Of a stretch of 64,000 bases of DNA, positions 1 through 64,000 are shown one piece after another. The position numbers and the translations under genes are program-made. The stretch's first letter is position 1. The number at the start of each line of letters is the position of its first letter. The notes below the pieces were generated by a model. The model did no database searches and had not been told where the DNA came from. It saw nothing but the letters and a program-made list of their open reading frames with translations. This stretch comes from a phage. The stretch is taken from sequence record PX915677.1. One strand, written 5' to 3'.

Positions 1-198
1 CCATCAATGCCATCTTTACCATCAATGCCATCTTTACCATCAATGCCATCTTTACCATCAATGCCATCTTTACCATCAATGCCATCTTTACCATCAATGC
101 CATCTTTACCATCAATGCCATCTTTACCATCAATGCCATCTTTACCATCAATGCCATCTTTACCATCAATGCCATCTTTACCATCAATGCCATTAGCG
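1..198. repeat. Perfect 18-bp tandem repeat (ccatcaatgccatcttta), about 11 copies, running off the window start
   Basis: Direct reading of positions 1-198; unit repeats without mismatch; encodes (GIDGKD)n on the minus strand. Confidence 0.95.
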
Positions 199-383
199 CC
201 AGTGTCGCCTTTCTCTCCCTGATCACCTTTTTCACCTTTAAACCAATCTCCGATACCGCAACCATTGGTAGATTGACCTACACCACAACCTCCATTGCCA
301 TTGCCATTGTTTCCACTTTTAGCAATAACAGGCGATGCCATTACGGACAGAGCTAGGATTGAGGATAATACAATTGCTTTCAT
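1..383 (-). CDS. Secreted collagen-like (Gly-X-Y) repeat protein, partial (C-terminal part lies beyond window start)
   Basis: Minus-strand ATG at 383..381 with AGGAA upstream; translation MKAIVLSSILALSVMASPVIAKSGNNGNGNGGCGVGQSTNGCGIGDWFKGEKGDQGEKGDTGANGIDGKDGIDG...; Sec-type signal peptide then uninterrupted Gly-X-Y triplets; absent from ORF track because no stop inside window. Confidence 0.6.
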   Translation of the reverse strand, partial: MKAIVLSSILALSVMASPVIAKSGNNGNGNGGCGVGQSTNGCGIGDWFKGEKGDQGEKGDTGANGIDGKDGIDGKDGIDGKDGIDGKDGIDGKDGIDGKDGIDGKDGIDGKDGIDGKDGIDGKDGID

Positions 384-410
384 TTCATAGATTCCTATAC
401 AGTAGACATA

Positions 411-435
411 AAAAAGCCCCAGCCGTAGCCGGGGC
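411..435 (-). terminator. Candidate intrinsic terminator (5-bp GC stem, then T-run on minus strand)
   Basis: GCCCC(10 nt)GGGGC at 416-435 preceded on plus strand by AAAAA 411-415. Confidence 0.3.
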
Positions 436-600
436 AAACCTGAAAGCAACACATGACCGTTGCTATAAATACACTCGCAAATGCACTTACAGCAACGCAA
501 AAAGCCGCTCAAAGGCGGCTATGCGGAAGCTTCAAATGGGGAGAGGGCACGACGCTACAGAAAGAGCGTCACAGTACTAAAAGAGGGGGCTATATTCCTA

Positions 601-1044
601 CTACTTAACCCTTGCCTCTTTGATGGGGTCAATGTATTTCTCAACGCCCCACTTGTGTTTACTATCTGCGTAGAAAACATCAGGTGCACACTGGCTTGTC
701 TTAGGGAAAGCCTGCGGGTCTTTCGTGCTACCTTTAAACTTCTGTTTACCACGGGTGCGACCATTACAGAAGATTTCTAACTTCTTCTCCTCTTCTGTTT
801 TAGCTCCCCCGCTCTGTAACAAAGAACGTTTATGATCAGCTAACAACAACGCATCAGCCCGATGGACACGATGGCCTACACGCTTTGCAACACTGGAAGG
901 AACATGGGATTCAGCCTCAGCTTTTGCAGCACGACGTTTTAAACTACGCTTACTAATGTGATTAGTTGCCTTCGGTTTCTCTTTCTCCAGTTCAGAGATA
1001 GAAAAACAACGCCCGCCCTTCATGCTGATTTTAGATTTAGCCAC
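601..1044 (-). CDS. Hypothetical basic protein (147 aa)
   Basis: ORF track; GTG start at 1044 with AAGGAA 7 nt upstream; Lys/Arg-rich. Confidence 0.5.
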   Translation of the reverse strand: MAKSKISMKGGRCFSISELEKEKPKATNHISKRSLKRRAAKAEAESHVPSSVAKRVGHRVHRADALLLADHKRSLLQSGGAKTEEEKKLEIFCNGRTRGKQKFKGSTKDPQAFPKTSQCAPDVFYADSKHKWGVEKYIDPIKEARVK

Positions 1045-1113
1045 AATCTTATTCCTTTTAGTGATAAGTTATATCGGGCAAGCCCATCAAGGCGATAGGC
1101 TTGAACAAATAAC

Positions 1114-1323
1114 TTAATCAAGTAAACTAAACGATTTCCAACTACGTAGAAGGATTGTACCGTCATCCATAGTTACACATAATTTTAGTAGTTTCTTATT
1201 GGCACTACTCACCGTTGTAATTCGTCCGGTTGTACATTTACCTTTATTGCTATAAAGATACACTACACGACGGCCTAACAGACGAGAGGGAGCTTTCTTA
1301 AACTCTGAAATATTAGTGATCAT
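1114..1323 (-). CDS. Hypothetical protein (69 aa)
   Basis: ORF track; start overlaps stop of upstream gene (ATGA coupling at 1320-1323). Confidence 0.5.
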   Translation of the reverse strand: MITNISEFKKAPSRLLGRRVVYLYSNKGKCTTGRITTVSSANKKLLKLCVTMDDGTILLRSWKSFSLLD

Positions 1324-1544
1324 GATGCTTGATACCTTTGAATGTGTTCAATACGGGTGGATTGAGCAAATGACGCTTTAACAGCCATTTTCCTAACTTC
1401 TTCTTTACGCTGGTTAGTGTGTACAGTATCCCAATGTTTGTTATCACGTTGGCGCTGTAATATCTTACTACATTTGCGATGGTTTCCCGTGCTGCGATGT
1501 TTCTCACAAATAGGACACTTGCCAAAATTACTACTGAATATCAT
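1320..1544 (-). CDS. Hypothetical Cys-containing small protein (74 aa)
   Basis: ORF track; CPIC motif; ATGA coupling on both sides favours this frame over overlapping 1313..1525. Confidence 0.5.
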   Translation of the reverse strand: MIFSSNFGKCPICEKHRSTGNHRKCSKILQRQRDNKHWDTVHTNQRKEEVRKMAVKASFAQSTRIEHIQRYQAS

Positions 1545-1768
1545 TTTCTCAATCCCAGCTTTCTTAAGATACGGCCTAACGTTGTTTCTTGCGTGATAAT
1601 ATAACTGATCGCTTCACGTTCCAGCGTTTCAATCTTCATTGGCGACGGATACCATTCACCGGTAATAACACATTTACATTCAACGCCATATTTTTTAGAT
1701 AGGCGGTAATGTTGACCGTTGACAAGATTCCGATAAATCGTGGTATGCGTAATTAACATGATCATCAC
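1541..1768 (-). CDS. Hypothetical protein (75 aa)
   Basis: ORF track; translationally coupled to 1320..1544. Confidence 0.5.
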   Translation of the reverse strand: MMIMLITHTTIYRNLVNGQHYRLSKKYGVECKCVITGEWYPSPMKIETLEREAISYIITQETTLGRILRKLGLRK

Positions 1769-1870
1769 CTTTGATTAGATTCTTTGATTAATGCACTGAA
1801 TCAATGCACTGATAAAAGAAAAGGCGCTACCCGTTAAGATAGCGCCTTATGTTTATTCAAATTGTCTTAC

Positions 1871-2779
1871 TTATGCCGCCTGACGTGCCGCCATAATTTC
1901 AGCCGCTTTACGCAATACTTCTTCCTCTTCTGCTTTCGCCGCTTGTTCACTACGGGTAGCAACCGTTGAAGAGATACGACCGCGCAGACTTTCTAACTTC
2001 TCCTGCATAGCTGCAACAGTCTTTTCCATTTCATCAGCGTATGAATCGAGTGATTCTAATTCCTTGCTTGATGCGTTCATCAGATAATCATCCGAGATCG
2101 CTACCGTTGAGGCCGTGACTTTCTTGATGAGTGAGTCGAAAGATTTTTTAACCTTGCCAACTTCTTCACTTAAGGCGATAGTATTATCGCTGGTAGCGCC
2201 ATTGCGCTCATCAGCCAGTAATTTGGCTTCAATACGGATTGCATTCAAGCGTTCAACTAAAGCGTAAATATCCTGATTAAAATCTTCCTTGTTTTTCGCC
2301 GGAATTTGCAGATGTGCCGCCACGTTGTCATTACAACCCTTGTAAAAGTTAGGGTTATCAACTTCAATTTCACGGCCTAAAGCAAAGTTTTCGAAAGCGT
2401 TTGACCAGCGAGCGCGGTTTTGTTCCATTTTGGCCTTAATTTGTGCTTCTTTCGCGTCTTCTTTAGCTTTCGCCTCACCTTCCAGATTAATCCACTTTTT
2501 ACGACCATTTGCCGCATCGGTGTTAAACTTGATAGGAGTTAAGAAAGTAATTGCAGTGGCAATCACATCCATATCACGAAAACGTTCAGTTAACAAGAAG
2601 TCAACCGCCGTCTGCAATACGTCCAGCTTTTTACCGTTACTGCGGAAGTGCTGCAAGTGCCCTAACAGGAAGTTAGAAACATCTTGTTTGATCGCCGCGT
2701 TATTGCTACGAATGTTGTTAGCCAGTGCGTTAAAACCAGATTCTTTTACCAGATTAAAGATTTTAGCCATGATATTCAC
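1871..2779 (-). CDS. Hypothetical protein, coiled-coil rich (about 300 aa)
   Basis: ORF track; long ORF with AAGGTG upstream of the MAKIFNL start; Ala/Glu/Lys-rich C-terminal region. Confidence 0.6.
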   Translation of the reverse strand: MNIMAKIFNLVKESGFNALANNIRSNNAAIKQDVSNFLLGHLQHFRSNGKKLDVLQTAVDFLLTERFRDMDVIATAITFLTPIKFNTDAANGRKKWINLEGEAKAKEDAKEAQIKAKMEQNRARWSNAFENFALGREIEVDNPNFYKGCNDNVAAHLQIPAKNKEDFNQDIYALVERLNAIRIEAKLLADERNGATSDNTIALSEEVGKVKKSFDSLIKKVTASTVAISDDYLMNASSKELESLDSYADEMEKTVAAMQEKLESLRGRISSTVATRSEQAAKAEEEEVLRKAAEIMAARQAA

Positions 2780-2789
2780 CTTTCAATTG

Positions 2790-4272
2790 TAAGGGCGCTA
2801 TTGCCCCGCTCTCTATGAGCTTGTTTAAGTCACTATTAACTTAACTATAACCGCTAACTATTCAGTAGTTATAGGTAAGTGGGGCGGTCTTATCAGGAGT
2901 TAACCTTGCCGCCCCCTTATCCGTGATGTTTCATCTGGTATCTTTAATTAGTCGCTATAAACGAAGCCGACCTGATAGCGATGATCAATCATCACAATAA
3001 GGCTATGCGTCCGACTCTATTTAATTACATTACTGTAACCGTCGGCAATATCGTCTACTTTGTTTTCGCTCCCGCTTATCCTTTTGTATCAGCTCTCTAT
3101 CGCTAGTCATCGCCCACTACGGGATACTATTGCGAAAGAGTCACTAACCGCCTAGTATTCCGGCGTTTTATATCTTTCAGCAGGTTTACTACATAACCCG
3201 ACTATGTACTTTCATCTTGTGATGAATCTCAAGCCGTTCACATCGTAAACGTTCGCATTAAACCTTATTGTTAAATAGCAATTTGCCACTTTTTAACCAC
3301 TCCCCGCCGCCCTCAATTGGGCGTTAATTCTTCGGGATTGCCTACCCTGATTAACTTCTTTCACTGTAGCACCTTGTTAGCGATGGCCGCCGCTACCCTT
3401 AACCGTGGGCGATTAGTTTAAGCCGTTGCGTGTACTCAATGAATCCGTTTATCAATGGTGACGTTTCCAGTAAGGGAATGTAAAACTGTTTACCCTGATA
3501 ATTTAGGGAGTTTTACGCCGTTTTATCTGGTATGCTTTCCGATGGTTATTATCATCAAGCATATTCAACCGATATAGGAGAATGTTTAAATTATTAAAGA
3601 GCGGTAAATCTATCAGTGTGCTTTCTCACACTATGCAACTGTTAGCCGTTGTTACGCTTTTCACTGAAGCGATGATTTGCTTAGTGAGTGCTCATTATGA
3701 ATCATGTTGTTTTCGCTGTCAACCGCTTTTTAGTCTTTTTTCGTCGTTCCCGCTATTGGGAGGATATATCAATCAGCTTTATTTGATTGAAGATTAAGCG
3801 GTGAGGCTTAACTTATGACTCATATTGTTAAAGAGCGTTTAGCCTTTTAAAGTGTCTGCTAATCACTGTCACATTGAAGGCTTACTGATTCATTAACAGG
3901 CCGCCTACACCTGAACTAATCGCTGCACTATGTGCCACCTTTCCCGCGATACGTTGATTTGGGAACTAGTTAGCGATGTTTTGCTAACTTGTGGTTAGTA
4001 TGGACTACTTTAACCACGTTTGCAACTCTTTTTATCATCTTCTTTTAATTCCTTTCCCTTATCTCGCGTGAATCTATGCGAAAGGGCAAGATGATAAGTT
4101 TTTAAAGAGCGGGATTTTTTAAGTCATCGCTGACTATGCTCACTATATATCAGGCTTTTTCCGGTGTCAATACTCTTTTTTGAGAATATTTTCACTTTCT
4201 AGCCTGATTTTTAAAGAGCGGGGGCAAGTTTCCTTGCCTTGTATGTTTTACATCGTACCCGATGAATTGAAG
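2790..4272. other. Large ORF-free region (about 1.5 kb) with four direct copies of TTAAAGAGCG(G)
   Basis: No ORF of 60 aa or more with a credible RBS on either strand; motif copies near 3591, 3823, 4097, 4210; lies downstream (minus orientation) of a TAATGTATA motif at 4273-4281. Confidence 0.6.
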
Positions 4273-4281
4273 TATACATTA
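4273..4281 (-). promoter_or_regulatory. TAATGTATA promoter-like motif, minus orientation
   Basis: Plus strand tatacatta at 4273-4281; same 9-mer found upstream of four other genes in this window. Confidence 0.35.
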
Positions 4282-4456
4282 ACCAATGATGGTTGCAATA
4301 GGGTAAAGCAAATTATTTTAAACTTTTTTATAGTGGGATAGATAAAAGAACGGGCGCGCGTGATACATCATAGGAAACGGCTTGTAAAGCAACAATAAGC
4401 GTCCTAAAACGCATCACAACGAGCTAAAAGGGAGTAAGGCATACAATCACCTCATA

Positions 4457-4482
4457 AAAGAGAAAAGCCTCACTAGGAGGCT
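4457..4482 (-). terminator. Candidate intrinsic terminator after the 6265-4559 operon
   Basis: AGCCTC(actag)GAGGCT hairpin 4466-4482 flanked on plus strand by an A-rich run 4457-4465 (T-rich on minus strand). Confidence 0.4.
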
Positions 4483-4558
4483 TACAGGAAGGATTAGAGA
4501 ATCAGATAAATTATGACCATAGGCATGACTACGGCACAATACAGGAGAAAGATTAAGC

Positions 4559-4933
4559 CTATGGATTTACACATTGACCGTTACCGGATGCCATTTCATT
4601 CATGGACTCATCAAAGAGCGTCAACGATGAGCGCATCAAGTGATCGACCGTAATTTGCTTACCAGTGGTTTCATTTACCAGTTGAATAGTTTTATCATAT
4701 GATTGTACATGTTCAAAATCATTTACATGTAAAATAATAACCTTAGGTGACTTTTTACCAGTTTCATAGTTTTCTACAATATAGGTGCACTGTAAACCGT
4801 CAACCGTAGCAGGGGAGAACGTTGCAGCCTTAACGCTACCCATAGATGACAGCAGGACACCTAACAGGAGAACAACCAGAAAGAAGCCTACAAATACTTT
4901 CACTACGAATTTAATAATACCCATGATAATCAA
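4559..4933 (-). CDS. Membrane-anchored small protein (N-terminal hydrophobic segment)
   Basis: ORF track; N-terminus IIKFVVKVFVGFFLVVLLLGVLLSSMGSVKA is signal/anchor-like. Confidence 0.55.
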   Translation of the reverse strand: MIIMGIIKFVVKVFVGFFLVVLLLGVLLSSMGSVKAATFSPATVDGLQCTYIVENYETGKKSPKVIILHVNDFEHVQSYDKTIQLVNETTGKQITVDHLMRSSLTLFDESMNEMASGNGQCVNP

Positions 4934-5023
4934 CCTTTAGTTAGAGAATGTAAGAATACAGCATATCAGCGACGAATAACGCCACCGTAGCAACGAACAA
5001 GCAACGCCAAAAATAATCATGAA

Positions 5024-5299
5024 TCATTGGTTGCTATCCTCGCCAAAAAATGATACGCTGATTTGTTCCACTTCTTCCAGCGACAGAAGAATCCCGCGTT
5101 GGGCTAAATACTTCCCAATAGTTAGATAATCTTGCACTAAGCAGACAATAGGAAAGCGTATATTTTGTATCTCACCTTTGGAAAGAAAAGACAAATAACC
5201 AACGTCGGTTGATTCATCAAAGGATAGTGTAACGCCACCGTAATTATGCGTGTCAATCAGCGCAATAGTTTCATTCCCCATAACGTTTCCAATCCTCAT
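5024..5299 (-). CDS. Hypothetical protein
   Basis: ORF track; in operon with neighbours, short overlaps. Confidence 0.45.
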   Translation of the reverse strand: MRIGNVMGNETIALIDTHNYGGVTLSFDESTDVGYLSFLSKGEIQNIRFPIVCLVQDYLTIGKYLAQRGILLSLEEVEQISVSFFGEDSNQ

Positions 5300-5501
5300 A
5301 ATGATTAACTAGTGCCTGATAATCGTCAGATGATAACTCACCGCCTAAATAGGCAACGGTTATGCGTGCTTTGTATTCTGACAAATTGCATAGCGCGGGA
5401 GCGGATAACCTGCTTTCGCCATAACATCCTAGCACTTCAACGATACAACCGTTTAAAGATACTGATTTATTAATCACGATACGGTTAGCCATTAATATCA
5501 T
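5271..5501 (-). CDS. Hypothetical protein
   Basis: ORF track; operon context. Confidence 0.45.
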   Translation of the reverse strand: MILMANRIVINKSVSLNGCIVEVLGCYGESRLSAPALCNLSEYKARITVAYLGGELSSDDYQALVNHYEDWKRYGE

Positions 5502-5748
5502 CCTTAATTAGCCCATGATTGAGCAGGTTAGCCAGCGACAAATCACCGTCAATATAGATTGATTTGAAATCTTCACGGGTAATTTCGAAATCAGCAAAGG
5601 CTAGCCAATCTTTAAGAGGCTGATATTCCATCCTGCAAAAAGTGATAACAGGCAAGATTATCTGACCATCAAGTGTATTAAACAGGATAGATTGCCCACC
5701 AACAAAACAAGAAAAGCCGTTTGATAACTTAACTTCTTTGATAGCCAT
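5485..5748 (-). CDS. Hypothetical protein
   Basis: ORF track; operon context. Confidence 0.45.
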   Translation of the reverse strand: MAIKEVKLSNGFSCFVGGQSILFNTLDGQIILPVITFCRMEYQPLKDWLAFADFEITREDFKSIYIDGDLSLANLLNHGLIKDDING

Positions 5749-5773
5749 TTTTACACTCCTGAAAATAGGTTAT

Positions 5774-6265
5774 TTACTTACTAGCCTTAATACAGTTGGC
5801 TAAATTAACGTGAACGGTATAAACAGCGTTATTAGCGTTATTATAAACAGTTGTAGCAATCATCGACTCATTGATCGGGCCATAACTCACTAGATTGGTT
5901 ACAGCTTTAACGTCTCCGTAACGTTGTACAGTGCCAAATGTCACCATATCCGCATCGTTATCGGTACGCTTAAGCACCAAATCATTGTTAGGCTGATTAT
6001 CTAACGTTTTAGATTGAAAGAGAACGCCATCATTAGTAACGTTGCTAAATTTCATCTTTAGCACGATATTATTGCTGTCACTATCCGCACCGTTGCAAAT
6101 CATCCAACCCTTATTGATGGAATTAGAGAAGACACTAGCCGCATCAGTTGCAGGAGCAGGACTAGCGATAGCCTTATCAGAAAGAGATGTGACCAGTGCA
6201 CTAACACCGATCGCGGCAATCAGTGCATAACTTGCCAGATTAACTACCTGCATTGCTTTAGCCAT
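5774..6265 (-). CDS. Secreted protein with Sec-type signal peptide (163 aa)
   Basis: ORF track; AAGGAA RBS; N-terminus MAKAMQVVNLASYALIAAIGVSALVTSLSDKAIA then polar mature region. Confidence 0.6.
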   Translation of the reverse strand: MAKAMQVVNLASYALIAAIGVSALVTSLSDKAIASPAPATDAASVFSNSINKGWMICNGADSDSNNIVLKMKFSNVTNDGVLFQSKTLDNQPNNDLVLKRTDNDADMVTFGTVQRYGDVKAVTNLVSYGPINESMIATTVYNNANNAVYTVHVNLANCIKASK

Positions 6266-6303
6266 TTCGTTATTCCTTAGATAGATTCAATCAACTGTCA
6301 TCA

Positions 6304-6331
6304 ACTATATAATAAAGGAAAAGACTGTCAA
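6304..6331 (-). promoter_or_regulatory. Sigma70-like promoter for the 6265-4559 operon (-35 TTGACA, 16-bp spacer, -10 TATAGT)
   Basis: Minus-strand TTGACA = plus 6326-6331; TATAGT = plus 6304-6309; about 35 nt upstream of start codon at 6265. Confidence 0.4.
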
Positions 6332-6439
6332 CCATCTATTTTCTAACTTTCTTGCATCCTACTGAAAACTAAAGGAATTTAATTTGCTAAACTTTCCATA
6401 CTCAGAGAATCAGCTTACTTCTTATTGTTACTTTATAAC

Positions 6440-6900
6440 ACTACGGGTAACAGACCAACAGACCAGGACAAACGGGGATACAACAACCGCAGGACAGACC
6501 ACGGGGAAACATAGCAAGATAGTGCGGTAATAATATACCACTTAAATAATTGTATAACTCAAACATCAAAGACGTTCGTACTTCGTACTCACAAAGGCAC
6601 GCTGAAAAAGGAAAGTAATAAAAGAATAATAACATACAACCATTATCCACTTAATTAATACATATATCATTATTGCACTCATAATCATTACTATTGAAAC
6701 TATTTACACTCAAACTATGGGGAGCTGTGACCATCATTAATGGCATTATTAGTATGCTAATTAGTTGGCCTGTACAGTGCTAGCCTTTCTCTCACTCTTT
6801 AAAGGGGAACTAAATAAACGGGTAGGTAATGTATTGGGTAGTATACACGGGGAAAGAATAACGGGGAGTAGGCACGGGGAAAGGTGGAACGTTGAAAGGG
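6440..6900. repeat. Short direct repeats in control region: ACGGGGA (5 copies) and CAGACCA (3 copies)
   Basis: Read directly near 6448-6510 and 6845-6885. Confidence 0.4.
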
Positions 6901-7033
6901 AAGGTAAAGGCATTGCCAATAACCCTTTTTTAAATGAGGACTCCCCCTTTTTGAGAAACACGCGGCGAGCGGCTAGCCCCACTCGGTCAAATCAGAATTT
7001 TAAACTCTTATATATAAGGTTGAAAGAGAACTT

Positions 7034-7198
7034 ATGTGGAAAATTAAGTTAATCATTAAGCAATTCAAATGTGATCATGAGTACTATCGGATACGCAAAG
7101 CTTACGGGGATGAAAGAGTTCACACCCTTTATAAGTCCACTTGGAGATGTAGTAAATGTGGTAAGCTTAAACACAGCACATGGATGGACAGGCCTTAA
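7034..7198 (+). CDS. Small zinc-ribbon-like protein (54 aa), below ORF-track size cutoff
   Basis: ATG 7034, stop TAA 7196-7198; MWKIKLIIKQFKCDHEYYRIRKAYGDERVHTLYKSTWRCSKCGKLKHSTWMDRP; C-x-H and C-x2-C pairs. Confidence 0.3.
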   Translation: MWKIKLIIKQFKCDHEYYRIRKAYGDERVHTLYKSTWRCSKCGKLKHSTWMDRP

Positions 7199-7385
7199 CG
7201 TGACATAGCCTTTATGGGGGTGCCTTAATGTGAAGTAGTCATCAAAGATGACGTCCCCTTTATGTCTTAACTTTATCAGAGGGATGTATGACAGAAGATG
7301 AATACGGTAGCTTCTCTGAAGAAGACTACGAAAATGAATACAGGTATTCTCACGGGTGTTAATGTGAGGTGGCCTTTACGGGTAG
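7193..7385 (+). promoter_or_regulatory. Three copies of a ~30-bp element, CCTTAA(C/T)GTGA..T.G followed in copies a and c by GCCTTTA(T/C)GGG
   Basis: Copies at 7193-7220, 7223-7238, 7357-7385; located just upstream of the first plus-strand genes. Confidence 0.35.
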
Positions 7386-7430
7386 GTCTTATGATGTGCC
7401 CTCTATACTCTTATTCAGAGGAGAAGAATT

Positions 7431-7685
7431 ATGAATTTAGTATTAGACTTTTTATCAGAGATGGTGCCTCGGTTTAGAACGGAGACATACGCTTTCGTGG
7501 TCAACAGTGACTCTGAAGAAGGGATGGAAGCTACATGCTTAGGTCGACTTGTTGATTTAGATGATGAAACAGATTTCGATATTACAATTGATGTGAGTAG
7601 CTTAGGTTGGCTCTTCTTCAGAGCATTCCGCACTTACAAAGTAGAAACATACAAAGATTATAGCAAGGGAGAGACAGATGAATAA
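7431..7685 (+). CDS. Hypothetical acidic protein (84 aa)
   Basis: ORF track; AGGAGAAG RBS; Asp/Glu-rich. Confidence 0.55.
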   Translation: MNLVLDFLSEMVPRFRTETYAFVVNSDSEEGMEATCLGRLVDLDDETDFDITIDVSSLGWLFFRAFRTYKVETYKDYSKGETDE

Positions 7686-8310
7686 TTTAATCAAAGCGAT
7701 GGACCTTAACGAGTATAATTCACAGCTGTGTCGCTCTGGTTGTAGCTTACAGCATTTAGAGACTATGGGAAATGTTTCAGGATTGGCTGTACAAGATTTA
7801 TATAGTGGAAGTATTCTTAAACCAACTATTACGGAGAAGAAAGATATGATGAGTTTAGTAGAACAATACCGTGGACTTCAAGTCGGTACTATTGGTGATA
7901 AATATGAGAACTACTACAAAGATCGCTCAAAAGTACTTGAAGAAGTTGCACGGGCTAAGCCTTCTACTCTGGAGGTAGTTGAATATGAATCTACTAAACA
8001 TGATCACCTCCCTGACTACGCTCGTGCAATGATTGAGATGATTGAAGAAGCTGAATATGAAATGCTCCATGATTACATTACCTCCAAAGACGAATGGCAT
8101 CGTGATGTTCGAATCGAAGAAGATGGTACAGAAACTATTACGTGGATTCACAAGAGTGAGTTAGTAGACGACGCACTGCGAGACTACGAAAAATTTTTGG
8201 TCGACGGCTCTATTCTTTTAGAGGAAGAGAAGGGTGCAGAACTTCCGTGGGAAGGTGAGACGATTGCTCTAGGTAAGATGTTTAACCTGTCCGTTGGTGA
8301 TTGTAAGTAA
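7678..8310 (+). CDS. Hypothetical acidic protein (210 aa)
   Basis: ORF track; AAGGGAGAG RBS. Confidence 0.6.
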   Translation: MNNLIKAMDLNEYNSQLCRSGCSLQHLETMGNVSGLAVQDLYSGSILKPTITEKKDMMSLVEQYRGLQVGTIGDKYENYYKDRSKVLEEVARAKPSTLEVVEYESTKHDHLPDYARAMIEMIEEAEYEMLHDYITSKDEWHRDVRIEEDGTETITWIHKSELVDDALRDYEKFLVDGSILLEEEKGAELPWEGETIALGKMFNLSVGDCK

Positions 8311-8315
8311 TATTT

Positions 8316-8336
8316 GCCTCCGTTGGGAGGCTTTTT
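8316..8336 (+). terminator. Intrinsic terminator
   Basis: GCCTCC(gttg)GGAGGC then TTTTT. Confidence 0.6.
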
Positions 8337-8366
8337 GTGTTGTTGATAATGTAGAAGGAGTATAAA

Positions 8367-8837
8367 ATGTTTGGAGAAAACGGAGAACTCACGCCTGCAC
8401 AGGTAGCTGAGATTACAGGAAGATTACCCGGAGTAACGGAAGAACTTGAAGGCCGTGGTATGAACCCAAGCAATGGGAAGTTTCAAAAGGGAAATAAATT
8501 CGGACGACCCAGAGGTAGTAGAGGTAAACTGACACAATTAATGTTGGACCGTGTTGCTGCAAGTCATTTGTCTCCTGATGAAGTGTTAATTCAAATTTAC
8601 GAAGATCCTAATATTCCACCTGATCTTAGATTCAAGGCTGCATCAAAAGTTGCAGATCTGGTATATCCTAAGGCGGCCTCTGTTGAAGTTAAGATTGAGG
8701 AAGAGAATGTAATCAACGAAGAATCATTGAATGCACAAATCAAGGACTTCTTGACTGGAGCACTTGGTATCGACGTTATGCCTCCAGAAGATAACTCTGA
8801 GGACGCTGAAAAGGGGGAGGAAGCGGACGAGAGTTAA
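8367..8837 (+). CDS. Candidate terminase small subunit (156 aa)
   Basis: Position immediately upstream of terminase large subunit; basic central segment, acidic C-terminus; call by position only. Confidence 0.4.
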   Translation: MFGENGELTPAQVAEITGRLPGVTEELEGRGMNPSNGKFQKGNKFGRPRGSRGKLTQLMLDRVAASHLSPDEVLIQIYEDPNIPPDLRFKAASKVADLVYPKAASVEVKIEEENVINEESLNAQIKDFLTGALGIDVMPPEDNSEDAEKGEEADES

Positions 8838-8906
8838 GTAAAGGAAAGAAGGGGAGGTTCTTTGACGAAGGGACTTTCCCTTTTCTATTTTTAAACTGGA
8901 GGAAGT

Positions 8907-10448
8907 ATGTCATTAGATAAACAAATTTATGAAGCTCTAACTGGTAACAATCTTAGTGTAGATGAAAAGAAAGCACTATTGAATATGTTGAAAGAGCGTG
9001 ACCAATGGAGGAAGTATAATAAGATTTTGTCTTTCAAGGCGTATGACTTCCAAAAGAAATTTTATGCAGCAGGATTGAAGCATCGCTTTAGATTCTTGTG
9101 TGCAGCGAACCGTGTTGGTAAATCTTATAGCGAGGCATACGAGTTTGCTTGTCATGTCACAGGTCGCTACCCAACTTGGTGGACAGGATATAAATTTAAA
9201 AGACCTATCTTAGCATGGGCAGTTGGTATTACAGGGGATTCCACAAGGAAAGTATTGCAAAAGGAATTGTTTGGTACACCTATCGGAAAGGATACAAACT
9301 TATTGGGGACAGGTGTCATTCCTCGTGATGCTATCGTCATTGACACGATAGAACGAGATGGTAACAAACTTCAAATCGTACAAATCAAACATCAAAACGA
9401 AAGAGGGGAGTTTGACGGTTTAAGTACATTAGAATTCCGTTCAACCCAACAGGGTGAACACACATTGATGGGTGCAACAGTTGACTACATTTGGTTAGAC
9501 GAAGAAGATCCATACGAGTCTATGGCTATATTCGCACAGTGCGTCACACGTACACTCACAACTAAAGGTCTAGTTACAATTACAGCTACACCAGAGAACG
9601 GTTTAACTGAACTGGTAGATAAATTTATGAAAGGTGAAGGGGATGAGAACACAGGTTCTCTATATTTCCAGAATGCTTCTTGGTGGGATGCTCATGCAGA
9701 CCTAGGTGGACATATCACTGACCAAGATATAAAAGATATGACTGAAGGTATTCCAGCGTGGCAGTTAGAGATGCGTTCGAAAGGTATGCCATTGTTAGGA
9801 AGTGGTTTGATTTATGATGTATCGGATGACACAATTAAATGTGAACCATTCGAAATTCCTGATACGTGGAAACGTGTCTGTGCAATTGATATTGGTATTG
9901 ATCACCCAACTGCTGCTGTTTGGACAGCTTACGACGCAAACACGGATACTATCTATGTTTACGACTCATATAAAGAAGGTGGCTTTACTCCAGTGTATCA
10001 TGCTCCAGCTATTAATGGTCGTGGTCAGTGGATTCCTGTCATCCTGCCGCACGATGCGGACAATATTGAGAAAGGTAGTGGCTCATCTGTTGCTCAATTC
10101 TATAAGAATGCAGGAGTTAACGTACAGAGTGAGACCTTCTACAACAAAATTGGAATGGATGGTAAAAAGAACTTCTTTGTAGAACCGGGAATCACAGATA
10201 TCCGAGAAAGAATGATGAGTGGACGCTTTAAAATCTTTAACACAGCCACTAATGCTAAGCTATTCGAAGAGAAAGCTAGATATCACCGTAAGGTTGGTAA
10301 GATTATTAAAGAACATGATGACTTAATGGATGCAATGCGCTATTCAGCGTGCTCTGTTACACATCGTGGTCGCTCTAAGCATGACGTTAGCTACGGAAGT
10401 GCTTCTCTGTATGAGGCAAACGTAAGCAGATGGAATCAGAGCTACTAA
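8907..10448 (+). CDS. Terminase large subunit (513 aa)
   Basis: P-loop-like NRVGKS, acidic Walker-B-like IWLDEED, C-terminal nuclease-like region (CAIDIGIDHPT); directly precedes portal. Confidence 0.8.
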   Translation: MSLDKQIYEALTGNNLSVDEKKALLNMLKERDQWRKYNKILSFKAYDFQKKFYAAGLKHRFRFLCAANRVGKSYSEAYEFACHVTGRYPTWWTGYKFKRPILAWAVGITGDSTRKVLQKELFGTPIGKDTNLLGTGVIPRDAIVIDTIERDGNKLQIVQIKHQNERGEFDGLSTLEFRSTQQGEHTLMGATVDYIWLDEEDPYESMAIFAQCVTRTLTTKGLVTITATPENGLTELVDKFMKGEGDENTGSLYFQNASWWDAHADLGGHITDQDIKDMTEGIPAWQLEMRSKGMPLLGSGLIYDVSDDTIKCEPFEIPDTWKRVCAIDIGIDHPTAAVWTAYDANTDTIYVYDSYKEGGFTPVYHAPAINGRGQWIPVILPHDADNIEKGSGSSVAQFYKNAGVNVQSETFYNKIGMDGKKNFFVEPGITDIRERMMSGRFKIFNTATNAKLFEEKARYHRKVGKIIKEHDDLMDAMRYSACSVTHRGRSKHDVSYGSASLYEANVSRWNQSY

Positions 10449-10454
10449 AGTAGG

Positions 10455-10479
10455 GGGAGGTTTGTCCTCCCTTCTTTTA
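10455..10479 (+). terminator. Hairpin with T-rich tail after terminase gene
   Basis: GGGAGG(tttgt)CCTCCC then TTCTTTTAT. Confidence 0.5.
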
Positions 10480-10508
10480 TTTAAGCTATCAACCGAGGGA
10501 GAGAATAG

Positions 10509-12752
10509 ATGGCTAAGCAAAAATATAGTGAAGAGGTGTTGGACGAGTTACGTGTTGACCTTCAACGTCGTTTTAATTACGCTCAAGGCTACGTGGACAT
10601 GGCTGTTAAGGGCTATGCTCGTGAAGCTTGGGAATATTTCTATGGTAACTTACCTGCACCAGTAACTGCTGGCAGCTCTAGTTGGGTAGATCGTACTGTT
10701 TGGGAATCTGTTAACGGTACATTGCAAGATATTATTAACGTATTCTGTTCTGGTGATGAAGCAGTTACTTTCGTAGCTGACAACCAACAGGATTCTGACG
10801 CTGCTGATGTAGCAACTAAATTAGTTAACCAAATTCTTCTGCGTGATAATCCGGGATACAATATTATCTCTTCTGCTGCACAAGAATGTCTGGTTACTCG
10901 TAACTCTTTTATCAAGTATTATTGGGATGAGCAAACTTCTACTCAAACTGAAGAGGCTGAAGGTGTACCACCGGAAGCATTGGCTGCATATGTTCAGGGA
11001 TTAGAAGCTGGTGGACTCAAGAATCTGGAAGTCTTCACTGAAGAAAATGAAGACGGTACAGTTGATGTTAAAGTTACTTACGAACAAACTGTTAAACGTG
11101 TGAAAGTTGAATATGTTCCTTCAGAGCAAATCTTTGTTGATGAACATGCTACCTCTTTTGCAGATGCACAATACTTCTGTCATCGTGTACGTCGTTCTAA
11201 AGAAGATCTGGTTGCTATGGGCTTCCCTAAAGATGAGATTGAAGCATTCAACGACTGGACAGATACGATGGATACCACTCAATCTACAGTTGCTTGGTCT
11301 CGTACTGACTGGCGTCAGGATATTGATGCTGATATTGGTACAGATACCGAAGATATCGCTTCTATGGTTTGGGTTTATGAGCACTATATTCGTACTGGTG
11401 TTCTAGATAAGAATAAAGAGTCTAAACTCTATCAGGTTATTCAAGCTGGTGAGCATATCCTTCACACTGAAGAAGTAACTCACATTCCGTTTGTAACCTT
11501 CTGCCCGTATCCGATTCCGGGTTCCTTCTATGGTCAATCGGTCTATGACATTACGAAAGATATTCAAGATTTACGTACCGCGTTAGTTCGTGGTTATATT
11601 GATAACGTCAACAATGCTAACTATGGTCGATACAAAGCTCTTGTTGGTGCATACGACCGTCGCTCTCTGCTTGATAACCGTCCCGGTGGAGTGGTTGAAA
11701 TGGAACGTCAGGACGCTATTGACCTGTTCCCATACCATAACCTACCTCAAGGTATTGATGGCCTCCTAGGCATGTCTGAGGAGCTTAAAGAGACACGTAC
11801 AGGTGTAACCAAACTAGGCATGGGTATCAACCCTGATGTGTTTAAGAATGATAACGCTTATGCAACTGTAGGCTTGATGATGAATGCTGCACAGAACCGC
11901 CTCCGTATGGTATGTCGTAACATTGCTCACAACGGTATGGTTGAATTGATGCGTGGTATTTACAACCTTATCAGAGAAAATGGTGAAGTTCCTATCGAGG
12001 TACAAACCCCTCGTGGTATGATTCAGGTAAATCCGAAACAGTTGCCAGCTCGTCATAATCTTCAAGTTGTTGTAGCTATCTCTCCTAACGAGAAAGCAGA
12101 ACGTGCACAGAAACTGATTAGCTTGAAACAGCTGATTGCAGCAGATGCACAGTTAGCACCTCTCTTTGGTTTGGAGCAAGACCGTTACATGACTGCACAG
12201 ATCTTTGAGTTGATGGGTATTAAAGATACACATAAATACCTTCTGCCTCTGGAACAGTATCAGCCTCCTGAACCTTCTCCGATGGAAATCCTCCAGCTCG
12301 AGATGACTAAAGCTCAGGTTGAGAACGTACAGGCTTCTTCTCAGAAGATGATTGCTGATGCATTCGACCAACGTGAACGTACTACATTCGAACAGCAGAA
12401 AGCTGCGGATGAATTAAGTCTGCGTCAGGAAGAGTTGCAGTTCAAGCAAGAAAATGCAGCAGATGCAATGACTCTGGAAAACCGTAAAGAAGATAACAAT
12501 GCTACTCTGGAACAAGCTAAGCACAAGTTAGCTCTTATGCAACAGCAGGTCCGTCAGTATGAATCTGTACTGAAAGAGTTGCAGATGGTTATGTCTCATC
12601 AGGTAGACCAAGAGAAGATTGTTCAGCAAGCTCGTGTTCAGGACAAAACTTTGGAACTCCAAAAGAAAGAAGCTAATGTAACTAAGAAAGAGCAACAAGC
12701 TTCTCTCAAAGATTCACGGATTCCAGGCAAACGTCTTGGAAGTAAAAAGTAA
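10509..12752 (+). CDS. Portal protein (747 aa)
   Basis: Size, position between terminase and scaffold/capsid, C-terminal coiled-coil Gln/Glu-rich tail. Confidence 0.75.
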   Translation: MAKQKYSEEVLDELRVDLQRRFNYAQGYVDMAVKGYAREAWEYFYGNLPAPVTAGSSSWVDRTVWESVNGTLQDIINVFCSGDEAVTFVADNQQDSDAADVATKLVNQILLRDNPGYNIISSAAQECLVTRNSFIKYYWDEQTSTQTEEAEGVPPEALAAYVQGLEAGGLKNLEVFTEENEDGTVDVKVTYEQTVKRVKVEYVPSEQIFVDEHATSFADAQYFCHRVRRSKEDLVAMGFPKDEIEAFNDWTDTMDTTQSTVAWSRTDWRQDIDADIGTDTEDIASMVWVYEHYIRTGVLDKNKESKLYQVIQAGEHILHTEEVTHIPFVTFCPYPIPGSFYGQSVYDITKDIQDLRTALVRGYIDNVNNANYGRYKALVGAYDRRSLLDNRPGGVVEMERQDAIDLFPYHNLPQGIDGLLGMSEELKETRTGVTKLGMGINPDVFKNDNAYATVGLMMNAAQNRLRMVCRNIAHNGMVELMRGIYNLIRENGEVPIEVQTPRGMIQVNPKQLPARHNLQVVVAISPNEKAERAQKLISLKQLIAADAQLAPLFGLEQDRYMTAQIFELMGIKDTHKYLLPLEQYQPPEPSPMEILQLEMTKAQVENVQASSQKMIADAFDQRERTTFEQQKAADELSLRQEELQFKQENAADAMTLENRKEDNNATLEQAKHKLALMQQQVRQYESVLKELQMVMSHQVDQEKIVQQARVQDKTLELQKKEANVTKKEQQASLKDSRIPGKRLGSKK

Positions 12753-12761
12753 GGACGTCGA

Positions 12762-12998
12762 ATGAACATTAGGCATCAATTCAATAAAGAGCACGCCGCC
12801 GCTTTGGCGGCTCTCAATCTTAACGGCAGTCTTGACGCAGCATTAGAGGCATTGAAAGAAAGACTCATGACAGAGATAGTTCAAACCGAACCTCATGAGA
12901 ATAAGAAACGCGAAGATTGTTATCAAAAGTATAAAATGGTGGGTAGCTTAAAAGAGGTCATAAAAGCTGCTATCAATAGTGCAGGAGATGTTTCATAA
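12762..12998 (+). CDS. Hypothetical small protein (78 aa)
   Basis: ORF track; ATGA coupling to scaffold gene. Confidence 0.5.
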   Translation: MNIRHQFNKEHAAALAALNLNGSLDAALEALKERLMTEIVQTEPHENKKREDCYQKYKMVGSLKEVIKAAINSAGDVS

Positions 12999-14074
12999 TG
13001 CCACAAGATAATTATATTGACCCGAACGATTTTAAATCTTTCCTCCAACTGGATGACCTGAAAGGTTCTTTCAAAGAAGAACTCGGTCGATTAGAATCTG
13101 AACAAGAACCAGAAGTGGACATTGACGATGAGTTCCCGGAAAAAGACGGTGACGATTTCGACTTTGATACCGACCTTCTCGGTGAAAGCGATGAGCTTAA
13201 GTTCGAAGATGAAGATGGTTGGGAAGATCGTGAAGAGGAAGGCGAAGTCGAAGAAGATGAAGATGAATCCTCTGAAGCAGAAGAACAAGAGGAAGAAGAT
13301 TCAAGCGATGCAGAGTATGAAGATGATTCTGCTGACGGTGAAGGTGAAGTCTTTGATGTAGACTACGAAACCGTTATCACCCTTCCTGATGGACGTGAGA
13401 TGACTATTGAAGAACTTTCTAATGGCTATCTTACTGGTGCTGATATGACAGAACGAGAATCAACTCTTCAGCGTCATATGGAAGCATTCGAGGAACGTGT
13501 AGTAGGTTTGAAGGATGTATTAGAACTAGCGTCTTTAGAAGCAGACCGAGTAATTGAAGATTATAACGGTTTTGATTGGGACAAGCTTGCAGTAGAAGAT
13601 CCTCAAGCATATGTTGAAAACAAACGTTTCCTAGAGAAGTACACAGCTCGCCGTCAACAGCTTGAACAGGCTCAGGTCCGTATTAAGCAGGAAGCAGCAG
13701 CTAAAGAGCAGGAAGCTTTCCAAGCCAAGAGTATTGAATGTGTTAATATTCTGAAACGTGAGATTCCAAATTGGGATGAAAACTTATATCAAAACTTAAT
13801 GCAATACGCAATTGACTTAGGTGCTACTGAAGAAGAAGTATTGAAGGAAAACCGTCCGTCTATTTTCCTAGCTCTCCATAAAGCATACCAATTTGATAAA
13901 GGTAAGCAACAGGTGATGGCTAAGATTAAACGTCCCGGTGCTCCACGCAAGGTTGTGAAGTCTGATGCTGCAAAGTCTCGCACTTCCAATAAGCCCGACA
14001 ACGCTAAGGTTGCCAAGGCATTCGCAGAGGGTCGCGTTAGTCACGAAGACGCATTCAAATTCCTCGTAGATTAA
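12998..14074 (+). CDS. Scaffolding protein (358 aa)
   Basis: Very acidic N-terminal region, helical coiled-coil character, located immediately upstream of major capsid gene. Confidence 0.6.
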   Translation: MPQDNYIDPNDFKSFLQLDDLKGSFKEELGRLESEQEPEVDIDDEFPEKDGDDFDFDTDLLGESDELKFEDEDGWEDREEEGEVEEDEDESSEAEEQEEEDSSDAEYEDDSADGEGEVFDVDYETVITLPDGREMTIEELSNGYLTGADMTERESTLQRHMEAFEERVVGLKDVLELASLEADRVIEDYNGFDWDKLAVEDPQAYVENKRFLEKYTARRQQLEQAQVRIKQEAAAKEQEAFQAKSIECVNILKREIPNWDENLYQNLMQYAIDLGATEEEVLKENRPSIFLALHKAYQFDKGKQQVMAKIKRPGAPRKVVKSDAAKSRTSNKPDNAKVAKAFAEGRVSHEDAFKFLVD

Positions 14075-14115
14075 TCGACAAATTAAATTATTAATAGTAT
14101 AGGAGCTAACATAAC

Positions 14116-15174
14116 ATGGCTAATCCAACTTTATTTGTATCGTATGACCAGAATGGTAAAAAACTTTCTTTTGCTAACTGGATTTCTGTTCTGTCCCCTC
14201 AGGATACCCCGTTCGTATCTATGACCGGTAAAGAGTCTATCAACCAGACTATCTTTAGCTGGCAGACCGATGCACTGGCAAGCGTTGACGGTAATAACGC
14301 ACACGTCGAAGGCTCTCGTGCTGAAGACGGCGAAATGAAACCGACTGTTATCAAATCTAACGTTACTCAGATTCTGCGTAAGGTTGTTCGTGTTTCTGAT
14401 ACTGCTAACACCACCGCTAACTACGGTCGTGGTCGTGAACTGATGTATCAGCTGGAGAAGAAAGGTAAAGAGATCAAGCGTGACCTCGAGAAAATCCTTC
14501 TGTCCGGTCAGGCTCGTACCGACGTTCTGGCTGACCAGTACCTGACTAACTCTGCAACTGATCCTGCTGTTGTTGGTCTGAATGACACCCATGCAGCTCG
14601 TAAGACTGGTGCATTCCAGTTCCTGTGTGCTCACGGTGGTCTGGCTGGTGGCGTTGTTGACAAGACCAAGAATGGTCCTGCTGACCCGGATACTGGTGCA
14701 GTAACTGTTAAAGTTGCACAGAATGCTTCTAACCCGACCACTAACATTGGTTTTGATGAAGCTGATATCTTTGATATGACCCTGCAACTGTATACCGCTG
14801 GTTCTGAAGCAGATATCATCATGATTAACCCAGCTCATGCTAAGATCTTCGCTGGTCTGCAAGAAAATACTCAGGGTTCACGTAAGCGTATCTTTGAGAA
14901 CACCAAGCAGTTCATCTACGAAGTTAACAGCATCACTGACCCGCTGGGCCAGAGCTACAAAATCATCGTTAACCGTTGGATGCCTACCGATGCAGTTTAC
15001 TTCTTCCGTAGCGCTGACTGGACTCAGATGGTTCTGCGTGCTCCGAAACGTACTGAACTGGCTAAAGACGGTTCTTACGAGAAGTGGATGATTGAAATGG
15101 AAGTTGGTCTGCGTCACCGCAACCCGTATGCTTCCGGCGTTCTGTTCACTGCTGCGGGAAAGGTGGCGGCGTAA
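14116..15174 (+). CDS. Major capsid protein (352 aa), short isoform
   Basis: Position after portal and scaffold; strong RBS; followed by frameshift site and Ig-like domain ORF. Confidence 0.75.
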   Translation: MANPTLFVSYDQNGKKLSFANWISVLSPQDTPFVSMTGKESINQTIFSWQTDALASVDGNNAHVEGSRAEDGEMKPTVIKSNVTQILRKVVRVSDTANTTANYGRGRELMYQLEKKGKEIKRDLEKILLSGQARTDVLADQYLTNSATDPAVVGLNDTHAARKTGAFQFLCAHGGLAGGVVDKTKNGPADPDTGAVTVKVAQNASNPTTNIGFDEADIFDMTLQLYTAGSEADIIMINPAHAKIFAGLQENTQGSRKRIFENTKQFIYEVNSITDPLGQSYKIIVNRWMPTDAVYFFRSADWTQMVLRAPKRTELAKDGSYEKWMIEMEVGLRHRNPYASGVLFTAAGKVAA

Positions 15175-15698
15175 CAGTAGACAGTGTGACTGTTAGCCCT
15201 GCGTCTTTAGCAAGTCTAGAGACAGGGGCTACTCGGCAGTTCACTGCAAGCGCGGAGAAAAGTGATGGTTCTACCGAAACAACTGGCTTTACTTGGTCAG
15301 TGACAGGAGGTGGTTCTATCACTCAGTCGGGTTTGTATACTGCTCCGAGTGCGTCTCAATCCACTGATGTATCCATTACTGCAACTTTAGAAGGTGTTTC
15401 TGGTACAGCAACCATTTCTGAAATTGTTGCTCCTGCTCCTACTATTGTGAGTCGTGGGCCAATTACAGGTAAAGTAGGTGGTACTACCACTAACTTCAAC
15501 ACCATGTTTACTGTAACTAATTCTATTGCTGATGATTACACACTTGTTGTAACTCCCGCAGAAGCTGGTACAATAAGCGCTAATAATTCGTTAAAATTAG
15601 ATGCTGCTGCAAGTGGCGAAGTTACTGTTCAAGCTAGTTTGACAGCTGACCCGTCCATCAATGCAACATGCACTTTTACTGGTGTAACACCTGCTTAA
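14116..15698 (+). CDS. Major capsid protein long isoform: predicted -1 frameshift at G GGA AAG (15156-15162) fusing an Ig-like (Big_2-type) domain
   Basis: Slippery heptamer in capsid frame 4 codons before stop; -1 frame open 15096-15698 with no ATG; junction ...TAAGK/GGGVTVDSVTVSPASLASLETGATRQFTA. Confidence 0.55.
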
Positions 15699-15705
15699 AA
15701 TTAGA

Positions 15706-15729
15706 CCCTGCCTTCGGGCGGGGTTTTTT
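15706..15729 (+). terminator. Intrinsic terminator
   Basis: CCCTGCC(ttcg)GGCGGGG then TTTTTT. Confidence 0.7.
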
Positions 15730-15757
15730 CGTTTTAAGACCTATACAAGCTAGTGTG

Positions 15758-15766
15758 TAATGTATA
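15758..15766 (+). promoter_or_regulatory. TAATGTATA promoter motif (phage sigma factor-type, by recollection of phiEco32 literature)
   Basis: Exact 9-mer 34 nt upstream of start codon at 15800, just after a terminator. Confidence 0.45.
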
Positions 15767-15799
15767 TTCTTTGTCTACATATAACAAGGAGGACAACCT

Positions 15800-16312
15800 A
15801 TGGCAATGCCAGATTTCAGAGGGGCTTTTACATATAACCCAAATACAGGGCATCTTTTCTGGTCTATGAGTAACGTATTCAATAAACAGAAAGGGAAACG
15901 TGCTGGATGTATTAATAATAAAGGATATCGTGTATTAACCTTCAAGAAGAAATCATACCTAGAGCATAAGGTCATAGCTGAACTCTTTCTTCCTAAAGTA
16001 GAAGGGAAGGATTATGTCAACCATAAGAATGGAATAAAAGACGATAACAGGATTGAGAATCTAGAGTGGTGTACTCAACAAGAAAACTGTACACATGCTT
16101 TTGAAACAGGCCTCTCAACACCTAGGAGTCTTGAGGATAACCCTAATTCCAAACTCACTAAAGAGCAAGTTCTCTTTTGTTTGGAGAACTACAAACCGAG
16201 AGATAGAGAGTTTGGAGCTAGAGCCTTAGCTAGAAAGTTTGGGGTCTCTAAAAGCACAATATCTCTCATTACTAAAGGCGTAAACTGGAAGGAGGTTTAT
16301 TATGATGCCTGA
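15800..16312 (+). CDS. HNH homing endonuclease (170 aa)
   Basis: HNH motif region VNHKNGIKDDNRIENLEWCTQQENCTH; inserted between capsid and downstream virion genes. Confidence 0.7.
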   Translation: MAMPDFRGAFTYNPNTGHLFWSMSNVFNKQKGKRAGCINNKGYRVLTFKKKSYLEHKVIAELFLPKVEGKDYVNHKNGIKDDNRIENLEWCTQQENCTHAFETGLSTPRSLEDNPNSKLTKEQVLFCLENYKPRDREFGARALARKFGVSKSTISLITKGVNWKEVYYDA

Positions 16313-17051
16313 CGTCCAATACCCCATCAATACCTATGGGTGGCTAAAGAAGGCCGTGGCCCTCTGGGCAGATAGGGACGATGACGAATTTGTTAATCAA
16401 ATTCCAAACTTTATTAACTTTGCAGAGAAAGAGATTTATCGTAACTTACGAATCCCTCCTCTGGAAAAAGAAGTGTATTTAGATATCAAAGATGGAGTAG
16501 CTTATATTCCTCCTGATTACTTAGAAGCTCAATGGATGATGAGAGCCAAAGATGGTACAATCTTCCAAGTAACCTCTCCTGAGGAGATTAGCTATCGTAG
16601 ACAGCATGGAACAATTAATCCATCTCACTGGAATAACCAACCTGTTAACTTTGCTCGTTTCGGGAGTCGTTTCATTTTCTACCCTAGTATTGAAGCAGAT
16701 ACTCCTGTTTATCCTGATGATGGAAGCCCTTTAATTCCAGCAGAAAACTCAGTGATTCTTAGCTATTATGCAGACCCACCGGAATTCCACGAAGATACAG
16801 ATACCAGTGCTATTCTTACTATCGCACCAGAACTTCTTCTGTACTTCACCCTACGTCATGCTTGTCTCTTTGTTCAAGATGATAACGGTGTTCAGAAATG
16901 GTCAGCATTAGGAAAAGCTATCCTTGATGAAATGGTAGAGCAGAATAAGAAACAAGAGTACTCAGGTTCACCTATCGCAATTCCGAATAACATGACTCGG
17001 CTTCAGAGCAGCTTGCCTGATATTTATGGTATTCGTACTTCTCGTGTATAA
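16302..17051 (+). CDS. Hypothetical virion protein (249 aa)
   Basis: ORF track; GGAGG RBS; structural module context. Confidence 0.55.
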   Translation: MMPDVQYPINTYGWLKKAVALWADRDDDEFVNQIPNFINFAEKEIYRNLRIPPLEKEVYLDIKDGVAYIPPDYLEAQWMMRAKDGTIFQVTSPEEISYRRQHGTINPSHWNNQPVNFARFGSRFIFYPSIEADTPVYPDDGSPLIPAENSVILSYYADPPEFHEDTDTSAILTIAPELLLYFTLRHACLFVQDDNGVQKWSALGKAILDEMVEQNKKQEYSGSPIAIPNNMTRLQSSLPDIYGIRTSRV

Positions 17052-17060
17052 GGAGATAAT

Positions 17061-19337
17061 ATGATCGTTTATAATAACCAAGCACCTGATGCAGTGAATA
17101 ACGTTGGGCAGTTTGGTGCTACTGAAGGCTCTATCGGAGCTTACAAGCAAGCAGCAGAATATGCAGCTGACTCCAAATATTGGGCACTGCTAGCAGAATC
17201 TAAGTTTGGTACAATTGATGATTTAACCGCTGAAGTAGAACGTCTATATCAACAGGGTGTTCTGATGAAGCAGGATATTGAAGATCTTAAGCAGGATTTT
17301 AAGGATCAAGATGCTCGTTTGATGACTCTGATTGCCCAAACCAACGCAGCAGTATCGGATGCTAATAATGCCGTTGCTCTCATTAACCAAAAACTTATTG
17401 AAGTCCAGAATCAGCTTGATGTTCTGTTAGGAATGTCTGTTGATGTAACAACTCTCCCTCCGGGAACTCCGGCTACTGGCTCTTTTAATCCTAACACTGG
17501 TGTAATCTCTTTAGGTATTCCAGAAGGTGATCCCGGAAAAGATGGTTCTGTTAAGGATTTGGATACAGCACCTACAGGTGTTCCAGAGCTAGGTGATTTA
17601 GGTTTCTATGTTGACAAAGATGACAATACCGTCCACAAAACTACTCTAGATAACATTGCTAACTTAATCCCATCTGTCCGTTCTGTCTCTATTAACGGCG
17701 GTCCAGCTCTTGATGGAGAGGTTGCTCTAACGCTTAACAAAGAGACGGTAGGTTTAGGAAATGTTCTGAACGTTGCTCAGTACAGTCGTCAAGAGATTAA
17801 TGACAAGTTTGATAAAACCACCAAGACATATCAATCTAAAGCAGAAGCTGATGCTGACGCTCAATATCGTCAAGTTGGAGAGAAAGTCTTAGTTTGGGAA
17901 GCTACTAAGTATGAGTTCTACACTGTTGCTGCTAACAAAACATTAACTCCTGTTAAAACTGAAGGTAGAATTCTTACTGTTAATTCCCGTTCTCCAGACT
18001 CCAGTGGTAATATTGACATTACCATTCCAACAGGAAACCCTTCTCTATATCTTGGTGAGATGGTAATGTTCCCTTATGACCCAACAAAGAATATCTCCTA
18101 TCCGGGCGTTCTTCCAGCCGATGGTCGTCTAGTGTCTAAAGAGTCTGCTTCAGATTTAGGCCCATCCCTTGTCAGTGGACAACTTCCTGTTGTTTCTGAA
18201 ACTGAATGGCAAGCAGGGGCTAAACAATACTTCTCTTGGGGTAAATTGGCAGATGGTATTACCGATGCAGATTCTACTAATTTTATCAACATTCGACTTC
18301 CTGATTGGACTGGAGGGGAGGCAATAAGAGCACCAGATTCTGATAAAGACTCTCAGTACAATGGGTCTGTACAGGCTCAGAAACCTTATGTTGTTACTGT
18401 AAATAACCAAGCTCCTGATGAGATTACTGGTAATGTGAACATCTCCAGATCAATTTTAGGTGCTGCCGCTTCTGGTACAAACTCTGATATAACATCCCTC
18501 ACGGGACTCACTACAGCACTGTCTGTCACACAAGGAGGCACTGGAGCTAAAAATGCTGCTAGTGCTCGTTCTAATCTAGGGTTGGGAAGTGTTTCTACTC
18601 TGGATAATGTACCTATTGCTAATGGTGGGACAGGGGCTGGAGATGCTGCTGGTGCAAGGTTCAATATTGGAGCGCTAAGTAACACCCCAGCAAATTCAGG
18701 CGTAGGTGGTACTGGGGATCGTGTCCAACATGCCTCCGGGAACGGCCTGTTTACTTTAGACTTGTTTAACTGCTACTGGTATATGCAGCCAGAGGATACT
18801 AACTTCTGGATTGCCCACGGTGTGTCATATGCAGGGTCTGGTGGCGAAGCCTCACAATACGGTCGCATATCTTACGCAATAAAGATTGCAGACGGAACAA
18901 TAAAATATGTCCATTGTCTTACAAACAAAAACACCACTGTTGATGTAAACGGATTTATCAAAGCGGCATCTCCGGTAGTTCATATTTACTCCGACGGTCG
19001 ATATGAGACGAACGAGGAATCTGAGGGGGTTAATGTCATTCGGCAAGGTGTTGGTGAGTACTTGATTACCGGTTGCCTTGGCTTAAACGCAGATGCAAAA
19101 TGGGGAGGCATTGACGGCGGCTTTGAAATCCCTACTGACCGCAACAAACAACCTAGGGTTTGGCTGGACTATGAGATTAAAGAAGATGGTTCTATTTTAG
19201 TTAAAACCTATCACAGAACCCATCCAACCTCTCCGGTTTTTGCTAGAAATGAGATAGAAGGTTTTTCTGACGGTGATCCTATTGATATCCCGAGTGATGC
19301 TTTTATTTCAGTTCGTGTTGAAATGCCTTCTGAGTAA
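17061..19337 (+). CDS. Tail fibre protein (758 aa) with phage tail-fibre repeats
   Basis: Repeated GGTGA...ARSNLGL-type motifs (TQGGTGAKNAASARSNLGLGS, ANGGTGAGDAAGARFNIGA). Confidence 0.7.
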   Translation: MIVYNNQAPDAVNNVGQFGATEGSIGAYKQAAEYAADSKYWALLAESKFGTIDDLTAEVERLYQQGVLMKQDIEDLKQDFKDQDARLMTLIAQTNAAVSDANNAVALINQKLIEVQNQLDVLLGMSVDVTTLPPGTPATGSFNPNTGVISLGIPEGDPGKDGSVKDLDTAPTGVPELGDLGFYVDKDDNTVHKTTLDNIANLIPSVRSVSINGGPALDGEVALTLNKETVGLGNVLNVAQYSRQEINDKFDKTTKTYQSKAEADADAQYRQVGEKVLVWEATKYEFYTVAANKTLTPVKTEGRILTVNSRSPDSSGNIDITIPTGNPSLYLGEMVMFPYDPTKNISYPGVLPADGRLVSKESASDLGPSLVSGQLPVVSETEWQAGAKQYFSWGKLADGITDADSTNFINIRLPDWTGGEAIRAPDSDKDSQYNGSVQAQKPYVVTVNNQAPDEITGNVNISRSILGAAASGTNSDITSLTGLTTALSVTQGGTGAKNAASARSNLGLGSVSTLDNVPIANGGTGAGDAAGARFNIGALSNTPANSGVGGTGDRVQHASGNGLFTLDLFNCYWYMQPEDTNFWIAHGVSYAGSGGEASQYGRISYAIKIADGTIKYVHCLTNKNTTVDVNGFIKAASPVVHIYSDGRYETNEESEGVNVIRQGVGEYLITGCLGLNADAKWGGIDGGFEIPTDRNKQPRVWLDYEIKEDGSILVKTYHRTHPTSPVFARNEIEGFSDGDPIDIPSDAFISVRVEMPSE

Positions 19338-19346
19338 TTTAACAAT

Positions 19347-19365
19347 GCTCCCTTCGGGGGGCTTT
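19347..19365 (+). terminator. Hairpin with TTCG loop (weak T-tract)
   Basis: GCTCCC(ttcg)GGGGGC then TTTAA. Confidence 0.35.
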
Positions 19366-19377
19366 AAGGAGATTTAA

Positions 19378-21576
19378 ATGTCTAGAGAATTAATGCCCAA
19401 ATCTGGTATAATGATGCCTCATGTGGTTGTAACCAGAGACGCGGCTGTTGTTGGGGTTTCTACTGTAGATGGACAGGCTGGAGCTATTAACCTCACCGGA
19501 AAATATTTACAGAAAACCGACGCAGCTGCTACCTATCAAACTAAAACAGAGGGTGCATCTAAAGATTTTGTGCTGGATTCGATTCAACCTATTATGTCTG
19601 GTGCGCTGTTCCGAGAAGACCCTTGGGTTGTTAATGATACCCCATTCCGTTCTACTGGAGCTAATGGTGTAGAATCAGTTGATATGATGAAAGTTACTAC
19701 TGATAACTCAATCAAGATTGGTAGTTATGCCTCTTCAGTTCAAGGTGTAGAGATTCATTCTGCTGGTCGTCTTCAGGTTGTTGACCAGAATGACTCTGGG
19801 GTAGAAACTAAGTATCCAGTTTATTCTAAACGTTACCGTCCTGAGATTGAGGATTTGCCTTTTGCTGCAATTGGTTCTTATGTTAAAGACTCTAAAGGTC
19901 GTACGGTAGGTGTTACTCGTACAGGGATTAACTCTGATATCAAACAGCTCACACAGAAAGTTACTTTCACTCAACCAGTAACTGTCCCTGATGCAGTTGG
20001 TGATCATGATGCGGTTACTTTGAGACAGCTTCGAAACAGTGGTGGTGGCTCTGGTGGTCCTACGATGAGCGGTATCTCTAACTTTGGTATTGGTGATTTC
20101 CATTTACGTGACAGTCGAGCTTTTATTCCAGCTTTTGAGGTAACGTCAGACGGTCAGCTTCTTAATCGTTCAGAGTACCCAGATCTCTGGGCTTATGCAC
20201 AGCTGTTATCCCCTATCTCAGATTCTGAATGGCTTAGTGATGCCCAAAAACGTGGACAGTACTCTACTGGTGATGGTTCTACTACTTTCCGCGTTCCAGA
20301 CCGCAACGGGGTTCAGGTCGGTTCTATTAGGGAGCTATTTGGTCGCGGTGATGGTGGTACATCATCCAACGATGGTGTTATCTATGATTCTGCTGCACCT
20401 AATATCAAAGGTAAGGTCGCTGGTGTATCAGCCGGGACTTATGCAGGGATATTCGGGACGTCTGTGCAAGATTCATTCTATACGGATAACAGTTTGTATC
20501 CGGCTGGTGGAGGGGACACTATACCTCCGGGGTCCGGTGCAGTTGATGGACGTAATAATACTCTAGTCTTCGACGCAAGCCAGTCCAACCCAGTTTATGG
20601 TCGTTATAGTATCTCTGACAACATTATACCGAGAAACTTTGTGGGGGTTTGGACTATTCGTGCTCATGGTGGATTTGTTGCTGCTAATACTTCTTGGTCT
20701 GTTATTAATAGTGACACCACACGACCTTCCAACGGAACGAAAGTTTCTAGTGGGTCAGTTGTCTCTGAGTATAAAATCGGTTCAGAAGTAGAAGCTTCTA
20801 CTACTCTCAAAACTGATGCCTACATCAACGGAGCTTACTATGGAATCATTGACGTCTACAATAAAACTAAAGGAGTTACCAAGCAGTTAGCTTTCGACGA
20901 TTCTGGTACACTGAATTCTGATAGGTATGTTTCTAGATTTGGCACTTTGATGTCTTGGAGTGAAACAGGAGCTAGGAAAGGAACATTCTCCATGGACAAC
21001 CAAGGGCTAGGGTCTAACTTCTCCTTCAATTCCATACTAAGTGCTTCTCAATCATCTAGTGGGGGATACAAGACCACCACTCATGTTGGCATGATTCACA
21101 ACGACGCCGGAACTTTTGCCGATTCTTGCTGGCACGTTGCAGGTGATGAAGACAACAAATACGGTTGCCGTCTAACACTTCGACCAAACAGGAATGAGAT
21201 TTTATATTATACTTGGCAACCCGGCTCTACTGGAACATACACTCTTGCTCTGAATCCCGTGTCAGATGAAAGATTAAAACATGATATCCAAGATATTTCC
21301 CCTGAGAAAGCTATCAAAGCTATTAAAGGTTTGGATTTCAAATCATTTGTGTATAACAATGATGAGCAAGGAAGAACTCGTCGTGGTATTATTGCACAGC
21401 AAGCAGAAAAGGTAGAACCTCTTTATGTTAAGACTCGTAGGTTCCACGACAATGATGGTGTAGAGCAAGAACAGAAAGAGCTAGACTCAGCTCCTATGCT
21501 CCTTGATACTATGCAGGTTGTTCAAGACCTTCTGAAGCGTATTGAAGTTCTAGAAGCAAAACTAGCAGAGAGGTAA
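19378..21576 (+). CDS. Tail fibre/spike protein (732 aa) with C-terminal intramolecular chaperone (peptidase S74-like) domain
   Basis: C-terminal SDERLKHDIQDI motif matching the SDxRxKxNI signature of self-cleaving chaperone domains, followed by coiled coil. Confidence 0.7.
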   Translation: MSRELMPKSGIMMPHVVVTRDAAVVGVSTVDGQAGAINLTGKYLQKTDAAATYQTKTEGASKDFVLDSIQPIMSGALFREDPWVVNDTPFRSTGANGVESVDMMKVTTDNSIKIGSYASSVQGVEIHSAGRLQVVDQNDSGVETKYPVYSKRYRPEIEDLPFAAIGSYVKDSKGRTVGVTRTGINSDIKQLTQKVTFTQPVTVPDAVGDHDAVTLRQLRNSGGGSGGPTMSGISNFGIGDFHLRDSRAFIPAFEVTSDGQLLNRSEYPDLWAYAQLLSPISDSEWLSDAQKRGQYSTGDGSTTFRVPDRNGVQVGSIRELFGRGDGGTSSNDGVIYDSAAPNIKGKVAGVSAGTYAGIFGTSVQDSFYTDNSLYPAGGGDTIPPGSGAVDGRNNTLVFDASQSNPVYGRYSISDNIIPRNFVGVWTIRAHGGFVAANTSWSVINSDTTRPSNGTKVSSGSVVSEYKIGSEVEASTTLKTDAYINGAYYGIIDVYNKTKGVTKQLAFDDSGTLNSDRYVSRFGTLMSWSETGARKGTFSMDNQGLGSNFSFNSILSASQSSSGGYKTTTHVGMIHNDAGTFADSCWHVAGDEDNKYGCRLTLRPNRNEILYYTWQPGSTGTYTLALNPVSDERLKHDIQDISPEKAIKAIKGLDFKSFVYNNDEQGRTRRGIIAQQAEKVEPLYVKTRRFHDNDGVEQEQKELDSAPMLLDTMQVVQDLLKRIEVLEAKLAER

Positions 21577-21580
21577 TATA

Positions 21581-21598
21581 AGCCCCTTCGGGGGCTTT
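21581..21598 (+). terminator. Hairpin with TTCG loop
   Basis: AGCCCC(ttcg)GGGGCT then TTAG. Confidence 0.4.
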
Positions 21599-21668
21599 AG
21601 TAGTGAGTACCCTTAGTAAGTAATGAAACTAATATATCCCAAGAGGTTAATATATAGGAGACACTCAA

Positions 21669-21887
21669 ATGAAAATGATGAAACAAGCTGCATATGGTTT
21701 AATATGTTTAGGCGCAGGTGTTGTGGTATCCACCGCAGTTCCTGTAGGCGCAGTTCATCCATTAGTAACTGTCCCTGCTCCAGTAGAGAAGCTTAGCTCT
21801 CAATGCAAGCAGAGAACAATTCAAAATAACTTAGTTGTTATTTGCCCTGATGCTGAATCTAACGCTCTGAGAAAGATACTACCTTAA
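21669..21887 (+). CDS. Small protein with one N-terminal hydrophobic segment (72 aa)
   Basis: ORF track; RBS AGGAGA; immediately upstream of lysozyme gene. Confidence 0.45.
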   Translation: MKMMKQAAYGLICLGAGVVVSTAVPVGAVHPLVTVPAPVEKLSSQCKQRTIQNNLVVICPDAESNALRKILP

Positions 21888-21916
21888 TTTAAAGGGACTA
21901 CAAAAGGAGGTTAGAA

Positions 21917-22408
21917 ATGGATAACGTCGCATTGCCACCTGTACAACTAAACTTAAGCCCAGCTGGAATGGAATTCATCATGAAGCATGAGGGTATGAGA
22001 ACAAAGGCTTATAAAGATTCCGCAGGTATCTGGACTATATGTGTAGGGGCTACGCGCGATATGAATGGTTATCCGGTTAGACAAGGATTAACGTATTCTA
22101 TAGAGGATTGTCTAGCTCTGCTAGATAGAGACACACAAGACTCTGTTCGTGCTACTCAGAAGAACATAAAGGTTCCTTTACTGGTTCATGAGTTTGATGC
22201 ACTCACTTCTTTCAACTTCAATGTTGGCAGTGGGGCTTTAAGCACATCTAAGTTAAGGAAGGTAATCAATGGAGATGTTAAGGGGGATGTTTATTCCGAA
22301 TTTCTTCGTTGGGATAAAATAACGGTCAAGGGAGAGAAGCAGAGAAGTCAGGGTCTTCATAATAGAAGAGTTGCAGAAGCTAATCTTTACACCGAAGGTA
22401 AATATTAA
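21917..22408 (+). CDS. Lysozyme, T4/P22 gp19-type (glycoside hydrolase family 24)
   Basis: HEGMRTKAYKDSAGIWTICVGAT matches the E...D...T catalytic region of GH24 lysozymes; no SAR-type N-terminus. Confidence 0.8.
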   Translation: MDNVALPPVQLNLSPAGMEFIMKHEGMRTKAYKDSAGIWTICVGATRDMNGYPVRQGLTYSIEDCLALLDRDTQDSVRATQKNIKVPLLVHEFDALTSFNFNVGSGALSTSKLRKVINGDVKGDVYSEFLRWDKITVKGEKQRSQGLHNRRVAEANLYTEGKY

Positions 22409-22420
22409 TGGAGGTGCCTT

Positions 22421-23224
22421 TTGGCTATCGAAACTAATGCGGTAGTTATTACCGACTTAAACCCACTCTATCCTAGAGACAGGGATTACATCTACGAAGG
22501 GGCGGCTCAAATCCGCCTCATTAAACAAACGTTACAGAACACATTCCCCAATGTTACAGAGCCAGTTGATATAGATTCTGACACCTTTAAGATCATGTCA
22601 GAGAAGCTCAAATTTACTGGTGATGCAATGGATGTTGGTGGTCTTATGATCAAGAACGTTACTCCGGGAACTGGTGACAAGGACGTTGTTACTAAAGGCC
22701 AGATGGAAGCGTTCATGAAGAACTGGATGGAGAATAAAGTATTCCGTATTGGTGCTTACTATATCACTGAAGAAGACATTAACCCCGGTGATTCTATCTC
22801 CTTAGGGTTTGGTTCTTGGGCTAAAGTGACTGGTGTCATTATGGGTACTGGTGTAGTAAACCCTGATGGTTCTGTCCCTAATGCTCAGAGAGTTGAGTTC
22901 CAAGCAGGTGGTACTGGTGGTCGTGTCTTCAATACCATTCGAACAGAGAACGTACCTTTGATGACAGTTAATGGCTCCAGCTTCTCTCTGTCCAGTAATA
23001 CTCATAGTCACAATATGGTGTTTGGTCGTGGAGATGCTAGTGGTCATAACAGCTCGCCAAACTGGTATAGTCCGGGTGGTGGATATAGTCAGAGAACTGA
23101 TAATGACACACATACTCATACAATCTCTGGTAGTGTAAGTCTTGGTCGTGATGATATTTCTCGTCAACCTATTAACACTTTGCCACCATTCAGAGCAGCT
23201 CACATTTGGAGACGTATTAGCTAA
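22421..23224 (+). CDS. Tail fibre tip-like protein with His-x-His repeats (267 aa)
   Basis: TTG start with GGAGGTG upstream; C-terminal SNTHSHNMV, THTHTISG motifs. Confidence 0.5.
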   Translation: MAIETNAVVITDLNPLYPRDRDYIYEGAAQIRLIKQTLQNTFPNVTEPVDIDSDTFKIMSEKLKFTGDAMDVGGLMIKNVTPGTGDKDVVTKGQMEAFMKNWMENKVFRIGAYYITEEDINPGDSISLGFGSWAKVTGVIMGTGVVNPDGSVPNAQRVEFQAGGTGGRVFNTIRTENVPLMTVNGSSFSLSSNTHSHNMVFGRGDASGHNSSPNWYSPGGGYSQRTDNDTHTHTISGSVSLGRDDISRQPINTLPPFRAAHIWRRIS

Positions 23225-23233
23225 GGAGGAATT

Positions 23234-26200
23234 ATGGCGCTGTATCCAATAAAGTCACTAGGTGCTGTAGGCGTTATCGCTGACCAAGCTCCGACAGACT
23301 TAGCTCCTAATGCTTTCACTAATGCTATAAATGCTCGATTTGTTGAGCAGAGAGTATTTAAGACGGGGGGCAATGCCCCTCTTTCTTATGTAGATGAAGA
23401 TAAGGATTTAACCCCTCTGTCTTTCGTTTCTATGCCTTTCGATTATTATAGCGCAGGTAATAGCTTTCTTGTTGTAGGTACTAATAAGAAGTTATATAAA
23501 CTGACAGATGAAAGCTTGACTGATATTAGCCGTAAGGTTGCTACAGTCACTAAGAAGGCTTCTGCCTCAATTAAGATTTATCCAGTTGTTTCTCAGATCG
23601 TTCCTAAAGAATCAACTATCTCAATGAACTTCAATCAGACCAAGAATCTAGAGGTTTCTCTTCTCCCTGCTGATGCTAACAATACCGATCTTATTTGGGA
23701 GGTTAGTAACTCATCCTATGGAAGTATTACGGTAGACCCTAGTGACTCTAAACTTGCTACTCTAACATCTTTTGAGAAAGAGGGTAATCTTGTAGTAACT
23801 ATCTCTACTGCCAATGAATCCGTAGTGGCTCAGATTGCTGTTAATATCATCGATGGTGATTCAGGCATCTTCTTGAGTCAAGATACTGTTACAATTCGTA
23901 AAGGAGGGACTACTACTCTCACGGCTGTTACTGGTAAAACTCCTGTAACTTGGTCCAGCAATAATGCTTCTATTGTATCCGTAACCCCTAACGCCAACTC
24001 TTTAACTGCTGTCATCACAGCGAACGGAGAAGGTAATGTAACAATCACTGCTGATAACGGGACTAAGACTGCTTCTTGTGAGATTGTTTCTATCCCTCAG
24101 ATTGATAGTATCTCTTTAAGCCAGTCAGATGTTACTGTGAGTAGAGGTTCTCAGTATATCTTAACTGCTACCCTTTCTCCTGCTAACGCCCCTAATCAAA
24201 ATATTACTTGGACCTCTTCTAACCCAAATATTGCAACAGTATCAGGGACTAGCACACAAGGGACGATCAACGCTCTGCTTGCTGGTTTTACTGAGATTAC
24301 AGCTACCACTGAAGAAGGTAACAGAGTTGCTGTCTGTACTGTACGTGTGGATTTAGCTGGAAGGACAATGAGAACAAGTGCTATGGCATTTGCCGCTCCT
24401 GTGTCAGAGTCAGTAGAAACTCAAGAGGAAGAAGTAGTAACTCCTCCTGAAAGTGAAGAGACGGTTTATTTTGCTGAGCCTACATCCGGTATTGATACGT
24501 CAGGGATGTATGAAGGTAACAACTTCTATGACTACTCTAACGTGAATGATATTGAAGGTTTTGCAAGAGCTTCTTTACTGGCAACCCCTTTGTCATCTGT
24601 AACCTTAGATATTGTCAGCGCTTCTCTTGATGTTGGTGAAGAGATTGTCATTACAGCCACAGCTTCTCCAGAAGGTGAGTACTCTTATCAGTGGTCTGTT
24701 GATAAAACTGGTTATGTTTCTACAACTTCAGTTACTGGTAAATCTATCAAACTGGTTGCTCTTCGTAAAGGAGAGATTAACGTAACATGTACTGTCAGTC
24801 AGATGACTCAGAAAGATTACGATGCTTTTGATGACTATCCTTGGTATCACGCTGTTATCTCTAACTGTGCAGTTGCTACAACTCACTATGAAACTCCTCA
24901 GGTAAAAGAATTCGAATCAGAATACTTTGTAGATCTTCCGGGATGGGGTGAGCAAACAGTTGTTGATAATGACGGAAACCCTTCAGTCAAGAAGTTTAAC
25001 TGGAAATGTGAGAGAGTAAGATCTTTTAACAACCGTCTTTTTGCTCTGAATATGAGAGAGGCTAATGCTTCTGGTGTTACCACTAACTACCCGCTTCGTC
25101 TTCGTTGGTCTAACTTTGCCAATGAGAACAAGGCTCCTACACTGTGGGATGACTTTGCCTATGATCGAGTTGTGTCTTCGGACTTAGCTTCTAACATCGT
25201 AGGGCAGACTCAGGCTCTAGAGAATGGGTATGCTGGTTACATTGACTTAGCAGATTCTAATGGTAGCTTGATTGATATCCTACCTCTTAAGGATTACTTG
25301 TTCGTTTATACAGAGTTTGAAACGTATATTGGTTCTCCGACTAATAACACGTACCAACCTCTAATGTTCAAGAAGCTCTTTAACGACTCTGGTATCCTTG
25401 CTCCCGAGTGTGTGGTTGAAGTAGAAGGTAGTCACTTCGTAGTTACTCAGAACGATGTAATCTTACACAACGGTGCAACTAAGAAGTCAATTGCATCTAA
25501 CCGTGTCAAGAACATGCTGATTAACGAGGTGTGTCTGGTTAATCCTTTAGCAACTCGAGTACACTTGCATCAGGATAAGAAAGAAGTTTGGGTTCTCTAT
25601 GTAGGACCGGGGGAGCCAAAAGAAAGCTTCGCTTGTACTAAAGCTGCTGTATGGAATTACGAGTTTGATACTTGGTCTTTCCGTACTATCCCATATGCTC
25701 AGTGTATTGGTCTGGTTGATCCTCCTGTTTTAGAAAGAGGTCCAATCTGGTCTGACTTCCAAGAAATCACTTGGGATGACCCATCTATTAAAGAACTCGT
25801 TTGGAGAAAGGATGCAACAAACTTTAGACAGAGGGTTACGATAGTAGGTTCATTCTTGAAGGGATTCTATCAGGTGGATGTAGGCGCTCTTGATTATTTC
25901 TATGACAGGCTAAATGATGTTGTTATAGAGAAGCCTCTGGAAATGAGGTTGGAGAGGACTGGTATAGATTTTGATAATGTGACGAATGAGTGGAATCAGA
26001 AGCATATTAATAGATTCCGACCTCAGACAACTGGTTCAGGTACTTACATATTTGAAGCTGGTGGTAGTCAATTCTCAAATGAATATGGACACCCACACAC
26101 ATCTAAGACATATACGATCGGTGTTGACAGGCATGTCTCGGTGAGACTGAACCATCCATACCTTTTCTATAATGTTATAGATAATGATGTTAACAGTAAT

Positions 26201-26251
26201 GCTGCTATCAATGGTTTAACGATAGAGTTTGCTGTTGGCGGGCGGAGATAA
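23234..26251 (+). CDS. Large virion/tail protein with multiple bacterial Ig-like (Big_2-type) domains (1005 aa)
   Basis: Several segments of the form VTxSxxxxTLxxGxTxxLTATxxPANA. Confidence 0.65.
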   Translation: MALYPIKSLGAVGVIADQAPTDLAPNAFTNAINARFVEQRVFKTGGNAPLSYVDEDKDLTPLSFVSMPFDYYSAGNSFLVVGTNKKLYKLTDESLTDISRKVATVTKKASASIKIYPVVSQIVPKESTISMNFNQTKNLEVSLLPADANNTDLIWEVSNSSYGSITVDPSDSKLATLTSFEKEGNLVVTISTANESVVAQIAVNIIDGDSGIFLSQDTVTIRKGGTTTLTAVTGKTPVTWSSNNASIVSVTPNANSLTAVITANGEGNVTITADNGTKTASCEIVSIPQIDSISLSQSDVTVSRGSQYILTATLSPANAPNQNITWTSSNPNIATVSGTSTQGTINALLAGFTEITATTEEGNRVAVCTVRVDLAGRTMRTSAMAFAAPVSESVETQEEEVVTPPESEETVYFAEPTSGIDTSGMYEGNNFYDYSNVNDIEGFARASLLATPLSSVTLDIVSASLDVGEEIVITATASPEGEYSYQWSVDKTGYVSTTSVTGKSIKLVALRKGEINVTCTVSQMTQKDYDAFDDYPWYHAVISNCAVATTHYETPQVKEFESEYFVDLPGWGEQTVVDNDGNPSVKKFNWKCERVRSFNNRLFALNMREANASGVTTNYPLRLRWSNFANENKAPTLWDDFAYDRVVSSDLASNIVGQTQALENGYAGYIDLADSNGSLIDILPLKDYLFVYTEFETYIGSPTNNTYQPLMFKKLFNDSGILAPECVVEVEGSHFVVTQNDVILHNGATKKSIASNRVKNMLINEVCLVNPLATRVHLHQDKKEVWVLYVGPGEPKESFACTKAAVWNYEFDTWSFRTIPYAQCIGLVDPPVLERGPIWSDFQEITWDDPSIKELVWRKDATNFRQRVTIVGSFLKGFYQVDVGALDYFYDRLNDVVIEKPLEMRLERTGIDFDNVTNEWNQKHINRFRPQTTGSGTYIFEAGGSQFSNEYGHPHTSKTYTIGVDRHVSVRLNHPYLFYNVIDNDVNSNAAINGLTIEFAVGGRR

Positions 26252-26257
26252 CAACAA

Positions 26258-26277
26258 GGGGCTTCGTGCCCCTTTTA
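26258..26277 (+). terminator. Intrinsic terminator
   Basis: GGGGC(ttcgt)GCCCC then TTTTATTG. Confidence 0.55.
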
Positions 26278-26294
26278 TTGTTTTGGAGGAACTT

Positions 26295-27263
26295 ATGGGT
26301 GCAGGTGGTTTTCGTAAGAACACTGGTCGCAACAACACCACACTCCCGTACAACGTTGGGTTTCTCAATAATGTACAGGACACAGAAACATATAACGTAG
26401 CCGTATATGATGAGCTACAAAAAGTCAGTACAGCTACTAACCAAATGTTCCAAGCTATTGATGAGATTCACGATGAGATTGATGTTCGTATCAAAGCTCT
26501 CCATGCGATGAACTTACAATTTGATGAGCTTGAGAATAGAATTACTACAGAGATAGAGACAGCTATTGCCGATATCCAAACACAGATGGGGAATCTCTCC
26601 ACTGAAGATATTTGGGATAATTCTGTTCAACCTCCTGTGAAATTAGAAAGCACTGTATCTGGTTTTAAAACAAGTATTGAAGGTAACACAACCAAGATTC
26701 AAACGGTAGAAGGTATTGTCAACGATCAAGGTCAAGAGATTGCTTTTGTTCAGACAGAGATTCAAAATATTAATGGAAGCCTATCTCAGTATATGAAGCT
26801 CTCTGAGTATGAAGCTACGTGGGGTGTTAACTCTACAGTCAACGGAAGATATGCTGGGGTCAAGTTAACTAACAACGGAACAAACAGCCAATTCCAAGTA
26901 ACAGCTAACAAATTTATTGTTGGTGATGGCAACTCTGGTAATACTCCCTTCGTGTTTGAAGGTGGGCGAGCTAGGATGGAATTCGCTGATATAAAGAACG
27001 TCAATATCACAACAGCTCAGATTGCTAACGCTAGAATCCAATGGGCACAGATTGATAACGTATCCATCTCCAACGCCCAGATTCAGAACTTATCAGCGGA
27101 TAAAATCACTGCTGGTTCTATGTGGGGTTCTAACTGGAGACTAACTGTTGGTGGTGACTTTGTTATGGGTGGTACAGGTGGGGCGCAGTTGTGGATGAAT
27201 GGTAACAGAATCGACTTCTACGATGGAAGTGGTGCTCTGAGAATTAGAATAGGGAGTTGGTAA
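26295..27263 (+). CDS. Tail fibre-like protein (about 322 aa; start moved to ATG 26295 with GGAGGAA RBS)
   Basis: ORF-track start 26229 overlaps upstream gene and terminator hairpin; internal ATG has strong RBS. Confidence 0.55.
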   Translation: MGAGGFRKNTGRNNTTLPYNVGFLNNVQDTETYNVAVYDELQKVSTATNQMFQAIDEIHDEIDVRIKALHAMNLQFDELENRITTEIETAIADIQTQMGNLSTEDIWDNSVQPPVKLESTVSGFKTSIEGNTTKIQTVEGIVNDQGQEIAFVQTEIQNINGSLSQYMKLSEYEATWGVNSTVNGRYAGVKLTNNGTNSQFQVTANKFIVGDGNSGNTPFVFEGGRARMEFADIKNVNITTAQIANARIQWAQIDNVSISNAQIQNLSADKITAGSMWGSNWRLTVGGDFVMGGTGGAQLWMNGNRIDFYDGSGALRIRIGSW

Positions 27264-27264
27264 T

Positions 27265-28284
27265 ATGGCATATGGAATATGGTGTCAACCTGTAGGTCCG
27301 GGGCCAGCTGCCCCTGCCCCTCTTTTTATTGACAGTAATCTAACATTTCCACAATACCTAGGGGCATACAGCATATCCCCTTCGTGGAGTGCTAGAAACG
27401 CTTCATTTAATGTCGGCTCTTTTGATGGTCAAGGAGAGTTATTAATTGTCCCAACTAGTAGACTTATTCAAGACTATTACGTAGGGACGGATTTAATGCC
27501 TAGTTTTAGCTATGTAACAGGTATAGGGACTTCTGGACAAACAGTAAATATTAACATAGAGCCTGCTGGAGCTAGCGGTAATAACAATAGAAGCTTCCCA
27601 ATGTCTTTCCAAGCATATAAACTATGGCCTAGAGGTAATAGAAGTTATGGAATAACTTTCTCCAACTCAGCAGATTTCTTCTCTATCTCTGATAGTGGGG
27701 TTGTTGGTCAATGTGTTTGGGCGTACAGAGGGGCTGTAGGAGATGGTTTTACTGTTCCTAATGCTGGTCCTAACGCTCTTGTGTTTGCTAATTGGAATCA
27801 GGGTGGGGTGTGTGCTTCTTACAATGCAAGCAATGGTCAAATGATCATAACCCACAACAGATCAAACCAGTCCGGAAGTAACAGGGGTGCAGTAATAAAT
27901 GATATGAGGATCGCTGTTTTTGCCAGTGGAGTGGGTGTGCCAGAACATAATGGGGGTTTGAATATTTATTCTCCCGGAACTACTGCTTGCGTATTCTCTA
28001 CTTACAGGACTCCTTTTGCTATTAGCAGGTTCTTCCCATCTAGTGGGGGTGATACAGGTCTAGGTATTCCTATGATGTGTATGAACGTTACCAATGGAGC
28101 TATAACAGCGCAAGGGGGTGGGTGGATGTGGGTTCATGAAAGATCCCATACAATGAGTGGTACATCGGTAGGAACAGGATTTGGACCACTTGTGGCTAAC
28201 TGGACTGATCAATACCCAATCAATGTTAACATAAACCTAGGATTCAATTACCCAATGTTGGAAGGTTCTTTAATTTATGCATAA
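27265..28284 (+). CDS. Hypothetical tail protein (339 aa)
   Basis: ORF track; structural module. Confidence 0.55.
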   Translation: MAYGIWCQPVGPGPAAPAPLFIDSNLTFPQYLGAYSISPSWSARNASFNVGSFDGQGELLIVPTSRLIQDYYVGTDLMPSFSYVTGIGTSGQTVNINIEPAGASGNNNRSFPMSFQAYKLWPRGNRSYGITFSNSADFFSISDSGVVGQCVWAYRGAVGDGFTVPNAGPNALVFANWNQGGVCASYNASNGQMIITHNRSNQSGSNRGAVINDMRIAVFASGVGVPEHNGGLNIYSPGTTACVFSTYRTPFAISRFFPSSGGDTGLGIPMMCMNVTNGAITAQGGGWMWVHERSHTMSGTSVGTGFGPLVANWTDQYPINVNINLGFNYPMLEGSLIYA

Positions 28285-28293
28285 GGAGATATT

Positions 28294-29076
28294 ATGGCAA
28301 TCAGAATGGGTATCGAAGAACTAGACCCAATGGTTCAACAGGCTTCAAAGAAGTATGGGATTCCTGCTGCTTTAATTCATGCTGTCATCCAAAGAGAGTC
28401 CAGTGGTCGTCCTACAGTGGCCTCTGGAACTGGTCCTGTAGGTTTAATGCAGATCAGTAAAGGGTTGGCTAAAGATTACGGTTACAAACTAGAAGATAGA
28501 CTTGACCCAGCAAAGAATATTGATATGGGCGCTCGTTACATAAGAGATAACTTAAAAGCTTTTAATGGTGATGTTAAGAAAGCAATGGTTGGTTATTCAG
28601 AAGGTATCGGTGGAGCTAAGCAAATGTTCGCTGGTAAAAAGGGGTTTACTCCACAAGCTCTTGACTCCATGAACAATAAACACTTTCTTCCTTTCTATGG
28701 TGATGCAGCCTCTCAGATTGCTAACCCTGTTGGAGCTTTGCAAGCTGTTCAACCAGTCAATCAGTTTAGTCCTGACTTGTTAGATAGAGAGAAGGCCGCA
28801 CAAGCTCCAACTCAGGCAGAGATTGCTGCTTCTAAGACAGGTGCTTTAGGTGGAAATCCAGTAGAGTTTTACTCTGATGAAGTGCAGGAAGGCGAAAATC
28901 AGAAACCTCAACAGAACTTTGGTAATGCAGTATTAGGGGTAGCTGCTATGCTTGCTGGTAAACCTCCCACTTCTCAAACAGTTCAGAGGGCAAGTGCACC
29001 ACATGCAGCAGGTTCTCAGTACAGTCCACAAACACAAGCAGTGCTCAGACGTCTGGCTAGCATTGGTGTAAAGTAA
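28294..29076 (+). CDS. Virion-associated lytic transglycosylase (SLT domain)
   Basis: QRESSGRPTVASGTGPVGLMQI matches SLT catalytic region (ES...GLMQ). Confidence 0.75.
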   Translation: MAIRMGIEELDPMVQQASKKYGIPAALIHAVIQRESSGRPTVASGTGPVGLMQISKGLAKDYGYKLEDRLDPAKNIDMGARYIRDNLKAFNGDVKKAMVGYSEGIGGAKQMFAGKKGFTPQALDSMNNKHFLPFYGDAASQIANPVGALQAVQPVNQFSPDLLDREKAAQAPTQAEIAASKTGALGGNPVEFYSDEVQEGENQKPQQNFGNAVLGVAAMLAGKPPTSQTVQRASAPHAAGSQYSPQTQAVLRRLASIGVK

Positions 29077-29095
29077 TAATCTTTAAGGAGGACTT

Positions 29096-30148
29096 ATGTC
29101 TTTATTTGGAAAATCAGCTTCTAGCAAAACCACAGTGGCCCCTTCCTCTCAGGTTGATGCCCTGCTGAAGCAGATTGTTGCTAATGCTCAGAATATGCAG
29201 AACAACGATCCGGGATTCATCTCCCAACAACTGGCTGGGTTTAATGGCAACCAACAGGGTGCTCTGAACAACTTAGCAGCTTCTACTACTCAGAAGAAAC
29301 TAGCTGATATGTATACACCACGTACACAGCAAGGGTTGGACCAATTAAACTCTCTTGCACAGCAGTATCAGAATATTGTCAATGGTGGTGGTCTAACTGC
29401 TGATGGTGTTAATAACTTCAGTAAAGGACTAAACAGCTCAGCTCTTGCTCAAGCGACTAGTAAGGCAGCTTCCAATGTATCTCTCGGAAATGGTTCTGAT
29501 TCAGGTTCTCTCCGTAGAGCTGCTGCTCAAGGTGCTGCTCTGAACAGTGCTAATACAAACTTAGCTCGTACTATCAGTGGCAAGAATATGGGAATCAGTG
29601 CTCTTCAACAAGACCAAAACTTCCAGAGGGGGTTACTTGGTGCTCAGTCAGGATTGGCTGGACAGAATCTCAATCTTGGTGCTCAAGGTGTTCAGGCAAC
29701 TCAACAAGCTATCCAGAATCAACTCATGGCTGGTAATCTACAACAGCAACAAGCCCAAGCTCAAGCTGATATTAATTGGCAGAACGCTATTGGCTCTCAA
29801 CAGTATGGGTGGAATCAGCTTAACAACCAACTTAATGTATTAAATAGTGTAAGCCCAATGGCTGGGTACACGATTAAGAATGCTGCTCCGGGGGTTAATA
29901 CTGGACAACAGCTCCTAGGTGCTGGTATCACTGGATTAGGTATTGCAGGTCGTATGGGTGCTTTCTCTCCTAATCAACAGACTCAGAATGCTTGGAGTTC
30001 CTATAACAACTCAGGTGGGCAATCTGGAATGGCTGGTCCTATGATTGGTGGTTCTAATCTTTCTCAACAGAAAGGTCAGTCTAACTGGTTATCCACAGCA
30101 GGTAGTAATATCTTAGGTGGTGTCTTAGGGGCATTTGGAGCAAACTAA
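29096..30148 (+). CDS. Gln/Asn/Gly-rich low-complexity internal virion protein (350 aa)
   Basis: ORF track; Gly-rich hydrophobic C-terminus; paralogous to next gene. Confidence 0.55.
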   Translation: MSLFGKSASSKTTVAPSSQVDALLKQIVANAQNMQNNDPGFISQQLAGFNGNQQGALNNLAASTTQKKLADMYTPRTQQGLDQLNSLAQQYQNIVNGGGLTADGVNNFSKGLNSSALAQATSKAASNVSLGNGSDSGSLRRAAAQGAALNSANTNLARTISGKNMGISALQQDQNFQRGLLGAQSGLAGQNLNLGAQGVQATQQAIQNQLMAGNLQQQQAQAQADINWQNAIGSQQYGWNQLNNQLNVLNSVSPMAGYTIKNAAPGVNTGQQLLGAGITGLGIAGRMGAFSPNQQTQNAWSSYNNSGGQSGMAGPMIGGSNLSQQKGQSNWLSTAGSNILGGVLGAFGAN

Positions 30149-30160
30149 AGGAGATTTGAT

Positions 30161-31129
30161 ATGGGACTTTTCGGAGGCGGGGGTAGTAAAACTACTTCCC
30201 AAATGATTCGCCCTGAATACATTCAACAGTATATTGACCAGCTTAACCAACAGATTGGTAATACTAGTTCAGGGGATTATGTTTATCGTGACAGTGTAGG
30301 GTTTAATAACAATCAGACAGAGGCACTTAACAACCTAGCACAATCTGGCGCTCTAGGTACTCTCTCACAGCAGTATATGGATGCAGCAGGTCAAGGCTTG
30401 GGTTATCTAGATAATGCCTATAAAGGTTATCAGAGCCTCTCTGGACAAGGTGGGATTACTGGAGAGCAGATTGGTGCTCTCGCTGGTCAACTGTATGATG
30501 ATGACGCTGTGCAAGCAGCCATTACAGCTAATAATGAACAGGTTCAACAGAACTTGGCACGTAATGCTCTTCCTCAGTTGGCTCAACAGTTTGCCGGTCA
30601 ACAAGGTTCAGGTGCTCGTATGGCTAAGTCTTTTGCCCAAGGTGATGCTCTGAATCAGATGCAAGGGCAAGCAACAGATATTACCAATAGTGCATATAAC
30701 TCGGCTATCAGCCAAGCTGAAAGCATCCTCTCTGGTAATAGACAGAATCAGGCAGCTGCTCTCTCTGGTCTTTCTAATATTGGTTCTAACCTTTCTAACC
30801 TAGGTCAGCAGGGTGCTAATTTGTCTCAACAGCAAATAATGAATCAATGGAATGCAGGGTTGCAGCAACAACAGCAACAACAGAATGAATATGATAATGC
30901 CTACCAGAATGCTCAGAACGCAGCTAATTGGGGATGGCAAGATATCAATAACCAACTCGGTGCAGCAGGTGTACTTAACGGTGCTCTCGGACAAACTACA
31001 ACTACTAAAACATCTGGTGGCAAAGGTGGTTTCCTTGGTGGAGCTATGAGTGGTGCAGCAGCTGGCTCTTCCTTTGGACCTTGGGGTGCATTAGCTGGGG
31101 GTGTAATCGGTGGGTTGGCTAGTACTTAA
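30161..31129 (+). CDS. Gln/Asn/Gly-rich low-complexity internal virion protein, paralogue (322 aa)
   Basis: Shared N-terminal motif (FNxNQxxALNNLAxS) and glycine-zipper-like C-terminus with 29096..30148. Confidence 0.55.
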   Translation: MGLFGGGGSKTTSQMIRPEYIQQYIDQLNQQIGNTSSGDYVYRDSVGFNNNQTEALNNLAQSGALGTLSQQYMDAAGQGLGYLDNAYKGYQSLSGQGGITGEQIGALAGQLYDDDAVQAAITANNEQVQQNLARNALPQLAQQFAGQQGSGARMAKSFAQGDALNQMQGQATDITNSAYNSAISQAESILSGNRQNQAAALSGLSNIGSNLSNLGQQGANLSQQQIMNQWNAGLQQQQQQQNEYDNAYQNAQNAANWGWQDINNQLGAAGVLNGALGQTTTTKTSGGKGGFLGGAMSGAAAGSSFGPWGALAGGVIGGLAST

Positions 31130-31142
31130 TTAGGAGATAAAT

Positions 31143-32792
31143 ATGCAACAGACAACTTACGCTCAGGTCAGAAGTCGTGACCCGAGAAATACTTTCTATG
31201 GTGTTAATCCGGGAGCGGCTTCGGCCTCTCCTTATATGGCTAGACCAACTCAGACAGCAGATATTTCTATGTATCAACGTCCTGCTATACCTGCTGGGCT
31301 TTCCTCTCTTGTAGGTCAAACTTCAGTAGATTATCAGAATATGTTGAATCCTGTTCAGAGTAATGGTCTTCCTTCTGATATCCCAAATGATGTACAACCT
31401 CAAGCACAACAGGCTGTAACTCTTCCTGAGTTTGAGAATCAAGAAACCATGCAAACTGCTGGACTTTCCCCTTCTTCTATTCCTCCAGAATCAGAACCTC
31501 TTCCGGTAACACCTCCTACTAAACCGTTAGAAGCTGGTCCTATGGAGTTTACTCCTTCTCAGGTGGAACAGGCACAAGGTGTGATTAATACTCTTGCTCA
31601 AGGACAAGACGCTGGTGATGGAATGACTGCTGCTACTCGTGCTAAAGATCAGGAACGTGTTAACAACGATATCTTGCAAGTTGCGAAAGCTAAAGACCCT
31701 TCGGAAGCTTGGAACAAACTACAGAAAGAACCATTCTATCAGAACTCTAGTTTCTACACAGGTTTGATGGGTGTAGGTCTTTCCATTATGTCAGGTAAGT
31801 CTCCTATTGAAGCTTTCCAGATTGGTCAGGGAATGGCTAATCAAGATGAGACTAAGAAGCAACTGGAAGCTAACCGTGATGCTCTGATTGAACAAGGCTT
31901 CTCTCAAGACTCGATCGCAGCTGCTATTGCTAACGGAGATCCATCTCTACTGAAGATGAGAGCTGTAGACCCTGCTCAGAAAGAAGCGCTGTATGCTGCT
32001 CGTGAAGAACGACAAAATGCTGAATGGGATAGACGTCAACAGATTCAAGAGCAAACTATGCGTGAGCGTGCTGATGAAACTCGTCGTGCCGCTGAAGAAA
32101 GGGCTAACATGAACTTTGAACGTCAGAAAGAGTTGATTGGTTATCGTGATAAGGTTAAGGCTGAACGTGCTGAACAAGCTGCTCAGAGTTTTAACTTTAA
32201 CCCGAAAGAAGTTCGTCTTGCTCAGAATACAGCTGAAGGTACGGTTGCTAAGCAGTGGGCAGAGAAAGGTGGCCTGTTTAACCAGTCTAACAAAGACTTG
32301 GATTTGGCTGATAAGGCTGTTAAGGATAAAGACTATCAGACAGCTCGTTCTGCTTACATGCAGGCTATCATGAACTCCGCAAGGGCTGAAATCGGTGCTA
32401 CTCGTTCTCTTACCGAAGAAGACTTGGGGCACTTTGCAGAAGACCCATCAATCTTCGTTCGTGTTGGCAACAAGTTTGCACTGAAATCTGGATGGCGTCC
32501 TACTGATTCTGCTCTTGCTTATGCTCGTAAGCAAGCTAACGTTGGTCACACCTCTGCAATGAAAGGTGTTGCTGATGCTAAGAGAGCTACGATTGAAGCT
32601 TACATCGGTTCTGGTATGGATAAGAAGAGAGCTACTGCATTGGTTAACCGTGCAATCCCTTCTGGTGGTTTCTATGACCCTCTAGGTGTTTTCTCTGAAC
32701 AAGCAGAAGAAGCAGTTGGTGGTGCAGCAACCAATCCTAAGCTTAATGGTGCTTTATCAGCTGTCGAAGACACTAGCTGGTTTACTCAATAA
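31143..32792 (+). CDS. Hypothetical internal virion protein (549 aa)
   Basis: ORF track; strong RBS. Confidence 0.55.
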   Translation: MQQTTYAQVRSRDPRNTFYGVNPGAASASPYMARPTQTADISMYQRPAIPAGLSSLVGQTSVDYQNMLNPVQSNGLPSDIPNDVQPQAQQAVTLPEFENQETMQTAGLSPSSIPPESEPLPVTPPTKPLEAGPMEFTPSQVEQAQGVINTLAQGQDAGDGMTAATRAKDQERVNNDILQVAKAKDPSEAWNKLQKEPFYQNSSFYTGLMGVGLSIMSGKSPIEAFQIGQGMANQDETKKQLEANRDALIEQGFSQDSIAAAIANGDPSLLKMRAVDPAQKEALYAAREERQNAEWDRRQQIQEQTMRERADETRRAAEERANMNFERQKELIGYRDKVKAERAEQAAQSFNFNPKEVRLAQNTAEGTVAKQWAEKGGLFNQSNKDLDLADKAVKDKDYQTARSAYMQAIMNSARAEIGATRSLTEEDLGHFAEDPSIFVRVGNKFALKSGWRPTDSALAYARKQANVGHTSAMKGVADAKRATIEAYIGSGMDKKRATALVNRAIPSGGFYDPLGVFSEQAEEAVGGAATNPKLNGALSAVEDTSWFTQ

Positions 32793-32812
32793 GACCTAAG
32801 TCCTGCCTTCTA

Positions 32813-32821
32813 TAATGTATA
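32813..32821 (+). promoter_or_regulatory. TAATGTATA promoter motif
   Basis: Exact 9-mer 39 nt upstream of ATG 32860. Confidence 0.45.
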
Positions 32822-32859
32822 TAGGGGGTAGGACATTTTTATTTATAAAAGGAGACGTT

Positions 32860-35800
32860 ATGGCTAACATTAAACCGTGGGAAGAAGCTTCCAAAGCTCC
32901 TGCGTATCTGAATGCCTCTCCGGAGCAACAAGCTCAAATGAGAGAACAATATAAGGCAGCAGGTGGCTCTATTCCTGAGGAACAACCAGTAGCACAACCA
33001 CAACAAGAAGAACGTGGTGCTATAGGTGAGTTTGCTCAAGGTGTGTCAAATGCTCTTCAATCTGGTGGTGCAAATATTGCAGCTAGTGCTGCTAAAGGTA
33101 TTGGTGGTTTAGTTGAGATTGGTGAGAATCTAGCTGGAGCACAAACTAGTTATGGTAAGCGTATCCAAGAGAACTCTCAGAACCTTCTGAAAGAACGTAT
33201 GGATAAGATTGAGGATGGGATTGGTAAAACTGTCGGTCAGTATGCTGGCGTTGCTGGTGATATCGGTTTGACAGTTGCTAACCCATTGGCTGCTGCTGCT
33301 ATCATCGCAGGTCGTGAGACAGGTCGTGCATATGCAGACCAAACCCCTGAAGAGGGAGAGGATAAGTCTATTCTAGATGCAGCCTTAGTTGGTGGTGCTA
33401 ACTATGCAGCTCAGAGAATCCTTCCGGGTGCTGTTGGTACAGCTGAGTCCACACTTGGACGTATTGGTCAGAACGTTGCTAGTAACGCAGTGGCTGGTGC
33501 TAAAGGTGGTGCTCTTGTGGGTGCTGCTGAAGTTCAGAACAAGTATGGCGACGACAACGATCTAGCTAAGACATTGGAAGGTGTTATCGAAGAAGGGGCT
33601 ATGGGTGCTGCATTTGGTGGCGCAGTTGGTGGGGTTCATGGTTTGATTAGCCGTCCAGATTCTGCTGTCTTCAAGAACACTCCAGAGTATGCGAAGACTG
33701 ATATTGCTGCTGATGATGAACTGATTCGTAGTGCTAAGAATATTGATGAACTGAAAGAAGCTTATTCTAAAGCTGAAACTGCTAATGCTGCTTCTGCTCT
33801 GAACCTTCTGGATGAGAATGGATTCCGTATTACAGATGCTGTTGCTGTAGACTCCCCTGCTGCTCAGCGTATTCTTAATACTGACCAAGCTCGTGCTGAG
33901 AAAGCTGCTTCCGTTCAGAAAGAACATTCCAACATTCCGGGCCTCAACCCTTTAGCTTCTCCTGCTAAGACTCGTGGTAAAGCATTCGCTGACAACGAGC
34001 ACAACCAGAAGCAGGCTGTTGCTATGAAGGATGCAATGGCTGATTACACCAAAGACAATACGAAAGCTCTTACAGATGTTCTAGATAACCTAGACCGTGA
34101 ATTAACTTCTCTCCGAGCTTCTGGTGATTTTACTGGTAGTCCGATTGATATTAAGAACCGTACACAAGCCGACCGTGATTTCATTGATGCTTACAAGACT
34201 TTCTACAATGAAGCAAATCGATTCAAAGCTCGTGATGGTGAAGACTTTAATAACTTTGTAGAGAAAGCTGCTGAACTACAGAAGATGGCTGATAATGTTT
34301 CTCCAGAGATGAAGAAAGCTATCGGTGGGTTGAAGAAACTGAAAGGTATGCCTGAAGGTTTTAATCCTATCCAAGATGCTTACACTCTGAACAATACAGC
34401 TAAGTTCATGAGCAATCAAGACCGTGGTTGGACTTCCCTGACTGATGATGGATTCCGTGAGGCTTCTTCACCTAGTCTGGTAATGAACACTCTCGGTGCT
34501 GCTAAGTATGCTCTGAATCGCTTCTCTTCTCAGCGTGCTCGCTCTCAACGTGTTAAGCAACAAGAATCTAACAGTGAAGCTATCCGCTCTCTAGCTCGCG
34601 GTGATTTGGAAGTTGCTCGTGCTAAGTCTACTGCTGATGAAGCTCGTGCTAAAATGGAAGAAGAACCAGTTGTTGATGACATTAAATTTAAGACGCAAAA
34701 TGACGTGGAAACCGAACCGGTTCGGGAGTCTTCTTCTAGTACTGTGACGGAAGAAAATCTTCCTTCTTCTGCTCCTCAAGAAGCCCCTCTTACAGCTCGT
34801 GATTTAGTTGCGCAAAGACGTGCTATCCGTCAGGCTGAACAGCGTCGCGCTGAAGAAGAGGCATTGGCTGCTCAAGAAGCTCCGGTCGAACAAGCTCCAC
34901 AGGCTGAACCTCTCCCTGCTCGTAACCCTTTAGAGGAACGTCGTGCAATGGAACAGCAACGTGCTCAAGAAGAGGCCGCACAGGCTCCAGAACCAACCGT
35001 AGAGGAACCAACAGTCAAAGCTGAGCCATTACCTGCCCGTGCTCCTAAAGCTCCTAAGGAAGCTGTACAGGACGTTAAACCGGCAAGTGGTGTAGAACGT
35101 TTAGCTGCTATGTCTAGTGCTGCTCGTCAGGCTACTAAAGATCGTGCAGAACGTTTTGCTCGTTCTCTGTACTCTAAGGCTGCTAAAGCTAAAGCTACTG
35201 CTGAAAACTTCTTGGCCTATAAAGGTGATCCTAAGGAACTGATGCGTCGTATTCGTCAGGAAGATAATGCTATCAACACTGAACGTCATGAAGAAATGGC
35301 TCGTAACCAGCTGGCCTCTCAGCAAGGTATTGCTACTGCTAAGAACAACACTGTACGAACTAATTTTGCTGAATGGGTTAAAGAACGTGGTCTGCCAGAA
35401 GACATTGCTACTAAGGCATTACGTGCTGAAGAGAAAGGTTTAGGTGGGAACGTAACTAACTTGGATAGTCTGAAACGTCGTGCTGAAAGGTTGTATCAGA
35501 AGCAGCGTGAGGATGAGTTTGATAGGCTGTACCAACAGGCTCTAGAAGAGAACAAAGCTTTCGATAATAAGAATGCTCCTAAACTGGTTGACCAGAAGAA
35601 AGAGCTTCAGTCTGAGATTGATGCTTTGATTGATTCAGAACCTTTACGTCCTGCTCAGAAAGATGCTATGCGTAAGCTGATGAATGACTTTGTAGATGGG
35701 AAGTTTAAATCTTCAGAGAAGGCTGGTAGGGAAGAGGCTTTGGAAGTTGGTCAGATGAAGGATATTTGGGATGGGTTTATTAACACCTATAACAGAGAAG

Positions 35801-37281
35801 TGAATGCCTTCAACAAAGCTAACAAGAACTCTCAGTACGAAGCTGCTGCTAAGCATTTACAGGCTCGTGAAGAACGTCTTGCTACACTCAGGAAAAAGGC
35901 TCAGGCTCGTTCGGATGCTAAAGCTGCTGTTGAGAATGAACGTAAAACTCTAGAGGCTATTGCAGCTCAGAAGAGTGAGATTGAGAAGATGATGGAAGGT
36001 TTACCTAAACCTGTTCGTGAGGCTCAGGAATCTCGTACATTGAAACAGTTGGCTGCTCACCACGATAAGAACTCTCCAGTTCCTCCAGAGAAGTTCCGTA
36101 GTTACATTGAACGTATCCATAACGCCGAGTCAGACTACCTTGATCGTCAGCGTCGTTTAACTGATGCAGAGGAAGATGCTCGTCAGGCTAAGTGGAACAA
36201 GATGTATGAGCAAGCGGAAGAGATGAACCGTAAGTTTGATGTGGACAAGAGAGTTAAGCGCAGTGAAGAGCTTAAAGCGGCCCAAGAGCGTGAGAATGAC
36301 CTTATGGCAGTACAACGTCAACGTGATGACATTCATCGCCGCCTGATGCGTACTATGGAAGATAAGGGCATATCTAGAGAGGATGCTGAAGCATTTGCTG
36401 GTTCCTATATGGATAACCGTTATGCACTTCTTGAGAAGCCTATGACTCCTACTGAACATCAGAATGCTCGTTCTCGTATCGAAGCTGATGTTGAGAAGTT
36501 TGCTAAGAAGTACGAATCAATGACTCCTATCGAGAAAGAGATTGTTAAGGTTACTGGAGATACTGAAGGTAAGCTTGATAACTTGGATGCGGATACTAGG
36601 AAGGCTATTGAGGAGGCTCAGAAGGTTGACTCTGATATTAAGAAACTGCAAGAGGAAGAGTTGGAGATGGAGAAGATTCGTTCTGCTCTGCCTGATGATG
36701 AAAGATCTCAAGCAAATTCTGATATCTTGGAAAGCATTAAACAACAGGAAGAGGTCTTTGCTGATAAAGTAGAGAAAGCTTTCTTGAGTGGGAAGAGCTT
36801 GGATGAGTTGGCTAGTGTGGCTGAAGTTTTAGACAGGGTTCATGGTGCAGATAAGGCTGGTAACAACCGTCGCTTTGTACGTGCATTGCAGACTGCTGCT
36901 AAAAACAAGAAGAAGTATGGTGATAATCCAGTAGCTTGGTTTAGTGCTGATGATTACTCTGCCATTGCTAAACTTGGTGCTTCTTCCGCAGGTGGTAACA
37001 AATCCAGAGCACTGGAGAAGATCTTTGGTTCTACAGCTGAACAGGCTAAGAGTAAGTTGCTTGGTAGGGATGATGTAGCGAAGATGAGACGTGTGATTGA
37101 AGAGAACCCTGATATCAAGATTCCTTCTTACAAGACAACAAATCGTACTGAGTACTTGCAGTTCTTGGAGAAGTTTAATGACGAAGGGAAGCCTAAGATT
37201 AAACGTGGCTCATTGTCAGAGAAGCTTGAACGCAGTAAGCGTCAATCGAGACTCCGTGTAAGAGTTCGACCTAAGGAGTGA
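32860..37281 (+). CDS. Very large coiled-coil-rich virion protein (about 1470 aa), likely internal/ejection protein
   Basis: Start moved to ATG 32860 (AAAGGAGA RBS); internal AEPLPAR repeats; long Ala/Glu/Lys/Arg-rich helical regions. Confidence 0.6.
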   Translation: MANIKPWEEASKAPAYLNASPEQQAQMREQYKAAGGSIPEEQPVAQPQQEERGAIGEFAQGVSNALQSGGANIAASAAKGIGGLVEIGENLAGAQTSYGKRIQENSQNLLKERMDKIEDGIGKTVGQYAGVAGDIGLTVANPLAAAAIIAGRETGRAYADQTPEEGEDKSILDAALVGGANYAAQRILPGAVGTAESTLGRIGQNVASNAVAGAKGGALVGAAEVQNKYGDDNDLAKTLEGVIEEGAMGAAFGGAVGGVHGLISRPDSAVFKNTPEYAKTDIAADDELIRSAKNIDELKEAYSKAETANAASALNLLDENGFRITDAVAVDSPAAQRILNTDQARAEKAASVQKEHSNIPGLNPLASPAKTRGKAFADNEHNQKQAVAMKDAMADYTKDNTKALTDVLDNLDRELTSLRASGDFTGSPIDIKNRTQADRDFIDAYKTFYNEANRFKARDGEDFNNFVEKAAELQKMADNVSPEMKKAIGGLKKLKGMPEGFNPIQDAYTLNNTAKFMSNQDRGWTSLTDDGFREASSPSLVMNTLGAAKYALNRFSSQRARSQRVKQQESNSEAIRSLARGDLEVARAKSTADEARAKMEEEPVVDDIKFKTQNDVETEPVRESSSSTVTEENLPSSAPQEAPLTARDLVAQRRAIRQAEQRRAEEEALAAQEAPVEQAPQAEPLPARNPLEERRAMEQQRAQEEAAQAPEPTVEEPTVKAEPLPARAPKAPKEAVQDVKPASGVERLAAMSSAARQATKDRAERFARSLYSKAAKAKATAENFLAYKGDPKELMRRIRQEDNAINTERHEEMARNQLASQQGIATAKNNTVRTNFAEWVKERGLPEDIATKALRAEEKGLGGNVTNLDSLKRRAERLYQKQREDEFDRLYQQALEENKAFDNKNAPKLVDQKKELQSEIDALIDSEPLRPAQKDAMRKLMNDFVDGKFKSSEKAGREEALEVGQMKDIWDGFINTYNREVNAFNKANKNSQYEAAAKHLQAREERLATLRKKAQARSDAKAAVENERKTLEAIAAQKSEIEKMMEGLPKPVREAQESRTLKQLAAHHDKNSPVPPEKFRSYIERIHNAESDYLDRQRRLTDAEEDARQAKWNKMYEQAEEMNRKFDVDKRVKRSEELKAAQERENDLMAVQRQRDDIHRRLMRTMEDKGISREDAEAFAGSYMDNRYALLEKPMTPTEHQNARSRIEADVEKFAKKYESMTPIEKEIVKVTGDTEGKLDNLDADTRKAIEEAQKVDSDIKKLQEEELEMEKIRSALPDDERSQANSDILESIKQQEEVFADKVEKAFLSGKSLDELASVAEVLDRVHGADKAGNNRRFVRALQTAAKNKKKYGDNPVAWFSADDYSAIAKLGASSAGGNKSRALEKIFGSTAEQAKSKLLGRDDVAKMRRVIEENPDIKIPSYKTTNRTEYLQFLEKFNDEGKPKIKRGSLSEKLERSKRQSRLRVRVRPKE

Positions 37282-37285
37282 TAAA

Positions 37286-37326
37286 AGAAAAGCCCTCAAG
37301 GAGAAATCCAAGAGGGCTTTATTTGT
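37286..37326. terminator. Bidirectional terminator at convergence of plus and minus modules
   Basis: AAAGCCCTC(14 nt)GAGGGCTTT flanked by A-run on left and T-run on right. Confidence 0.6.
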
Positions 37327-37373
37327 TTCTAAGTTTTAAAAACCATCAAATTCGTCATACATCCCAATTCTCT

Positions 37374-37466
37374 TCAGAAGTCTGGATGTTCATCTTCAAA
37401 GCATCCTGAGATGCCTCCATAGAACCAATCCGATTTACTTCCAAGGATAACAACTTCTTCATTCAT
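37374..37466 (-). CDS. Small ORF (30 aa) with strong RBS
   Basis: AGGAGG 5 nt upstream of ATG 37466; MNEEVVILGSKSDWFYGGISGCFEDEHPDF. Confidence 0.3.
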   Translation of the reverse strand: MNEEVVILGSKSDWFYGGISGCFEDEHPDF

Positions 37467-37474
37467 ATACCCTC

Positions 37475-37636
37475 CTAGATTGTGTTTATAAAATTAGTAA
37501 GTTTCTCTTCACTTTCATCAAAAGCTTTTCCAGCTGCTTCCATCTCCCAAGTATCGGCATTATCAATAAAGCTCTGAGCTTCTAGTAGGTCATGGATTAA
37601 GTCGAAGAGCTTGTTTTTATCTGCTTGTGTGATCAT
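37475..37636 (-). CDS. Small ORF (53 aa)
   Basis: AGGAA upstream of ATG 37636; acidic helical peptide. Confidence 0.3.
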   Translation of the reverse strand: MITQADKNKLFDLIHDLLEAQSFIDNADTWEMEAAGKAFDESEEKLTNFINTI

Positions 37637-37644
37637 GTCAGTTC

Positions 37645-37872
37645 CTAGATTAAATCGTAATACTGAATAATGTCAGAGAGTTTGAACTCTCGAATCTCAT
37701 CTTTCTCTACATCTATCGCTGTCATAATCCAACAAGGTTTGCCACCGTTATGAAAACGGGAGCTAGCAACGGAGGTTCGGAGTGGAATAACGGACCGGTC
37801 AGCAACCTCGCCTCTCCAATTGCGATAGCGAAAGCGAAGCACTTGTTGCGTAGATTTTTGATCATCACTCAT
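37645..37872 (-). CDS. Hypothetical small protein (75 aa; start moved to internal Met)
   Basis: ORF track 37645..38007 trimmed to MSDDQK start to remove long overlap with HNH gene. Confidence 0.4.
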   Translation of the reverse strand: MSDDQKSTQQVLRFRYRNWRGEVADRSVIPLRTSVASSRFHNGGKPCWIMTAIDVEKDEIREFKLSDIIQYYDLI

Positions 37873-38266
37873 TTCCTTTTTTGAATTGTTTTCTTGCATC
37901 ATTCTCTTCTTTTGTTTTAATCTTATGACAAGGGTCTTTACACAGAACTTGAAATCCCTCTTTCTCACACAGAGCACGAGAGATGATTTCATCCCAAGTT
38001 GCTTCATGATCTAAGGGAACTATAGGTTCTATGTGGTCAATAGCCATATCCTTTACAGGGTGGTCAGAACCACACATGGCACACTTAAAGTGCATTGCCA
38101 ATCTACCTGTCTTTGGATTAATCTTCTGCTCTGTCTTGGCGTCTGCTAGTGCATCGAACATGGGCTTCCACTTTCTAGTCAGAGAACGAATCCCTGACTT
38201 GATGAAAGAGTTATAACGAGCTTCAGTCCACATTCCACTACAGCGTATCTTCTCAGACTTCGCCAT
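37865..38266 (-). CDS. HNH endonuclease (133 aa)
   Basis: HFKCAMCG...AIDHIEPI zinc-finger HNH pattern. Confidence 0.65.
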   Translation of the reverse strand: MAKSEKIRCSGMWTEARYNSFIKSGIRSLTRKWKPMFDALADAKTEQKINPKTGRLAMHFKCAMCGSDHPVKDMAIDHIEPIVPLDHEATWDEIISRALCEKEGFQVLCKDPCHKIKTKEENDARKQFKKGNE

Positions 38267-38432
38267 AATCAGCTTCTTCCCAAACTCGTTTGTTTACACG
38301 ATGACTTACTTTGCCCTCACGAGGAATACGACCAGTCCGCTGATCAAACAGTTGGTGCTTAATCTTTTGGTCTTTACGAGATTCACGATTAGAGGAGTTT
38401 TCATCATATGAACGATAATCAAATTTACCCAT
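38256..38432 (-). CDS. Small basic ORF (58 aa)
   Basis: AAGGA RBS; stop overlaps HNH start. Confidence 0.3.
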
Positions 38433-38442
38433 TATAATATCC

Positions 38443-38955
38443 TTATTTTATCCAGTCTCTTTCTATATAGGAGGTTGTGAGCTTACGTCTCTCTGCTTCA
38501 GTGGAGAAGATGACTACTACACTTCCTTTAGTGTTACCACTAACACTTTGCTGTGTATCTGCTCTTGTGAAACTCACACGACCACCTGTTATGAAAACAA
38601 TCTCATCAGCATGGTTTATACACTTAGTAAACCACTTAACAGAAGTATCAGCTGGTAGCAATAAAACTGTACCAACTTTAAGTTTCTTGTTTTTGATTGC
38701 CAAGTCAACCCAAGGAGTTATGTCTGAATATGGAGGATTACACCAAGTGTAAGTGTTTCTGAACTCAGAGAAATCATAGGTTAGAGAATCCATTTCCTCT
38801 GTTATATATTTTTCTAGTAGATGATTCTTGTCACTAGATGCTATATCACAGGAGAATTCAAACCTTGTGTTAAAGAAATCAAACAGCCATTTAGGGGTTT
38901 GCCATAAATCTCTAATGTCTTCTGGGGTATTACTAGATCTATAATCTGTTACCAT
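38443..38955 (-). CDS. DNA N6-adenine methyltransferase, phage Dam type
   Basis: WQTPxxLF N-terminal motif, catalytic NPPY (WCNPPYSDI), conserved LLLPADTSVKWF block. Confidence 0.8.
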   Translation of the reverse strand: MVTDYRSSNTPEDIRDLWQTPKWLFDFFNTRFEFSCDIASSDKNHLLEKYITEEMDSLTYDFSEFRNTYTWCNPPYSDITPWVDLAIKNKKLKVGTVLLLPADTSVKWFTKCINHADEIVFITGGRVSFTRADTQQSVSGNTKGSVVVIFSTEAERRKLTTSYIERDWIK

Positions 38956-39791
38956 TCTCTATCCAACCATGTCCAATCAAATAAATCTTCCGGAGTTTGA
39001 CCAACAAAGAGCAGCCGAGCATTCTCAAGCATCTTCTCTTCATCTTCAGTATCGAACTTCTTATAATATTCCATTCGTACTATATGATACATGGTCCACT
39101 TATCTGTAACATCAGCTAGTAATTTAGCTGCTGCCTTCTTCCCTATACCTTGACGTCGAAGCTGAAGCTTACCACCCCACATAACCTCTTTACGTTCCCC
39201 ACATCCGGGGATATTATCCGTACCGTCTCCAATCAACATTTGATAGAAGAAGTTTTGCCATGAGATTAAATCAGATACGTAGTGAGGGGGAACCTCTTTC
39301 TGCCTTTCTCCACAAGCCCAGCGATAATGCCATCCGGGAGTTATCAACAAATCCTTGTCTCTAGTACAGATGATAGTATTCTTATCCCTACGTTGTCTTT
39401 CAGCTAGTGCATCATCAGCTTCTCTCCCAAAGACCTCAATGTATTCGTACTTGGCTTTAATGTAATCACCAACGTTTTGCCAGTGAAAAGGTCTTTCTCC
39501 GGGAGGTCTGTTTGCCTTGTAATCTTGCTGCTTAGCAACATCAAAACGGAAGTTACCACCTTCGCTGAAGTAGAACACAACCTTACTGCAACCTGAGCGA
39601 GCAATGATTGTATCTATCTTGTACTGAAGTCGTTCAATCATGAAATTGTAATCAACTGGAACACGTCCTGTGTCAAGAAAGGGATGCTCCTGAGTAAGAG
39701 CACCCACTTCATATCGAAGAACGTCAGCATCCACTATAGCAACTTCAGGGAGCTTAACTTCTTCCATAAATATCATCCTGAGCTTGAGCAA
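38949..39791 (-). CDS. 5-prime to 3-prime exonuclease / flap endonuclease
   Basis: IVDADVLRY, EADDALA, TRDKDL, GDGTDNIPG acidic clusters typical of FEN/Pol I 5-prime nuclease domain. Confidence 0.8.
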   Translation of the reverse strand: MLKLRMIFMEEVKLPEVAIVDADVLRYEVGALTQEHPFLDTGRVPVDYNFMIERLQYKIDTIIARSGCSKVVFYFSEGGNFRFDVAKQQDYKANRPPGERPFHWQNVGDYIKAKYEYIEVFGREADDALAERQRRDKNTIICTRDKDLLITPGWHYRWACGERQKEVPPHYVSDLISWQNFFYQMLIGDGTDNIPGCGERKEVMWGGKLQLRRQGIGKKAAAKLLADVTDKWTMYHIVRMEYYKKFDTEDEEKMLENARLLFVGQTPEDLFDWTWLDREW

Positions 39792-40643
39792 TAATCCAAT
39801 CTAGATCTGAGACTGCTGATTCGATGGTTGAGTCATTAAACAGTAGATATGTTTTTCTCTGTTCGCCTTCAATATATGAACGAGAGTCTCCATCAAAAGA
39901 GCAACCATCTCTAAGAACTTGGACAACTTGGACATGGAAATTCTTTTCTAGTTCTCGTACCTCTGCATCAAAACCTCCGTCAGTAAACACGACAATATCA
40001 TCCTGACCTAGCCCTTCTTGTTTGATACTTTTTACAGCAAGATTCCCCATATGATTGTTGCCAAACATAGGTTTTAAGAAGTCTTCACTTGTAGAAATCA
40101 TCAAATCTCTTACAGACTTCCCTCCCCATTCTGGTCTAGGTTTTTCTTTCCATTCACGATCTTCATAGCGTGCTAGAAAATTTTCTAGAGGTATTCCTAG
40201 TGCAGCAGCAGCTACTCTGTACATTGGCTCCTTGAAGGATTTGGTTGAATATCCGTGGTGGTATGAATGGGCATTGACCCAAGCATTGGCTATCGTATCT
40301 TTACCACAACCCGGAGGCCCATTAAGAATTACTACTAAAGGCTTATAGTGGGAATCTCCCACCATATTGGTCAGTGTTGGATTGCCTTGAGATTCCATTT
40401 CTAATTGCTCCGTGTGGTCATGTGAGTAATCTACTGGAGAAGTTTTGTTACCAGTAACTTTAGGTAAAATCGCTCTAGTTGTTTCTACGTACCTACCGCC
40501 ATCAACATTGATTTGAAACTCTACAAGTTCATTCTGTAATTCATACCCTGATAAGTTGGATAGCTCCTCCAACTCATCTCTGACGAAATTTAAATGTTTG
40601 ATTTTAATTGCAAGAGCTTTCTTTAAAGCTTTTACCTCTTCAT

Positions 40644-40653
<10 letters not shown>
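39754..40653 (-). CDS. P-loop kinase, dNMP-kinase-like, with N-terminal coiled-coil extension
   Basis: Walker A GPPGCGKDT; specificity not assignable from sequence alone. Confidence 0.55.
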
Positions 40654-42139
<1,486 letters not shown>

Positions 42140-42140
<1 letters not shown>

Positions 42141-42406
42141 TATTCTATTCCACGCTCTTTAAGAGCTTCTAACAATCCGTTGTGATTAGCAGCACATTCT
42201 GTGTACTGGTCCTGATACCACTCCAACGTAGTGGCTAGTGCTTTTCCTTGAGCACTCTCTAAAAGAGGTAGGTCAACCCTACATTCAGCTTTTAGGTTTG
42301 TTGGTAAGGGCATTGATTGCCTGCTGTTGTCGCTCGTTGAACAAGCTGATAAACTAAAAGCTAGCAAAATCCCCGTACAACTCAATAGCTTTTTCTTTAT
42401 ATGCAC
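42140..42406 (-). CDS. Lipoprotein (lipobox LSAC), candidate outer-membrane spanin subunit
   Basis: GTG start at 42406 with GGAAGGAG RBS; signal MHIKKKLLSCTGILLAFSLSAC; N-terminal coding overlaps 3-prime end of HNH gene. Confidence 0.5.
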
Positions 42407-42812
42407 ACCTAGCTCCTTCCAGTGTATCATGAAAACCAAGCCAAATAACCTTATCCTCGAATCCTATTCGAGCAGTCCATTTGTTAACATCCTTCCTATA
42501 CCCGACACCTTTTATGCCTGTTATAGAATTCTTCTGAGCAGATGTATTCATCTGATTCTGCGCATTGGTTGCTTTTCTTAGGTTAGTCCAAGAGTTGTTA
42601 GATTTAATCTGATCTTTGTGGTCAATATCAGTATCAGGGATTTCCCCTGTTTTTAAATACCAAGCCACTCTGTGCGCTTTATGCGCTTTTCCATTAAATC
42701 TAATAATAATGTATCCAGCATCTATCAAACAACCGGCTTCTTTTCCAGCAAACCTAGAGTTCCATTGATTGCTCTTCTTTTCAGAGCTTCTCCATGTTAG
42801 CTTTCCTGACAC
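42354..42812 (-). CDS. HNH homing endonuclease with AP2-type DNA-binding domain
   Basis: HNH region DIDHKDQIKSNNSWTNLRKATNAQN; AP2-like C-terminus (GVGYRKDVNKWTARIGF...LGFHDTLEGARCAY). Confidence 0.7.
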   Translation of the reverse strand: MSGKLTWRSSEKKSNQWNSRFAGKEAGCLIDAGYIIIRFNGKAHKAHRVAWYLKTGEIPDTDIDHKDQIKSNNSWTNLRKATNAQNQMNTSAQKNSITGIKGVGYRKDVNKWTARIGFEDKVIWLGFHDTLEGARCAYKEKAIELYGDFASF

Positions 42813-42835
42813 TTCATCATAGGATAAAAACTCTT

Positions 42836-43180
42836 CTATTCCTTCGATTTTAAAACCCTCTCAGCTTCTTTCTGTCTCTGGTTAAATAGAGAGACATACT
42901 CATCACTAGCGCAGACATTATAAAAAACTGGTTTAGTTTTCTCATAATGCATCTCTTTATAAATGGTTTCCGTGTTCTTCTTCCAGTTAGATAAACCGGT
43001 AAGAACCCTCTGAGCAACTTCATCAGCTGCTCTATTTCTTTCAATCTCTAACTCTTGTTGATGTTTCTCTTTGTCCAGATTACTGCTGTCTGTTTGATAT
43101 TCGTTAAACTTCATACCACCAAAGAATACAAGAGCTGAGAAAACGATAAACCCTAAGTTATCACTTAATGTGTTTTGCAT
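42836..43180 (-). CDS. N-terminal TM plus periplasmic coiled-coil protein, candidate inner-membrane spanin subunit
   Basis: Start moved to ATG 43180 (GGAGA RBS; track start lies inside terminator hairpin); TM segment GFIVFSALVFFGG. Confidence 0.45.
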   Translation of the reverse strand: MQNTLSDNLGFIVFSALVFFGGMKFNEYQTDSSNLDKEKHQQELEIERNRAADEVAQRVLTGLSNWKKNTETIYKEMHYEKTKPVFYNVCASDEYVSLFNQRQKEAERVLKSKE

Positions 43181-43193
43181 GTTGTCTCCAACG

Positions 43194-43215
43194 AAAAAAG
43201 CCACCCGGAGGTGGC
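43194..43215 (-). terminator. Intrinsic terminator after SSB-like gene
   Basis: GCCACC(cgga)GGTGGC hairpin followed on minus strand by TTTTTT. Confidence 0.6.
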
Positions 43216-43237
43216 TAAGCTATAACAAGGAGAGTTA

Positions 43238-43984
43238 TTAGAATGGGCTATCGTTGTCGTCTTCGTAAGTAGAAGCAGGCTCTTTATCAATCGTAGGGAT
43301 TGAAGGAGTAGCTTCTTTCTGCTCTGTTTCAGAAGCACGAGTAATTTCACGACCAGCCAGAGGCATGTTCTTAGCGTCATTAGCTTGAGTAAGCAGGTTG
43401 CGCTGGAACGGGAACATCAGTTGATAGGATGCTACGTTCTCATCGGTTTCCGCATACGGTTCGAAGAATACCAGAGGACTACGAGCTTCACCAACTGCTG
43501 CACGATATTTGGTTGGGATTGGAGAAATGGTCTTGATGGAGTTTTTAACTTCACCAGCTTTGTTAGTGTAAGAGTTAACCAGAATGTTAACAGGCTGACC
43601 TAACAGAACATCCTTGAACCAAGACAGATCACCTTTCAGTGCTTGAATGCTTGGGTCAATCATCTTGCAAAGATCAAGAATACCAGAGTTCTTAGCTCGT
43701 GGGTTTACATCATAGCTCTTGAACTGGCAAGCCGGACGTGGTTCTAATGCCTTACCATCGGAATCTTTACCAGTAGCATCAACACCAATCAGCTCGAAAG
43801 CCAAATCCATACGGAAAGCCGGATTCTTAGGAGTTACTGCTTTGGTCTTCGGGTCAATCCAAGGGTCACGATTGTGAACACCCAAACCTACTACACGAAC
43901 GATACGAGCTTCGTATTCACCATCAGGGATTACATCGTAGTTGGATTTACGAGAAGAAGTTGCGATAGTTGGAATCATAGACAT
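43238..43984 (-). CDS. Candidate single-stranded DNA-binding protein (T7 gp2.5-like), 248 aa
   Basis: Acidic C-terminal tail ending in Phe (YEDDNDSPF); dedicated promoter motif and terminator; adjacent to replication genes. Confidence 0.5.
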   Translation of the reverse strand: MSMIPTIATSSRKSNYDVIPDGEYEARIVRVVGLGVHNRDPWIDPKTKAVTPKNPAFRMDLAFELIGVDATGKDSDGKALEPRPACQFKSYDVNPRAKNSGILDLCKMIDPSIQALKGDLSWFKDVLLGQPVNILVNSYTNKAGEVKNSIKTISPIPTKYRAAVGEARSPLVFFEPYAETDENVASYQLMFPFQRNLLTQANDAKNMPLAGREITRASETEQKEATPSIPTIDKEPASTYEDDNDSPF

Positions 43985-44043
43985 ATTTTAATTTCCTTAT
44001 TTAATTTGAAAGATTGTTGCTCTCTTTGAGCGGTTATGTATAG

Positions 44044-44052
44044 TATACATTA
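44044..44052 (-). promoter_or_regulatory. TAATGTATA promoter motif, minus orientation, within a near-palindrome
   Basis: Plus strand TTATGTATAGTATACATTA at 44034-44052; 60 nt upstream of start at 43984. Confidence 0.45.
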
Positions 44053-44115
44053 CGCTTATACCGATAAGAGTACTATATAATATAAGTATCTTTGGTAGTA
44101 GATATAACACACTAA

Positions 44116-44124
44116 TAATGTATA
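44116..44124 (+). promoter_or_regulatory. TAATGTATA motif, plus orientation, pointing into an ORF-free 280-bp region
   Basis: Exact 9-mer; no plus-strand ORF downstream. Confidence 0.3.
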
Positions 44125-44400
44125 TATTGTATAGCTGATAAAGTTATTGCAGGCTTGTATATTGGGCAATTCACAGAATCCCTTGCAAGTACCGAAGGGC
44201 AGGAGCCACCTGCGAGATAAAAATAGAGAATTAAGGAATCCTTGATTTAGGTTGTAGGGACTCCTAGGGACTTTGATTCTCTATTTAAAAGAATATTAAT
44301 TACTTATTACCTAAATAATTAACTAACTTACTTAAACCAAATTCAAGAATAATAGATAAAAAGATTATTCCTAAGAAAGCTAAAAAGTAAAGGATATAAG

Positions 44401-44649
44401 TTACCATTCAAGTAAACCTTTAAAGTTAGATTGTTCTACTATCCTCTGATAACGAAGATTAGAGTCAGCTTGTTTCTTTAACATCTCATTATATTTATCT
44501 CTGATAGAGTCTTTATATACTACAGGTTCTTTAAATAACGAGATCTTGTTCTTTTCTTCTTTCATCGAAAACCTTCCTAATCTCTTGCAGAGAAACAGCT
44601 TTATAATTAATTTGCTCCATTGATGTACAGAAATATCTCCAATCATCAA
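44401..44649 (-). CDS. Hypothetical small protein (true start likely internal)
   Basis: ORF track; overlaps 3-prime end of upstream gene. Confidence 0.4.
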   Translation of the reverse strand: MMIGDISVHQWSKLIIKLFLCKRLGRFSMKEEKNKISLFKEPVVYKDSIRDKYNEMLKKQADSNLRYQRIVEQSNFKGLLEW

Positions 44650-45034
44650 TTACATGATTATGGGTATGAGCATAAATATTAAACCTTCCTCTCATTTCAT
44701 CAGCGTGGATAGGAATATGAGTTACCCAAAACTCTTTATATTTATAATCACCAGAGATTCTACGGAAGACTTTCATCATATCAGGGAGAAGTTCTAACCT
44801 GTCATGGTTTCCTAAGACTAGATGCTTCTCTCCTTTTACTTCAGCGATGATATCAAGGGCATACTTTTCAAACACCCAATCACCGGTAAAGAAGATTTTA
44901 TCTCGCTTAGTTACATGATCAAATGCAGCTAGGATTGCTTTGTCATGTTCTTCGATGGTTTTAAATTGCTTACGAAAACTACAGATGTTGCGATGACCTA
45001 AGTGACCATCTCCTGCAAAATAAACTTCAGCCAT
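44531..45034 (-). CDS. Calcineurin-like metallophosphoesterase
   Basis: GDGHLGH, GDWV, GNHD motifs in order. Confidence 0.7.
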   Translation of the reverse strand: MAEVYFAGDGHLGHRNICSFRKQFKTIEEHDKAILAAFDHVTKRDKIFFTGDWVFEKYALDIIAEVKGEKHLVLGNHDRLELLPDMMKVFRRISGDYKYKEFWVTHIPIHADEMRGRFNIYAHTHNHVIDDWRYFCTSMEQINYKAVSLQEIRKVFDERRKEQDLVI

Positions 45035-45043
45035 AAAGACCTC

Positions 45044-45259
45044 TTAGATAGTGCACCCATCGCAAGTTAAATCACCTAGAAGGGATAGAGAAAGTAATCT
45101 GGATTGCTCATCACTATATAATTGATCAATCTCTTCTTTAAGTTTTGCCAACTCTATGAAATTGATAAGTTGACCATGTTCAAGACAGTCTGTTTTTAGT
45201 ATAAATAAAACTTCAGCGTCTGTTGAATCTTCACTTGAATATTTATCAATGTATTCCAT
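45044..45259 (-). CDS. Hypothetical small acidic protein
   Basis: ORF track. Confidence 0.45.
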   Translation of the reverse strand: MEYIDKYSSEDSTDAEVLFILKTDCLEHGQLINFIELAKLKEEIDQLYSDEQSRLLSLSLLGDLTCDGCTI

Positions 45260-45261
45260 TT

Positions 45262-45483
45262 TTATGCCACATCTCCTTGTTTGTTGTTAATAACATCCAG
45301 TGCTGTATAAGCTTTACCTGTTCCTAAGTATTCCAAAACTGGAGGACTCTTCTTTTCTTCAGCGACTACATAAGGTGTGATCTTCCCTTTCAGTACAGCC
45401 TGAGATGCTTTAGCACTGTCTTCAGAGGTATGAATAGTGGTAAGCTCTTTCTTTCCAATCTTATAAGTGTGAATCCAAATCAT
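45262..45483 (-). CDS. Hypothetical small protein
   Basis: ORF track. Confidence 0.45.
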   Translation of the reverse strand: MIWIHTYKIGKKELTTIHTSEDSAKASQAVLKGKITPYVVAEEKKSPPVLEYLGTGKAYTALDVINNKQGDVA

Positions 45484-45647
45484 ACTTCTTCCTTATATTC
45501 CCAATTTCTTTCATAATACCCAGAGTTGTAGTTTAGGGCGCACTTCTCGGCCTCTTCTATATCATCAGTGTTTAGAATATTCACCCATCCTCCGGCTTCA
45601 TCAAAACCTTCTTCTTCCTCATTAATCCATACACTATATTTCTTCAT
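45480..45647 (-). CDS. Hypothetical small acidic protein (start moved to MKKYSVW)
   Basis: ATGA coupling with upstream small membrane-protein ORF. Confidence 0.4.
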   Translation of the reverse strand: MKKYSVWINEEEEGFDEAGGWVNILNTDDIEEAEKCALNYNSGYYERNWEYKEEV

Positions 45648-45820
45648 CGAGAAGTTCTTCCCCAATCTTTTACATAGCATCGACCGTTAACCCACTTTGT
45701 CTCTGACTTAAATTCCTGAGACAATCTCACCTCACAGTCTTCTCTACTGGCATCTCCTCCGATATCAATCAGATACAGGAATAGAGCTATACCTAAAGCC
45801 CAAAGAATTATCTTCTTCAT
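45644..45820 (-). CDS. Small membrane protein (58 aa), below ORF-track cutoff
   Basis: ATGA coupling at both ends; MKKIILWALGIALFLYLIDIGG hydrophobic N-terminus. Confidence 0.4.
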   Translation of the reverse strand: MKKIILWALGIALFLYLIDIGGDASREDCEVRLSQEFKSETKWVNGRCYVKDWGRTSR

Positions 45821-46209
45821 CGAATCACCAAAGGCTCTTCAGAGTACACAGGAGCGGCTATTTCTACAGGAGGTGCTGCCCTAAGGTCATTAAGTCTTAC
45901 GCCCTTCAGCATGCCGTCTAGGTGGTCCTTTTTGGGGATTCCAACAGGGAAGTCGTCAATCCAGATATCGACGAAGAAACCTAGCTGTCGACAGACCTCA
46001 TCCTTCTGCACACCATTACAAAAGATAATAGGAATCTGCAAACACTCTGCATCAATCTTAATGTCGTGGTTATCGTACCCATTAGGCTCTGCAAAGCGAT
46101 AAGTTACAAAGCGTACATCGTAGCCCTTTTCTTGCATTAATGCCACCACAGAGCGCCACAGCTTTTTATCTGAGGTGTAAGTGTCATCGTAATCTAAACC
46201 AATATTCAT
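45817..46209 (-). CDS. HAD-like phosphatase/nucleotidase (start moved to ATG 46209)
   Basis: DxDxT motif (GLDYDDT) near N-terminus; AAAGGA RBS. Confidence 0.5.
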   Translation of the reverse strand: MNIGLDYDDTYTSDKKLWRSVVALMQEKGYDVRFVTYRFAEPNGYDNHDIKIDAECLQIPIIFCNGVQKDEVCRQLGFFVDIWIDDFPVGIPKKDHLDGMLKGVRLNDLRAAPPVEIAAPVYSEEPLVIR

Positions 46210-46224
46210 GTCAAATCCTTTAGA

Positions 46225-46249
46225 CAAGAAAAGCCGCCCGAAGGCAGCT
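46225..46249 (-). terminator. Hairpin with TTCG loop and T-rich tail (minus strand)
   Basis: AGCTGCC(ttcg)GGCGGCT on minus strand with one G-U pair, then TTTTCTT. Confidence 0.4.
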
Positions 46250-46255
46250 TCTTAT

Positions 46256-46432
46256 TTAACTGTTCACTTTAGCTTCAAGTGTTTCGTTTTCAATACTCAA
46301 GTCAATCACTACACCAGTAAGCTCAACGACTGCTTGGCGAAGGGCATCTTTACCCATAGAGTGTACTTGAGATAAGAAGAAAGCTTTACCTTCTTCAGTG
46401 GATAGGGTTTCTTTTAATTCAGAAGCAGTCAT
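46256..46432 (-). CDS. Small ORF (58 aa)
   Basis: AAGGAA RBS; MTASELKETLSTEEGKAFFLSQVHSMGKDALRQAVVELTGVVIDLSIENETLEAKVNS. Confidence 0.35.
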   Translation of the reverse strand: MTASELKETLSTEEGKAFFLSQVHSMGKDALRQAVVELTGVVIDLSIENETLEAKVNS

Positions 46433-46441
46433 TGATATTCC

Positions 46442-46636
46442 TTATGTTATGTTATAAATTCGCATGATTGTACCACCATTGGCTTCAATAGCAGCAACCA
46501 TTTGGTTTCGTTCTTCATCCGTGTAAACTAACACACTTCTAAACTCGCCTGTTGCATCAGTATAAAGGATGTTATATTTTGGAGGCGGTTTACGGTAAAT
46601 ACCTTCCATCACTCTTTCTCCTCTCGTTCTTTCCAC
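46442..46636 (-). CDS. Hypothetical small protein
   Basis: ORF track; likely true start at internal MEGIYRK. Confidence 0.45.
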   Translation of the reverse strand: MERTRGERVMEGIYRKPPPKYNILYTDATGEFRSVLVYTDEERNQMVAAIEANGGTIMRIYNIT

Positions 46637-46792
46637 AGTTCGGCTAGCTCTAGATAGAACTCAGCCTCATCAAGACGACCTTGTTCATTACAGATGGCGC
46701 TCTGACGATAACACCAATCCGATGGCATCTCTTCCACTTCAATCTCCTTGTTACGAACCAATCAATAAGAATAGTTCATTCGTCTTATTTAT

Positions 46793-46987
46793 TCACTCTA
46801 CCAATGCAGGTACTTCTATCCTTTTAACTGTGAATGTCTTGTTTGGAAACTTTCGAACTAGCTCTGCTGCTTTGGTTATTGCTAAGTTCTCTGTCTCAAA
46901 GATACACAGTTGACCATTTAATGCTACGAGAGTGGAGCCACCACTGAAGACGGCCCAAGATTCATAATAACCACGAACACTCATCAC
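46793..46987 (-). CDS. Hypothetical small protein
   Basis: ORF track; ATGA coupling. Confidence 0.45.
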   Translation of the reverse strand: MMSVRGYYESWAVFSGGSTLVALNGQLCIFETENLAITKAAELVRKFPNKTFTVKRIEVPALVE

Positions 46988-47352
46988 TCAACCTCAATAT
47001 TATATAGAGTTTTCAGTGTATCTTTAATCCAAGCACGTCGTTTTGGATTCTTATGATGTGCCCCGTTTTCCCTATCTCTAAAATATTGATCACATCCGAA
47101 TGGGTATGTTGGGTCAAAAAACTTTTCTTGATTAAACATATTCTTCATGTCGTCAATATCTAAATGCTTTGTGAAATAGTAATACCTCTTATAACAGCGA
47201 AAGTTGAAGCATAATCCTTGATCTTCACTAAACCATTTTGGATAAATTCCAGTCTTAGCTATTTCATAATATTGGAGGAGGAAATCCTCCATCCCCCTCT
47301 CTTTAGCTAAACATCTCAATGTTCTGTAGATGATATTGGTTTCTTTCATCAC
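46984..47352 (-). CDS. Hypothetical protein (122 aa)
   Basis: ORF track. Confidence 0.5.
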   Translation of the reverse strand: MMKETNIIYRTLRCLAKERGMEDFLLQYYEIAKTGIYPKWFSEDQGLCFNFRCYKRYYYFTKHLDIDDMKNMFNQEKFFDPTYPFGCDQYFRDRENGAHHKNPKRRAWIKDTLKTLYNIEVE

Positions 47353-47357
47353 TCACC

Positions 47358-49202
47358 TTAGTGTGTATGCATCCAGTTAAGTCCAATCTGACAATCAGAT
47401 GCCAGAGGACATTCCATATTCAGATACTCGCCAGCTTTCTTAACACAAAGCTCGGTGTGCTCTTTGAGTTTCTGTACATCATTACGGTTTACTGAGAATT
47501 GACCTTCATCGTGCATATCAATTACCTTAGCACAACGAACCTTATCTTTCTCAATCCACTTGTTAAGGAACATCATAGCATATTTCATAACAACAGCACC
47601 AGCACATTGCAGGAGTGTGTTAAGGGCTTTATGAACCATAACCTTACCAGTGGCATCCCGTCTCATTGTAATCTTACGACCATCAACTCCAATCAAGTAT
47701 CCTTGAGCAGCTTTCTCTGTCATACGATCAATGAGGATTGCAATACATGGGTTCTCTGCTAAGAAACGTGCTCGCATCACTGAACCTTCGTCAGCCCCAC
47801 CACCTACAATTGAACCAAGCTTAGCATCACCAGCACCATAGTTGAATGCGTAGATAAACGTCTTAGCGTTGTCACGAGTAGGAAGACCAGCAAGTTTCTG
47901 GTTGTGGGAGTGGATATCACCTTCAAGGAGAATATCACGATACATAATAGCAGAAGCTAAACCACGTTCTGCCAGAGCTTTCTTAGCTGGGTTGTTCTCT
48001 TCAATTGCCTCAGCAAGCATATCCCTACACTCTTTAATGAGGTAGTGAGCGAGCATACGAAGTTCAAGTCCAGAACCATCATACCCTAAGAATACTTCTT
48101 TACCAGCGGGTATGTAATATTTGTAAGCACCTATAGGTTTATCTTTCTTCCCCGGCTTACCTTTCTCGTAAATTACGTTAGTACCTTTTCGTATATAACA
48201 ACCATCAGGAACAACGTTAGTAATAACGAAAGGACGAGAGTGATCACTGTCTGAGTTATAGTCAGACTCAAACAAACTGCGACACTCGTGACCAAACAGA
48301 CCACGGGAGGGAATATTAACCACGATACGATGTTTGAATCGAAAAGTCGGCGTAGCGCAGCTGTTAGCTTCTGCCGAAAGTTTACCATCTTCGCGTTCCT
48401 TTGCTATGAGTCCACTGATAAGACCTAGCCTGTGAGCCGCTACAACGCGTCTCTTAAGCAAACTTCCGACACTCCCTAGCTCACCCCCTAACCCTTCTTC
48501 AAGAGTCTCCTCGAGGTTTGTAGGAGCTGTAGGCCACTTGTTTGATGTGGCTAGTGCTTTCTTAATCTCATCAAACGTTACAGGATTACGGCGATTAGGG
48601 TTCAACCCCAAACCAAATACGTAAGCCTTCATGTAATTCTTAGTCTTAAACCTGAAATGCTTTTCTAAGAACTTCTTAATATCAGCGTCAACCATCTCGG
48701 CTGTCTGCTTCTGCTTAGCATTGCCTCGCATCCAAGCAGTATACCATGCTTGGTATGTTCCATACTTTCTCATATCTTTCTTAATTTCGAAAGTATTCCA
48801 AGGCTTCTTAGATACGTTAAACTCTGGAGGAAGGAAGCCCTCATCCATAAGAGCTTCTTTAACTCGTGCATCTTTAGATGGGTCAAAGTCTACATATTCG
48901 ACACAGGTGAAAGCTCCACCAATATCTTCTCTCTTCAGCCCAACCCTATCACAATAGGCTTGAGGCCACTTCTGTAAAGCTCCAGACTTCTTAAACGGCT
49001 TCATATAAGTAGAGCCATCTAATCTCATCTTAGGTAAGAGAGGAATCAACTCTCTGTCAATATTAACAATAATCTCTTTAAGGAGGTGAACATACCACCG
49101 AGCATTTCTTCGGTTGAAACTCACTCCGTGCTTTGCTTGCTTAGAGATTATATCAGCGACAGTCATCTCTGTCAAAAATGGAAGAGCGTCCGGGTTGCTC
49201 AC
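47358..49202 (-). CDS. DNA polymerase, family A, polymerase domain only (614 aa)
   Basis: Motif A region LGYDGSGLELRMLAHY, motif B RDNAKTFIYAFNYGAG, motif C VIDMHDEGQF; no exonuclease motifs in this ORF. Confidence 0.85.
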   Translation of the reverse strand: MSNPDALPFLTEMTVADIISKQAKHGVSFNRRNARWYVHLLKEIIVNIDRELIPLLPKMRLDGSTYMKPFKKSGALQKWPQAYCDRVGLKREDIGGAFTCVEYVDFDPSKDARVKEALMDEGFLPPEFNVSKKPWNTFEIKKDMRKYGTYQAWYTAWMRGNAKQKQTAEMVDADIKKFLEKHFRFKTKNYMKAYVFGLGLNPNRRNPVTFDEIKKALATSNKWPTAPTNLEETLEEGLGGELGSVGSLLKRRVVAAHRLGLISGLIAKEREDGKLSAEANSCATPTFRFKHRIVVNIPSRGLFGHECRSLFESDYNSDSDHSRPFVITNVVPDGCYIRKGTNVIYEKGKPGKKDKPIGAYKYYIPAGKEVFLGYDGSGLELRMLAHYLIKECRDMLAEAIEENNPAKKALAERGLASAIMYRDILLEGDIHSHNQKLAGLPTRDNAKTFIYAFNYGAGDAKLGSIVGGGADEGSVMRARFLAENPCIAILIDRMTEKAAQGYLIGVDGRKITMRRDATGKVMVHKALNTLLQCAGAVVMKYAMMFLNKWIEKDKVRCAKVIDMHDEGQFSVNRNDVQKLKEHTELCVKKAGEYLNMECPLASDCQIGLNWMHTH

Positions 49203-49218
49203 TTTATACTCCTTTAAA

Positions 49219-49641
49219 TTATTGGTAAAGTAAATCTGTAAATGCTTGATTATCTTCTACTACATTCAGCATAGTTGCTTCATCACTATAAGCCCTAACC
49301 GTCCCATTGACAACTGTCCAAGGAGGGGGCGGAGGGGGTGTATGTGTAGCTCTGGCTTCACGAGGTTGTTCTCGTACCAGATGAGCCACTACTCTCTGAT
49401 TAGCAACCTCTTCCCTTTCTCGAATAGCTCTTTGAATGTAAGCCAGCTTCATACCCCAAGCTTCTTCAAACTCCTGAGGGTGCTTATCACTGATAACCAC
49501 ATACTGACGTTCAGGAATACCAGAGCGAATCTCTGATAATAATTCATGAAACAAATCCAGTTCATGCTCAGTGAGATTCATTTCAATATCATCCCACTTT
49601 AGAACTAGGAAACGGTTTTGGTGTCTAGCTGGTAATGGCAT
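49219..49641 (-). CDS. Hypothetical protein with poly-Pro linker
   Basis: ORF track. Confidence 0.5.
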   Translation of the reverse strand: MPLPARHQNRFLVLKWDDIEMNLTEHELDLFHELLSEIRSGIPERQYVVISDKHPQEFEEAWGMKLAYIQRAIREREEVANQRVVAHLVREQPREARATHTPPPPPPWTVVNGTVRAYSDEATMLNVVEDNQAFTDLLYQ

Positions 49642-49644
49642 AAC

Positions 49645-49929
49645 TCAACCTCTTGGGAATGGCATCAAAAATTCCACAGCAGATTTAATTTCATTATTGA
49701 TTCTTGAATCACGATAAGAGATAAACTTACCTTTACTATCACGTAACATTACATGGGTTCTGGCTGTTTTGTGAGGGAGCAATGTGATACTAGTTGGAAT
49801 GGCATCAATCCCTACAGCGTATTTGTCAATAGTCTTACTTTCAGCCAACAGATAAGACCAAGTACGCGGTTTCTGCTCCGGGCGGTTAGGGTATGTGTCC
49901 CGAATCTGAACCATAGCTAATTTATTCAT
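49645..49929 (-). CDS. Small protein, paralogue pair member A
   Basis: Shares KTARTxVxLRxxxGKFISY...AVExLxPFP with 49931..50185. Confidence 0.55.
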   Translation of the reverse strand: MNKLAMVQIRDTYPNRPEQKPRTWSYLLAESKTIDKYAVGIDAIPTSITLLPHKTARTHVMLRDSKGKFISYRDSRINNEIKSAVEFLMPFPRG

Positions 49930-49930
49930 A

Positions 49931-50185
49931 TTAAACTCCTTTAGGGAATGGGATGAGATTTTCTACTGCAACACGGAAAGATTTTTCTACGTTCTTATTC
50001 TTATAAGAAATGAATTTACCATCAGCACCACGAAGGATTACATTAGTGCGAGCTGTTTTTGGGTTAATCCCAATCATCCGTTCGATGATCTTGTTTGATT
50101 TGTTGTGGTGGTTAGTGAAAGTCCACTTAACAATCTTGCCATCTCTGGTTACATCAAAAATATTTACGATTTTTACAATAGACAT
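49931..50185 (-). CDS. Small protein, paralogue pair member B
   Basis: See 49645..49929. Confidence 0.55.
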   Translation of the reverse strand: MSIVKIVNIFDVTRDGKIVKWTFTNHHNKSNKIIERMIGINPKTARTNVILRGADGKFISYKNKNVEKSFRVAVENLIPFPKGV

Positions 50186-50220
50186 ATTTATTACCTAAGA
50201 AGTTTATTTTGGTTTATATA

Positions 50221-50248
50221 AAAGAAAAGGCCACCCATTTGGGTAGCC
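50221..50248 (-). terminator. Intrinsic terminator (minus strand)
   Basis: GGCTACCC(aaat)GGGTGGCC with one G-U pair, then TTTTCTTT on minus strand. Confidence 0.5.
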
Positions 50249-50253
50249 TCATA

Positions 50254-50571
50254 TTACGATGAGCTTAAAGCTCCTTTGCGTGCTCCAGCTGCTTTTCCAG
50301 CTCGATCACCACTTTTGCCGCCGTTTGAACGGTTTGAGCTGACTGATTCAACACGTAAGTTGCTTGACGCATTAGAGCCTCCAGACTTGACAGCTCGTTT
50401 GTGTCCAACGTCTTTACCTCTGACAGCAGCTTTTCCATCGCGCTTTTCAACGATGCGACGTGCACGGTGGCGCTGAGCATCTCCGCTCTTGCTCCCAACG
50501 CCTGTTTCACCACGGGCAATTGCGGTACGTCTTTCTTGTGCATAATCTCTCTTTCCTACATGATCTGCCAT
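50254..50571 (-). CDS. Highly basic Gly/Ser/Arg/Lys-rich low-complexity protein (105 aa)
   Basis: AAGGAG RBS 7 nt upstream; own promoter motif and terminator; resembles KGG-repeat stress proteins (weak, by eye). Confidence 0.6.
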   Translation of the reverse strand: MADHVGKRDYAQERRTAIARGETGVGSKSGDAQRHRARRIVEKRDGKAAVRGKDVGHKRAVKSGGSNASSNLRVESVSSNRSNGGKSGDRAGKAAGARKGALSSS

Positions 50572-50607
50572 TTAAAACTCCTTAATATATCAGTGTACAC
50601 TAAGGAG

Positions 50608-50616
50608 TATACATTA
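50608..50616 (-). promoter_or_regulatory. TAATGTATA promoter motif, minus orientation
   Basis: Plus strand tatacatta; 37 nt upstream of start at 50571. Confidence 0.45.
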
Positions 50617-50627
50617 TAAGTTACTGT

Positions 50628-51365
50628 TTAAGCTTTCTTTTCCATTGCTTTAACAATCGCCTTACAGAAACCAGAACGAACAATATCATCTGATTCACCA
50701 TCTACAATCTCAGCAAACTCATACAGATCGTGTTCATCAATAAAGTTAGTAGCCCAAGTTAGACCACTCTCGCGACCACGCATATCATGCTGGTTTGTAT
50801 CACCCATACAGAACAATTGAGAGGTTTCTCCCAATCGAGTCATGATGGAGAAGGCTTCATCCTTAGTTGTGTTCTGGAACTCATCAACAATAACAATAGC
50901 ATCATTGAAAGAACGACCACGGAGATATTCCAGAGGTACAAACTCAATGTTACCATTTCCGATTTGGCATTCATAGAATCCCTTACCATATCGCTGAGTA
51001 ATAACATCAATGATAGGCATCAGGTAAGGCTCAAACTTCTCACGCATTCCTCCCGGAAGTAACCCAAGAGAGTTTCCCATGCCAACCGAAGGGCGACTCA
51101 GAATGATCTTCTGAATCTTACCACTCTTCAGTGCATCGATAACCGTGGAAGTGATTACAAAGGTCTTACCACAGCCCGCAGGAGCGTCTGTGAACACAAC
51201 TTGTTTAGTCTTAATAGCATTGAGTAGCTCAGACTGAAACTGGTTCTGAGGGACTACAGGCTTTGCTAAAACCACCTCTTCATACTCTCGCTTACCTTTA
51301 CGAGTAACAAGTGCTTCCCGACGAAGGTCTTTCCGTGATTCTTTCCGTGATTGACGACGACTCAT
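50628..51365 (-). CDS. phoH: PhoH-like ATPase
   Basis: Walker A APAGCGKTF, Walker B IVIVDEFQN, size and pattern typical of phage PhoH. Confidence 0.7.
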   Translation of the reverse strand: MSRRQSRKESRKDLRREALVTRKGKREYEEVVLAKPVVPQNQFQSELLNAIKTKQVVFTDAPAGCGKTFVITSTVIDALKSGKIQKIILSRPSVGMGNSLGLLPGGMREKFEPYLMPIIDVITQRYGKGFYECQIGNGNIEFVPLEYLRGRSFNDAIVIVDEFQNTTKDEAFSIMTRLGETSQLFCMGDTNQHDMRGRESGLTWATNFIDEHDLYEFAEIVDGESDDIVRSGFCKAIVKAMEKKA

Positions 51366-51547
51366 TTACGCTCTCCAATTTCTTCGTAATGACACTCAGT
51401 AGTTAAGCAGTCTTTACAGATTGCTGTATAAACCCTGACGTTAGTAAATCGTTTGTTCTTCCCTTTGGTTGGAGAGCCTTTGGCAAGCTCTCTGATAACC
51501 TTGTTACTTAAGTGAAGGTTTGTTCCTTCACATTTAGAGCACTTCAT
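51362..51547 (-). CDS. Small zinc-ribbon protein
   Basis: CSKCEG ... CKDC pairs. Confidence 0.5.
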   Translation of the reverse strand: MKCSKCEGTNLHLSNKVIRELAKGSPTKGKNKRFTNVRVYTAICKDCLTTECHYEEIGERK

Positions 51548-51863
51548 GGTTCATATCTTTATGAATCCTGTAAACAGCTGTCGCCATACAAGCAACAGCC
51601 TCGTTGTGTGGGAGGTGCATCCCTGTAGAACCATCCCAATCTTTGAACTCATTGTCAAAGACTCCGGTAGGCTCTGGATATAGAGCTTGCAGCTCCACTA
51701 GATCATTAGCAACTTGTTGCCATTTATCATCAGACCAGATAGGGTCATCCAACCAGTAATACAAATAGGAATGGATGATCAATTGCCTTCTATGCCGATT
51801 TATTACTTCAGCGGGACTTATCTCACTTCCATTTGAAGTCCTAAATGTATTACTGTCAATCAT
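51534..51863 (-). CDS. Hypothetical protein with segment resembling NAD-dependent ligase domain Ia
   Basis: HSYLYYWLDDPIWSDDKWQQVANDLVEL compared by eye with LigA N-terminus [28 protein letters not shown]. Confidence 0.45.
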   Translation of the reverse strand: MIDSNTFRTSNGSEISPAEVINRHRRQLIIHSYLYYWLDDPIWSDDKWQQVANDLVELQALYPEPTGVFDNEFKDWDGSTGMHLPHNEAVACMATAVYRIHKDMNHEVL

Positions 51864-52114
51864 TTTACAACCTTAAATTTGAATGTTGTTGGGTGGTAAT
51901 AGTGCAATCTATTGATAGTGTGCTTTGTTTCAAGGTATATCCTGCAAGAGTGGCACATGACATGGGTCAGACCAGTTACAGGGTTAGGTTTGAAGTTGGC
52001 GACAGGCTTCTCTTTCTTACAGAAGCTACAGACTTTCTTTTCCATCTTTTCTCCAGTGGTCAACGAATTGCTGAAACACTTTATGGTCGAATGTGAAACC
52101 GCGAGCAATCCCAC
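51860..52114 (-). CDS. Small zinc-finger protein (true start probably internal)
   Basis: CSFC...CHSC pairs; ORF-track start overlaps neighbouring gene. Confidence 0.45.
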   Translation of the reverse strand: MGLLAVSHSTIKCFSNSLTTGEKMEKKVCSFCKKEKPVANFKPNPVTGLTHVMCHSCRIYLETKHTINRLHYYHPTTFKFKVVK

Positions 52115-52259
52115 ATTCTACGAAAGTAGAAGGCATATAGTCTACATCATCTTTAGATGTATGACCATAAACTTGAATAAGCTTTTTAATCTTATCCTTC
52201 TCTCTTCGAGGAAGCATCCTAAATGCCTCCTGAATATCTGTAATATGTTTGATTTTCAT
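52026..52259 (-). CDS. Hypothetical small protein
   Basis: ORF track; AGGAA RBS. Confidence 0.5.
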   Translation of the reverse strand: MKIKHITDIQEAFRMLPRREKDKIKKLIQVYGHTSKDDVDYMPSTFVECGIARGFTFDHKVFQQFVDHWRKDGKESL

Positions 52260-52271
52260 CAGAAATTCCTG

Positions 52272-52406
52272 CTAATCCTCTGGATTATGAGAACAGCAAT
52301 ACTCACATACCCCGCAACATGGACAAATTTCTACACTTGGGTCATATGCATCATCCACTGTCATTCCGCACTTGGTACAGAACACGTCGTCATCTTCTTC
52401 CAACAT
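52272..52406 (-). CDS. Cys-rich mini-protein (44 aa), below ORF-track cutoff
   Basis: TAATG stop-start coupling with upstream gene; MLEEDDDVFCTKCGMTVDDAYDPSVEICPCCGVCEYCCSHNPED. Confidence 0.4.
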   Translation of the reverse strand: MLEEDDDVFCTKCGMTVDDAYDPSVEICPCCGVCEYCCSHNPED

Positions 52407-52654
52407 TAATTCTCCAAACAAGAATCATTCATCAGTAGCTCCAAACTATCAAGTGTGTAGTAATAACCAAAGAATGGGGCTGTTGACTTGGAAACCTTTT
52501 TATCAAAAAGAGATTGAGAAAGATTTATTTCTACTCCAGCATCTTCAAGCTGTTGTTTTGTAGGGTAGTCAGTGAAAGAGCAAAGTACTTCTCTGTCCTC
52601 CCCTCTGTCCGTTTCTTCGACACGACTCAGAATCCAAATACTTTTACTAGCCAT
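52406..52654 (-). CDS. Hypothetical small protein (start moved to MASKSIW)
   Basis: GGAGAG RBS; sits 2 nt after ThyX stop. Confidence 0.45.
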   Translation of the reverse strand: MASKSIWILSRVEETDRGEDREVLCSFTDYPTKQQLEDAGVEINLSQSLFDKKVSKSTAPFFGYYYTLDSLELLMNDSCLEN

Positions 52655-52656
52655 TT

Positions 52657-53313
52657 TTAACTCTCCACAGTTTTCTTCAGAGCTGCCCATGAGATTGGGT
52701 AGAGTTTAGCCATCTCTTCATCCAGAGATTTAGCAAACACTCGAACTTCATATTGAGCGTGAGATGAGAGTCGCTGACGACACAACTCAAACCAGCCATA
52801 CAAAGAACCAGTCCACACCCACTCAGTGATCATCCCCTGAGGAAGAACAAATCGAGCTTGCTCTGGTGCAATAAATTCAATCAACTTGTCATATGCTGCT
52901 AGAGAAGCTTCATATGCATCGTTAATCAGCATTAATGCTTCAGCTCGCTCTCCGTTGATGAGTTGAATCCCTGAACCTGCATGGAGGTCCGAAGGTCTCG
53001 CAAAAATCTCTTTAGGGATGAAGACTTCAACTGCTCCATCTTTATACCGCCGGGACATTTCGTTCCACGAGAATCCAACCTGATGCTTCTGTAGTTGACG
53101 AGCGATTGCAATTGGAGCCTTACAACGAAAGGACACTTGTGGGTGACGGAACGGAGTGCAGTGTTTCTCTCTAGCCAAGAAGTTAATCAGCCTAGTATCA
53201 CGATCATTCAAATCACCCTCTCGTACAACACCAAAAGAAACTCTTGCAGCATTAACAACAGTTTTATCACTGCCCATAGCTTCAATCAATGTTGCTTGCA
53301 ATTGTTCATTCAT
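52657..53313 (-). CDS. thyX: ThyX-like (flavin-dependent thymidylate synthase family) protein with altered signature motif
   Basis: VNAARVSFG, TPFRHPQVSF, KAPIAIARQL, SHAQYEV blocks align with ThyX; signature position reads KHQ-x8-S where ThyX has RHR-x7-S. Confidence 0.65.
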   Translation of the reverse strand: MNEQLQATLIEAMGSDKTVVNAARVSFGVVREGDLNDRDTRLINFLAREKHCTPFRHPQVSFRCKAPIAIARQLQKHQVGFSWNEMSRRYKDGAVEVFIPKEIFARPSDLHAGSGIQLINGERAEALMLINDAYEASLAAYDKLIEFIAPEQARFVLPQGMITEWVWTGSLYGWFELCRQRLSSHAQYEVRVFAKSLDEEMAKLYPISWAALKKTVES

Positions 53314-53785
53314 ACTTCAACTTCTCCTTGTTATAAGCAATCTCTGCTTCCTCTGGAGTATGGAAAGTTCCTAAATGCTTAGTCTTTCCGTTAACTCCGA
53401 TTATAGCTCTGAATTTTGTACCACTAGCCGTCTCTCTGATGTAAACACCCATTGGAAGTTTTCCAGCTTTTCCGGCTCTATTGTATTGTTTTCTGTTATG
53501 ACAGTTTGTAGATGGGTCAACATCTCTTAGGTTTTTAAGAGAGTCATCCAGTTTAATCTGGTTGATGTGATCAATCTCAAACTCAGGCATCTTTCCATAA
53601 GAGAAAAACCAAGCTAATCGACATGCTCTGTAAGATTTCCCTTCATAATAGATGTACCTGTAACCTAATGTTGAGACACACCCAGCAATGTTCCCTGATA
53701 CTCTCCTACCTTTGGTATTCTTCCACCTAAAGATTCCAGTATCAGGGTCATATGCTAAGTCTTCTTTTATCTTATCAGTTAACAC
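53306..53785 (-). CDS. HNH homing endonuclease with AP2-type domain
   Basis: FEIDHINQIKLDDSLKNLRDVDPSTNCHN plus AP2-like C-terminus. Confidence 0.7.
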   Translation of the reverse strand: MLTDKIKEDLAYDPDTGIFRWKNTKGRRVSGNIAGCVSTLGYRYIYYEGKSYRACRLAWFFSYGKMPEFEIDHINQIKLDDSLKNLRDVDPSTNCHNRKQYNRAGKAGKLPMGVYIRETASGTKFRAIIGVNGKTKHLGTFHTPEEAEIAYNKEKLKYE

Positions 53786-54050
53786 CTAAAGCTGTATCCA
53801 AAAATGCTTTCAGGTTTGCTTCAGTCTGCATACCAGAGAGGCTGTAATGTGTTCCACTGTTACGGTCAGGTACAACAAAAGCAGGGATGCTTCGTACACC
53901 ATACTTAACAGCTTGTTCACGACCATCACCTTCAAGGATGTTAATCTCTTCCACTTCTACATCAAACTCCTTAACAACCTTCTCAAAGGTAGGAGCCATT
54001 GCTTTACATGGAGCACACTGATCACTATAAAACTTAATTACTTTAGGCAT
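53775..54050 (-). CDS. Thioredoxin-fold protein (CxxC = CAPC)
   Basis: KFYSDQCAPCKAMAP near N-terminus, about 90 aa. Confidence 0.65.
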   Translation of the reverse strand: MPKVIKFYSDQCAPCKAMAPTFEKVVKEFDVEVEEINILEGDGREQAVKYGVRSIPAFVVPDRNSGTHYSLSGMQTEANLKAFLDTALGVN

Positions 54051-54058
54051 GTAAATCC

Positions 54059-54238
54059 TTATGCAGTCAGGAGGTGAAGCAGGAATGGGATAACAACAGC
54101 TACGATAACCATGATAGTTGATGCTGTTTGAATCTCACCTTTCTTATCAGGAGTTTCTTCAATAAGCTTACCAGAAGCCCAATAAATACCACCACCAATA
54201 AAGATAGCCCAAATACCCCATACGATTGCTGATAACAT
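54059..54238 (-). CDS. Small two-TM membrane protein (59 aa), below ORF-track cutoff
   Basis: AAGGA RBS; MLSAIVWGIWAIFIGGGIYWASGKLIEETPDKKGEIQTASTIMVIVAVVIPFLLHLLTA. Confidence 0.35.
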   Translation of the reverse strand: MLSAIVWGIWAIFIGGGIYWASGKLIEETPDKKGEIQTASTIMVIVAVVIPFLLHLLTA

Positions 54239-54298
54239 ATATCTATATCCTTATAAATAAGTTCGCCCCACCTCGGGTTAGGAGACAGGGCGGAGGTT

Positions 54299-54862
54299 TT
54301 AGTAAGACACGTCACCACTTGAATGGGACATGTTGCTCTTGACGAAGTAGCAATACTTGCCAAGACCTTCATTAATTTCTTGAAGCATACTCTGATCGAC
54401 AGGGTAAGTGGCTAAATCGCCATCAAACTCATCCATCTTCTCAATAATACACATCAAGGTCATGCACATATCAGAGAGCATACCGTCCATGTCTAGATCA
54501 GCATTACCCTCTGAGAACCAAGCGTGGGATAGGTAGTTAGCTGCTGTAGCATCCACTTTAACACAGTGGTATCGCATACGTTCAGCAATACGATCTCCTA
54601 CTTGTCGTGCGTAATCTTCCAGCTCATCAAACATACCATGAACACCCTGAAATCCTGCACCAGAAACGTTCCAGTGGTAGTTCTTAGCTTTGATATGCAA
54701 GAGTTCCATGTTAGCTTGTAAGCAGCTCAGGATGTGTTCTAGGCTGTTTGCACTAATCATGCCTTGCATTGTTTCAAGGCGAGAGATTGAAAGCTCAGAC
54801 CGGTCTAACATACTATAACTGTCACGACCAATCTCAGGTAAATCAAAGACATTCTTATGCAT
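54299..54862 (-). CDS. Dps/ferritin-like protein (start moved to Met with GGAGAA RBS)
   Basis: NYHWNVSGAGFQGVHGMFDE matches Dps ferroxidase-site region (E. coli Dps AHWNMRGANFIAVHEMLDG, from memory). Confidence 0.55.
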   Translation of the reverse strand: MHKNVFDLPEIGRDSYSMLDRSELSISRLETMQGMISANSLEHILSCLQANMELLHIKAKNYHWNVSGAGFQGVHGMFDELEDYARQVGDRIAERMRYHCVKVDATAANYLSHAWFSEGNADLDMDGMLSDMCMTLMCIIEKMDEFDGDLATYPVDQSMLQEINEGLGKYCYFVKSNMSHSSGDVSY

Positions 54863-55184
54863 TTGGGTTTTCTCCATCAAGTTCAACTGAGTTAGCAACA
54901 TTACGTGCAATATTATCCATTACCTGCTGGGTAATTACGATGCAGTTCTGTGGGTCTACTGACTTAGAACGCCCCATTTCAGGGTCATACACCTTAACTC
55001 GCTTAGCAGTTGAACCTGTGACCTGAAGAACCTTCAACAGATATCCCTGATTACCAATAGACCAAGCAACAACATCACGATTCTTGATAAAGCGACCAAG
55101 CATATCACGATGATAAAACTGTTGCATCACCTTGGATTTTGTAATCTCTTCAGTGGGCGGGGCCACTTTACTCAAATCTAACAT
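54855..55184 (-). CDS. Hypothetical protein (109 aa)
   Basis: ORF track; AAATGTATA variant motif about 45 nt upstream. Confidence 0.5.
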   Translation of the reverse strand: MLDLSKVAPPTEEITKSKVMQQFYHRDMLGRFIKNRDVVAWSIGNQGYLLKVLQVTGSTAKRVKVYDPEMGRSKSVDPQNCIVITQQVMDNIARNVANSVELDGENPNA

Positions 55185-55256
55185 AACTCTCTCCTGTAAA
55201 ATACAAATTCTTATTGTACTCTATATACATTTGAGAGTTATCATATCTACTACCAA

Positions 55257-55466
55257 TCAGTAGTAAATTACTTTAGACATAAAAGAACCAGTGTTAGGGT
55301 CTTCATACCAGCGATGTATGTCAGCGCTTTTTACTATTGTGCCCAGAGTCTTCAACTGTTTCTTAGCAATACGAGCCTCTTTGCGAGTGTCAAACAATTT
55401 GATGTTATCTTTTCTCATGTGTTGCTCAAGATTCCAAACAACATGAATAGCCCACATCTTTTTCAT
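55257..55466 (-). CDS. Small protein, member 3 of tandem triplicated family
   Basis: Shared TRxxARxxKK core and C-terminal SKV(I/Y)Y. Confidence 0.55.
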   Translation of the reverse strand: MKKMWAIHVVWNLEQHMRKDNIKLFDTRKEARIAKKQLKTLGTIVKSADIHRWYEDPNTGSFMSKVIYY

Positions 55467-55675
55467 TAGTAATGTACCTTTCCGCTAATATAAACACGAC
55501 CAGAGGAATACTCTCTGGCCTTATGAATACTGATGCTCTTGATCATATCCATATTAAACATAGATTTTTTAAAATCTCGAGCTTGTTGGCGAGTGGGTAG
55601 TGCAGTCATAGTCATGCCACCTGATGCCCACTTAATCTTTGCTAACCAAAATTGTCTCATGGTGATTGGTCTCAT
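55466..55675 (-). CDS. Small protein, member 2 of tandem triplicated family
   Basis: Shared core, C-terminal GKVHY. Confidence 0.55.
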   Translation of the reverse strand: MRPITMRQFWLAKIKWASGGMTMTALPTRQQARDFKKSMFNMDMIKSISIHKAREYSSGRVYISGKVHY

Positions 55676-55872
55676 TAATAATAAACCTTACTGTTAACAC
55701 AAAAAGCACCTTCACTATTCACGATAGCTTTTCCTAGTGTAACCTTATTAAGTCTAAAAGTAGATTTGTATTGATTTTTGACCCTACGTGCGTGCTCTCG
55801 AGTCTTAACAAAATCTACAGCTACTAACTCTCCAGTCGTGTTGTCATGTACACGAACAATCCACTTTTTCAT
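55675..55872 (-). CDS. Small protein, member 1 of tandem triplicated family
   Basis: Shared core, C-terminal SKVYY; translationally coupled to dcd. Confidence 0.55.
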   Translation of the reverse strand: MKKWIVRVHDNTTGELVAVDFVKTREHARRVKNQYKSTFRLNKVTLGKAIVNSEGAFCVNSKVYY

Positions 55873-56406
55873 TTACACACCTTTAGATGCAACCACACCT
55901 TCAGAGTTATTATAACGACCCTTCACTGCGTAGGAATGTTCCCCTGCATGAGAGTGCTCAAACATAACCATTTGACCAACACGCATACCAGCACGAACTC
56001 GTAAGCTGTGGTGCTTGGTTACGTTATGGAATTCAAATGTCAGCTTACTGCTATTAAATCCTGCATCTGCCCAACCGGCGTGAAGGTGGTTCAAACCACA
56101 ACGAGCCATAGACGAACGCAAAACAAACAGGCTTGAGATGTTATCTGGAAGGTTAAACTCCTCCATAGAGTGAGCCAAGAAGAACTGACCCGGAGTGATA
56201 ACCAAACCCTCTTCAGGAATCTTTACTTCCTTCCACTGAAGATTCTCTTTCGCATCAATATCAACGATGCCATCAGCCTGTTCTTCAACAAGGATAGTAT
56301 CACCAATACGGATATCCACACTAGCAGCGTTAACATATTTATGCTCCGCATCCAGATAACCATTGTCAATTACATCGTGCAGTTCAATACTTCCTAGTAA
56401 ACCCAT
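55873..56406 (-). CDS. dcd: dCTP deaminase family protein
   Basis: NAASVDIRIG and GWADAGFNSSKLTFEFHN match Dcd-family motifs. Confidence 0.75.
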   Translation of the reverse strand: MGLLGSIELHDVIDNGYLDAEHKYVNAASVDIRIGDTILVEEQADGIVDIDAKENLQWKEVKIPEEGLVITPGQFFLAHSMEEFNLPDNISSLFVLRSSMARCGLNHLHAGWADAGFNSSKLTFEFHNVTKHHSLRVRAGMRVGQMVMFEHSHAGEHSYAVKGRYNNSEGVVASKGV

Positions 56407-56415
56407 TCTTATTCC

Positions 56416-57729
56416 TTAGTTATTTTCGTCTATTTCAAAAGAGATTCCACGACCCGCTTCATCGGCAAACCGAACTGTACGGGTTTGAGGCTGCAACACT
56501 TCAGGGTTGTTGGCAACAAATTGATCAGCGAGACTATCTCCCAAATCCTGTTCCATATCTTCATCAGTCCACACAGCCCTAACAGGTGCGTTGATATCAC
56601 CAACAGCGAAACCCTGACCAGAGAACTGACGTGCGCTAACAGTTAAGCCGTTTGGTCGACCACGAGAGGGTCTAGCCATCCATCGCTCCATAGAATCACT
56701 TGTAATACCAAGAGCTTCTTCAAAAGATGTTCTACGAGTAGGGCTTTCTCTTCGTGACTCTTGTGCTCGACGCATTGCAGGGGCTACAAACACCCCTTCA
56801 ATTGCATTGTGTCGGTTAGGTTCCTCTTCTCGACCAAGCAGATCACCACCCGTGTTAGTCGTTAAATTTGTCAACCCCTCAGACCAATACGCATGAATCT
56901 GACCAGAACCGTGAAGACTAGACATAATCTGAATCTCTTCATAAGGGATTCCAAAGAATCGACTCATGTCTCGGTTAACACAATATAGAGCACTTGTTGT
57001 ATCTTCAATAAGAGAAACCTGACCTAATCCATTGACTAGATGACTAACTGGCTGAGGTGTGGGAAGATATCGAGTTTGGGCCATGTATTGATGCGCAACT
57101 GCTGGAGAGGAAAATCTCAACACTTGTGAGTTAGGCCACTTCTTGTGAACATACCTGATTTCACGACTAGAAACAACCACTGGACAAGGGGAAGTCATAG
57201 CCAAATATCCGTGAGAAGTCATGAATAAGTTGTCAAGAGTCATCGCACCACGGCACATCATAGGAAAATTATCCAATACCTCTTCAATAGAAGTAGGATA
57301 ATTAAACATGAATTGGATACGAACCCCATTCCACTGAAACTCAATAATATCAGTGAATGTTAATTGAGAACCCCCAGCATAGGATTCGTTTGTAGCTTCA
57401 GCAAGAAGTGATGCATATTCAATATCTTGTGACTCTAGCCATTCCTTCACATTACTTTCAATCTCCCGTCCAAGCTCTTGCCAACGATCAGTTGGGATGA
57501 AAGTGTTTTGAGTTCTTGGTGTTTGTCCTCTGACAATAAAGATATCAATGTCATGTGGAGCTATGTTATTAAGGACAGCATCACGAACAGCCCCACCAGT
57601 AATGATGGGACAGATACCATCTGGAATCAAGTTGTTGTTAATCAACTGTTCAATGAAGTGACGACCAACAGTGATATCAGGTTGTTGAGCAACCTTATCT
57701 TCAATTTGGTTAATCGGGATAACAATCAT
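56416..57729 (-). CDS. Pol-beta superfamily nucleotidyltransferase with CCA-enzyme/poly(A)-polymerase-like head motif
   Basis: ITGGAVRDAVLNNIAPHDIDIF (GGxVRD ... DxD); remainder lacks recognisable CCA-enzyme neck/body motifs; Arg-rich C-terminal region; start moved to ATG 57729. Confidence 0.6.
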   Translation of the reverse strand: MIVIPINQIEDKVAQQPDITVGRHFIEQLINNNLIPDGICPIITGGAVRDAVLNNIAPHDIDIFIVRGQTPRTQNTFIPTDRWQELGREIESNVKEWLESQDIEYASLLAEATNESYAGGSQLTFTDIIEFQWNGVRIQFMFNYPTSIEEVLDNFPMMCRGAMTLDNLFMTSHGYLAMTSPCPVVVSSREIRYVHKKWPNSQVLRFSSPAVAHQYMAQTRYLPTPQPVSHLVNGLGQVSLIEDTTSALYCVNRDMSRFFGIPYEEIQIMSSLHGSGQIHAYWSEGLTNLTTNTGGDLLGREEEPNRHNAIEGVFVAPAMRRAQESRRESPTRRTSFEEALGITSDSMERWMARPSRGRPNGLTVSARQFSGQGFAVGDINAPVRAVWTDEDMEQDLGDSLADQFVANNPEVLQPQTRTVRFADEAGRGISFEIDENN

Positions 57730-57730
57730 T

Positions 57731-58288
57731 TTACATTTTCCAATATAATGAAGGTGGGTCGTAAGGGTCAAATCCCGTGAGTTCACACAAGAAAAGATAA
57801 ACCTTAACAGTCAAGTTAACGTCCTGTTCACAATAAGTAAACATATCTTCAGTGAAAGCATCCCATGCTTCCTCTTGCTCACCGTAGTCACCTTTAAGTT
57901 CCTCTAAGAACTCACCCCATTGCTTCAAGCCGTGACCTCTTGGGCCACGTCTAGGGTCGCCTTTCGGATACTCAGGACTGTCGCCAATACGGTCAGGTTT
58001 AAGATATCGACTAAGACATAAAGTGTCAAAGACGTTAAAATTATATTTAATCAAAGAGGGATACATCTTCTTCAGAGCAGGTAAGTCGAAGTCAATAATA
58101 TTATGACCCACTAGTACATCTGCTTCTGTCAGTTTACGAATCCCGTCTTCAATTTGGTGAGGCCGATAGCCCCACCTTTCACCAGTTTCAACATCGAAGA
58201 TATAAATACACCATACTTTAGTTATGTCATCGTACAGTGCATTACTCTCGATATCGAATGCAAACACTTTCTTCTTTTTCTTTACCAC
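57731..58288 (-). CDS. Stand-alone DEDD (DnaQ-like) 3-prime to 5-prime exonuclease
   Basis: Exo I FAFDIESN, Exo [12 protein letters not shown], Exo III YCEQDV. Confidence 0.8.
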
Positions 58289-60072
58289 GGTGAAGCTCCA
58301 TCTGCTTGGTTGACGAGAGAAGCTGCATCCTCTCCGTTAGTTAAAACGAATGGATTATCTTCATCAACTTCAAAGTCTTCCCTTTCTACAAGTCTACCGG
58401 TTTCGCTGATATACTTAGTATAACAGACACCTGTCTGACCGTAGTTACGTTCTTTCAGTAATCGAATGACTGAGAGGTTCTTAGCTAAGCCGTCAGCTTG
58501 CTTATCACGCTCAAAGCCAATGATACACTGACACCAACGCATAAGAGAACGAGAGCCAGTGAACTGTACTTCACGTACCTGTCCACCTTCTTCATGAGGA
58601 GCACCACCTGCCGGAGCATTAAGGTGAGATAACACGAAAGCGGTAAAGTCTAATTCTTTACACATACCAGCAAGCTCGGAAGCAATCTTACTGATTTCAG
58701 TGTTAATCTCTGAAGGTGTTAAATGAGATACCAGAGCGGTAATGTTATCAAGGATGATGAACTTACACTGGTTTTCAACTACCCAGAAACGGATACACTG
58801 TTTAATGTCTTCCCATTCATTCTGTCCGAAGTTGTCATACAAGAAGAATTTGTCTGCATAACGAAGTGCTTCATTACGCAAATCTTCCTCGTCATATTCA
58901 ACATCAGGTCGGTGGAAAGGAATTGATGCTGACTTACCAGCAATGTTCTTAACAGACATGCCTACCTTCTCTTCCAAGAAGAAGCCACCTCCATTAAAAC
59001 CATGCTCTAAGCACAGATGAGCAACCAGCTCGTGAGCAATGAGTGTTTTACCACTCCCTACTCCACCACCAATTGCTACCACCTCTCCCCATCGAATACC
59101 GAAGGTCATCTCATTCAGAGTCTTCCACGGATACGGGATACCCCACTCCGCTTTCTTCAGAGCATCATCAAGACAATCAAAGATTGTTACAGCACCAGCA
59201 GGAGATTCCCGCTTTGCTGAATACTTGAGAATGTTGAATAACTCTTGACCACGACCAGACAGAAGCATGTCATTCGCATCCTTAATCTCTTTCTCCACAC
59301 CGTTGTATGGGAAGGTTCCTTTAGGAATACGAGCAAACTTGACATGAGGGAATAAAGAACGACCTTTTGTTAAAGCTATCTCACCTGCATCATCGTTGTC
59401 CATGCAGAGCACAACCTCCTCAAAACCATTTACGAAGTCTCGGTTACGAGACAACACAGAAGAGATTGAACCTGCACCGAACGGTAAAGAAACACATGCT
59501 GGTTTAATGTTTGTTGCATTTGTAAAAGCTGTAAGGACATGGAAACCTGACATACAGGATAGCGGGTCTTCAAAAATGAAGAGCTTCTTGTTGTACACAT
59601 CTCCACGTTGAGCTTGTGCCATACCAAACAAATCTGCTTCTTTCACACTGCCGACGTAATAGAACTTCTTACTATCTAGCAGCTTAACCTCGTACCCGAC
59701 AATGTTTCCATCACGTTCACGAGGAAAGAAGTAACTGTCTGGTGTCTGACCATCAGTTTGACTCAGACCAATGCGACACTCAAACCGCTCTGATACAGCT
59801 TTAGGGATTAAACGGCGAGTGAGTTCACCCTGAGGAAGCTCTAAGCAATCATCTAAGACTTCTCTCAACTCTTCAGGGGATAACTCTTTCTTCTCGTTTG
59901 GAGTAGGTGTAGTGCCCTTTTCGAACACTTCGTAATTCCCACAACGGTTACAACTTCCCCACTCCTCACCAGTCTCTTCGTTACGGAAGAGAATCATGTG
60001 GTTGTGGGTTTTATCACGACCATGAGAGATACATTCCTTACAACCTGTGTCTCCCAAAATGATCTTTGACAT
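58282..60072 (-). CDS. Primase-helicase (T7 gp4-like)
   Basis: N-terminal Cys4 zinc finger, TOPRIM-like acidic motifs (EDPLS, DNDDAGE), DnaB-type Walker [10 protein letters not shown] and Walker B IILDNI. Confidence 0.85.
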
Positions 60073-60098
60073 GCTCTTCCTCCTTGGAATCCTTGAGC

Positions 60099-60302
60099 TT
60101 AGTAGAACGAACGAATTTCATCCCACACTTGTTCCTGTTCTTTCCTATAAAAAGAAAGTTGGGTCTTGAACATCTCCACTGATGATTCAAAGTTTTTGGT
60201 TTGTGCAGCTTCAACGAAACGTTCATGTCGGTTGATTTTGCACCGTAGCATTAAATACTTGGCTTCAAGTCTCCGAAGAGCCTGCCTTTTCTCAAGATTC
60301 AC
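60099..60302 (-). CDS. Hypothetical small protein
   Basis: ORF track. Confidence 0.45.
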   Translation of the reverse strand: MNLEKRQALRRLEAKYLMLRCKINRHERFVEAAQTKNFESSVEMFKTQLSFYRKEQEQVWDEIRSFY

Positions 60303-60711
60303 TTTTCAGATACTCTGACCAGTCGCCAGATTCAACCAGAACATCTTGTTCTTCGTCGATGTGATAAATCCAAGCGATAACAGTTTCACCTGAGTCCATC
60401 TTAACAGCAATCTGAGTACGCTGATAGAAGCTGTCTTCAGGGCTACGTTTGTTGTAACCTTCCAGACGGTCATACGGACCTTCCAGACCTGCTTTGTCAG
60501 TAGCAAACACTTCTACACGAACAGGCTTATTGTTATTGCTGTGTGCGAGAGAGATGCTCGGGAAGTAGGAACCACCATAACGGAACAGATCAAAGTTGTC
60601 TTCAGTCCAACCTTCACCAATCGACTTAGCACCAGCTCGGTCATTAACTAAATAGTTAGCTTGACCACGACGAAGAGAACCATAAGTTGCTACGTAAATT
60701 ACTTCTGACAT
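60292..60711 (-). CDS. Gamma-glutamyl cyclotransferase-like (AIG2/GGCT fold) protein
   Basis: N-terminal VATYGSLRRGQANY matching the YGSL motif of GGCT/AIG2 family; 139 aa. Confidence 0.6.
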   Translation of the reverse strand: MSEVIYVATYGSLRRGQANYLVNDRAGAKSIGEGWTEDNFDLFRYGGSYFPSISLAHSNNNKPVRVEVFATDKAGLEGPYDRLEGYNKRSPEDSFYQRTQIAVKMDSGETVIAWIYHIDEEQDVLVESGDWSEYLKSES

Positions 60712-60712
60712 T

Positions 60713-60922
60713 TTAAATACCTTTCCAGTCTTTCATGATGTTTTCAATGTAAGCACACTGCTGATCAGTGGCTCCTGTTACAAACACTTCTAACCCCAAC
60801 TGCTCACAGAAGGGATTAAGAATCAATATTCTGGTTTGCCCATACGAGTGATGCTCTCGGTAGATAACACACCCAGCATCCCATACAGAATCAATGGCTT
60901 TACTCAATCTTTCATGTTTCAT
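60713..60922 (-). CDS. Hypothetical small protein
   Basis: ORF track. Confidence 0.45.
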   Translation of the reverse strand: MKHERLSKAIDSVWDAGCVIYREHHSYGQTRILILNPFCEQLGLEVFVTGATDQQCAYIENIMKDWKGI

Positions 60923-60975
60923 AAAACCTCCAGCTTATCCGAACTAGCCTCCTCTTTCGAAGAGGCTAAAGCAGA

Positions 60976-61161
60976 TTACTCTGTAATAAAGATTTTGATT
61001 ACACCACAGATTGCTGCACTCTCAAATACTGCAACAGCTTCACTCCCCTGAAAGAAGGCCACTTTGCCGTCAGAGAAGTTAAACATGTCAGCATCTAGGT
61101 CCATAGCTCGCATATCACCAGCGTCGTTAGTATCTTTAAACAGAACTTTATACTTATTCAC
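60976..61161 (-). CDS. Hypothetical small acidic protein
   Basis: ORF track. Confidence 0.4.
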   Translation of the reverse strand: MNKYKVLFKDTNDAGDMRAMDLDADMFNFSDGKVAFFQGSEAVAVFESAAICGVIKIFITE

Positions 61162-61406
61162 AGATAGGTCACTCCTTTGTCTTGTTGTGCTTCAGAGATG
61201 ATACGTTCTACACATTCCATAGAATACTTATCACCACGTTTCAGGAAAGTTACAATTGCAGAGAATTGATTACCAATCATTCGCTGATTAGTAATACCCC
61301 ACTCCTCACACAACTTACGCAACTCTTTACGAGAGCCTACAATCAGAGGCTCTTTTTGTTCCATCATTCCATTTTGTACTAGATCTTCCAATGAAAACAT
61401 ATCCAT
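61158..61406 (-). CDS. Hypothetical small protein
   Basis: ORF track; ATGA coupling. Confidence 0.45.
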   Translation of the reverse strand: MDMFSLEDLVQNGMMEQKEPLIVGSRKELRKLCEEWGITNQRMIGNQFSAIVTFLKRGDKYSMECVERIISEAQQDKGVTYL

Positions 61407-61412
61407 ATATCC

Positions 61413-62615
61413 TTAGTAGTTTACAACAGTGCCATCGTTCAGGGTAAGGCTATTAATCTGCAACACACGACCAAGCTGACGATCACTAATTGGTGCGTTC
61501 CATCCAGAGCGGTAGAAGTTACGACCACAGAAGAACAAGATCACATTACTTGCTACAGTCGAACCGTTTTCAGGATGCTTGATGTTAGCGATATAATAAC
61601 CACGACGCAGATTACGACGGGTTACTGGGTTGATCTCTAACCCTTGCTCTTCAACTTGCATTGTTTCAGGAACAGGTTCCGAAGATTCTTCAGCAACTGG
61701 CTCGGAGCTTTCCCCTGATAGTGCGTAATCCTCATCACCTGCTGGTGAAAATGTTTCTTCTACTTCTTCCACAGGAAGTTCGTATGCAACACGATAGTCA
61801 GGCTCAACACCAGAGAAGCTCTTAACAAACTCAACGATGTTGTGAGTGTAAGTTTCCAGAGTTGTTCCAGTCAGTCCCGGAGCTGTGTTAACTTCCAGAA
61901 CCCAAGCGTTAGTATTTTTACTAATCAGGTCAACAGCACCAAAGTTCAAACCCAGAGCAGATACAGCTTTGTGAGCTTGAATCAGAACTTGATCAGGAGG
62001 CGCGTCAGTGAAGGCGTTAGAATAAACCCAACCAGTATGATGGTTACGAATATCTTCACGATAGGTTGACAGATCGCGGTAACCGTTACGACGAATCTTC
62101 TTCTGAACGTAAGTGATAACACCTTCGAACACATGAACACGCCATTCACGACGTGGGCCTTGGATGCCTTTGGTGTACAGAGGAGCATCCGCAACACCTT
62201 CTCGCGCAAGACGAACAGTAATACCTTCTCCAGAGTGACCAGTTAAGGTTCCACGTTCATAAACAATTTCATTCCGGTTCCAGTTCTGAGCTACTTCACG
62301 ATCGACGGTGTATTCAACAGTTTTGACTTCAGCTAAACGCAGTGCGTTAAATGCTGCAACTTTGTTAGCCGCTCGGTTCAAGGCAACCACAGAGTTCAAC
62401 ACAGTTGCGCCACCGAAGAAAGCATCATTGTATCGACGGTTTCCGTAGTTGACAACAATATCACCAACACGAGAACGGTAACGAGAACCCTCTGATACCA
62501 GAGACATTACGTTAGCATTTAAGCGAAGTTCCTGAATCTTAGTGTTAATTGCAGAAGTAAGTTCACGAACTGAATCAGAAGGGCCATAAGGAAGAACACG
62601 GATACGAGTAGTCAT
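61413..62615 (-). CDS. ATP-grasp family ligase with acidic linker and extra C-terminal domain (400 aa)
   Basis: GAVDLISKNTNAWVLEVNTAPGL matches ATP-grasp C-terminal signature; substrate unknown. Confidence 0.6.
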   Translation of the reverse strand: MTTRIRVLPYGPSDSVRELTSAINTKIQELRLNANVMSLVSEGSRYRSRVGDIVVNYGNRRYNDAFFGGATVLNSVVALNRAANKVAAFNALRLAEVKTVEYTVDREVAQNWNRNEIVYERGTLTGHSGEGITVRLAREGVADAPLYTKGIQGPRREWRVHVFEGVITYVQKKIRRNGYRDLSTYREDIRNHHTGWVYSNAFTDAPPDQVLIQAHKAVSALGLNFGAVDLISKNTNAWVLEVNTAPGLTGTTLETYTHNIVEFVKSFSGVEPDYRVAYELPVEEVEETFSPAGDEDYALSGESSEPVAEESSEPVPETMQVEEQGLEINPVTRRNLRRGYYIANIKHPENGSTVASNVILFFCGRNFYRSGWNAPISDRQLGRVLQINSLTLNDGTVVNY

Positions 62616-62617
62616 TG

Positions 62618-62842
62618 TTAGATACCTTTAAGTTTAAGAATTTCGTTACGAGTTTTTTGAATCTGAGCTTCAATTTCGAAGTAGTCATTGAACGCATCGT
62701 TCTCTACTTCATCGGATGGTGCATCAATCAGACCGAAAGCGAACGGATACAGCTTTCGCTGCTCCGTTACTAATTCGATATGAACTCCTATGTAATACTG
62801 TAGGAGAGTAATCTTCGGTTTCTTAGGAACCAGATTTGACAT
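62618..62842 (-). CDS. Hypothetical small protein
   Basis: ORF track. Confidence 0.45.
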   Translation of the reverse strand: MSNLVPKKPKITLLQYYIGVHIELVTEQRKLYPFAFGLIDAPSDEVENDAFNDYFEIEAQIQKTRNEILKLKGI

Positions 62843-63056
62843 GAGGTTCTACCTTAATGCCTTTGATTTTTACATAATCAGCAAGCACGTTGTTGATCAC
62901 TGTTGGGAAAGGAACCTCAACCTGTGTTTCAAGTACTTGACCAATACCAGCTTGCATCCACTTTTGGATTGCACGAAGGTTATCACATCCTGTGCTCGTC
63001 ATCGGGATACGTCGAGTAGTTACAACGTTATCCAGCATCATCTTACGAATTTCCAT
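62823..63056 (-). CDS. Hypothetical small protein
   Basis: ORF track. Confidence 0.45.
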   Translation of the reverse strand: MEIRKMMLDNVVTTRRIPMTSTGCDNLRAIQKWMQAGIGQVLETQVEVPFPTVINNVLADYVKIKGIKVEPHVKSGS

Positions 63057-63058
63057 AC

Positions 63059-63952
63059 TTAACCTCTATTCAATGAACATTTAGGAGAATTACAATAAAC
63101 TTGATTCATAGAACCAAGCGTACAACTTTCAGCATCGCGCCACGGAATCTGCTTAAAACACTCTGAGCAGTATCCGAGGGTTGACCACATGGCTTTGGTG
63201 AAGTCAGTGCTTCGGTTTCCGTCGAAGCTGACAACAGTTTTTCGGAGAGCTGTTCGTGATTCAGGAAACACACCTGCTTTCTCAGCAGGTTCCTCCTTTT
63301 TTGGCTTAGTTGAGATTGCAAAAATACTGTTGCTACGTTTCTCAACATAAGCATCAACAACATCCTCCAGAGTGATGCCTGTCTGTTTCGCTGATGAAGG
63401 TAATATAGTCATACGACCAATCATTTCTTCAGTTACACGTAAAGCAAACTCGGGACGACGGGCGTTTGTTGTATCTGTTGCTTTAATCCATACATAACCA
63501 TCTTTGATCGTAGCATTAGATACTTTCTTCTTTACTTCTACAGCGCAGACTTTACAGATATCTTCACCACGAAGACGACTAAGTTCATCATCGAACTCAT
63601 TCTCTGTTTTAACTTCACCACAGATTTCACAAACACCAATAGGAGTTTCCTCCTCTTCTTCCTCTTTAGGTTTAGTCAAACCTTCCAGACATTCAGGATG
63701 CCAATAGCACTGATATGCGAAGACTGCTTTAGGTGCATCCTTCCAATCAATGTGTTTGTCACAACCACCACAATCACCATGAGAGTGTGCTTCCCAGAAT
63801 TTACGAGTGATAGTAACGCCGTTCTTGTTGACGAAACTATCATTCATATCAAAAGGGATATCATCATCGAAGTCAGCAGTAGTTGACTCAGGCTCCTTTT
63901 TCTCCAGAGATGGGTCAACAAAACGACCTGCTGTGATCACTAAGCGAACCAT
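63059..63952 (-). CDS. Cys-rich protein with multiple CxxC pairs (297 aa)
   Basis: ORF track; several zinc-finger-like Cys pairs. Confidence 0.55.
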   Translation of the reverse strand: MVRLVITAGRFVDPSLEKKEPESTTADFDDDIPFDMNDSFVNKNGVTITRKFWEAHSHGDCGGCDKHIDWKDAPKAVFAYQCYWHPECLEGLTKPKEEEEEETPIGVCEICGEVKTENEFDDELSRLRGEDICKVCAVEVKKKVSNATIKDGYVWIKATDTTNARRPEFALRVTEEMIGRMTILPSSAKQTGITLEDVVDAYVEKRSNSIFAISTKPKKEEPAEKAGVFPESRTALRKTVVSFDGNRSTDFTKAMWSTLGYCSECFKQIPWRDAESCTLGSMNQVYCNSPKCSLNRG

Positions 63953-64000
63953 AGCATTAACTTCGGAGATGCAGGATACTGTCCCACGGTAAACAATTTT

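Follow-up and report, generated by a model that had tools for sequence, protein, structure and literature searches.

The motif R-H-R-x7-S is treated as a defining, strictly conserved mark of ThyX, the flavin-dependent thymidylate synthase. The DNA analysed here (one stretch of 64,000 nucleotides, PX915677.1, below referred to as the window) belongs to a Kuravirus, a phiEco32-like coliphage of the subfamily Gordonclarkvirinae. In the early/replication arm of this phage lies a thyX-like gene (52657..53313, minus strand) whose product of 218 aa reads K-H-Q-x8-S at the motif site. A preliminary description, made from the sequence alone, had taken this replacement as a sign of an altered substrate, an altered chemistry or a non-catalytic role. 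The locus hence raises the question whether a ThyX can part with two of its three motif residues and still make dTMP.

The reading frame starts with ATG and is preceded by a ribosome-binding site (AAGGAG) 10 nt upstream. Its product matches the Pfam family Thy1 (PF02511) with 149.6 bits at a curated cut-off of 24.8 bits, residues 8-206 covering profile positions 1-190 of 191. The NCBIfam equivalog thyX (TIGR02170) is matched with 127.8 bits (cut-off 87.9 bits), and PHROG 85, thymidylate synthase, is matched as well. Against solved structures HMMER returned E-values of 5e-30 for 6j61, 1e-23 for 1kq4 and 2e-17 for PolB (4p5a), with an identity to PDB sequences of ~30-33% at best. The ligand-free AlphaFold2 monomer model reaches a mean pLDDT of 90.3 and a pTM of 0.84. 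All top Foldseek matches of this model are ThyX, the best one being 1o27_A from Thermotoga maritima (TM 0.82, E=1e-17). Judged by Pfam, the NCBIfam equivalog, PHROG and the predicted fold, the product is a full-length ThyX, and the homology claimed in the preliminary description is borne out. Genes around thyX are syntenic with the Kuravirus WFI101126 record, whose gp065 is 95% identical to the protein; identity to the homologue of Escherichia virus TH06 is 99%. Related GenBank records already annotate the gene as 'thymidylate synthase'.

The signature segment is encoded at 53044..53088 on the minus strand and translates to KHQVGFSWNEMSRRY. It reads K76-H77-Q78-VGFSWNEM-S87-R88-R89-Y90 and corresponds to R78-H79-R80-x7-S88-G89-R90-Y91 of T. 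maritima. HMMER alignments with ThyX of T. maritima (1kq4/1o26) and Thermus thermophilus (6j61) as references place ARQLQKHQVGFSWNEMSRRY (arqlqKHQvgfsWNEmSrRY) on the T. maritima segment 'ARQWFRHRIA-SYNELSGRY'. K76, H77 and Q78 thereby fall on R78, H79 and R80, and an insertion of one residue widens the spacing to the serine to x8. From the R-H-R-x7(8)-S signature only the histidine and the serine are kept. Two MAFFT alignments give the identical register and an RHR tripeptide is absent from the entire 218-aa protein, which rules out a shifted alignment, an error the preliminary description had allowed for; its reading of KHQ with a spacing of x8 stands. Among the 120 proteins closest to the query (53-89% identity), 119 also have KHQ and one has KSQ. 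An alignment of 44 sequences shows no exception at K76 and Q78 and at least 90% conservation at H77. A sequencing error, a chance event or a pseudogene is excluded by the presence of KHQ in these 119 relatives together with the intact fold.

What the replaced residues do is well documented for canonical ThyX, for which T. maritima TM0449 (1O26/1O27), T. thermophilus (6J61), PBCV-1 A674R (2CFA) and Mycobacterium tuberculosis (2AF6) served as references. Such a ThyX is an FAD-binding homotetramer, each active site being built from three subunits, and turns dUMP into dTMP with NAD(P)H and CH2THF. In T. maritima R78, R80, S88 and R90 are direct hydrogen bond partners of dUMP, and residue 89 of PBCV-1 ThyX is able to place its side chain in the pocket of the dUMP phosphate (PMC3498832). 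Within FAD, RHR moreover forms hydrogen bonds with the phosphates of the AMP and FMN parts and with the ribityl; its first arginine also contacts isoalloxazine and dUMP, and a further ligand of the FAD phosphates is Arg190 in M. tuberculosis or Arg165 in Helicobacter pylori (PMC6514825). In reduced T. maritima ThyX the guanidinium of R78 faces N1/C2=O of the flavin and stabilises FADH-, a role that is assigned in general terms to 'a basic residue'; the same work lists H53, Y91, E86 and S88 as residues binding dUMP or adjacent to flavin and folate (PMC11940539). The premise of the preliminary description, that the RHR arginines bind dUMP, holds insofar as R78 and R80 are hydrogen-bonded to it, but the main documented role of the motif lies at the FAD phosphates and ribityl and at N1/C2=O of the reduced flavin. 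Mutagenesis of M. tuberculosis ThyX, as cited in PMC2386288, found the ThyX motif to be necessary for activity. It can hence not simply be assumed that losing two arginines is neutral. At least one evolutionary study dropped sequences that were more than two dissimilar residues away from RHRX7S (PMC2826268).

We searched 1.84 billion cluster representatives (clusters at 50% identity) exhaustively using HMMER. RHR occurs in none of the best 150 matches, which are ~40-55% identical to the query. All 270 database proteins nearest to the query and all 80 loci from viral metagenomes read [K/R]-[H/S]-x at the motif site, with arginine at the third position in only a handful. In an alignment of 271 clade sequences (40-90% identity, numbered according to T. 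maritima, Tm) the first position is held by lysine in 237 sequences and by arginine in 32, the second by histidine in 252 and by serine in 17. The third position is hypervariable: Q is found in 202 sequences, T in 22, K in 14, V in 8, H in 7, further M and others, and R in only 3. The 80 loci, taken from IMG/VR, comprise 64 KHQ, 13 KHT, 2 KHS and 1 KHR. By these alignments, the KHQ-type motif is the normal state of a large phage clade and not a quirk of one phage.

A cellular carrier that has a variant ThyX as its only thymidylate synthase was sought by a pattern scan of 185,579 prokaryotic species, one genome per species, with a reach limited to close relatives. It returned two tiny contigs only, probably phage contamination, and close relatives are hence essentially confined to viruses. 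Non-RHR ThyX apparently form a large, phage-restricted subfamily. Its motif varies among isolated phages. Pseudomonas phage LUZ100, the Rheinheimera Barba phages (Barba16S) and the Acinetobacter N4-like phage Ab2712 have K-H-K, Streptomyces phage Amabiko has K-Y-A, and the PY100-like phages of Yersinia, Erwinia and Pectobacterium share K-H-Q with the query. All resemble the query by a leading lysine, no arginine at the third position, S-R-R-Y, the lack of R165 and a 'PEQAR..LPQ' helix. They differ from it by an identity of 33-54%, by a putative compensating basic residue at 80 (K) or 169 (R) instead of 58, and in most cases by a missing dCTP deaminase neighbour. Other phages encode ThyX of similar size with canonical R-H-R, namely Mycobacterium phages ValleyTerrace and Conspiracy, Gordonia phage Burley, Synechococcus phage S-H38, Halorubrum phage HRTV-14 and Ruegeria phage V13. 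In contrast to the query these retain E58 and, V13 excepted, R165, and have G or Q at position 89. Burley and ValleyTerrace exhibit the x8 spacing already, with a 'GFS/GWS' insert after RHR. Our literature search found no description of a non-RHR ThyX, no assay of a clade member and no ThyX-derived DNA modification. While the thyX annotation is already known, the replacement of the signature across a whole subfamily and the changes linked to it appear to be undescribed.

These linked changes became apparent by comparison with 120 canonical ThyX from two groups, one Thermotogae-like and the other ~26-32% identical to T. maritima ThyX. RHR is present in 120/120 of them. So are E58 and R165, whereas in the clade E58 is found in 0/271 sequences (R in 148/271) and R165 in at most 1/271, with Y, A, L or F in its place. 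At position 80 the 120 canonical arginines face the 3 of 271 mentioned above. Position 89 behaves in the opposite manner. It is Q in 77 and G in 37 canonical sequences (Q/G 114/120) with a single R, but R in 252/271 clade sequences. The query follows the clade at each site. Where canonical ThyX has the FAD-phosphate ligands R80 and R165 and their invariant partner E58, it has Q78, Y172 and R56, and its residue at position 89 is R88. The R56 codon lies at 53146..53148 (minus strand, computed from the ORF start at 53313). The codons of S170-L171-Y172, corresponding to N163-A164-R165, lie at 52798..52806 (minus strand), and it is here that the FAD-phosphate ligand Arg165 has become Tyr.

All 15 clade sequences with M at 89 have R87 instead ('WNER-S-M-RY' as opposed to 'WNEM-S-R-RY'), such that a basic residue at 87 or 89 flanks the serine in 267/271 sequences. 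Positions 58 and 169 were followed on a neighbour-joining tree with 156 tips. Of these tips, 35 have a basic residue at 58 (~8 changes), 99 have one at 169 (~18 changes) and 0/156 have both. Exactly one basic residue among 58, 80, 165 and 169 is present in 129/156 tips. The pattern, its conservation and its covariation can be read directly from the sequences. Going by the alignments, the motif did not change in isolation but within a coordinated switch that removed E58, R80 and R165 and brought in an arginine beside the loop serine.

The remainder of the active site did not follow this switch. Among 271 clade sequences H53 is retained in 269, Q75 in 261, E86 in 270, S88 in 270, R90 in 269, Y91 in 270, E144 in 270, and both R147 and R174 in all 271; the latter two are conserved in 120/120 canonical ThyX, too. 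The query has all of them, namely H51, Q73, E85, S87, R89, Y90, E151, R154 and R181. This comprises the dUMP-binding or catalytic residues (Tm Q75, E86, S88, R90, Y91, R147, R174) as well as those of the flavin/folate site (Tm H53, E144). In relatives at 53-89% identity about 60 positions are invariant, all catalytic residues among them. The comparison with canonical ThyX is therefore two-sided. Thy1 membership, TM 0.82, a length of 218 aa versus 220 aa in T. maritima, the S-x-R-Y loop and the same catalytic residues stand on one side; K-H-Q-x8-S versus R-H-R-x7-S, the changes E58 to R, R165 to Y, N163 to S and G/Q89 to R, and an identity of ~30% stand on the other.

Against this background an altered chemistry is not supported. 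The first arginine is conservatively replaced by lysine, the residues reading the uracil ring or touching flavin and folate are near-invariant, and the lost arginines are matched by basic residues gained elsewhere. The hypervariable third motif position argues against a new specificity determinant, and nothing in these sequences suggests recognition of cytosine or of a ribonucleotide. None of the options raised in the preliminary description (another substrate, another chemistry or no catalysis) is supported, given a motif that is clade-wide, a core that is invariant and basic residues that were gained.

Instead, the protein is probably a conventional FAD-dependent thymidylate synthase (dUMP to dTMP) with a rewired set of phosphate-binding residues. 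Like other ThyX, it would methylate dUMP to dTMP using methylene-tetrahydrofolate and reduced flavin. In the subfamily, the canonical E58-R80-R165 network, whose arginines bind the pyrophosphate of FAD and the phosphate of dUMP, has been dismantled. Through lysine at the first motif position (K76), N1/C2=O of the reduced flavin would still face a positive charge. R88, beside the serine of the catalytic loop, may replace R80 at the dUMP phosphate. R56 at position 58 may in turn replace R165/R80 at the FAD pyrophosphate, a part which R169 or K80 would play in other subclades. We infer both the spatial compensation and the enzymatic product from the covariation and from the residue roles in canonical structures. 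Two peculiarities of relatives point to a selected enzymatic function in the nucleotide pool. In four of them inteins (splicing domain and HNH) split the Thy1 domain at profile positions 75-81, that is inside the motif, and since inteins typically target essential active-site motifs this counts for a working enzyme. The relative P0169 is a natural fusion of ThyX and dNMP kinase.

The genomic neighbourhood is consistent with such a role. The dCTP deaminase, thioredoxin and Dps-like protein named in the preliminary description as neighbours are all real. The dCTP deaminase (177 aa; 55873..56406, minus strand) matches Pfam DCD with 118.5 bits and TIGR02274 with 107.6 bits (cut-off 92.8). Thioredoxin (53775-54050) and the ferritin/Dps-like protein (54299-54910) are encoded on the same strand, as are PhoH (50628-51365), DNA polymerase A (47358-49202) and a primase-helicase (58282-60072). 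A dNMP kinase of 299 aa is located at 39754..40653, again on the minus strand (PHROG 139, E=3e-56). The deaminase would be the upstream supplier of dUTP/dUMP and the kinase would take the downstream step from dTMP to dTDP. Accordingly arranged, the putative pathway would run from dCTP to dUTP by phage Dcd, to dUMP by the host dUTPase Dut, to dTMP by ThyX and to dTDP by the phage kinase. Its role would be to raise the dTTP supply for the replication of an A+T-richer phage genome. The G+C content of the window is ~42% and that of E. coli ~51%, which fits an extra need for dTTP. Such a need is argued for chloroviruses (PMC10142491).

The 80 viral loci place variant thyX in replication modules, beside PolA and primase-helicase, in many phages of unrelated backbone. 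Only in Kuravirus-like and related genomes is the dCTP deaminase found with it, syntenic in the Kuravirus-like loci, and a homologue of the dNMP kinase lies at most 10 kb from the thyX-like gene in 12/80 loci. ThyA homologues were found within 10 kb in 0/80 loci. A second thymidylate synthase of the ThyA family is thus ruled out within this distance in these loci.

The likeliest alternative retains the reaction and changes the handling of the cofactor. The ADP part of FAD could be bound otherwise, FAD could serve as a loose co-substrate, or FMN or another reductant could be used. The lost residues are indeed documented contacts of the FAD phosphates, the ribityl and the AMP moiety (PMC6514825). 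Furthermore N163 is replaced by S in 259/271 clade sequences, position 169 is variable, and ~15/156 representatives have no basic residue at 58, 80, 165 or 169. However, most members keep one basic residue among 58, 80 and 169, which resembles a retained phosphate ligand, and H79 and T/S55 are kept in 252/271 and 239/271 sequences, respectively. We regard a changed cofactor use as unlikely.

A second alternative starts from the restriction resistance of these phages. The passages on Kuravirus and Gordonclarkvirinae in PMC11990801 describe the subfamily as remarkably resistant to restriction-modification (RM) systems without a known modification pathway. They speculate on dU-DNA based on the dCTP deaminase and an adjacent nucleotidyltransferase; ThyX is unmentioned in these passages. 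Phages with dU-DNA and a PBS1-like pathway combine a dCTP deaminase with a dTMP/dTTP hydrolase and have no thymidylate synthase (PMC12697855). In the phage studied here ThyX is intact and conserved, a dNMP kinase is present, and no dTMP phosphatase or dTTPase was recognisable among the ORFs scanned, which were part of the window's ORFs. A conserved and apparently functional ThyX together with a dNMP kinase argues against the dU-DNA proposal. Avoidance of restriction sites was considered as well. Palindromes are depleted in the window (687 observed versus 1077 expected) and 12 six-base palindromes are absent. Nevertheless 11 EcoRI, 34 EcoRV and 8 EcoKI sites as well as EcoP1 sites remain, hence site loss is not the full explanation of the resistance.

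A ThyX that releases a modified dUMP would fit the RM-resistance phenotype. The reductive step would then stay unfinished; water, for instance, might trap the exocyclic-methylene intermediate, yielding a C5-modified product such as 5-hydroxymethyl-dUMP, which the dNMP kinase and the polymerase would incorporate into the DNA. The restriction sites that remain, owing to which site loss does not account for the resistance, and the presence of the kinase and the dCTP deaminase speak for this idea. It is also favoured by the recovery of 5-hmdUMP on acid quench of the FDTS reaction. If true, the protein would be the first flavin-dependent (ThyX-family) DNA base modification enzyme and the missing explanation of RM resistance in Gordonclarkvirinae.

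The distribution of the motif speaks against it. Hundreds of unrelated phage lineages have this type of motif, in varied genomic contexts. It is thus not specific to the RM-resistant group, and its spread is much too wide for a link to the phenotype of that group. Known phage enzymes making 5-hmdU all belong to the ThyA family (PMC8989533; PMC13458397), and a ThyX-family hydroxymethylase was not described in the literature searched. The ThyA-family dUMP hydroxymethylases of SPO1, ViI, M6 and SH-Ab 15599 resemble ThyX in that they transfer a one-carbon unit onto C5 of dUMP and act as phage enzymes on the nucleotide pool, often paired with a dC deaminase (PMC8989533; PMC12686479). They differ by an unrelated fold and mechanism (ThyA, cysteine nucleophile, no flavin). 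Among the scanned part of the window's ORFs there is no homologue of a 5-hmdU DNA kinase or of aGPT-Pplase. An N6-adenine methyltransferase encoded in the window is a simpler candidate explanation of the resistance, the record of a close relative annotates an anti-restriction protein, and phiEco32 DNA has been restriction-mapped (PMC9965538). Taken together a modified product is improbable.

Still less probable is a different nucleotide substrate, either dCMP, giving 5-methyl-dCMP, or UMP as for PolB in polyoxin biosynthesis. The first arginine of RHR, which contacts the nucleotide in canonical ThyX, is a lysine here, and PolB, a UMP C5-methylase (4P5A), is a detectable homologue. However, its E-value of 2e-17 falls behind those of bona fide ThyX (5e-30 and 1e-23), such that kinship is closer to ThyX than to PolB. 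Moreover R174, R147, R90, Q75, S88 and E86, which are known or inferred to contact the nucleotide, are invariant. An acidic residue that could read the amino group of cytosine is not present, and the dCTP deaminase encoded nearby consumes dC and provides dU. That the protein is a decayed, non-catalytic relic of ThyX or a pure nucleotide-binding protein is hardly credible. Only the deviation from the standard RHR signature speaks for it, and against it stand the ~60 invariant positions including all catalytic residues, a full-length protein with a confident predicted fold, a gene kept in 5/5 Kuravirus-like metagenome loci and roughly 100 related phage records, and homing inteins maintained in the motif of some relatives.

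The reading as a dTMP-forming ThyX with rewired phosphate binding bears on the family as a whole. In a phage branch that lacks R165 and E58 as well as two of the three motif residues, the catalytic core remains strongly constrained. Should these enzymes prove active, ThyX would have at least two working ways to hold FAD and dUMP, the canonical arginine network being one of them. This is of relevance for studies of the ThyX mechanism and wherever viral thyX genes are annotated or filtered by motif. For coliphage biology, ThyX is a specific candidate gene for the question of how Gordonclarkvirinae resist restriction.

The gene at 38443-38955 (-) matches the NCBIfam equivalog TIGR01712 (131.6 bits, cut-off 97) and gives the phage one covalent DNA-modifying enzyme, an N6-adenine methyltransferase. 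GATC occurs in the window at half its expected frequency (116 observed, 237 expected). The whole window strongly avoids palindromes, with 687 six-base ones observed where base composition leads one to expect 1077. Twelve of them, including the BamHI, PstI, SacI, KpnI and SmaI sites, are missing entirely, and CCWGG is found only twice. Sites that are found include EcoRI (11), EcoRV (34), HindIII (35), EcoKI (8) and EcoP1 (98).

A further gene adjoins the dCTP deaminase gene. This 'nucleotidyltransferase' (456 aa, 56416-57786, -) was picked out by the BASEL authors, in a passage of their study (PMC11990801), as a possible DNA-modification enzyme. Its sole domain match is a weak one to the PolyA_pol head domain (E=0.002). 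Across five Kuravirus-like viral-metagenome loci (L014-L018) its identity ranges from 33 to 88%, whereas PolA, PhoH and primase-helicase show 87-100% there, hence it diverges far more quickly than the neighbouring genes.

Inserted between the genes for thioredoxin and ThyX is a 159-aa HNH homing-endonuclease ORF (53306-53785, -), whose end has an 8-nt overlap with the start codon of thyX. In the related phage WFI101126, by contrast, the gap between thioredoxin and thyX holds a 204-nt hypothetical ORF at the site of the HNH insertion. A second HNH endonuclease is located at 42354-42812 (-). Extra domains are also seen in database relatives of ThyX, namely P0122, P0134, P0194, P0249, P0196 and P0169, none of which is encoded in the window. 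An intein (Intein_splicing and HNH) interrupts the Thy1 domain of four relatives within its K-H-x...S motif, a LAGLIDADG domain occurs in one, and in P0169 ThyX is joined to a T4-type dNMP kinase domain (PF21448).

Regarding the overall layout, plus-strand ORFs, including the longest ones, occupy about 7.7-37.3 kb and are followed by early and replication genes on the minus strand. In the composition table the sign of the GC skew flips close to 38 kb (about 37300-38400), coinciding with this switch. Three genes adjoin the replication genes. The first encodes a gamma-glutamyl cyclotransferase (GGACT, 60292-60711, -), the second a RimK-like ATP-grasp ligase (61413-62615, -), which PHROG labels 'ribosomal protein S6 glutaminyl transferase', and the third a protein similar to the C-terminal region of glutamine-fructose-6-P aminotransferase (63059-63952, -). 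Together the trio (60292-63952) looks like an amino-acid or peptide ligation module.

Finally, an NCBIfam profile search revealed that the 146-aa product of 41700-42140 (-), labelled 'phosphatase' in PHROGs, matches DarG, an antitoxin and DNA ADP-ribosyl glycohydrolase, over its macrodomain half (NF048014, E=6e-41). Its score of 140.7 bits falls below the full-length cut-off of 250 bits because the match spans only 6-144 of the 338-position model. The protein could serve the phage as a counter-defence to DarT-type ADP-ribosylation of DNA thymidines.

Follow-up and report, generated by a model that had tools for sequence, protein, structure and literature searches.

The DNA analyzed here, referred to as the window, is a 64,000-nucleotide stretch of sequence record PX915677.1 from a Kuravirus-like coliphage of the phiEco32/SU10 group. 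It includes a gene for a 437-residue nucleotidyltransferase, which is located in a conserved block of genes. The relevant part of the block is organized as follows:

58282..60072, minus strand: T7 gp4-like primase/helicase, at the head of the conserved block (open reading frame, annotation of phage Bas90, and DnaB_C matches on syntenic homologues)
57731..58288, minus strand: DNA polymerase A 3′–5′ exonuclease subunit, the upstream neighbor (Pfam DNA_pol_A_exo1, E = 2e-8)
56416..57729, minus strand: nucleotidyltransferase, coding sequence of 437 residues followed by TAA (open reading frame and translation)
55873..56406, minus strand: dCTP deaminase, the downstream neighbor (Pfam DCD, E = 3.7e-34)

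The primase/helicase, the exonuclease subunit, and the dCTP deaminase are neighbors of the gene, in agreement with a preceding sequence-only reading, which had placed it next to replication genes. The ATG of the nucleotidyltransferase is positioned one nucleotide past the TAA of the exonuclease-subunit gene, to which it is translationally coupled. The gene lies directly before that of dCTP deaminase, with an AAGGA Shine–Dalgarno sequence between its stop codon and the ATG of the deaminase. The nearby genes of nucleotide metabolism encode dCTP deaminase, ThyX, and a dNMP kinase, and a Dam-family methyltransferase is also encoded in the window.

The nucleotidyltransferase is the orthologue of phi32-73 of phage phiEco32, which is given as its equivalent in the annotation of phage NJ01, and of CDS74 of phage SU10. 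The nucleotide identity of the gene is 99.5% to that of phage KM01 and 98% to that of Bas90. The protein is matched by PHROG 12715 with an E-value of 1.7e-245 and by PHROG 1614 with an E-value of 1.6e-7. The gene had been annotated before, as a nucleotidyltransferase in Bas90 and as a CCA-enzyme nucleotidyltransferase domain in SU10 and NJ01, and others had flagged it as a puzzle. The SU10 orthologue has been observed by mass spectrometry (PMC4281155). The nucleotidyltransferase is one of the few enzymes without an assigned role in the genomes of Kuravirus-like phages, which are frequent phage-therapy isolates and are reported to withstand restriction and other defense systems unusually well (PMC11990801). 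The segments of the protein, all encoded on the minus strand, are as follows:

56860..57729: folded part, residues 1–290, with two N-terminal helices, a head of the Pol-beta/class II CCA type, a first neck-like helix, and a small helical subdomain
57538..57597: motif A, GGAVRD...HDIDIF, residues 45–64, with the catalytic carboxylates D60 and D62 and residues invariant in the family
57580..57597: GGAVRD, residues 45–50
57538..57555: HDIDIF, residues 59–64
57349..57351: D127, candidate third catalytic carboxylate, always Asp or Glu among the 25 family members, followed by the invariant I128
57247..57267: FPMMCRG, residues 155–161, where CCA enzymes have motif B, with the RRD triplet replaced by x-[F/M]-P
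57133..57165: helix R-[D/E]-x-x-Y-x-x-[K/R]-K-x-P, residues 189–199, where CCA enzymes have motif D, with [D/E]190, Y193, and K197 invariant
56419..56859: C-terminal tail, residues 291–437, predicted to be disordered, with a basic stretch at residues 300–360 and an acidic end at residues 361–437

The GGAVRD...HDIDIF pattern had been read as the active site of a Pol-beta nucleotidyltransferase with a head of the CCA-adding or poly(A)-polymerase type and a non-canonical remainder, an assignment now backed by both sequence and fold. Residues G45, G46, R49, D50, D60, D62, and F64 are invariant among 25 family members that share only 24–40% identity, and they provide the GGxVRD and DxD elements with the two metal-binding carboxylates that define motif A of class II CCA enzymes. 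Motif A is the sole stretch that matches CCA enzymes by sequence; the alignment of the family profile to CCA enzymes from the PDB spans 27 residues. The AlphaFold2 model, which has a confident fold for residues 1–290, places D127 on the strand formed by residues 125–133, where it may serve as the third catalytic carboxylate. Among the 25 family members, P156 does not vary, and position 155 is occupied by F or M. A manual alignment suggests that FPMMCRG corresponds to TLEDDLKRRDLTINALA of E. coli Cca, with the equivalent position reading D-N-F-P. The R-[D/E]-x-x-Y motif is covered by helix 188–197 of the model, and the helix may be the equivalent of motif D (EDxxR).

The similarity to class II CCA enzymes and poly(A) polymerase I (PF01743; PDB 1miv, 3h37, 1ou5, and 3aql) extends to the Pol-beta head with GGxVRD...DxD, a third acidic residue on the next strand, a helix ahead of the motif-B position (SIEEVL versus TLEDDL), and a first neck-like helix. 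By contrast, only 150–190 residues can be superposed, with TM scores of 0.24–0.30, and the phage protein has x-[F/M]-P and R-[D/E]-x-x-Y where these enzymes have RRD and EDxxR. Neither RRD (motif B, which recognizes the ribose 2′-OH) nor EDxxR (motif D, the amino-acid template for the selection of CTP and ATP) occurs in any of the 25 family sequences. The helical neck, body, and tail domains, which bind the acceptor and T arms of tRNA in the "seahorse" fold, were not found in the protein, which lacks body and tail domains and has a disordered tail of 150 residues. The only Pfam match is to the PolyA_pol head (PF01743), which scores 18.8 bits, below the gathering cut-off of 23. A search of the protein against NCBIfam returned no family at E-values up to 10, and a single-sequence phmmer query against PDB sequences gave no match. 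The absence of neck and body motifs, noticed previously by eye, is thus upheld, and a canonical class II CCA enzyme can be rejected, as the protein has neither motif B nor motif D, has no body or tail domain, and falls short of the curated thresholds. The invariant residues, the PHROG 12715 match, the confident model, and the mass-spectrometric detection of the orthologue show that the active-site pattern is not a chance occurrence. The protein is a real and probably active nucleotide-adding enzyme that has the catalytic head alone of a CCA-adding enzyme.

The C-terminal tail has pLDDT values below 50 for residues 307–396 in the AlphaFold2 model, and residues from about 290 to 400 are predicted to be disordered. 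It contains 17 arginines and no lysines; however, it is net acidic overall. The earlier description of an Arg-rich end applies to residues 300–360, which are basic (pI 11), but not to the last 77 residues, which are acidic (pI 4.05). Residues 291–365 are 83–89% conserved within the genus, which indicates that the tail is under selection, and no alignment of the tail is possible between genera. Docking to the replisome through a C-terminal aromatic residue, as in T7, was considered, since a terminal W, F, or Y is seen in about 10 of the 42 representative tails, but was dropped as unsupported because the protein of the window ends in ...SFEIDENN.

The Arg-rich, lysine-free tail with its basic stretch raises the possibility of RNA 3′-tailing in the manner of a poly(A) polymerase. 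The enzyme would extend RNA of the host or the phage with untemplated tails, for instance in order to accelerate the decay of host mRNA and thereby feed nucleotide salvage, and the disordered tail of the protein would bind RNA. Poly(A) polymerase I also needs a basic C-terminal region to bind RNA. The location of the gene among those for dCTP deaminase, ThyX, and dNMP kinase is compatible with this role. Nevertheless, RNA tailing is quite improbable: the protein has no match to the Pfam RNA-binding domain of PolyA_pol or to an Arg-rich C-terminal domain, the neck and body of poly(A) polymerases and CCA enzymes are missing, the tail is acidic in sum and unconserved between genera, and the hypervariability of the gene described below is hard to fit with a general tailing role.

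The gene is hypervariable within a highly conserved block. In phage KBNP1711, the helicase, exonuclease subunit, and dCTP deaminase are 94.6%, 86%, and 95.5% identical to those of the window, whereas the nucleotidyltransferase is 36% identical. The corresponding values are 94%, 79%, 95%, and 33% for phage ECBP2, and 100%, 97%, 99%, and 80% for phage MN05, which belongs to the same genus. The dN/dS ratio of the nucleotidyltransferase is 0.22–0.55, compared with 0–0.09 for its flanks. Its dS is also higher than that of the flanks, suggesting that the alleles are old and have been exchanged. At the DNA level, homology stops precisely at residue 65 and at the stop codon. The only island of DNA-level similarity to ECBP2 within the divergent part is 57133..57177, which includes the R-[D/E]-x-x-Y helix.

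Synteny is kept in relatives down to 28–31% identity, and tblastn returned 98 Gordonclarkvirinae records, each of which has the gene. It is nevertheless accessory, since the sister phages 7-11 and GAP52 do not have it at the same position. They possess the same block of helicase, exonuclease subunit, dCTP deaminase, and thioredoxin, in which the exonuclease subunit directly abuts the dCTP deaminase. The genome of GAP52 carries the RNA-repair ligases RnlB and RtcB.

No tRNA gene had been recognized in the window by eye, and ARAGORN likewise detected none. Bas90, which is 98% identical, has one tRNA-Arg(TCT) gene about 16 kb further on, at a position that would fall past the end of the window, and a tRNA-Arg(TCT) in the genome has been reported (PMC9965538). 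The Bas90 gene ends in ...GGGCGC-A-CCA; the CCA is already encoded, so that CCA addition is not needed for the phage tRNA. The combination of a complete class II CCA enzyme with tRNA genes elsewhere in the genome, which would have made this a case of ordinary phage tRNA maintenance, was not encountered, as the protein is incomplete and the sole tRNA of Bas90 encodes its own CCA.

It is therefore improbable that the protein is a minimal CCA-adding or repair enzyme by which host tRNAs and the phage tRNA-Arg stay chargeable while infection proceeds. Such a role would agree with the best matches among solved structures, which are class II CC-adding and CCA-adding enzymes, with the CCA flavor of motif A, GGxVRD...DxD, with the presence of tRNA-Arg(TCT) in the genome, with the domain annotation in SU10 and NJ01, and with the RnlB and RtcB ligases that GAP52 has instead of the gene. 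However, the protein provides no body or tail domain for binding the tRNA elbow, with residues 290–400 predicted to be disordered, and RRD and EDxxR are missing from the whole set of 25 family members. PolyA_pol remains under its cut-off, NCBIfam contains no matching family, the phage tRNA gene ends in ACCA, and E. coli has its own Cca. Because the ends of host tRNAs are invariant, an identity of 33–36% beside neighbors at 94–95% would not be expected, and sister phages manage without the gene. As an add-on whose divergence greatly exceeds that of the genes beside it, the gene suggests a role in phage–host conflict more than in routine tRNA upkeep. The annotation "CCA-adding enzyme domain" should thus not be taken to mean tRNA maintenance.

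The authors of the BASEL study singled out the locus of the gene and hypothesized that it has a role linked to replication or in DNA modification (PMC11990801). The enzyme, together with dCTP deaminase, would make a covalent modification of DNA, or it would have DNA 3′ ends at the replisome as its substrate; this would explain the resistance of the phages to restriction-modification. The published suggestion is consistent with the coupling of the gene to the Pol exonuclease subunit, its position directly before dCTP deaminase, the synteny kept at 28–31% identity, and the location of related PHROG 1614 genes next to helicase and ligase genes in phiKMV-like phages. Moreover, the window contains 11 EcoRI, 34 EcoRV, 8 EcoKI, and 98 EcoP1 sites, yet the phages are reported to be resistant, so that avoidance of these sites does not explain the resistance. 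On the other hand, dCTP deaminase and the whole block are present without the nucleotidyltransferase in 7-11 and GAP52, and dCTP deaminase and ThyX constitute an ordinary dTTP supply for a genome with 42% GC. A core enzyme of replication or modification should show the conservation of its neighbors, not an identity of 33–36%, and the Dam-family methyltransferase of the window may cover part of the resistance. No DNA-modification pathway is known to include a CCA-type Pol-beta nucleotidyltransferase. A function in DNA modification or at the replisome thus appears rather unlikely.

The family of the nucleotidyltransferase is narrow. A search over 1.84 billion representative sequences identified 31 clusters only, all from one phage lineage; a profile search added only two marginal proteins of the PHROG 1614 type, and a scan of IMG/VR found four loci. 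The nearest viral folds in BFVD, other than the family itself, are stand-alone nucleotidyltransferases of 170–290 residues from Autographiviridae and other phages, with target-normalized TM scores of 0.35–0.58. Among them is ORF16 of Pseudomonas phage LKD16, a member of PHROG 1614 encoded between helicase and ligase. The proteins of PHROG 1614, which also include those of Aeromonas phage phiAS7 and Yersinia phage fHe-Yen3-01, resemble the protein of the window in that they are head-only CCA/poly(A)-polymerase-like nucleotidyltransferases from T7-type replication modules, positioned beside the helicase. The profile match, the head-only fold, and the phage replication module place the protein of the window with PHROG 1614 and 12715. 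Unlike it, the PHROG 1614 proteins are without a long tail, and the similarity beyond motif A is marginal (hhalign probability of 44% for LKD16).

A more remote relative is Gad2, the Gabija anti-defense protein 2 of Bacillus phage SPbetaL7 (PF26128; bioRxiv 10.1101/2023.05.01.538930), a phage stand-alone nucleotidyltransferase of about 400 residues. The two proteins share two N-terminal helices, GGA...DxD[IF][FY], a Q-containing strand, and F[D/P]xxxCxG, and the secondary-structure elements of the head follow in the same order in their AlphaFold2 models. PHROG 1614 is matched by both. Weak precomputed matches to PF26128 exist for many close homologues, such as P0002 with 92% identity. The alignment of the family core to that of Gad2 by hhalign has a probability of 73.5% and an E-value of 3e-5 over 112 columns, in comparison with 16% over 23 columns for E. 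coli Cca, and pairs the FPMMCRG stretch with FDFTVCMG of Gad2. However, HMMER scores of profiles against sequences reach only 15–21 bits, so the link to Gad2 is weak. Gad2 has GGAITS, which lacks Arg-Asp, in place of GGAVRD, and, where the protein of the window has its helical subdomain and disordered tail, a beta-rich C-terminal domain at residues 250–385. The two proteins do not align past the head, and temperate Bacillus phages carry Gad2 in a locus dedicated to anti-Gabija functions.

Small Pol-beta nucleotidyltransferases that function in conflict systems also include the MenT/AbiEii toxins and MNT antitoxins, and some of these enzymes are reported to act on tRNA 3′ ends (PMC10435456, PMC11541572). 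PADLOC gave no match for the nucleotidyltransferase. It is very improbable that the protein is a CD-NTase- or OAS-like synthase that makes a small nucleotide signal or decoy or that disturbs host signaling. CD-NTases rank clearly under the heads of CCA enzymes and poly(A) polymerases, and proteins of the CD-NTase or cGAS/OAS type were not the closest match by fold or family. The GGxVRD motif is of the CCA rather than the CD-NTase type, and the C-terminal helical domain of CD-NTases was not detected. None of the three functions originally proposed, tRNA repair, tailing, and signal synthesis, is specifically supported: tRNA repair would have to proceed without body, tail, and motifs B and D, and tailing is possible.

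The accessory status of the gene, its hypervariability in a conserved block, and the existence of stand-alone relatives, remotely including Gad2, shift the weight towards a role in conflict. The best reading, which we hold tentatively, is that the protein is an active template-independent nucleotidyltransferase that serves phage–host conflict. The protein belongs to a phage-only group of stand-alone "head" nucleotidyltransferases with its own PHROG 12715 and with PHROG 1614 and Gad2 as the nearest relatives. Of class II CCA enzymes and poly(A) polymerases it retains the head and the first helix of the neck, whereas the tRNA-binding body and tail and the sugar- and base-reading motifs RRD and EDxxR have been lost or were never present. 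The enzyme would move nucleotides onto a nucleic-acid 3′-OH or another acceptor, and the hypervariable two-thirds of the protein (residues 65–437), including the disordered tail conserved within the genus, might set the target or partner. Its role could be similar to that of Gad2 against Gabija. A role in conflict also agrees with the unusual resistance to defense systems that has been reported for Gordonclarkvirinae, for which no mechanism is known (PMC11990801).

Several observations count against the conflict reading. The gene is part of a module for replication and nucleotide metabolism rather than of a recognized anti-defense island, and none of the 98 Gordonclarkvirinae records lacks it. 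Its hypervariability could instead result from weak constraint or mosaic recombination; a few phages also carry a 58% allele of dCTP deaminase. The statement that the protein works like Gad2 says little, as a literature search found no mechanism for Gad2, and likewise no characterized function for phi32-73 or the PHROG 1614 proteins. The BASEL paper makes no mention of Gabija (PMC11990801).

A more specific proposal, which is possible but doubtful, is that, in Gordonclarkvirinae, a counter-defense enzyme undergoing diversification occupies the slot that separates the exonuclease subunit from dCTP deaminase. Constant catalytic residues 1–64 would be joined to an exchangeable specificity module of residues 65–437, including the selected disordered tail, and the target of nucleotidylation would be either a component of host immunity or the nucleic acid that triggers it. 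If so, the slot enzyme would help to explain how these phages shrug off most of the defenses tested, and it would offer an E. coli-tractable model for the mechanism of Gad2. A counter-defense enzyme related to Gad2 would provide a handle on an enzymatic, non-stoichiometric mechanism of anti-defense nucleotidyltransferases, and a minimal enzyme that modifies RNA or tRNA ends would define how little of the CCA/poly(A)-polymerase scaffold suffices for activity. Bas90 and related phages constitute a tractable system, because they can be plated on derivatives of E. coli K-12 whose O16 O-antigen has been restored.

The window DNA is 99.5% identical to that of Escherichia phage KM01 and 97–98% identical to those of ES17, SU10, and Bas90, and it is therefore from a Kuravirus (Gordonclarkvirinae, phiEco32/SU10 group). 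The nucleotidyltransferase gene is embedded among genes of replication and nucleotide metabolism:

Upstream of the exonuclease subunit: T7 gp4-like primase/helicase (open reading frame and annotation of a relative)
57731..58288, minus strand: DNA polymerase A 3'-5' exonuclease subunit, 185 residues, upstream neighbour (Pfam DNA_pol_A_exo1, E 2e-8)
56416..57729, minus strand: nucleotidyltransferase, 437 residues (translated open reading frame)
Downstream neighbour of the nucleotidyltransferase: dCTP deaminase (Pfam DCD, E 3.7e-34)

A single base separates the TAA of the exonuclease-subunit gene from the nucleotidyltransferase ATG (TGG AAA ATG TAA A ATG), and an AAGGA ribosome-binding site stands between the nucleotidyltransferase TAA and the ATG of the downstream gene. 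The counterpart in phiEco32 is phi32-73, and mass spectrometry has revealed the product of the SU10 orthologue (PMC4281155). Annotation of the gene is long-standing, and the odd nucleotidyltransferase was flagged by specialists earlier. What is new here is that the protein is not a CCA enzyme and groups with stand-alone phage nucleotidyltransferases of the Gad2/PHROG 1614 type, and that its gene is accessory and joins a constant catalytic N-terminal part to a hypervariable rest.

A search among 1.84 billion representative proteins retrieved only 31 clusters of the family. The sequence-only reading had recognized a Pol-beta active site in GGAVRD (residues 45–50) and HDIDIF (residues 59–64), and the family bears this out: G45, G46, R49, D50, D60, D62, and F64 are invariant across 25 core sequences that are 24–40% identical to the query. 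Y117, I128, Q139, P156, Y193, and K197 are also invariant, and positions 127 and 190 are Asp or Glu in every core sequence. Such conservation is typical of an active Pol-beta nucleotidyltransferase rather than of a chance motif. As had also been noted, neck and body motifs are missing. The only Pfam match is to the PolyA_pol head, with 18.8 bits against a cut-off of 23, and motifs B and D of class II CCA enzymes (RRD and ED..R) occur in none of the 25 sequences. There is no match in NCBIfam or in a sequence search of the PDB, and the alignment of the family profile to CCA enzymes from the PDB spans just 27 residues.

In the AlphaFold2 model, built with the family alignment, residues 1–290 fold confidently (pLDDT above 90 over most of residues 1–220), whereas residues 290–400, approximately, are predicted to be disordered and are followed by a low-confidence C-terminal hairpin. 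Class II CC-adding and CCA-adding enzymes rank first, weakly, in a Foldseek search of the PDB (E 6.5e-5, TM 0.24–0.30, identity 11–15%). The model thus contains a head and the start of a neck of the CCA/PAP type, with the tRNA-binding body and tail missing. In a manual alignment, rather than a computed superposition, helix SIEEVL would correspond to TLEDDL of E. coli Cca, N-F-P would replace RRD, and the position of EDxxR...R would be taken by the invariant R-[D/E]-x-x-Y-x-x-K-K-x-P helix (residues 189–199). The identification as a CCA enzyme was rejected on the absence of motifs B and D and of the body and tail, and on the sub-threshold Pfam score. The C-terminal end had been described as Arg-rich; the tail does contain 17 Arg and no Lys and is basic at residues 300–360, but its final 77 residues are acidic.

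ARAGORN finds no tRNA within the window, in agreement with the sequence-only reading; however, Bas90 indicates that the genome encodes one, which was missed because it falls outside the 64-kb window, about 16 kb beyond the nucleotidyltransferase gene:

63871..63946 of the Bas90 record (23871..23946 of L002, the handle for this relative), minus strand: tRNA-Arg(TCT), the single phage tRNA

Tabulated Kuravirus-like phages have one tRNA apiece (PMC9965538). The tRNA-Arg gene ends in ...GGGCGC-A-CCA, and its CCA is therefore genome-encoded. Ordinary maintenance of tRNA CCA ends by the nucleotidyltransferase is unlikely, as the protein lacks the needed domains and motifs, the CCA of the phage tRNA is already encoded, the host has its own Cca, and the nucleotidyltransferase is hypervariable and missing from sister phages. 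Near its copy of the replication block, Cronobacter phage GAP52, which lacks the gene, encodes RnlB (RNA ligase 2) and a "tRNA splicing ligase" of the RtcB type; Proteus phage Privateer encodes RtcB together with four tRNAs (PMC7881722). Different phage lineages may solve RNA-damage problems differently.

Comparative genomics is the most telling part of the analysis: within a conserved block, divergence is concentrated in the nucleotidyltransferase. The order amidoligase cluster, GGACT, primase/helicase, exonuclease subunit, nucleotidyltransferase, dCTP deaminase, thioredoxin, ThyX, and Pol A is kept even in metagenomic phages with 28–31%-identical nucleotidyltransferases. The contrast between conserved flanks and divergent nucleotidyltransferase holds in about 98 Gordonclarkvirinae records.

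Table. Identity of window products to those of three related phages
KBNP1711: helicase 94.6%, exonuclease subunit 86%, dCTP deaminase 95.5%, nucleotidyltransferase 36%
ECBP2: helicase 94%, exonuclease subunit 79%, dCTP deaminase 95%, nucleotidyltransferase 33%
MN05 (same genus): helicase 100%, exonuclease subunit 97%, dCTP deaminase 99%, nucleotidyltransferase 80%

The dN/dS of the nucleotidyltransferase is 0.22–0.55, highest in the tail, compared with 0–0.09 for the flanks. Its dS relative to MN05 is 0.57, well above the 0.09–0.24 of the flanks, and old alleles that were swapped as a cassette explain this better than plain rate acceleration would. DNA similarity to other genera ends at the stop codon and restarts at 57538, the end of DIDIF; therefore, the variable unit is residues 65–437. 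It includes a single conserved DNA island of 45 nucleotides, which contains the R-[D/E]-x-x-Y...K-K-x-P helix. The "disordered" segment 291–365 is functional, because it is 83–89% conserved within the genus.

Phages 7-11 and GAP52 from the sister family Grimontviridae share the helicase, exonuclease subunit, dCTP deaminase, and thioredoxin of the block, but in them the genes for the exonuclease subunit and dCTP deaminase are directly adjacent. The nucleotidyltransferase is therefore an accessory insertion; it lies outside the core replisome, and dCTP deaminase does not require it as a partner. This comparison, together with the divergence pattern, weakens the published suggestion that the two enzymes make a DNA modification behind restriction resistance (PMC11990801), which is quite improbable, although the many restriction sites of the window that look unprotected speak for it.

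The best non-self matches among predicted viral structures are stand-alone nucleotidyltransferases of 170–290 residues (target-normalised TM 0.35–0.58) from phiAS7, Providencia PS3, Vibrio VEN, Yersinia fHe-Yen3-01, Pseudomonas LKD16, and Dickeya Ninurta. LKD16 ORF16, located between helicase and ligase, belongs to PHROG 1614 (E 9.5e-40), which the window protein matches with E 1.6e-7. Many close homologues have a weak precomputed match to Pfam PF26128, "Gad2". Gad2 is a 400-residue anti-Gabija protein of Bacillus phage SPbetaL7 and a predicted nucleotidyltransferase (bioRxiv 10.1101/2023.05.01.538930). Gad2 itself (OQ921347, 109563-110765) and its family were used for comparison. The hhalign probability of the Kuravirus core is 73.5% against the Gad2 alignment (E 3e-5, 112 columns) and 16% against E. 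coli Cca (23 columns). The part aligned to Gad2 covers the N-terminal helix, GGA...DxD, and the Q-strand, up to F[P/D]xxxCxG. The head elements come in the same order in the AlphaFold2 model for a homologue of Gad2, but that model also has a beta-rich C-terminal domain absent from the window protein. HMM-to-sequence scores are just 15–21 bits, and Gad2 is regarded as a remote relative, with no family assignment.

The reading that fits best, held tentatively, is that the nucleotidyltransferase is an enzyme for phage–host conflict, because its active site is invariant, the rest of the protein evolves fast and is exchangeable, its gene is accessory, and it is kin to stand-alone phage nucleotidyltransferases, among which Gad2 is a proven anti-defence protein. 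Synthesis of a nucleotide signal is the least supported option and highly improbable.

Parts of the neighbourhood are mosaic. In some relatives, dCTP deaminase is followed by an inserted HNH homing endonuclease (4862..5371 of L007, a relative's locus), and the dCTP deaminase allele of four E. coli phages (O18-011, 1-6af, Bas89, and SR02) shares just 58% identity with the usual one. Throughout the lineage, DNA polymerase A is encoded by two separate genes; that of the 614-residue polymerase (47358..49202, minus strand) is about 8.5 kb from that of the exonuclease subunit (57731..58288, minus strand). Immediately downstream of dCTP deaminase, three abutting minus-strand reading frames of 65–69 residues (55257..55466, 55466..55675, and 55675..55872) resemble tandem paralogues with a common T-R-x-x-A-R and C-terminal ...SKV[I/H/Y]Y(Y). 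A ferritin/Dps-like gene (54299..54910, minus strand; Pfam Ferritin, E 2.9e-7), labelled "DNA binding protein" in relatives, is kept within the block in distant phages.

CCWGG is strongly avoided across the window (2 sites, 72 expected), BamHI, PstI, and KpnI sites are absent, and GATC, GGCC, and GCGC occur at about half of the expected frequency. No avoidance is seen for the sites of EcoRI (11), EcoRV (34), EcoKI (8), and EcoP1 (98). A 170-residue Dam-family N6-adenine DNA methyltransferase (38443..38955, minus strand; Pfam PF05869, E 1.8e-48) bears on the reported resistance to restriction-modification systems, for which, according to the BASEL paper (PMC11990801), no modification pathway is known. 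Three small minus-strand genes encode domains related to NAD or ADP-ribose: Macro (41700..42140, E 2.8e-9), YAcAr/YspA-type SLOG (40644..41036, marginally under the Pfam cut-off), and a stand-alone NAD-binding domain of DNA ligase, Nlig-Ia (51534..51863, E 2.1e-35). Together they look like a counter-defence toolkit centred on NAD and ADP-ribose.

What the first reader, a model, noticed from the sequence alone, without database searches (positions are those of the whole stretch)
57731..58288. Proofreading exonuclease encoded separately from the family A DNA polymerase
Seen: DEDD exonuclease motifs are in a 185-aa ORF coupled to the primase-helicase gene, while the polymerase ORF (47358..49202), about 8.5 kb away, has motifs A/B/C but no Exo motifs. 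A split arrangement is less common than the fused T7-type enzyme.
Basis: seen in the sequence. Interest (0 to 1): 0.4.

Follow-up and report, generated by a model that had tools for sequence, protein, structure and literature searches.

The report
Split phage DNA polymerase: separate proofreader

Summary
ORF 57731..58288 (-) encodes a 185-aa DEDDy 3'-5' exonuclease: D12/E14, D68 and Y152/D156 correspond to T7 gp5 D5/E7, D65 and Y170/D174. Its GTG start overlaps the primase/helicase stop (GTGGTAA). The 614-aa family A polymerase ORF (47358..49202, -) lies 8,528 nt downstream. It has motifs A, B and C and no exonuclease domain. Joined end to end, the two proteins are colinear with T7 gp5 residues 1-704, and the break falls in the inter-domain linker (gp5 ~205/206).

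The exo gene is functional. Its catalytic residues are invariant in 42 standalone homologues, dN/dS is 0.015-0.095, and an AlphaFold2 model (pLDDT 94) matches the T7 gp5 exo domain best.

The window is a Kuravirus, ~96% identical to SU10 and ShigP1. The split is already on record. The phiEco32 RefSeq note says the polymerase lacks both exonuclease domains. PMC3517423 (2012) and PMC9965538 (2023) state the separation explicitly. Many GenBank records and PHROG families name the gene "DNA polymerase exonuclease subunit".

The same helicase-exo...pol layout occurs in Grimontviridae, in Bruynoghevirus and on metagenomic contigs, with gaps from 1.9 kb to over 10 kb. Physical association of the two proteins is inferred and was not tested. 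Verdict: real, already known, low interest.

The parts
57731..58288 (-). Standalone 3'-5' proofreading exonuclease gene (185 aa, DEDDy), the N-terminal third of a T7-gp5-type polymerase
   Evidence: ORF. Pfam PF01612 at 2e-8 and PHROG 403/38876 'DNA polymerase exonuclease subunit'. Aligns to T7 gp5 residues 3-178. AF2 pLDDT 94.1 with T7 gp5 as top fold hits. dN/dS 0.015-0.095.
58247..58255 (-). Exo I motif, codons D12-I13-E14 (equivalent to T7 D5, E7)
   Evidence: D12 and E14 are invariant in 42 homologues.
58085..58105 (-). Exo II motif HNIIDFD (D68, equivalent to T7 D65)
   Evidence: H62, N63 and D68 are invariant.
57821..57835 (-). Exo III motif YCEQD (Y152 and D156, equivalent to T7 Y170 and D174)
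   Evidence: D156 is invariant and Y152 is at least 90% conserved.
58282..58299 (-). Gene junction GGAGCTTCACCGTGGTAA: a Shine-Dalgarno-like GGAG, a 7-nt spacer, then the exo GTG start overlapping the primase/helicase TAA stop
   Evidence: The same 7-nt overlap occurs in SU10, ShigP1, Bas89, SU7 and EK010. Overlaps of 1-29 nt occur in BUCT695, Ps1.PMD, L005, L007 and L021.
58282..60072 (-). T7 gp4-like primase/helicase gene immediately upstream of the exo
   Evidence: PHROG 239 at 1e-175; Pfam DnaB_C and a weak Toprim_2 hit.
47358..49202 (-). Exo-less family A DNA polymerase gene (614 aa), corresponding to T7 gp5 residues ~206-704
   Evidence: Pfam PF00476 at 2.5e-23 and PHROG 17 positions 836-1233. 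Aligns to T7 gp5. AF2 pLDDT 90.6 with T7 gp5 as top fold hits. AAAGGAG Shine-Dalgarno before the GTG; relatives have ATG at the same position.
48057..48083 (-). Polymerase motif A YDGSGLELR (D375, equivalent to T7 D475)
   Evidence: D375 and E380 are invariant in 45 homologues.
47835..47876 (-). Polymerase motif B RDNAKTFIYAFNYG (R443, K447, Y451, equivalent to T7 R518, K522, Y526)
   Evidence: These residues are invariant.
47499..47516 (-). Polymerase motif C MHDEGQ (H564, D565, E566, equivalent to T7 H653, D654, E655)
   Evidence: These residues are invariant.
49203..57730 (-). 8,528-nt block between the two halves. It holds the nucleotidyltransferase, dCTP deaminase, Dps/ferritin-like protein, thioredoxin, HNH endonuclease, ThyX, Nlig-Ia domain protein, PhoH and many small ORFs.
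   Evidence: SU10 and ShigP1 annotation.
38949..39791 (-). Separately encoded 5'-3' exonuclease (FEN-like), the third Pol I-type activity. It is also a separate gene in T7 (gp6).
   Evidence: PHROG 107 at 1e-64. The Pfam 5_3_exonuc_N hit is below threshold at 5.8e-7. PMC9965538 lists it as a separate subunit.
53775..54050 (-). Phage-encoded thioredoxin (91 aa, CAPC motif), a candidate processivity partner of the polymerase by analogy with T7 gp5 and host thioredoxin
   Evidence: Pfam Thioredoxin at 1.9e-13. The hypothesis was published for the related phage Privateer. The polymerase keeps a shortened TBD-like segment.

Best explanation
The 185-aa protein is the detached 3'-5' proofreading exonuclease domain of a T7-gp5-type family A DNA polymerase. 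The 614-aa protein is the remainder of that enzyme (thumb, palm and fingers).

[quoted passage not shown] Nucleotide-metabolism and accessory genes then accumulated between the two halves: 1.9 kb in Bruynoghevirus, 8.5 kb here, and more than 10 kb in some relatives.

In the infected cell the two proteins most likely re-associate non-covalently through the old intramolecular exo-pol interface. This would reconstitute a gp5-like holoenzyme that shuttles a mismatched primer end from the polymerase site to the DEDDy two-metal exonuclease site. That holoenzyme would then work with the gp4-like primase/helicase, and possibly with the phage's own thioredoxin.

Shown here: homology, colinearity, intact catalytic residues, purifying selection, conserved synteny, and co-occurrence with an exo-less polymerase.

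Inferred, not shown: physical association, exonuclease activity, and a contribution to fidelity.
For: - Colinearity. The exo matches fused-polymerase profile PHROG 17 at positions 667-826 and the pol at 836-1233. Concatenated exo+pol aligns end to end with T7 gp5 1-704, with the junction at gp5 ~205/206.
- Catalytic residues. All five DEDDy residues are present. D12, E14, D68 and D156 are invariant and Y152 is at least 90% conserved across 42 standalone homologues with 31-80% identity to the window protein.
- Selection. dN/dS is 0.015-0.095.
- Structure. The exo AF2 model has pLDDT 94.1. Its top 27 Foldseek hits are all the T7 gp5 exo domain (E ~3e-11), followed by other PolA and PolB proofreading domains.
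- The polymerase needs a partner. Its only Pfam hit is PF00476. Its AF2 model (pLDDT 90.6) matches T7 polymerase. Its 114 closest listed cluster representatives carry at most PF00476 and no exo domain. They include LUZ24-like 'DNA polymerase part II'.
- Co-occurrence and synteny. Helicase, overlapping exo, then pol is seen in SU10, ShigP1, BUCT695, Ps1.PMD, L021 and L022. Exo and pol hits share identical longest-contig lengths in six cases.
- Literature. PMC10201439 reports that PolAs require the exo domain structurally. It also reports that AlphaFold2 predicts the split S-SBP1 exo and pol to re-form a Syn5-like enzyme. PMC9965538 and PMC3517423 describe the separate genes in this group and interpret the exo as the proofreading activity.
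Against: - No direct evidence of a complex. Complex prediction was not possible with the tools, and no biochemical study of a Kuravirus or LUZ24-type exo-pol pair was found.
- The exo is translationally coupled to the primase/helicase and not to the polymerase. Two intergenic terminator-like hairpins (54292..54264 and 50250..50227) lie between exo and pol. The two halves may therefore be expressed from different units and in different amounts.
- The polymerase carries three sizeable insertions relative to gp5 (roughly residues 165-255, 330-372 and 388-415). Their effect on the old exo-docking surface is unknown.
Confidence: 0.85

Rival explanations
1. The exo protein has become an autonomous nuclease that no longer partners with the polymerase. 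It might process DNA ends, degrade host DNA, remove primers or act in recombination, either alone or docked on the primase/helicase. In that case the polymerase would replicate without intrinsic proofreading.
For: - The start codon overlaps the primase/helicase stop, and this adjacency holds across every lineage examined. The distance to the polymerase is free to vary from 1.9 kb to more than 10 kb.
- Terminator-like hairpins lie between the exo and pol genes.
Against: - The helicase-exo adjacency is simply the ancestral T7 gene order (gp4 then gp5), because the exo is the 5' part of gp5.
- The exo co-occurs with an exo-less PolA in every complete genome examined.
- PolAs are reported to need the exo domain for stability (PMC10201439).
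- The closest structural relatives are polymerase-embedded proofreading domains, not standalone DNases.
Confidence: 0.08
2. The 185-aa protein is an RNase of the DEDD superfamily (RNase D, RNase T or oligoribonuclease-like) and not a DNA proofreader.
For: - There is a weak Pfam hit to RNase_H_2 (PF13482, E 1.2e-4, just above threshold).
- The neighbouring gene is a CCA-adding-type nucleotidyltransferase, which hints at RNA metabolism.
Against: - PF13482 is a generic RNase H-superfamily model. The stronger hit is DNA_pol_A_exo1.
- The only PDB sequence hits are T7 DNA polymerase.
- In the fold search no RNase appears among the 50 hits listed. A diDNase, TREX1/2 and Exo I rank far below the polymerase exo domains.
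- Motif III is Yx3D (DEDDy, polymerase type), not the Hx4D of DEDDh enzymes.
- No HRDC or other RNase D domain is present in 185 aa.
Confidence: 0.02
3. The two ORFs are re-joined into one polypeptide or one mRNA, by programmed frameshifting, trans-splicing or a split intein. Alternatively, the split is an assembly artefact or a pseudogene.
For: - The exo ORF is in the -1 frame relative to the primase/helicase and overlaps it by 7 nt.
- Polymerase genes of relatives do carry intervening elements. The BUCT695 pol is interrupted by an endonuclease gene, and the Bas89 pol CDS is joined from two pieces.
Against: - 8.5 kb holding over 20 conserved, independently annotated genes separates the halves.
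- The exo and pol lengths account exactly for gp5 residues 1-205 and 206-704, leaving no residues for intein halves.
- Both ORFs have their own Shine-Dalgarno sequence and start codon.
- There is no slippery heptamer at the helicase/exo junction, and the overlap length varies (1, 7, 17 and 29 nt) among relatives.
- The arrangement is identical in over 100 independently sequenced genomes under purifying selection.
Confidence: 0.01

Closest known systems
phiEco32 / SU10 / YF01 (Kuravirus, Gordonclarkvirinae) separately encoded polymerase and 3'-5' exonuclease (e.g. SU10_075 + SU10_051; YF01 gp70 + gp49; phiEco32 phi32_53)
   Same: These are the same genes. The exo is 99% identical in protein to SU10_075, and the region is ~96% identical in nucleotides. 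Gene order and the 7-nt overlap with the primase/helicase match, and the gap is about 8.3-8.6 kb. [quoted passage not shown] The phiEco32 RefSeq note says the polymerase lacks both exonuclease domains.
   Different: Nothing of substance differs. The window carries an HNH endonuclease between thyX and thioredoxin, which ShigP1 has and SU10 lacks.
LUZ24-like Pseudomonas phages (Bruynoghevirus: LUZ24, PaP3, tf) 'DNA polymerase part I / part II'
   Same: The replication module is homologous and syntenic: amidoligase/GATase, GGACT, primase/helicase, overlapping exo, small genes, pol, 5'-3' exo. The polymerase is 39-42% identical over 99% of its length. The break lies in the same linker, with shared flanking sequence signatures. 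PMC3517423 explicitly equates the two cases.
   Different: The gap between the halves is only 1.9 kb (7 small genes) against 8.5 kb here. The polymerase is shorter, at 545 aa.
S-SBP1 / S-SRP01-type T7-like cyanophages with exo/pol gene fission (Czernecki et al., NAR 2023, PMC10201439)
   Same: This is a T7-type PolA split into an exo gene and a pol gene in the inter-domain linker (gp5 ~200 there, ~205 here). AlphaFold2 predicts re-association of the two products. The TBD region is shortened.
   Different: The two genes are adjacent and overlap by 40 nt. They arose by a recent frameshift, and the exo is not fused to the end of the helicase gene. The junction-flanking sequences are not shared with the Kuravirus/Bruynoghevirus type, which suggests an independent fission.
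Bacteriophage T7 gp5 DNA polymerase (fused exo+pol) with gp4 primase/helicase and host thioredoxin
   Same: The exo has the same fold and catalytic residues, and the polymerase has the same motifs A, B and C, including the T7-type Tyr in motif B. The gene order helicase then exo-end of the polymerase matches.
   Different: T7 gp5 is a single 704-aa polypeptide. The TBD here is shortened, and the phage carries its own thioredoxin. The polymerase half has three insertions relative to gp5.
E. coli Pol III core (alpha polymerase + epsilon DnaQ proofreader)
   Same: This is a functional analogy only: polymerase and DEDD proofreader are separate polypeptides that must associate (established knowledge).
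   Different: It belongs to a different polymerase family (C). Epsilon is DEDDh, whereas the window protein is DEDDy. There is no homology in the docking mode.

Membership tests
Family A polymerase-type DEDDy 3'-5' exonuclease (Pfam PF01612 DNA_pol_A_exo1) | Exo I (DxE), Exo II (Nx2-3[F/Y]D) and Exo III (Yx3D) motifs with all five catalytic residues | tested here: met
   D12/E14, N63..D68 and Y152..D156 align with T7 D5/E7, D65 and Y170/D174. They are invariant or at least 90% conserved in 42 homologues.
Family A polymerase-type DEDDy 3'-5' exonuclease (Pfam PF01612 DNA_pol_A_exo1) | Profile match above the curated gathering score | tested here: met
   34.7 bits against a 23.6-bit cut-off, E 2e-8, covering profile positions 18-168 of 173.
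Family A polymerase-type DEDDy 3'-5' exonuclease (Pfam PF01612 DNA_pol_A_exo1) | RNase H-like (DnaQ) alpha/beta fold closest to polymerase proofreading domains | tested here: met
   AF2 model with pLDDT 94.1. The top 27 Foldseek PDB hits are the T7 gp5 exo domain, with query-normalised TM 0.60-0.73.
Family A polymerase-type DEDDy 3'-5' exonuclease (Pfam PF01612 DNA_pol_A_exo1) | 3'-5' exonuclease activity on DNA primer termini | not testable with these tools
   This needs an enzyme assay.
T7-like family A DNA polymerase (cluster #5 of PMC10201439) | Motifs A, B and C with catalytic Asp/Glu, and a Tyr at the motif B position equivalent to T7 Y526 | tested here: met
   D375/E380, R443/K447/Y451 and H564/D565/E566 are present. 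They are invariant in 45 homologues. The cluster #5 Tyr is described.
T7-like family A DNA polymerase (cluster #5 of PMC10201439) | Closest sequence and structure relatives are T7 gp5 | tested here: met
   PDB phmmer E 1.2e-32 to T7 gp5 against 1.5e-6 to Klenow. Foldseek E 6e-26 to T7 gp5 against ~1e-15 to Bst/Taq.
T7-like family A DNA polymerase (cluster #5 of PMC10201439) | Full thioredoxin-binding domain (gp5 residues 262-338) and use of thioredoxin as processivity factor | tested here: inconclusive
   A homologous but shortened segment is present (pol ~59-110 against gp5 ~264-338). The phage encodes its own thioredoxin. Binding is not testable here.
Split (two-gene) PolA: 'DNA polymerase exonuclease subunit' (PHROG 403 / 38876) plus exo-less pol | Standalone exo ORF matching the subunit family | tested here: met
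   PHROG 38876 at E 4e-76 and PHROG 403 at E 1.7e-38. All 65 homologues found in the 5.8-billion collection are standalone, at 101-247 aa.
Split (two-gene) PolA: 'DNA polymerase exonuclease subunit' (PHROG 403 / 38876) plus exo-less pol | Polymerase ORF in the same genome lacks the exo domain and begins where the exo ORF ends on the fused-enzyme coordinate | tested here: met
   The junction is at gp5 205/206. There is no PF01612 hit in the polymerase. PHROG 17 coordinates are 667-826 for exo and 836-1233 for pol.
Split (two-gene) PolA: 'DNA polymerase exonuclease subunit' (PHROG 403 / 38876) plus exo-less pol | The two products form a complex | not testable with these tools
   Only single-chain prediction was available. 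A complex was predicted for the S-SBP1 analogues in PMC10201439.
DEDDh proofreaders and RNases (Pol III epsilon, RNase T, oligoribonuclease) | Motif III of the Hx4D type | tested here: not met
   Motif III is YCEQD, i.e. Yx3D. No such protein appears among the PDB sequence hits.
RNase D (DEDDy RNase) | DEDDy domain followed by HRDC domain(s), with closest relatives being RNase D | tested here: not met
   The 185-aa protein has no room for HRDC and no HRDC hit. No RNase D appears among the 50 top fold matches listed.
Split-intein 'fractured gene' | N- and C-intein halves at the break | tested here: not met
   The exo C-terminus and pol N-terminus abut on gp5 coordinates with no surplus residues.

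The most novel reading that the evidence does not exclude
The dispersed split may be more than a passive gene fission.

The exo gene is locked to the end of the primase/helicase gene in every lineage examined, while its distance to the polymerase drifts from 1.9 kb to more than 10 kb and terminator-like hairpins intervene. So exo dosage may be set by the helicase and not by the polymerase. The exo could then act as a replisome-level, exchangeable proofreading subunit, analogous to epsilon in Pol III. That would allow fidelity to be tuned independently of polymerase amount.

A weaker version is better supported. The Kuravirus/Grimontviridae/Bruynoghevirus split looks like a single ancient fission, independent of and much older than the S-SBP1 cyanophage fission that was reported in 2023 as the first in PolAs.
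Probability: 0.1. Interest if true: 0.4.

Novelty: already known. Interest (0 to 1): 0.12.

Why it matters
It matters little for discovery. The arrangement is a documented hallmark of phiEco32-like, LUZ24-like and related podophages, and annotation pipelines already label the gene.

Its residual value is as a natural model for three questions:
- How a family A polymerase tolerates detachment of its proofreading domain.
- Whether fidelity can be regulated by subunit stoichiometry.
- How gene fission followed by accretion of intervening genes reshapes a replication module.

The comparison made here also shows that exo/pol fission in PolAs is older and more widespread than the 'first time' claim for cyanophages in 2023 implies. 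The layout is shared across three taxa, the linker breakpoint is the same, and the gap grows from 1.9 kb to more than 10 kb.

Tried and rejected
- **Cryptic exo motifs in the polymerase ORF.** The regex hits D49-R-E51 and Y103-VDF-D107 are isolated. They align to the gp5 thumb/TBD region and sit in a helical or TBD-like part of the AF2 model, not in a DnaQ fold. Rejected.
- **Alternative exo start at GTG V8**, which would give MFAFDIES, like T7 MIVSDIEA. Relatives keep the upstream start, EK010 has ATG there, and a GGAG lies 7 nt upstream. The annotated start is kept.
- **Programmed -1 frameshift fusing helicase and exo.** There is no slippery site, and the overlap length varies among relatives. 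Rejected.
- **Split intein or trans-splicing.** No surplus residues exist at the junction. Rejected.
- **56-nt overlap of exo with the nucleotidyltransferase ORF.** This is an artefact of longest-ORF calling. The PHROG profile begins at residue 20, and the real ATG is at 57729.
- **The primary phiEco32 paper** (Savalia 2008, PMC2587145) is not held. I relied on its citation in PMC3517423 and on the RefSeq note.
- **Literature searches for biochemical characterisation** of a two-gene phage PolA found none. One search failed on term syntax.
- **Complex prediction of exo+pol** could not be run.
- **Breakpoint position as a test of independent fissions** is uninformative. All lineages break in the same linker, at gp5 200-208. 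Only the flanking sequence signatures distinguish them.
Full report
**What the window is**

The 13-kb stretch spanning both genes is 94-97% identical in nucleotides to over 60 Escherichia and Shigella podophages of the genus Kuravirus (Gordonclarkvirinae). These include vB_EcoP_SU10, ShigP1 and phiEco32. All genes in the 38-64 kb part of the window lie on the minus strand.

**Checking the observation**

ORF 57731..58288 (-) encodes 185 aa. It matches the following:
- Pfam DNA_pol_A_exo1 above the gathering score (E 2e-8).
- PHROG families 38876 and 403, both named 'DNA polymerase exonuclease subunit' (E 4e-76 and 1.7e-38).

Its only sequence hits in the PDB are T7 DNA polymerase, residues 3-178 (E 1e-11). 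The catalytic residues map as follows:

| Motif | Window protein | T7 gp5 |
|---|---|---|
| Exo I (FDIES) | D12, E14 | D5, E7 |
| Exo II (HNIIDFD) | D68 | D65 |
| Exo III (YCEQD) | Y152, D156 | Y170, D174 |

The GTG start at 58288 overlaps the TAA stop of the gp4-like primase/helicase ORF 58282..60072 (GTGGTAA), and a GGAG lies 7 nt upstream.

The polymerase ORF 47358..49202 (-; 614 aa) has an AAAGGAG Shine-Dalgarno sequence. It carries motif A (D375), motif B (R443, K447, Y451) and motif C (D565, E566). Its only Pfam hit is DNA_pol_A. The gap from the exo stop to the pol start is 8,528 nt.

**The two ORFs are the two halves of one ancestral gene**

Against the fused-polymerase profile PHROG 17, the exo covers positions 667-826 and the pol covers 836-1233. 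A global alignment of exo+pol with T7 gp5 is colinear from residue 1 to 704. In a multiple alignment the last exo residue falls at gp5 ~205 and the first pol residue at ~206, in the linker between the exonuclease and polymerase domains.

No residues are left over for an intein, and no exo fold is hidden in the polymerase. The polymerase AF2 model (pLDDT 90.6) begins with the long helices that follow the exo domain in gp5, and it matches T7 polymerase best (E 6e-26). Relative to gp5 the polymerase has three insertions (about residues 165-255, 330-372 and 388-415) and a shortened thioredoxin-binding-domain segment.

**The exo gene is functional**

- All 65 homologues found in the 5.8-billion-protein collection are standalone proteins of 101-247 aa. 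Many lie on phage-sized contigs of 40-115 kb.
- In an alignment of 42 of them (31-80% identity to the window protein), D12, E14, D68 and D156 are invariant and Y152 is at least 90% conserved.
- Against diverged relatives (Bas89, SU7, EK010), dN/dS is 0.015-0.095 wherever dS is not saturated.
- The AF2 model is confident (pLDDT 94.1, pTM 0.89).
- Its top 27 PDB fold matches are all the exonuclease domain of T7 gp5. Other PolA and PolB proofreading domains follow. A diDNase, TREX1/2 and Exo I rank much lower, and no RNase appears among the 50 hits listed.

**How widespread and how old the arrangement is**

The order primase/helicase, then an exo overlapping its end, then other genes, then pol, recurs in several groups:

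| Genome or contig | Group | Exo-to-pol gap |
|---|---|---|
| SU10, ShigP1 | Kuravirus | 8.6 and 8.3 kb |
| Aeromonas phage BUCT695 | Grimontviridae | 6.2 kb (pol further interrupted by an endonuclease gene) |
| Pseudomonas phage Ps1.PMD | Bruynoghevirus, LUZ24-like | 1.9 kb |
| L021 | metagenomic contig | 8.3 kb |
| L022 | metagenomic contig | 4.6 kb |
| L005, L007 | metagenomic contigs | more than 10 kb |

The upstream amidoligase/GATase and GGACT genes and the downstream dCTP deaminase and ThyX genes are also shared. The whole replication module is therefore homologous.

The polymerase's 114 closest listed cluster representatives carry at most PF00476 and no exo domain. They include LUZ24-like 'DNA polymerase part II'. 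Exo and pol hits share identical longest-contig lengths in six cases.

Adjacent, overlapping exo and pol genes also exist, in a metagenomic contig (L011) and in cyanophage S-SRP01.

In T7 the order is gene 4 then gene 5, and the exo is the 5' part of gene 5. The simplest history is therefore a fission in the linker, with the exo half left in place and later accretion of genes between the halves. This is inference.

The Kuravirus, BUCT695 and Bruynoghevirus proteins share distinctive sequences on both sides of the break, and the cyanophage pair lacks them. This suggests at least two independent fissions, but I did not build a rooted tree.

**Is the split rarer than the fused form?**

An exhaustive search of 1.84 billion representatives found 2,766 relatives (E ≤ 1e-3). 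Of the best 150:
- 82 are at least 550 aa, with the match at their N-terminus. These are fused PolAs.
- 36 are 250 aa or less.
- The rest are intermediate and probably include fragments.

The split form is the minority, but it is common.

**What is already known**

- The phiEco32 reference record annotates its polymerase as 'lacks 5'-3' and 3'-5' exonuclease domains'.
- PMC3517423 (2012) states that polymerase and proofreading 3'-exonuclease are separate genes in all LUZ24-group phages. It adds that a similar organisation was reported for phiEco32 by Savalia et al. 2008. That primary paper is not held.
- PMC9965538 (2023) states that Kuravirus-like phages separately encode the polymerase, the 5'-3' exonuclease and the 3'-5' exonuclease. 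[quoted passage not shown]
- Many GenBank records label the gene 'DNA polymerase exonuclease subunit' or 'exonuclease'.
- PMC10201439 (NAR 2023) analysed adjacent exo/pol fission in S-SBP1-like cyanophages. It predicted re-association of the products with AlphaFold2 and noted that PolAs need the exo domain for stability. It called this the first such observation in PolAs, which the earlier phage-genome literature contradicts.

I found no biochemical study of any two-gene phage PolA.

**Mechanism**

The most likely mechanism (confidence 0.85) is that the 21-kDa exo and the 70-kDa pol re-associate non-covalently through the former intramolecular interface. This would form a gp5-like proofreading replicase that works with the gp4-like primase/helicase.

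Shown here: homology, colinearity, intact and conserved catalytic residues, purifying selection, synteny and co-occurrence.

Inferred, not shown: complex formation, activity and effect on fidelity.

Points that leave room for a rival, in which the exo is an autonomous or helicase-associated nuclease (0.08):
- The exo is translationally coupled to the helicase and not to the polymerase.
- Two intergenic terminator-like hairpins lie between the halves.

The RNase reading (0.02) and the re-joining or artefact readings (0.01) are contradicted by the data above.

**Verdict**

It is already known and routinely annotated for this phage group. Interest is low (0.12).

Noticed in passing
window 49147..49175 (- strand), inside the 5' end of the polymerase ORF: This is the only perfect sigma-70 consensus promoter in the 64-kb window: TTGACA-17-TATAAT with an extended -10 TG (0.03 expected by chance). 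It lies within codons 10-20 of the polymerase gene and would start RNA downstream of the pol start codon. The extended -10 TGATATAAT is conserved in SU10, phiEco32, Bas89, 4E8 and PAS59. The -35 is perfect only in the phiEco32/SU10/window subgroup. Its function is unknown.
   Followed up: partly
window 51534..51863 (-): The 109-aa protein annotated 'NAD-dependent DNA ligase' in SU10, ShigP1 and the YF01 paper is only a standalone Nlig-Ia (NAD+-binding Ia) domain (PF22745, E 2e-35). It is far too short to be a ligase, so the annotation is probably misleading.
   Followed up: partly
window 53306..53785 (-): A free-standing HNH_3 endonuclease gene sits between thyX and the thioredoxin gene. It is present in the window and in ShigP1 but absent from SU10, where thyX and thioredoxin are adjacent. 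This looks like a presence/absence polymorphism of a homing endonuclease.
   Followed up: partly
window 53775..54050 (-) and pol residues ~59-110 (window ~48873..49028): The phage encodes its own thioredoxin (91 aa, CAPC motif). The polymerase retains a shortened homologue of the T7 thioredoxin-binding domain. A phage Trx-polymerase processivity pairing has been hypothesised for the related phage Privateer.
   Followed up: partly
window 58282..58380 (-), C-terminus of the primase/helicase: The primase/helicase ends in an acidic tail with a terminal aromatic residue (...[32 protein letters not shown]). This is reminiscent of the acidic, Phe-terminated C-terminal tail of T7 gp4 that docks on gp5. 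The T7 comparison is from my own knowledge.
   Followed up: no
window 56416..57786 (-): The longest-ORF call for the CCA-adding-type nucleotidyltransferase overlaps the exo gene by 56 nt. However, the PHROG 12715 profile starts at residue 20, and an ATG at 57729 follows the exo stop with one base between. The real gene is most likely 56416..57729 (437 aa), as annotated in ShigP1.
   Followed up: yes
window 55257..55872 (-): Three tandem small ORFs (69, 69 and 65 aa) at 55257..55466, 55466..55675 and 55675..55872 abut one another. All end in V-[I/H/Y]-Y and have no Pfam family. They look like a tandem paralogue array, and SU10 has four small genes here.
   Followed up: no
window 49645..50185 (-): Two adjacent small ORFs (94 and 84 aa) share the pattern '...TART.V.LR...GKFISY.......AVE.L.PFP.G'. 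They appear to be tandem paralogues of unknown function.
   Followed up: no
L004 26705..29174 (BUCT695) and L018 (Bas89 pol CDS): Polymerase genes of relatives carry further interruptions. The BUCT695 pol is split into gp072 and gp074 by an endonuclease gene (gp073). The Bas89 pol CDS is annotated as joined from two pieces spanning 2,625 nt. PMC3517423 mentions an intron in the LUZ24 pol. In the window the pol gene is uninterrupted.
   Followed up: no
window 54264..54292 and 50227..50250 (- strand): Two intergenic GC-rich hairpins followed by T-rich tails (terminator-like) lie between the exo and pol genes. The two halves of the polymerase may therefore belong to different transcription units.
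   Followed up: no
literature (PMC10201439 vs PMC3517423): [quoted passage not shown] The same organisation was noted for the LUZ24 group and phiEco32 in 2012, citing a 2008 paper.
   Followed up: yes
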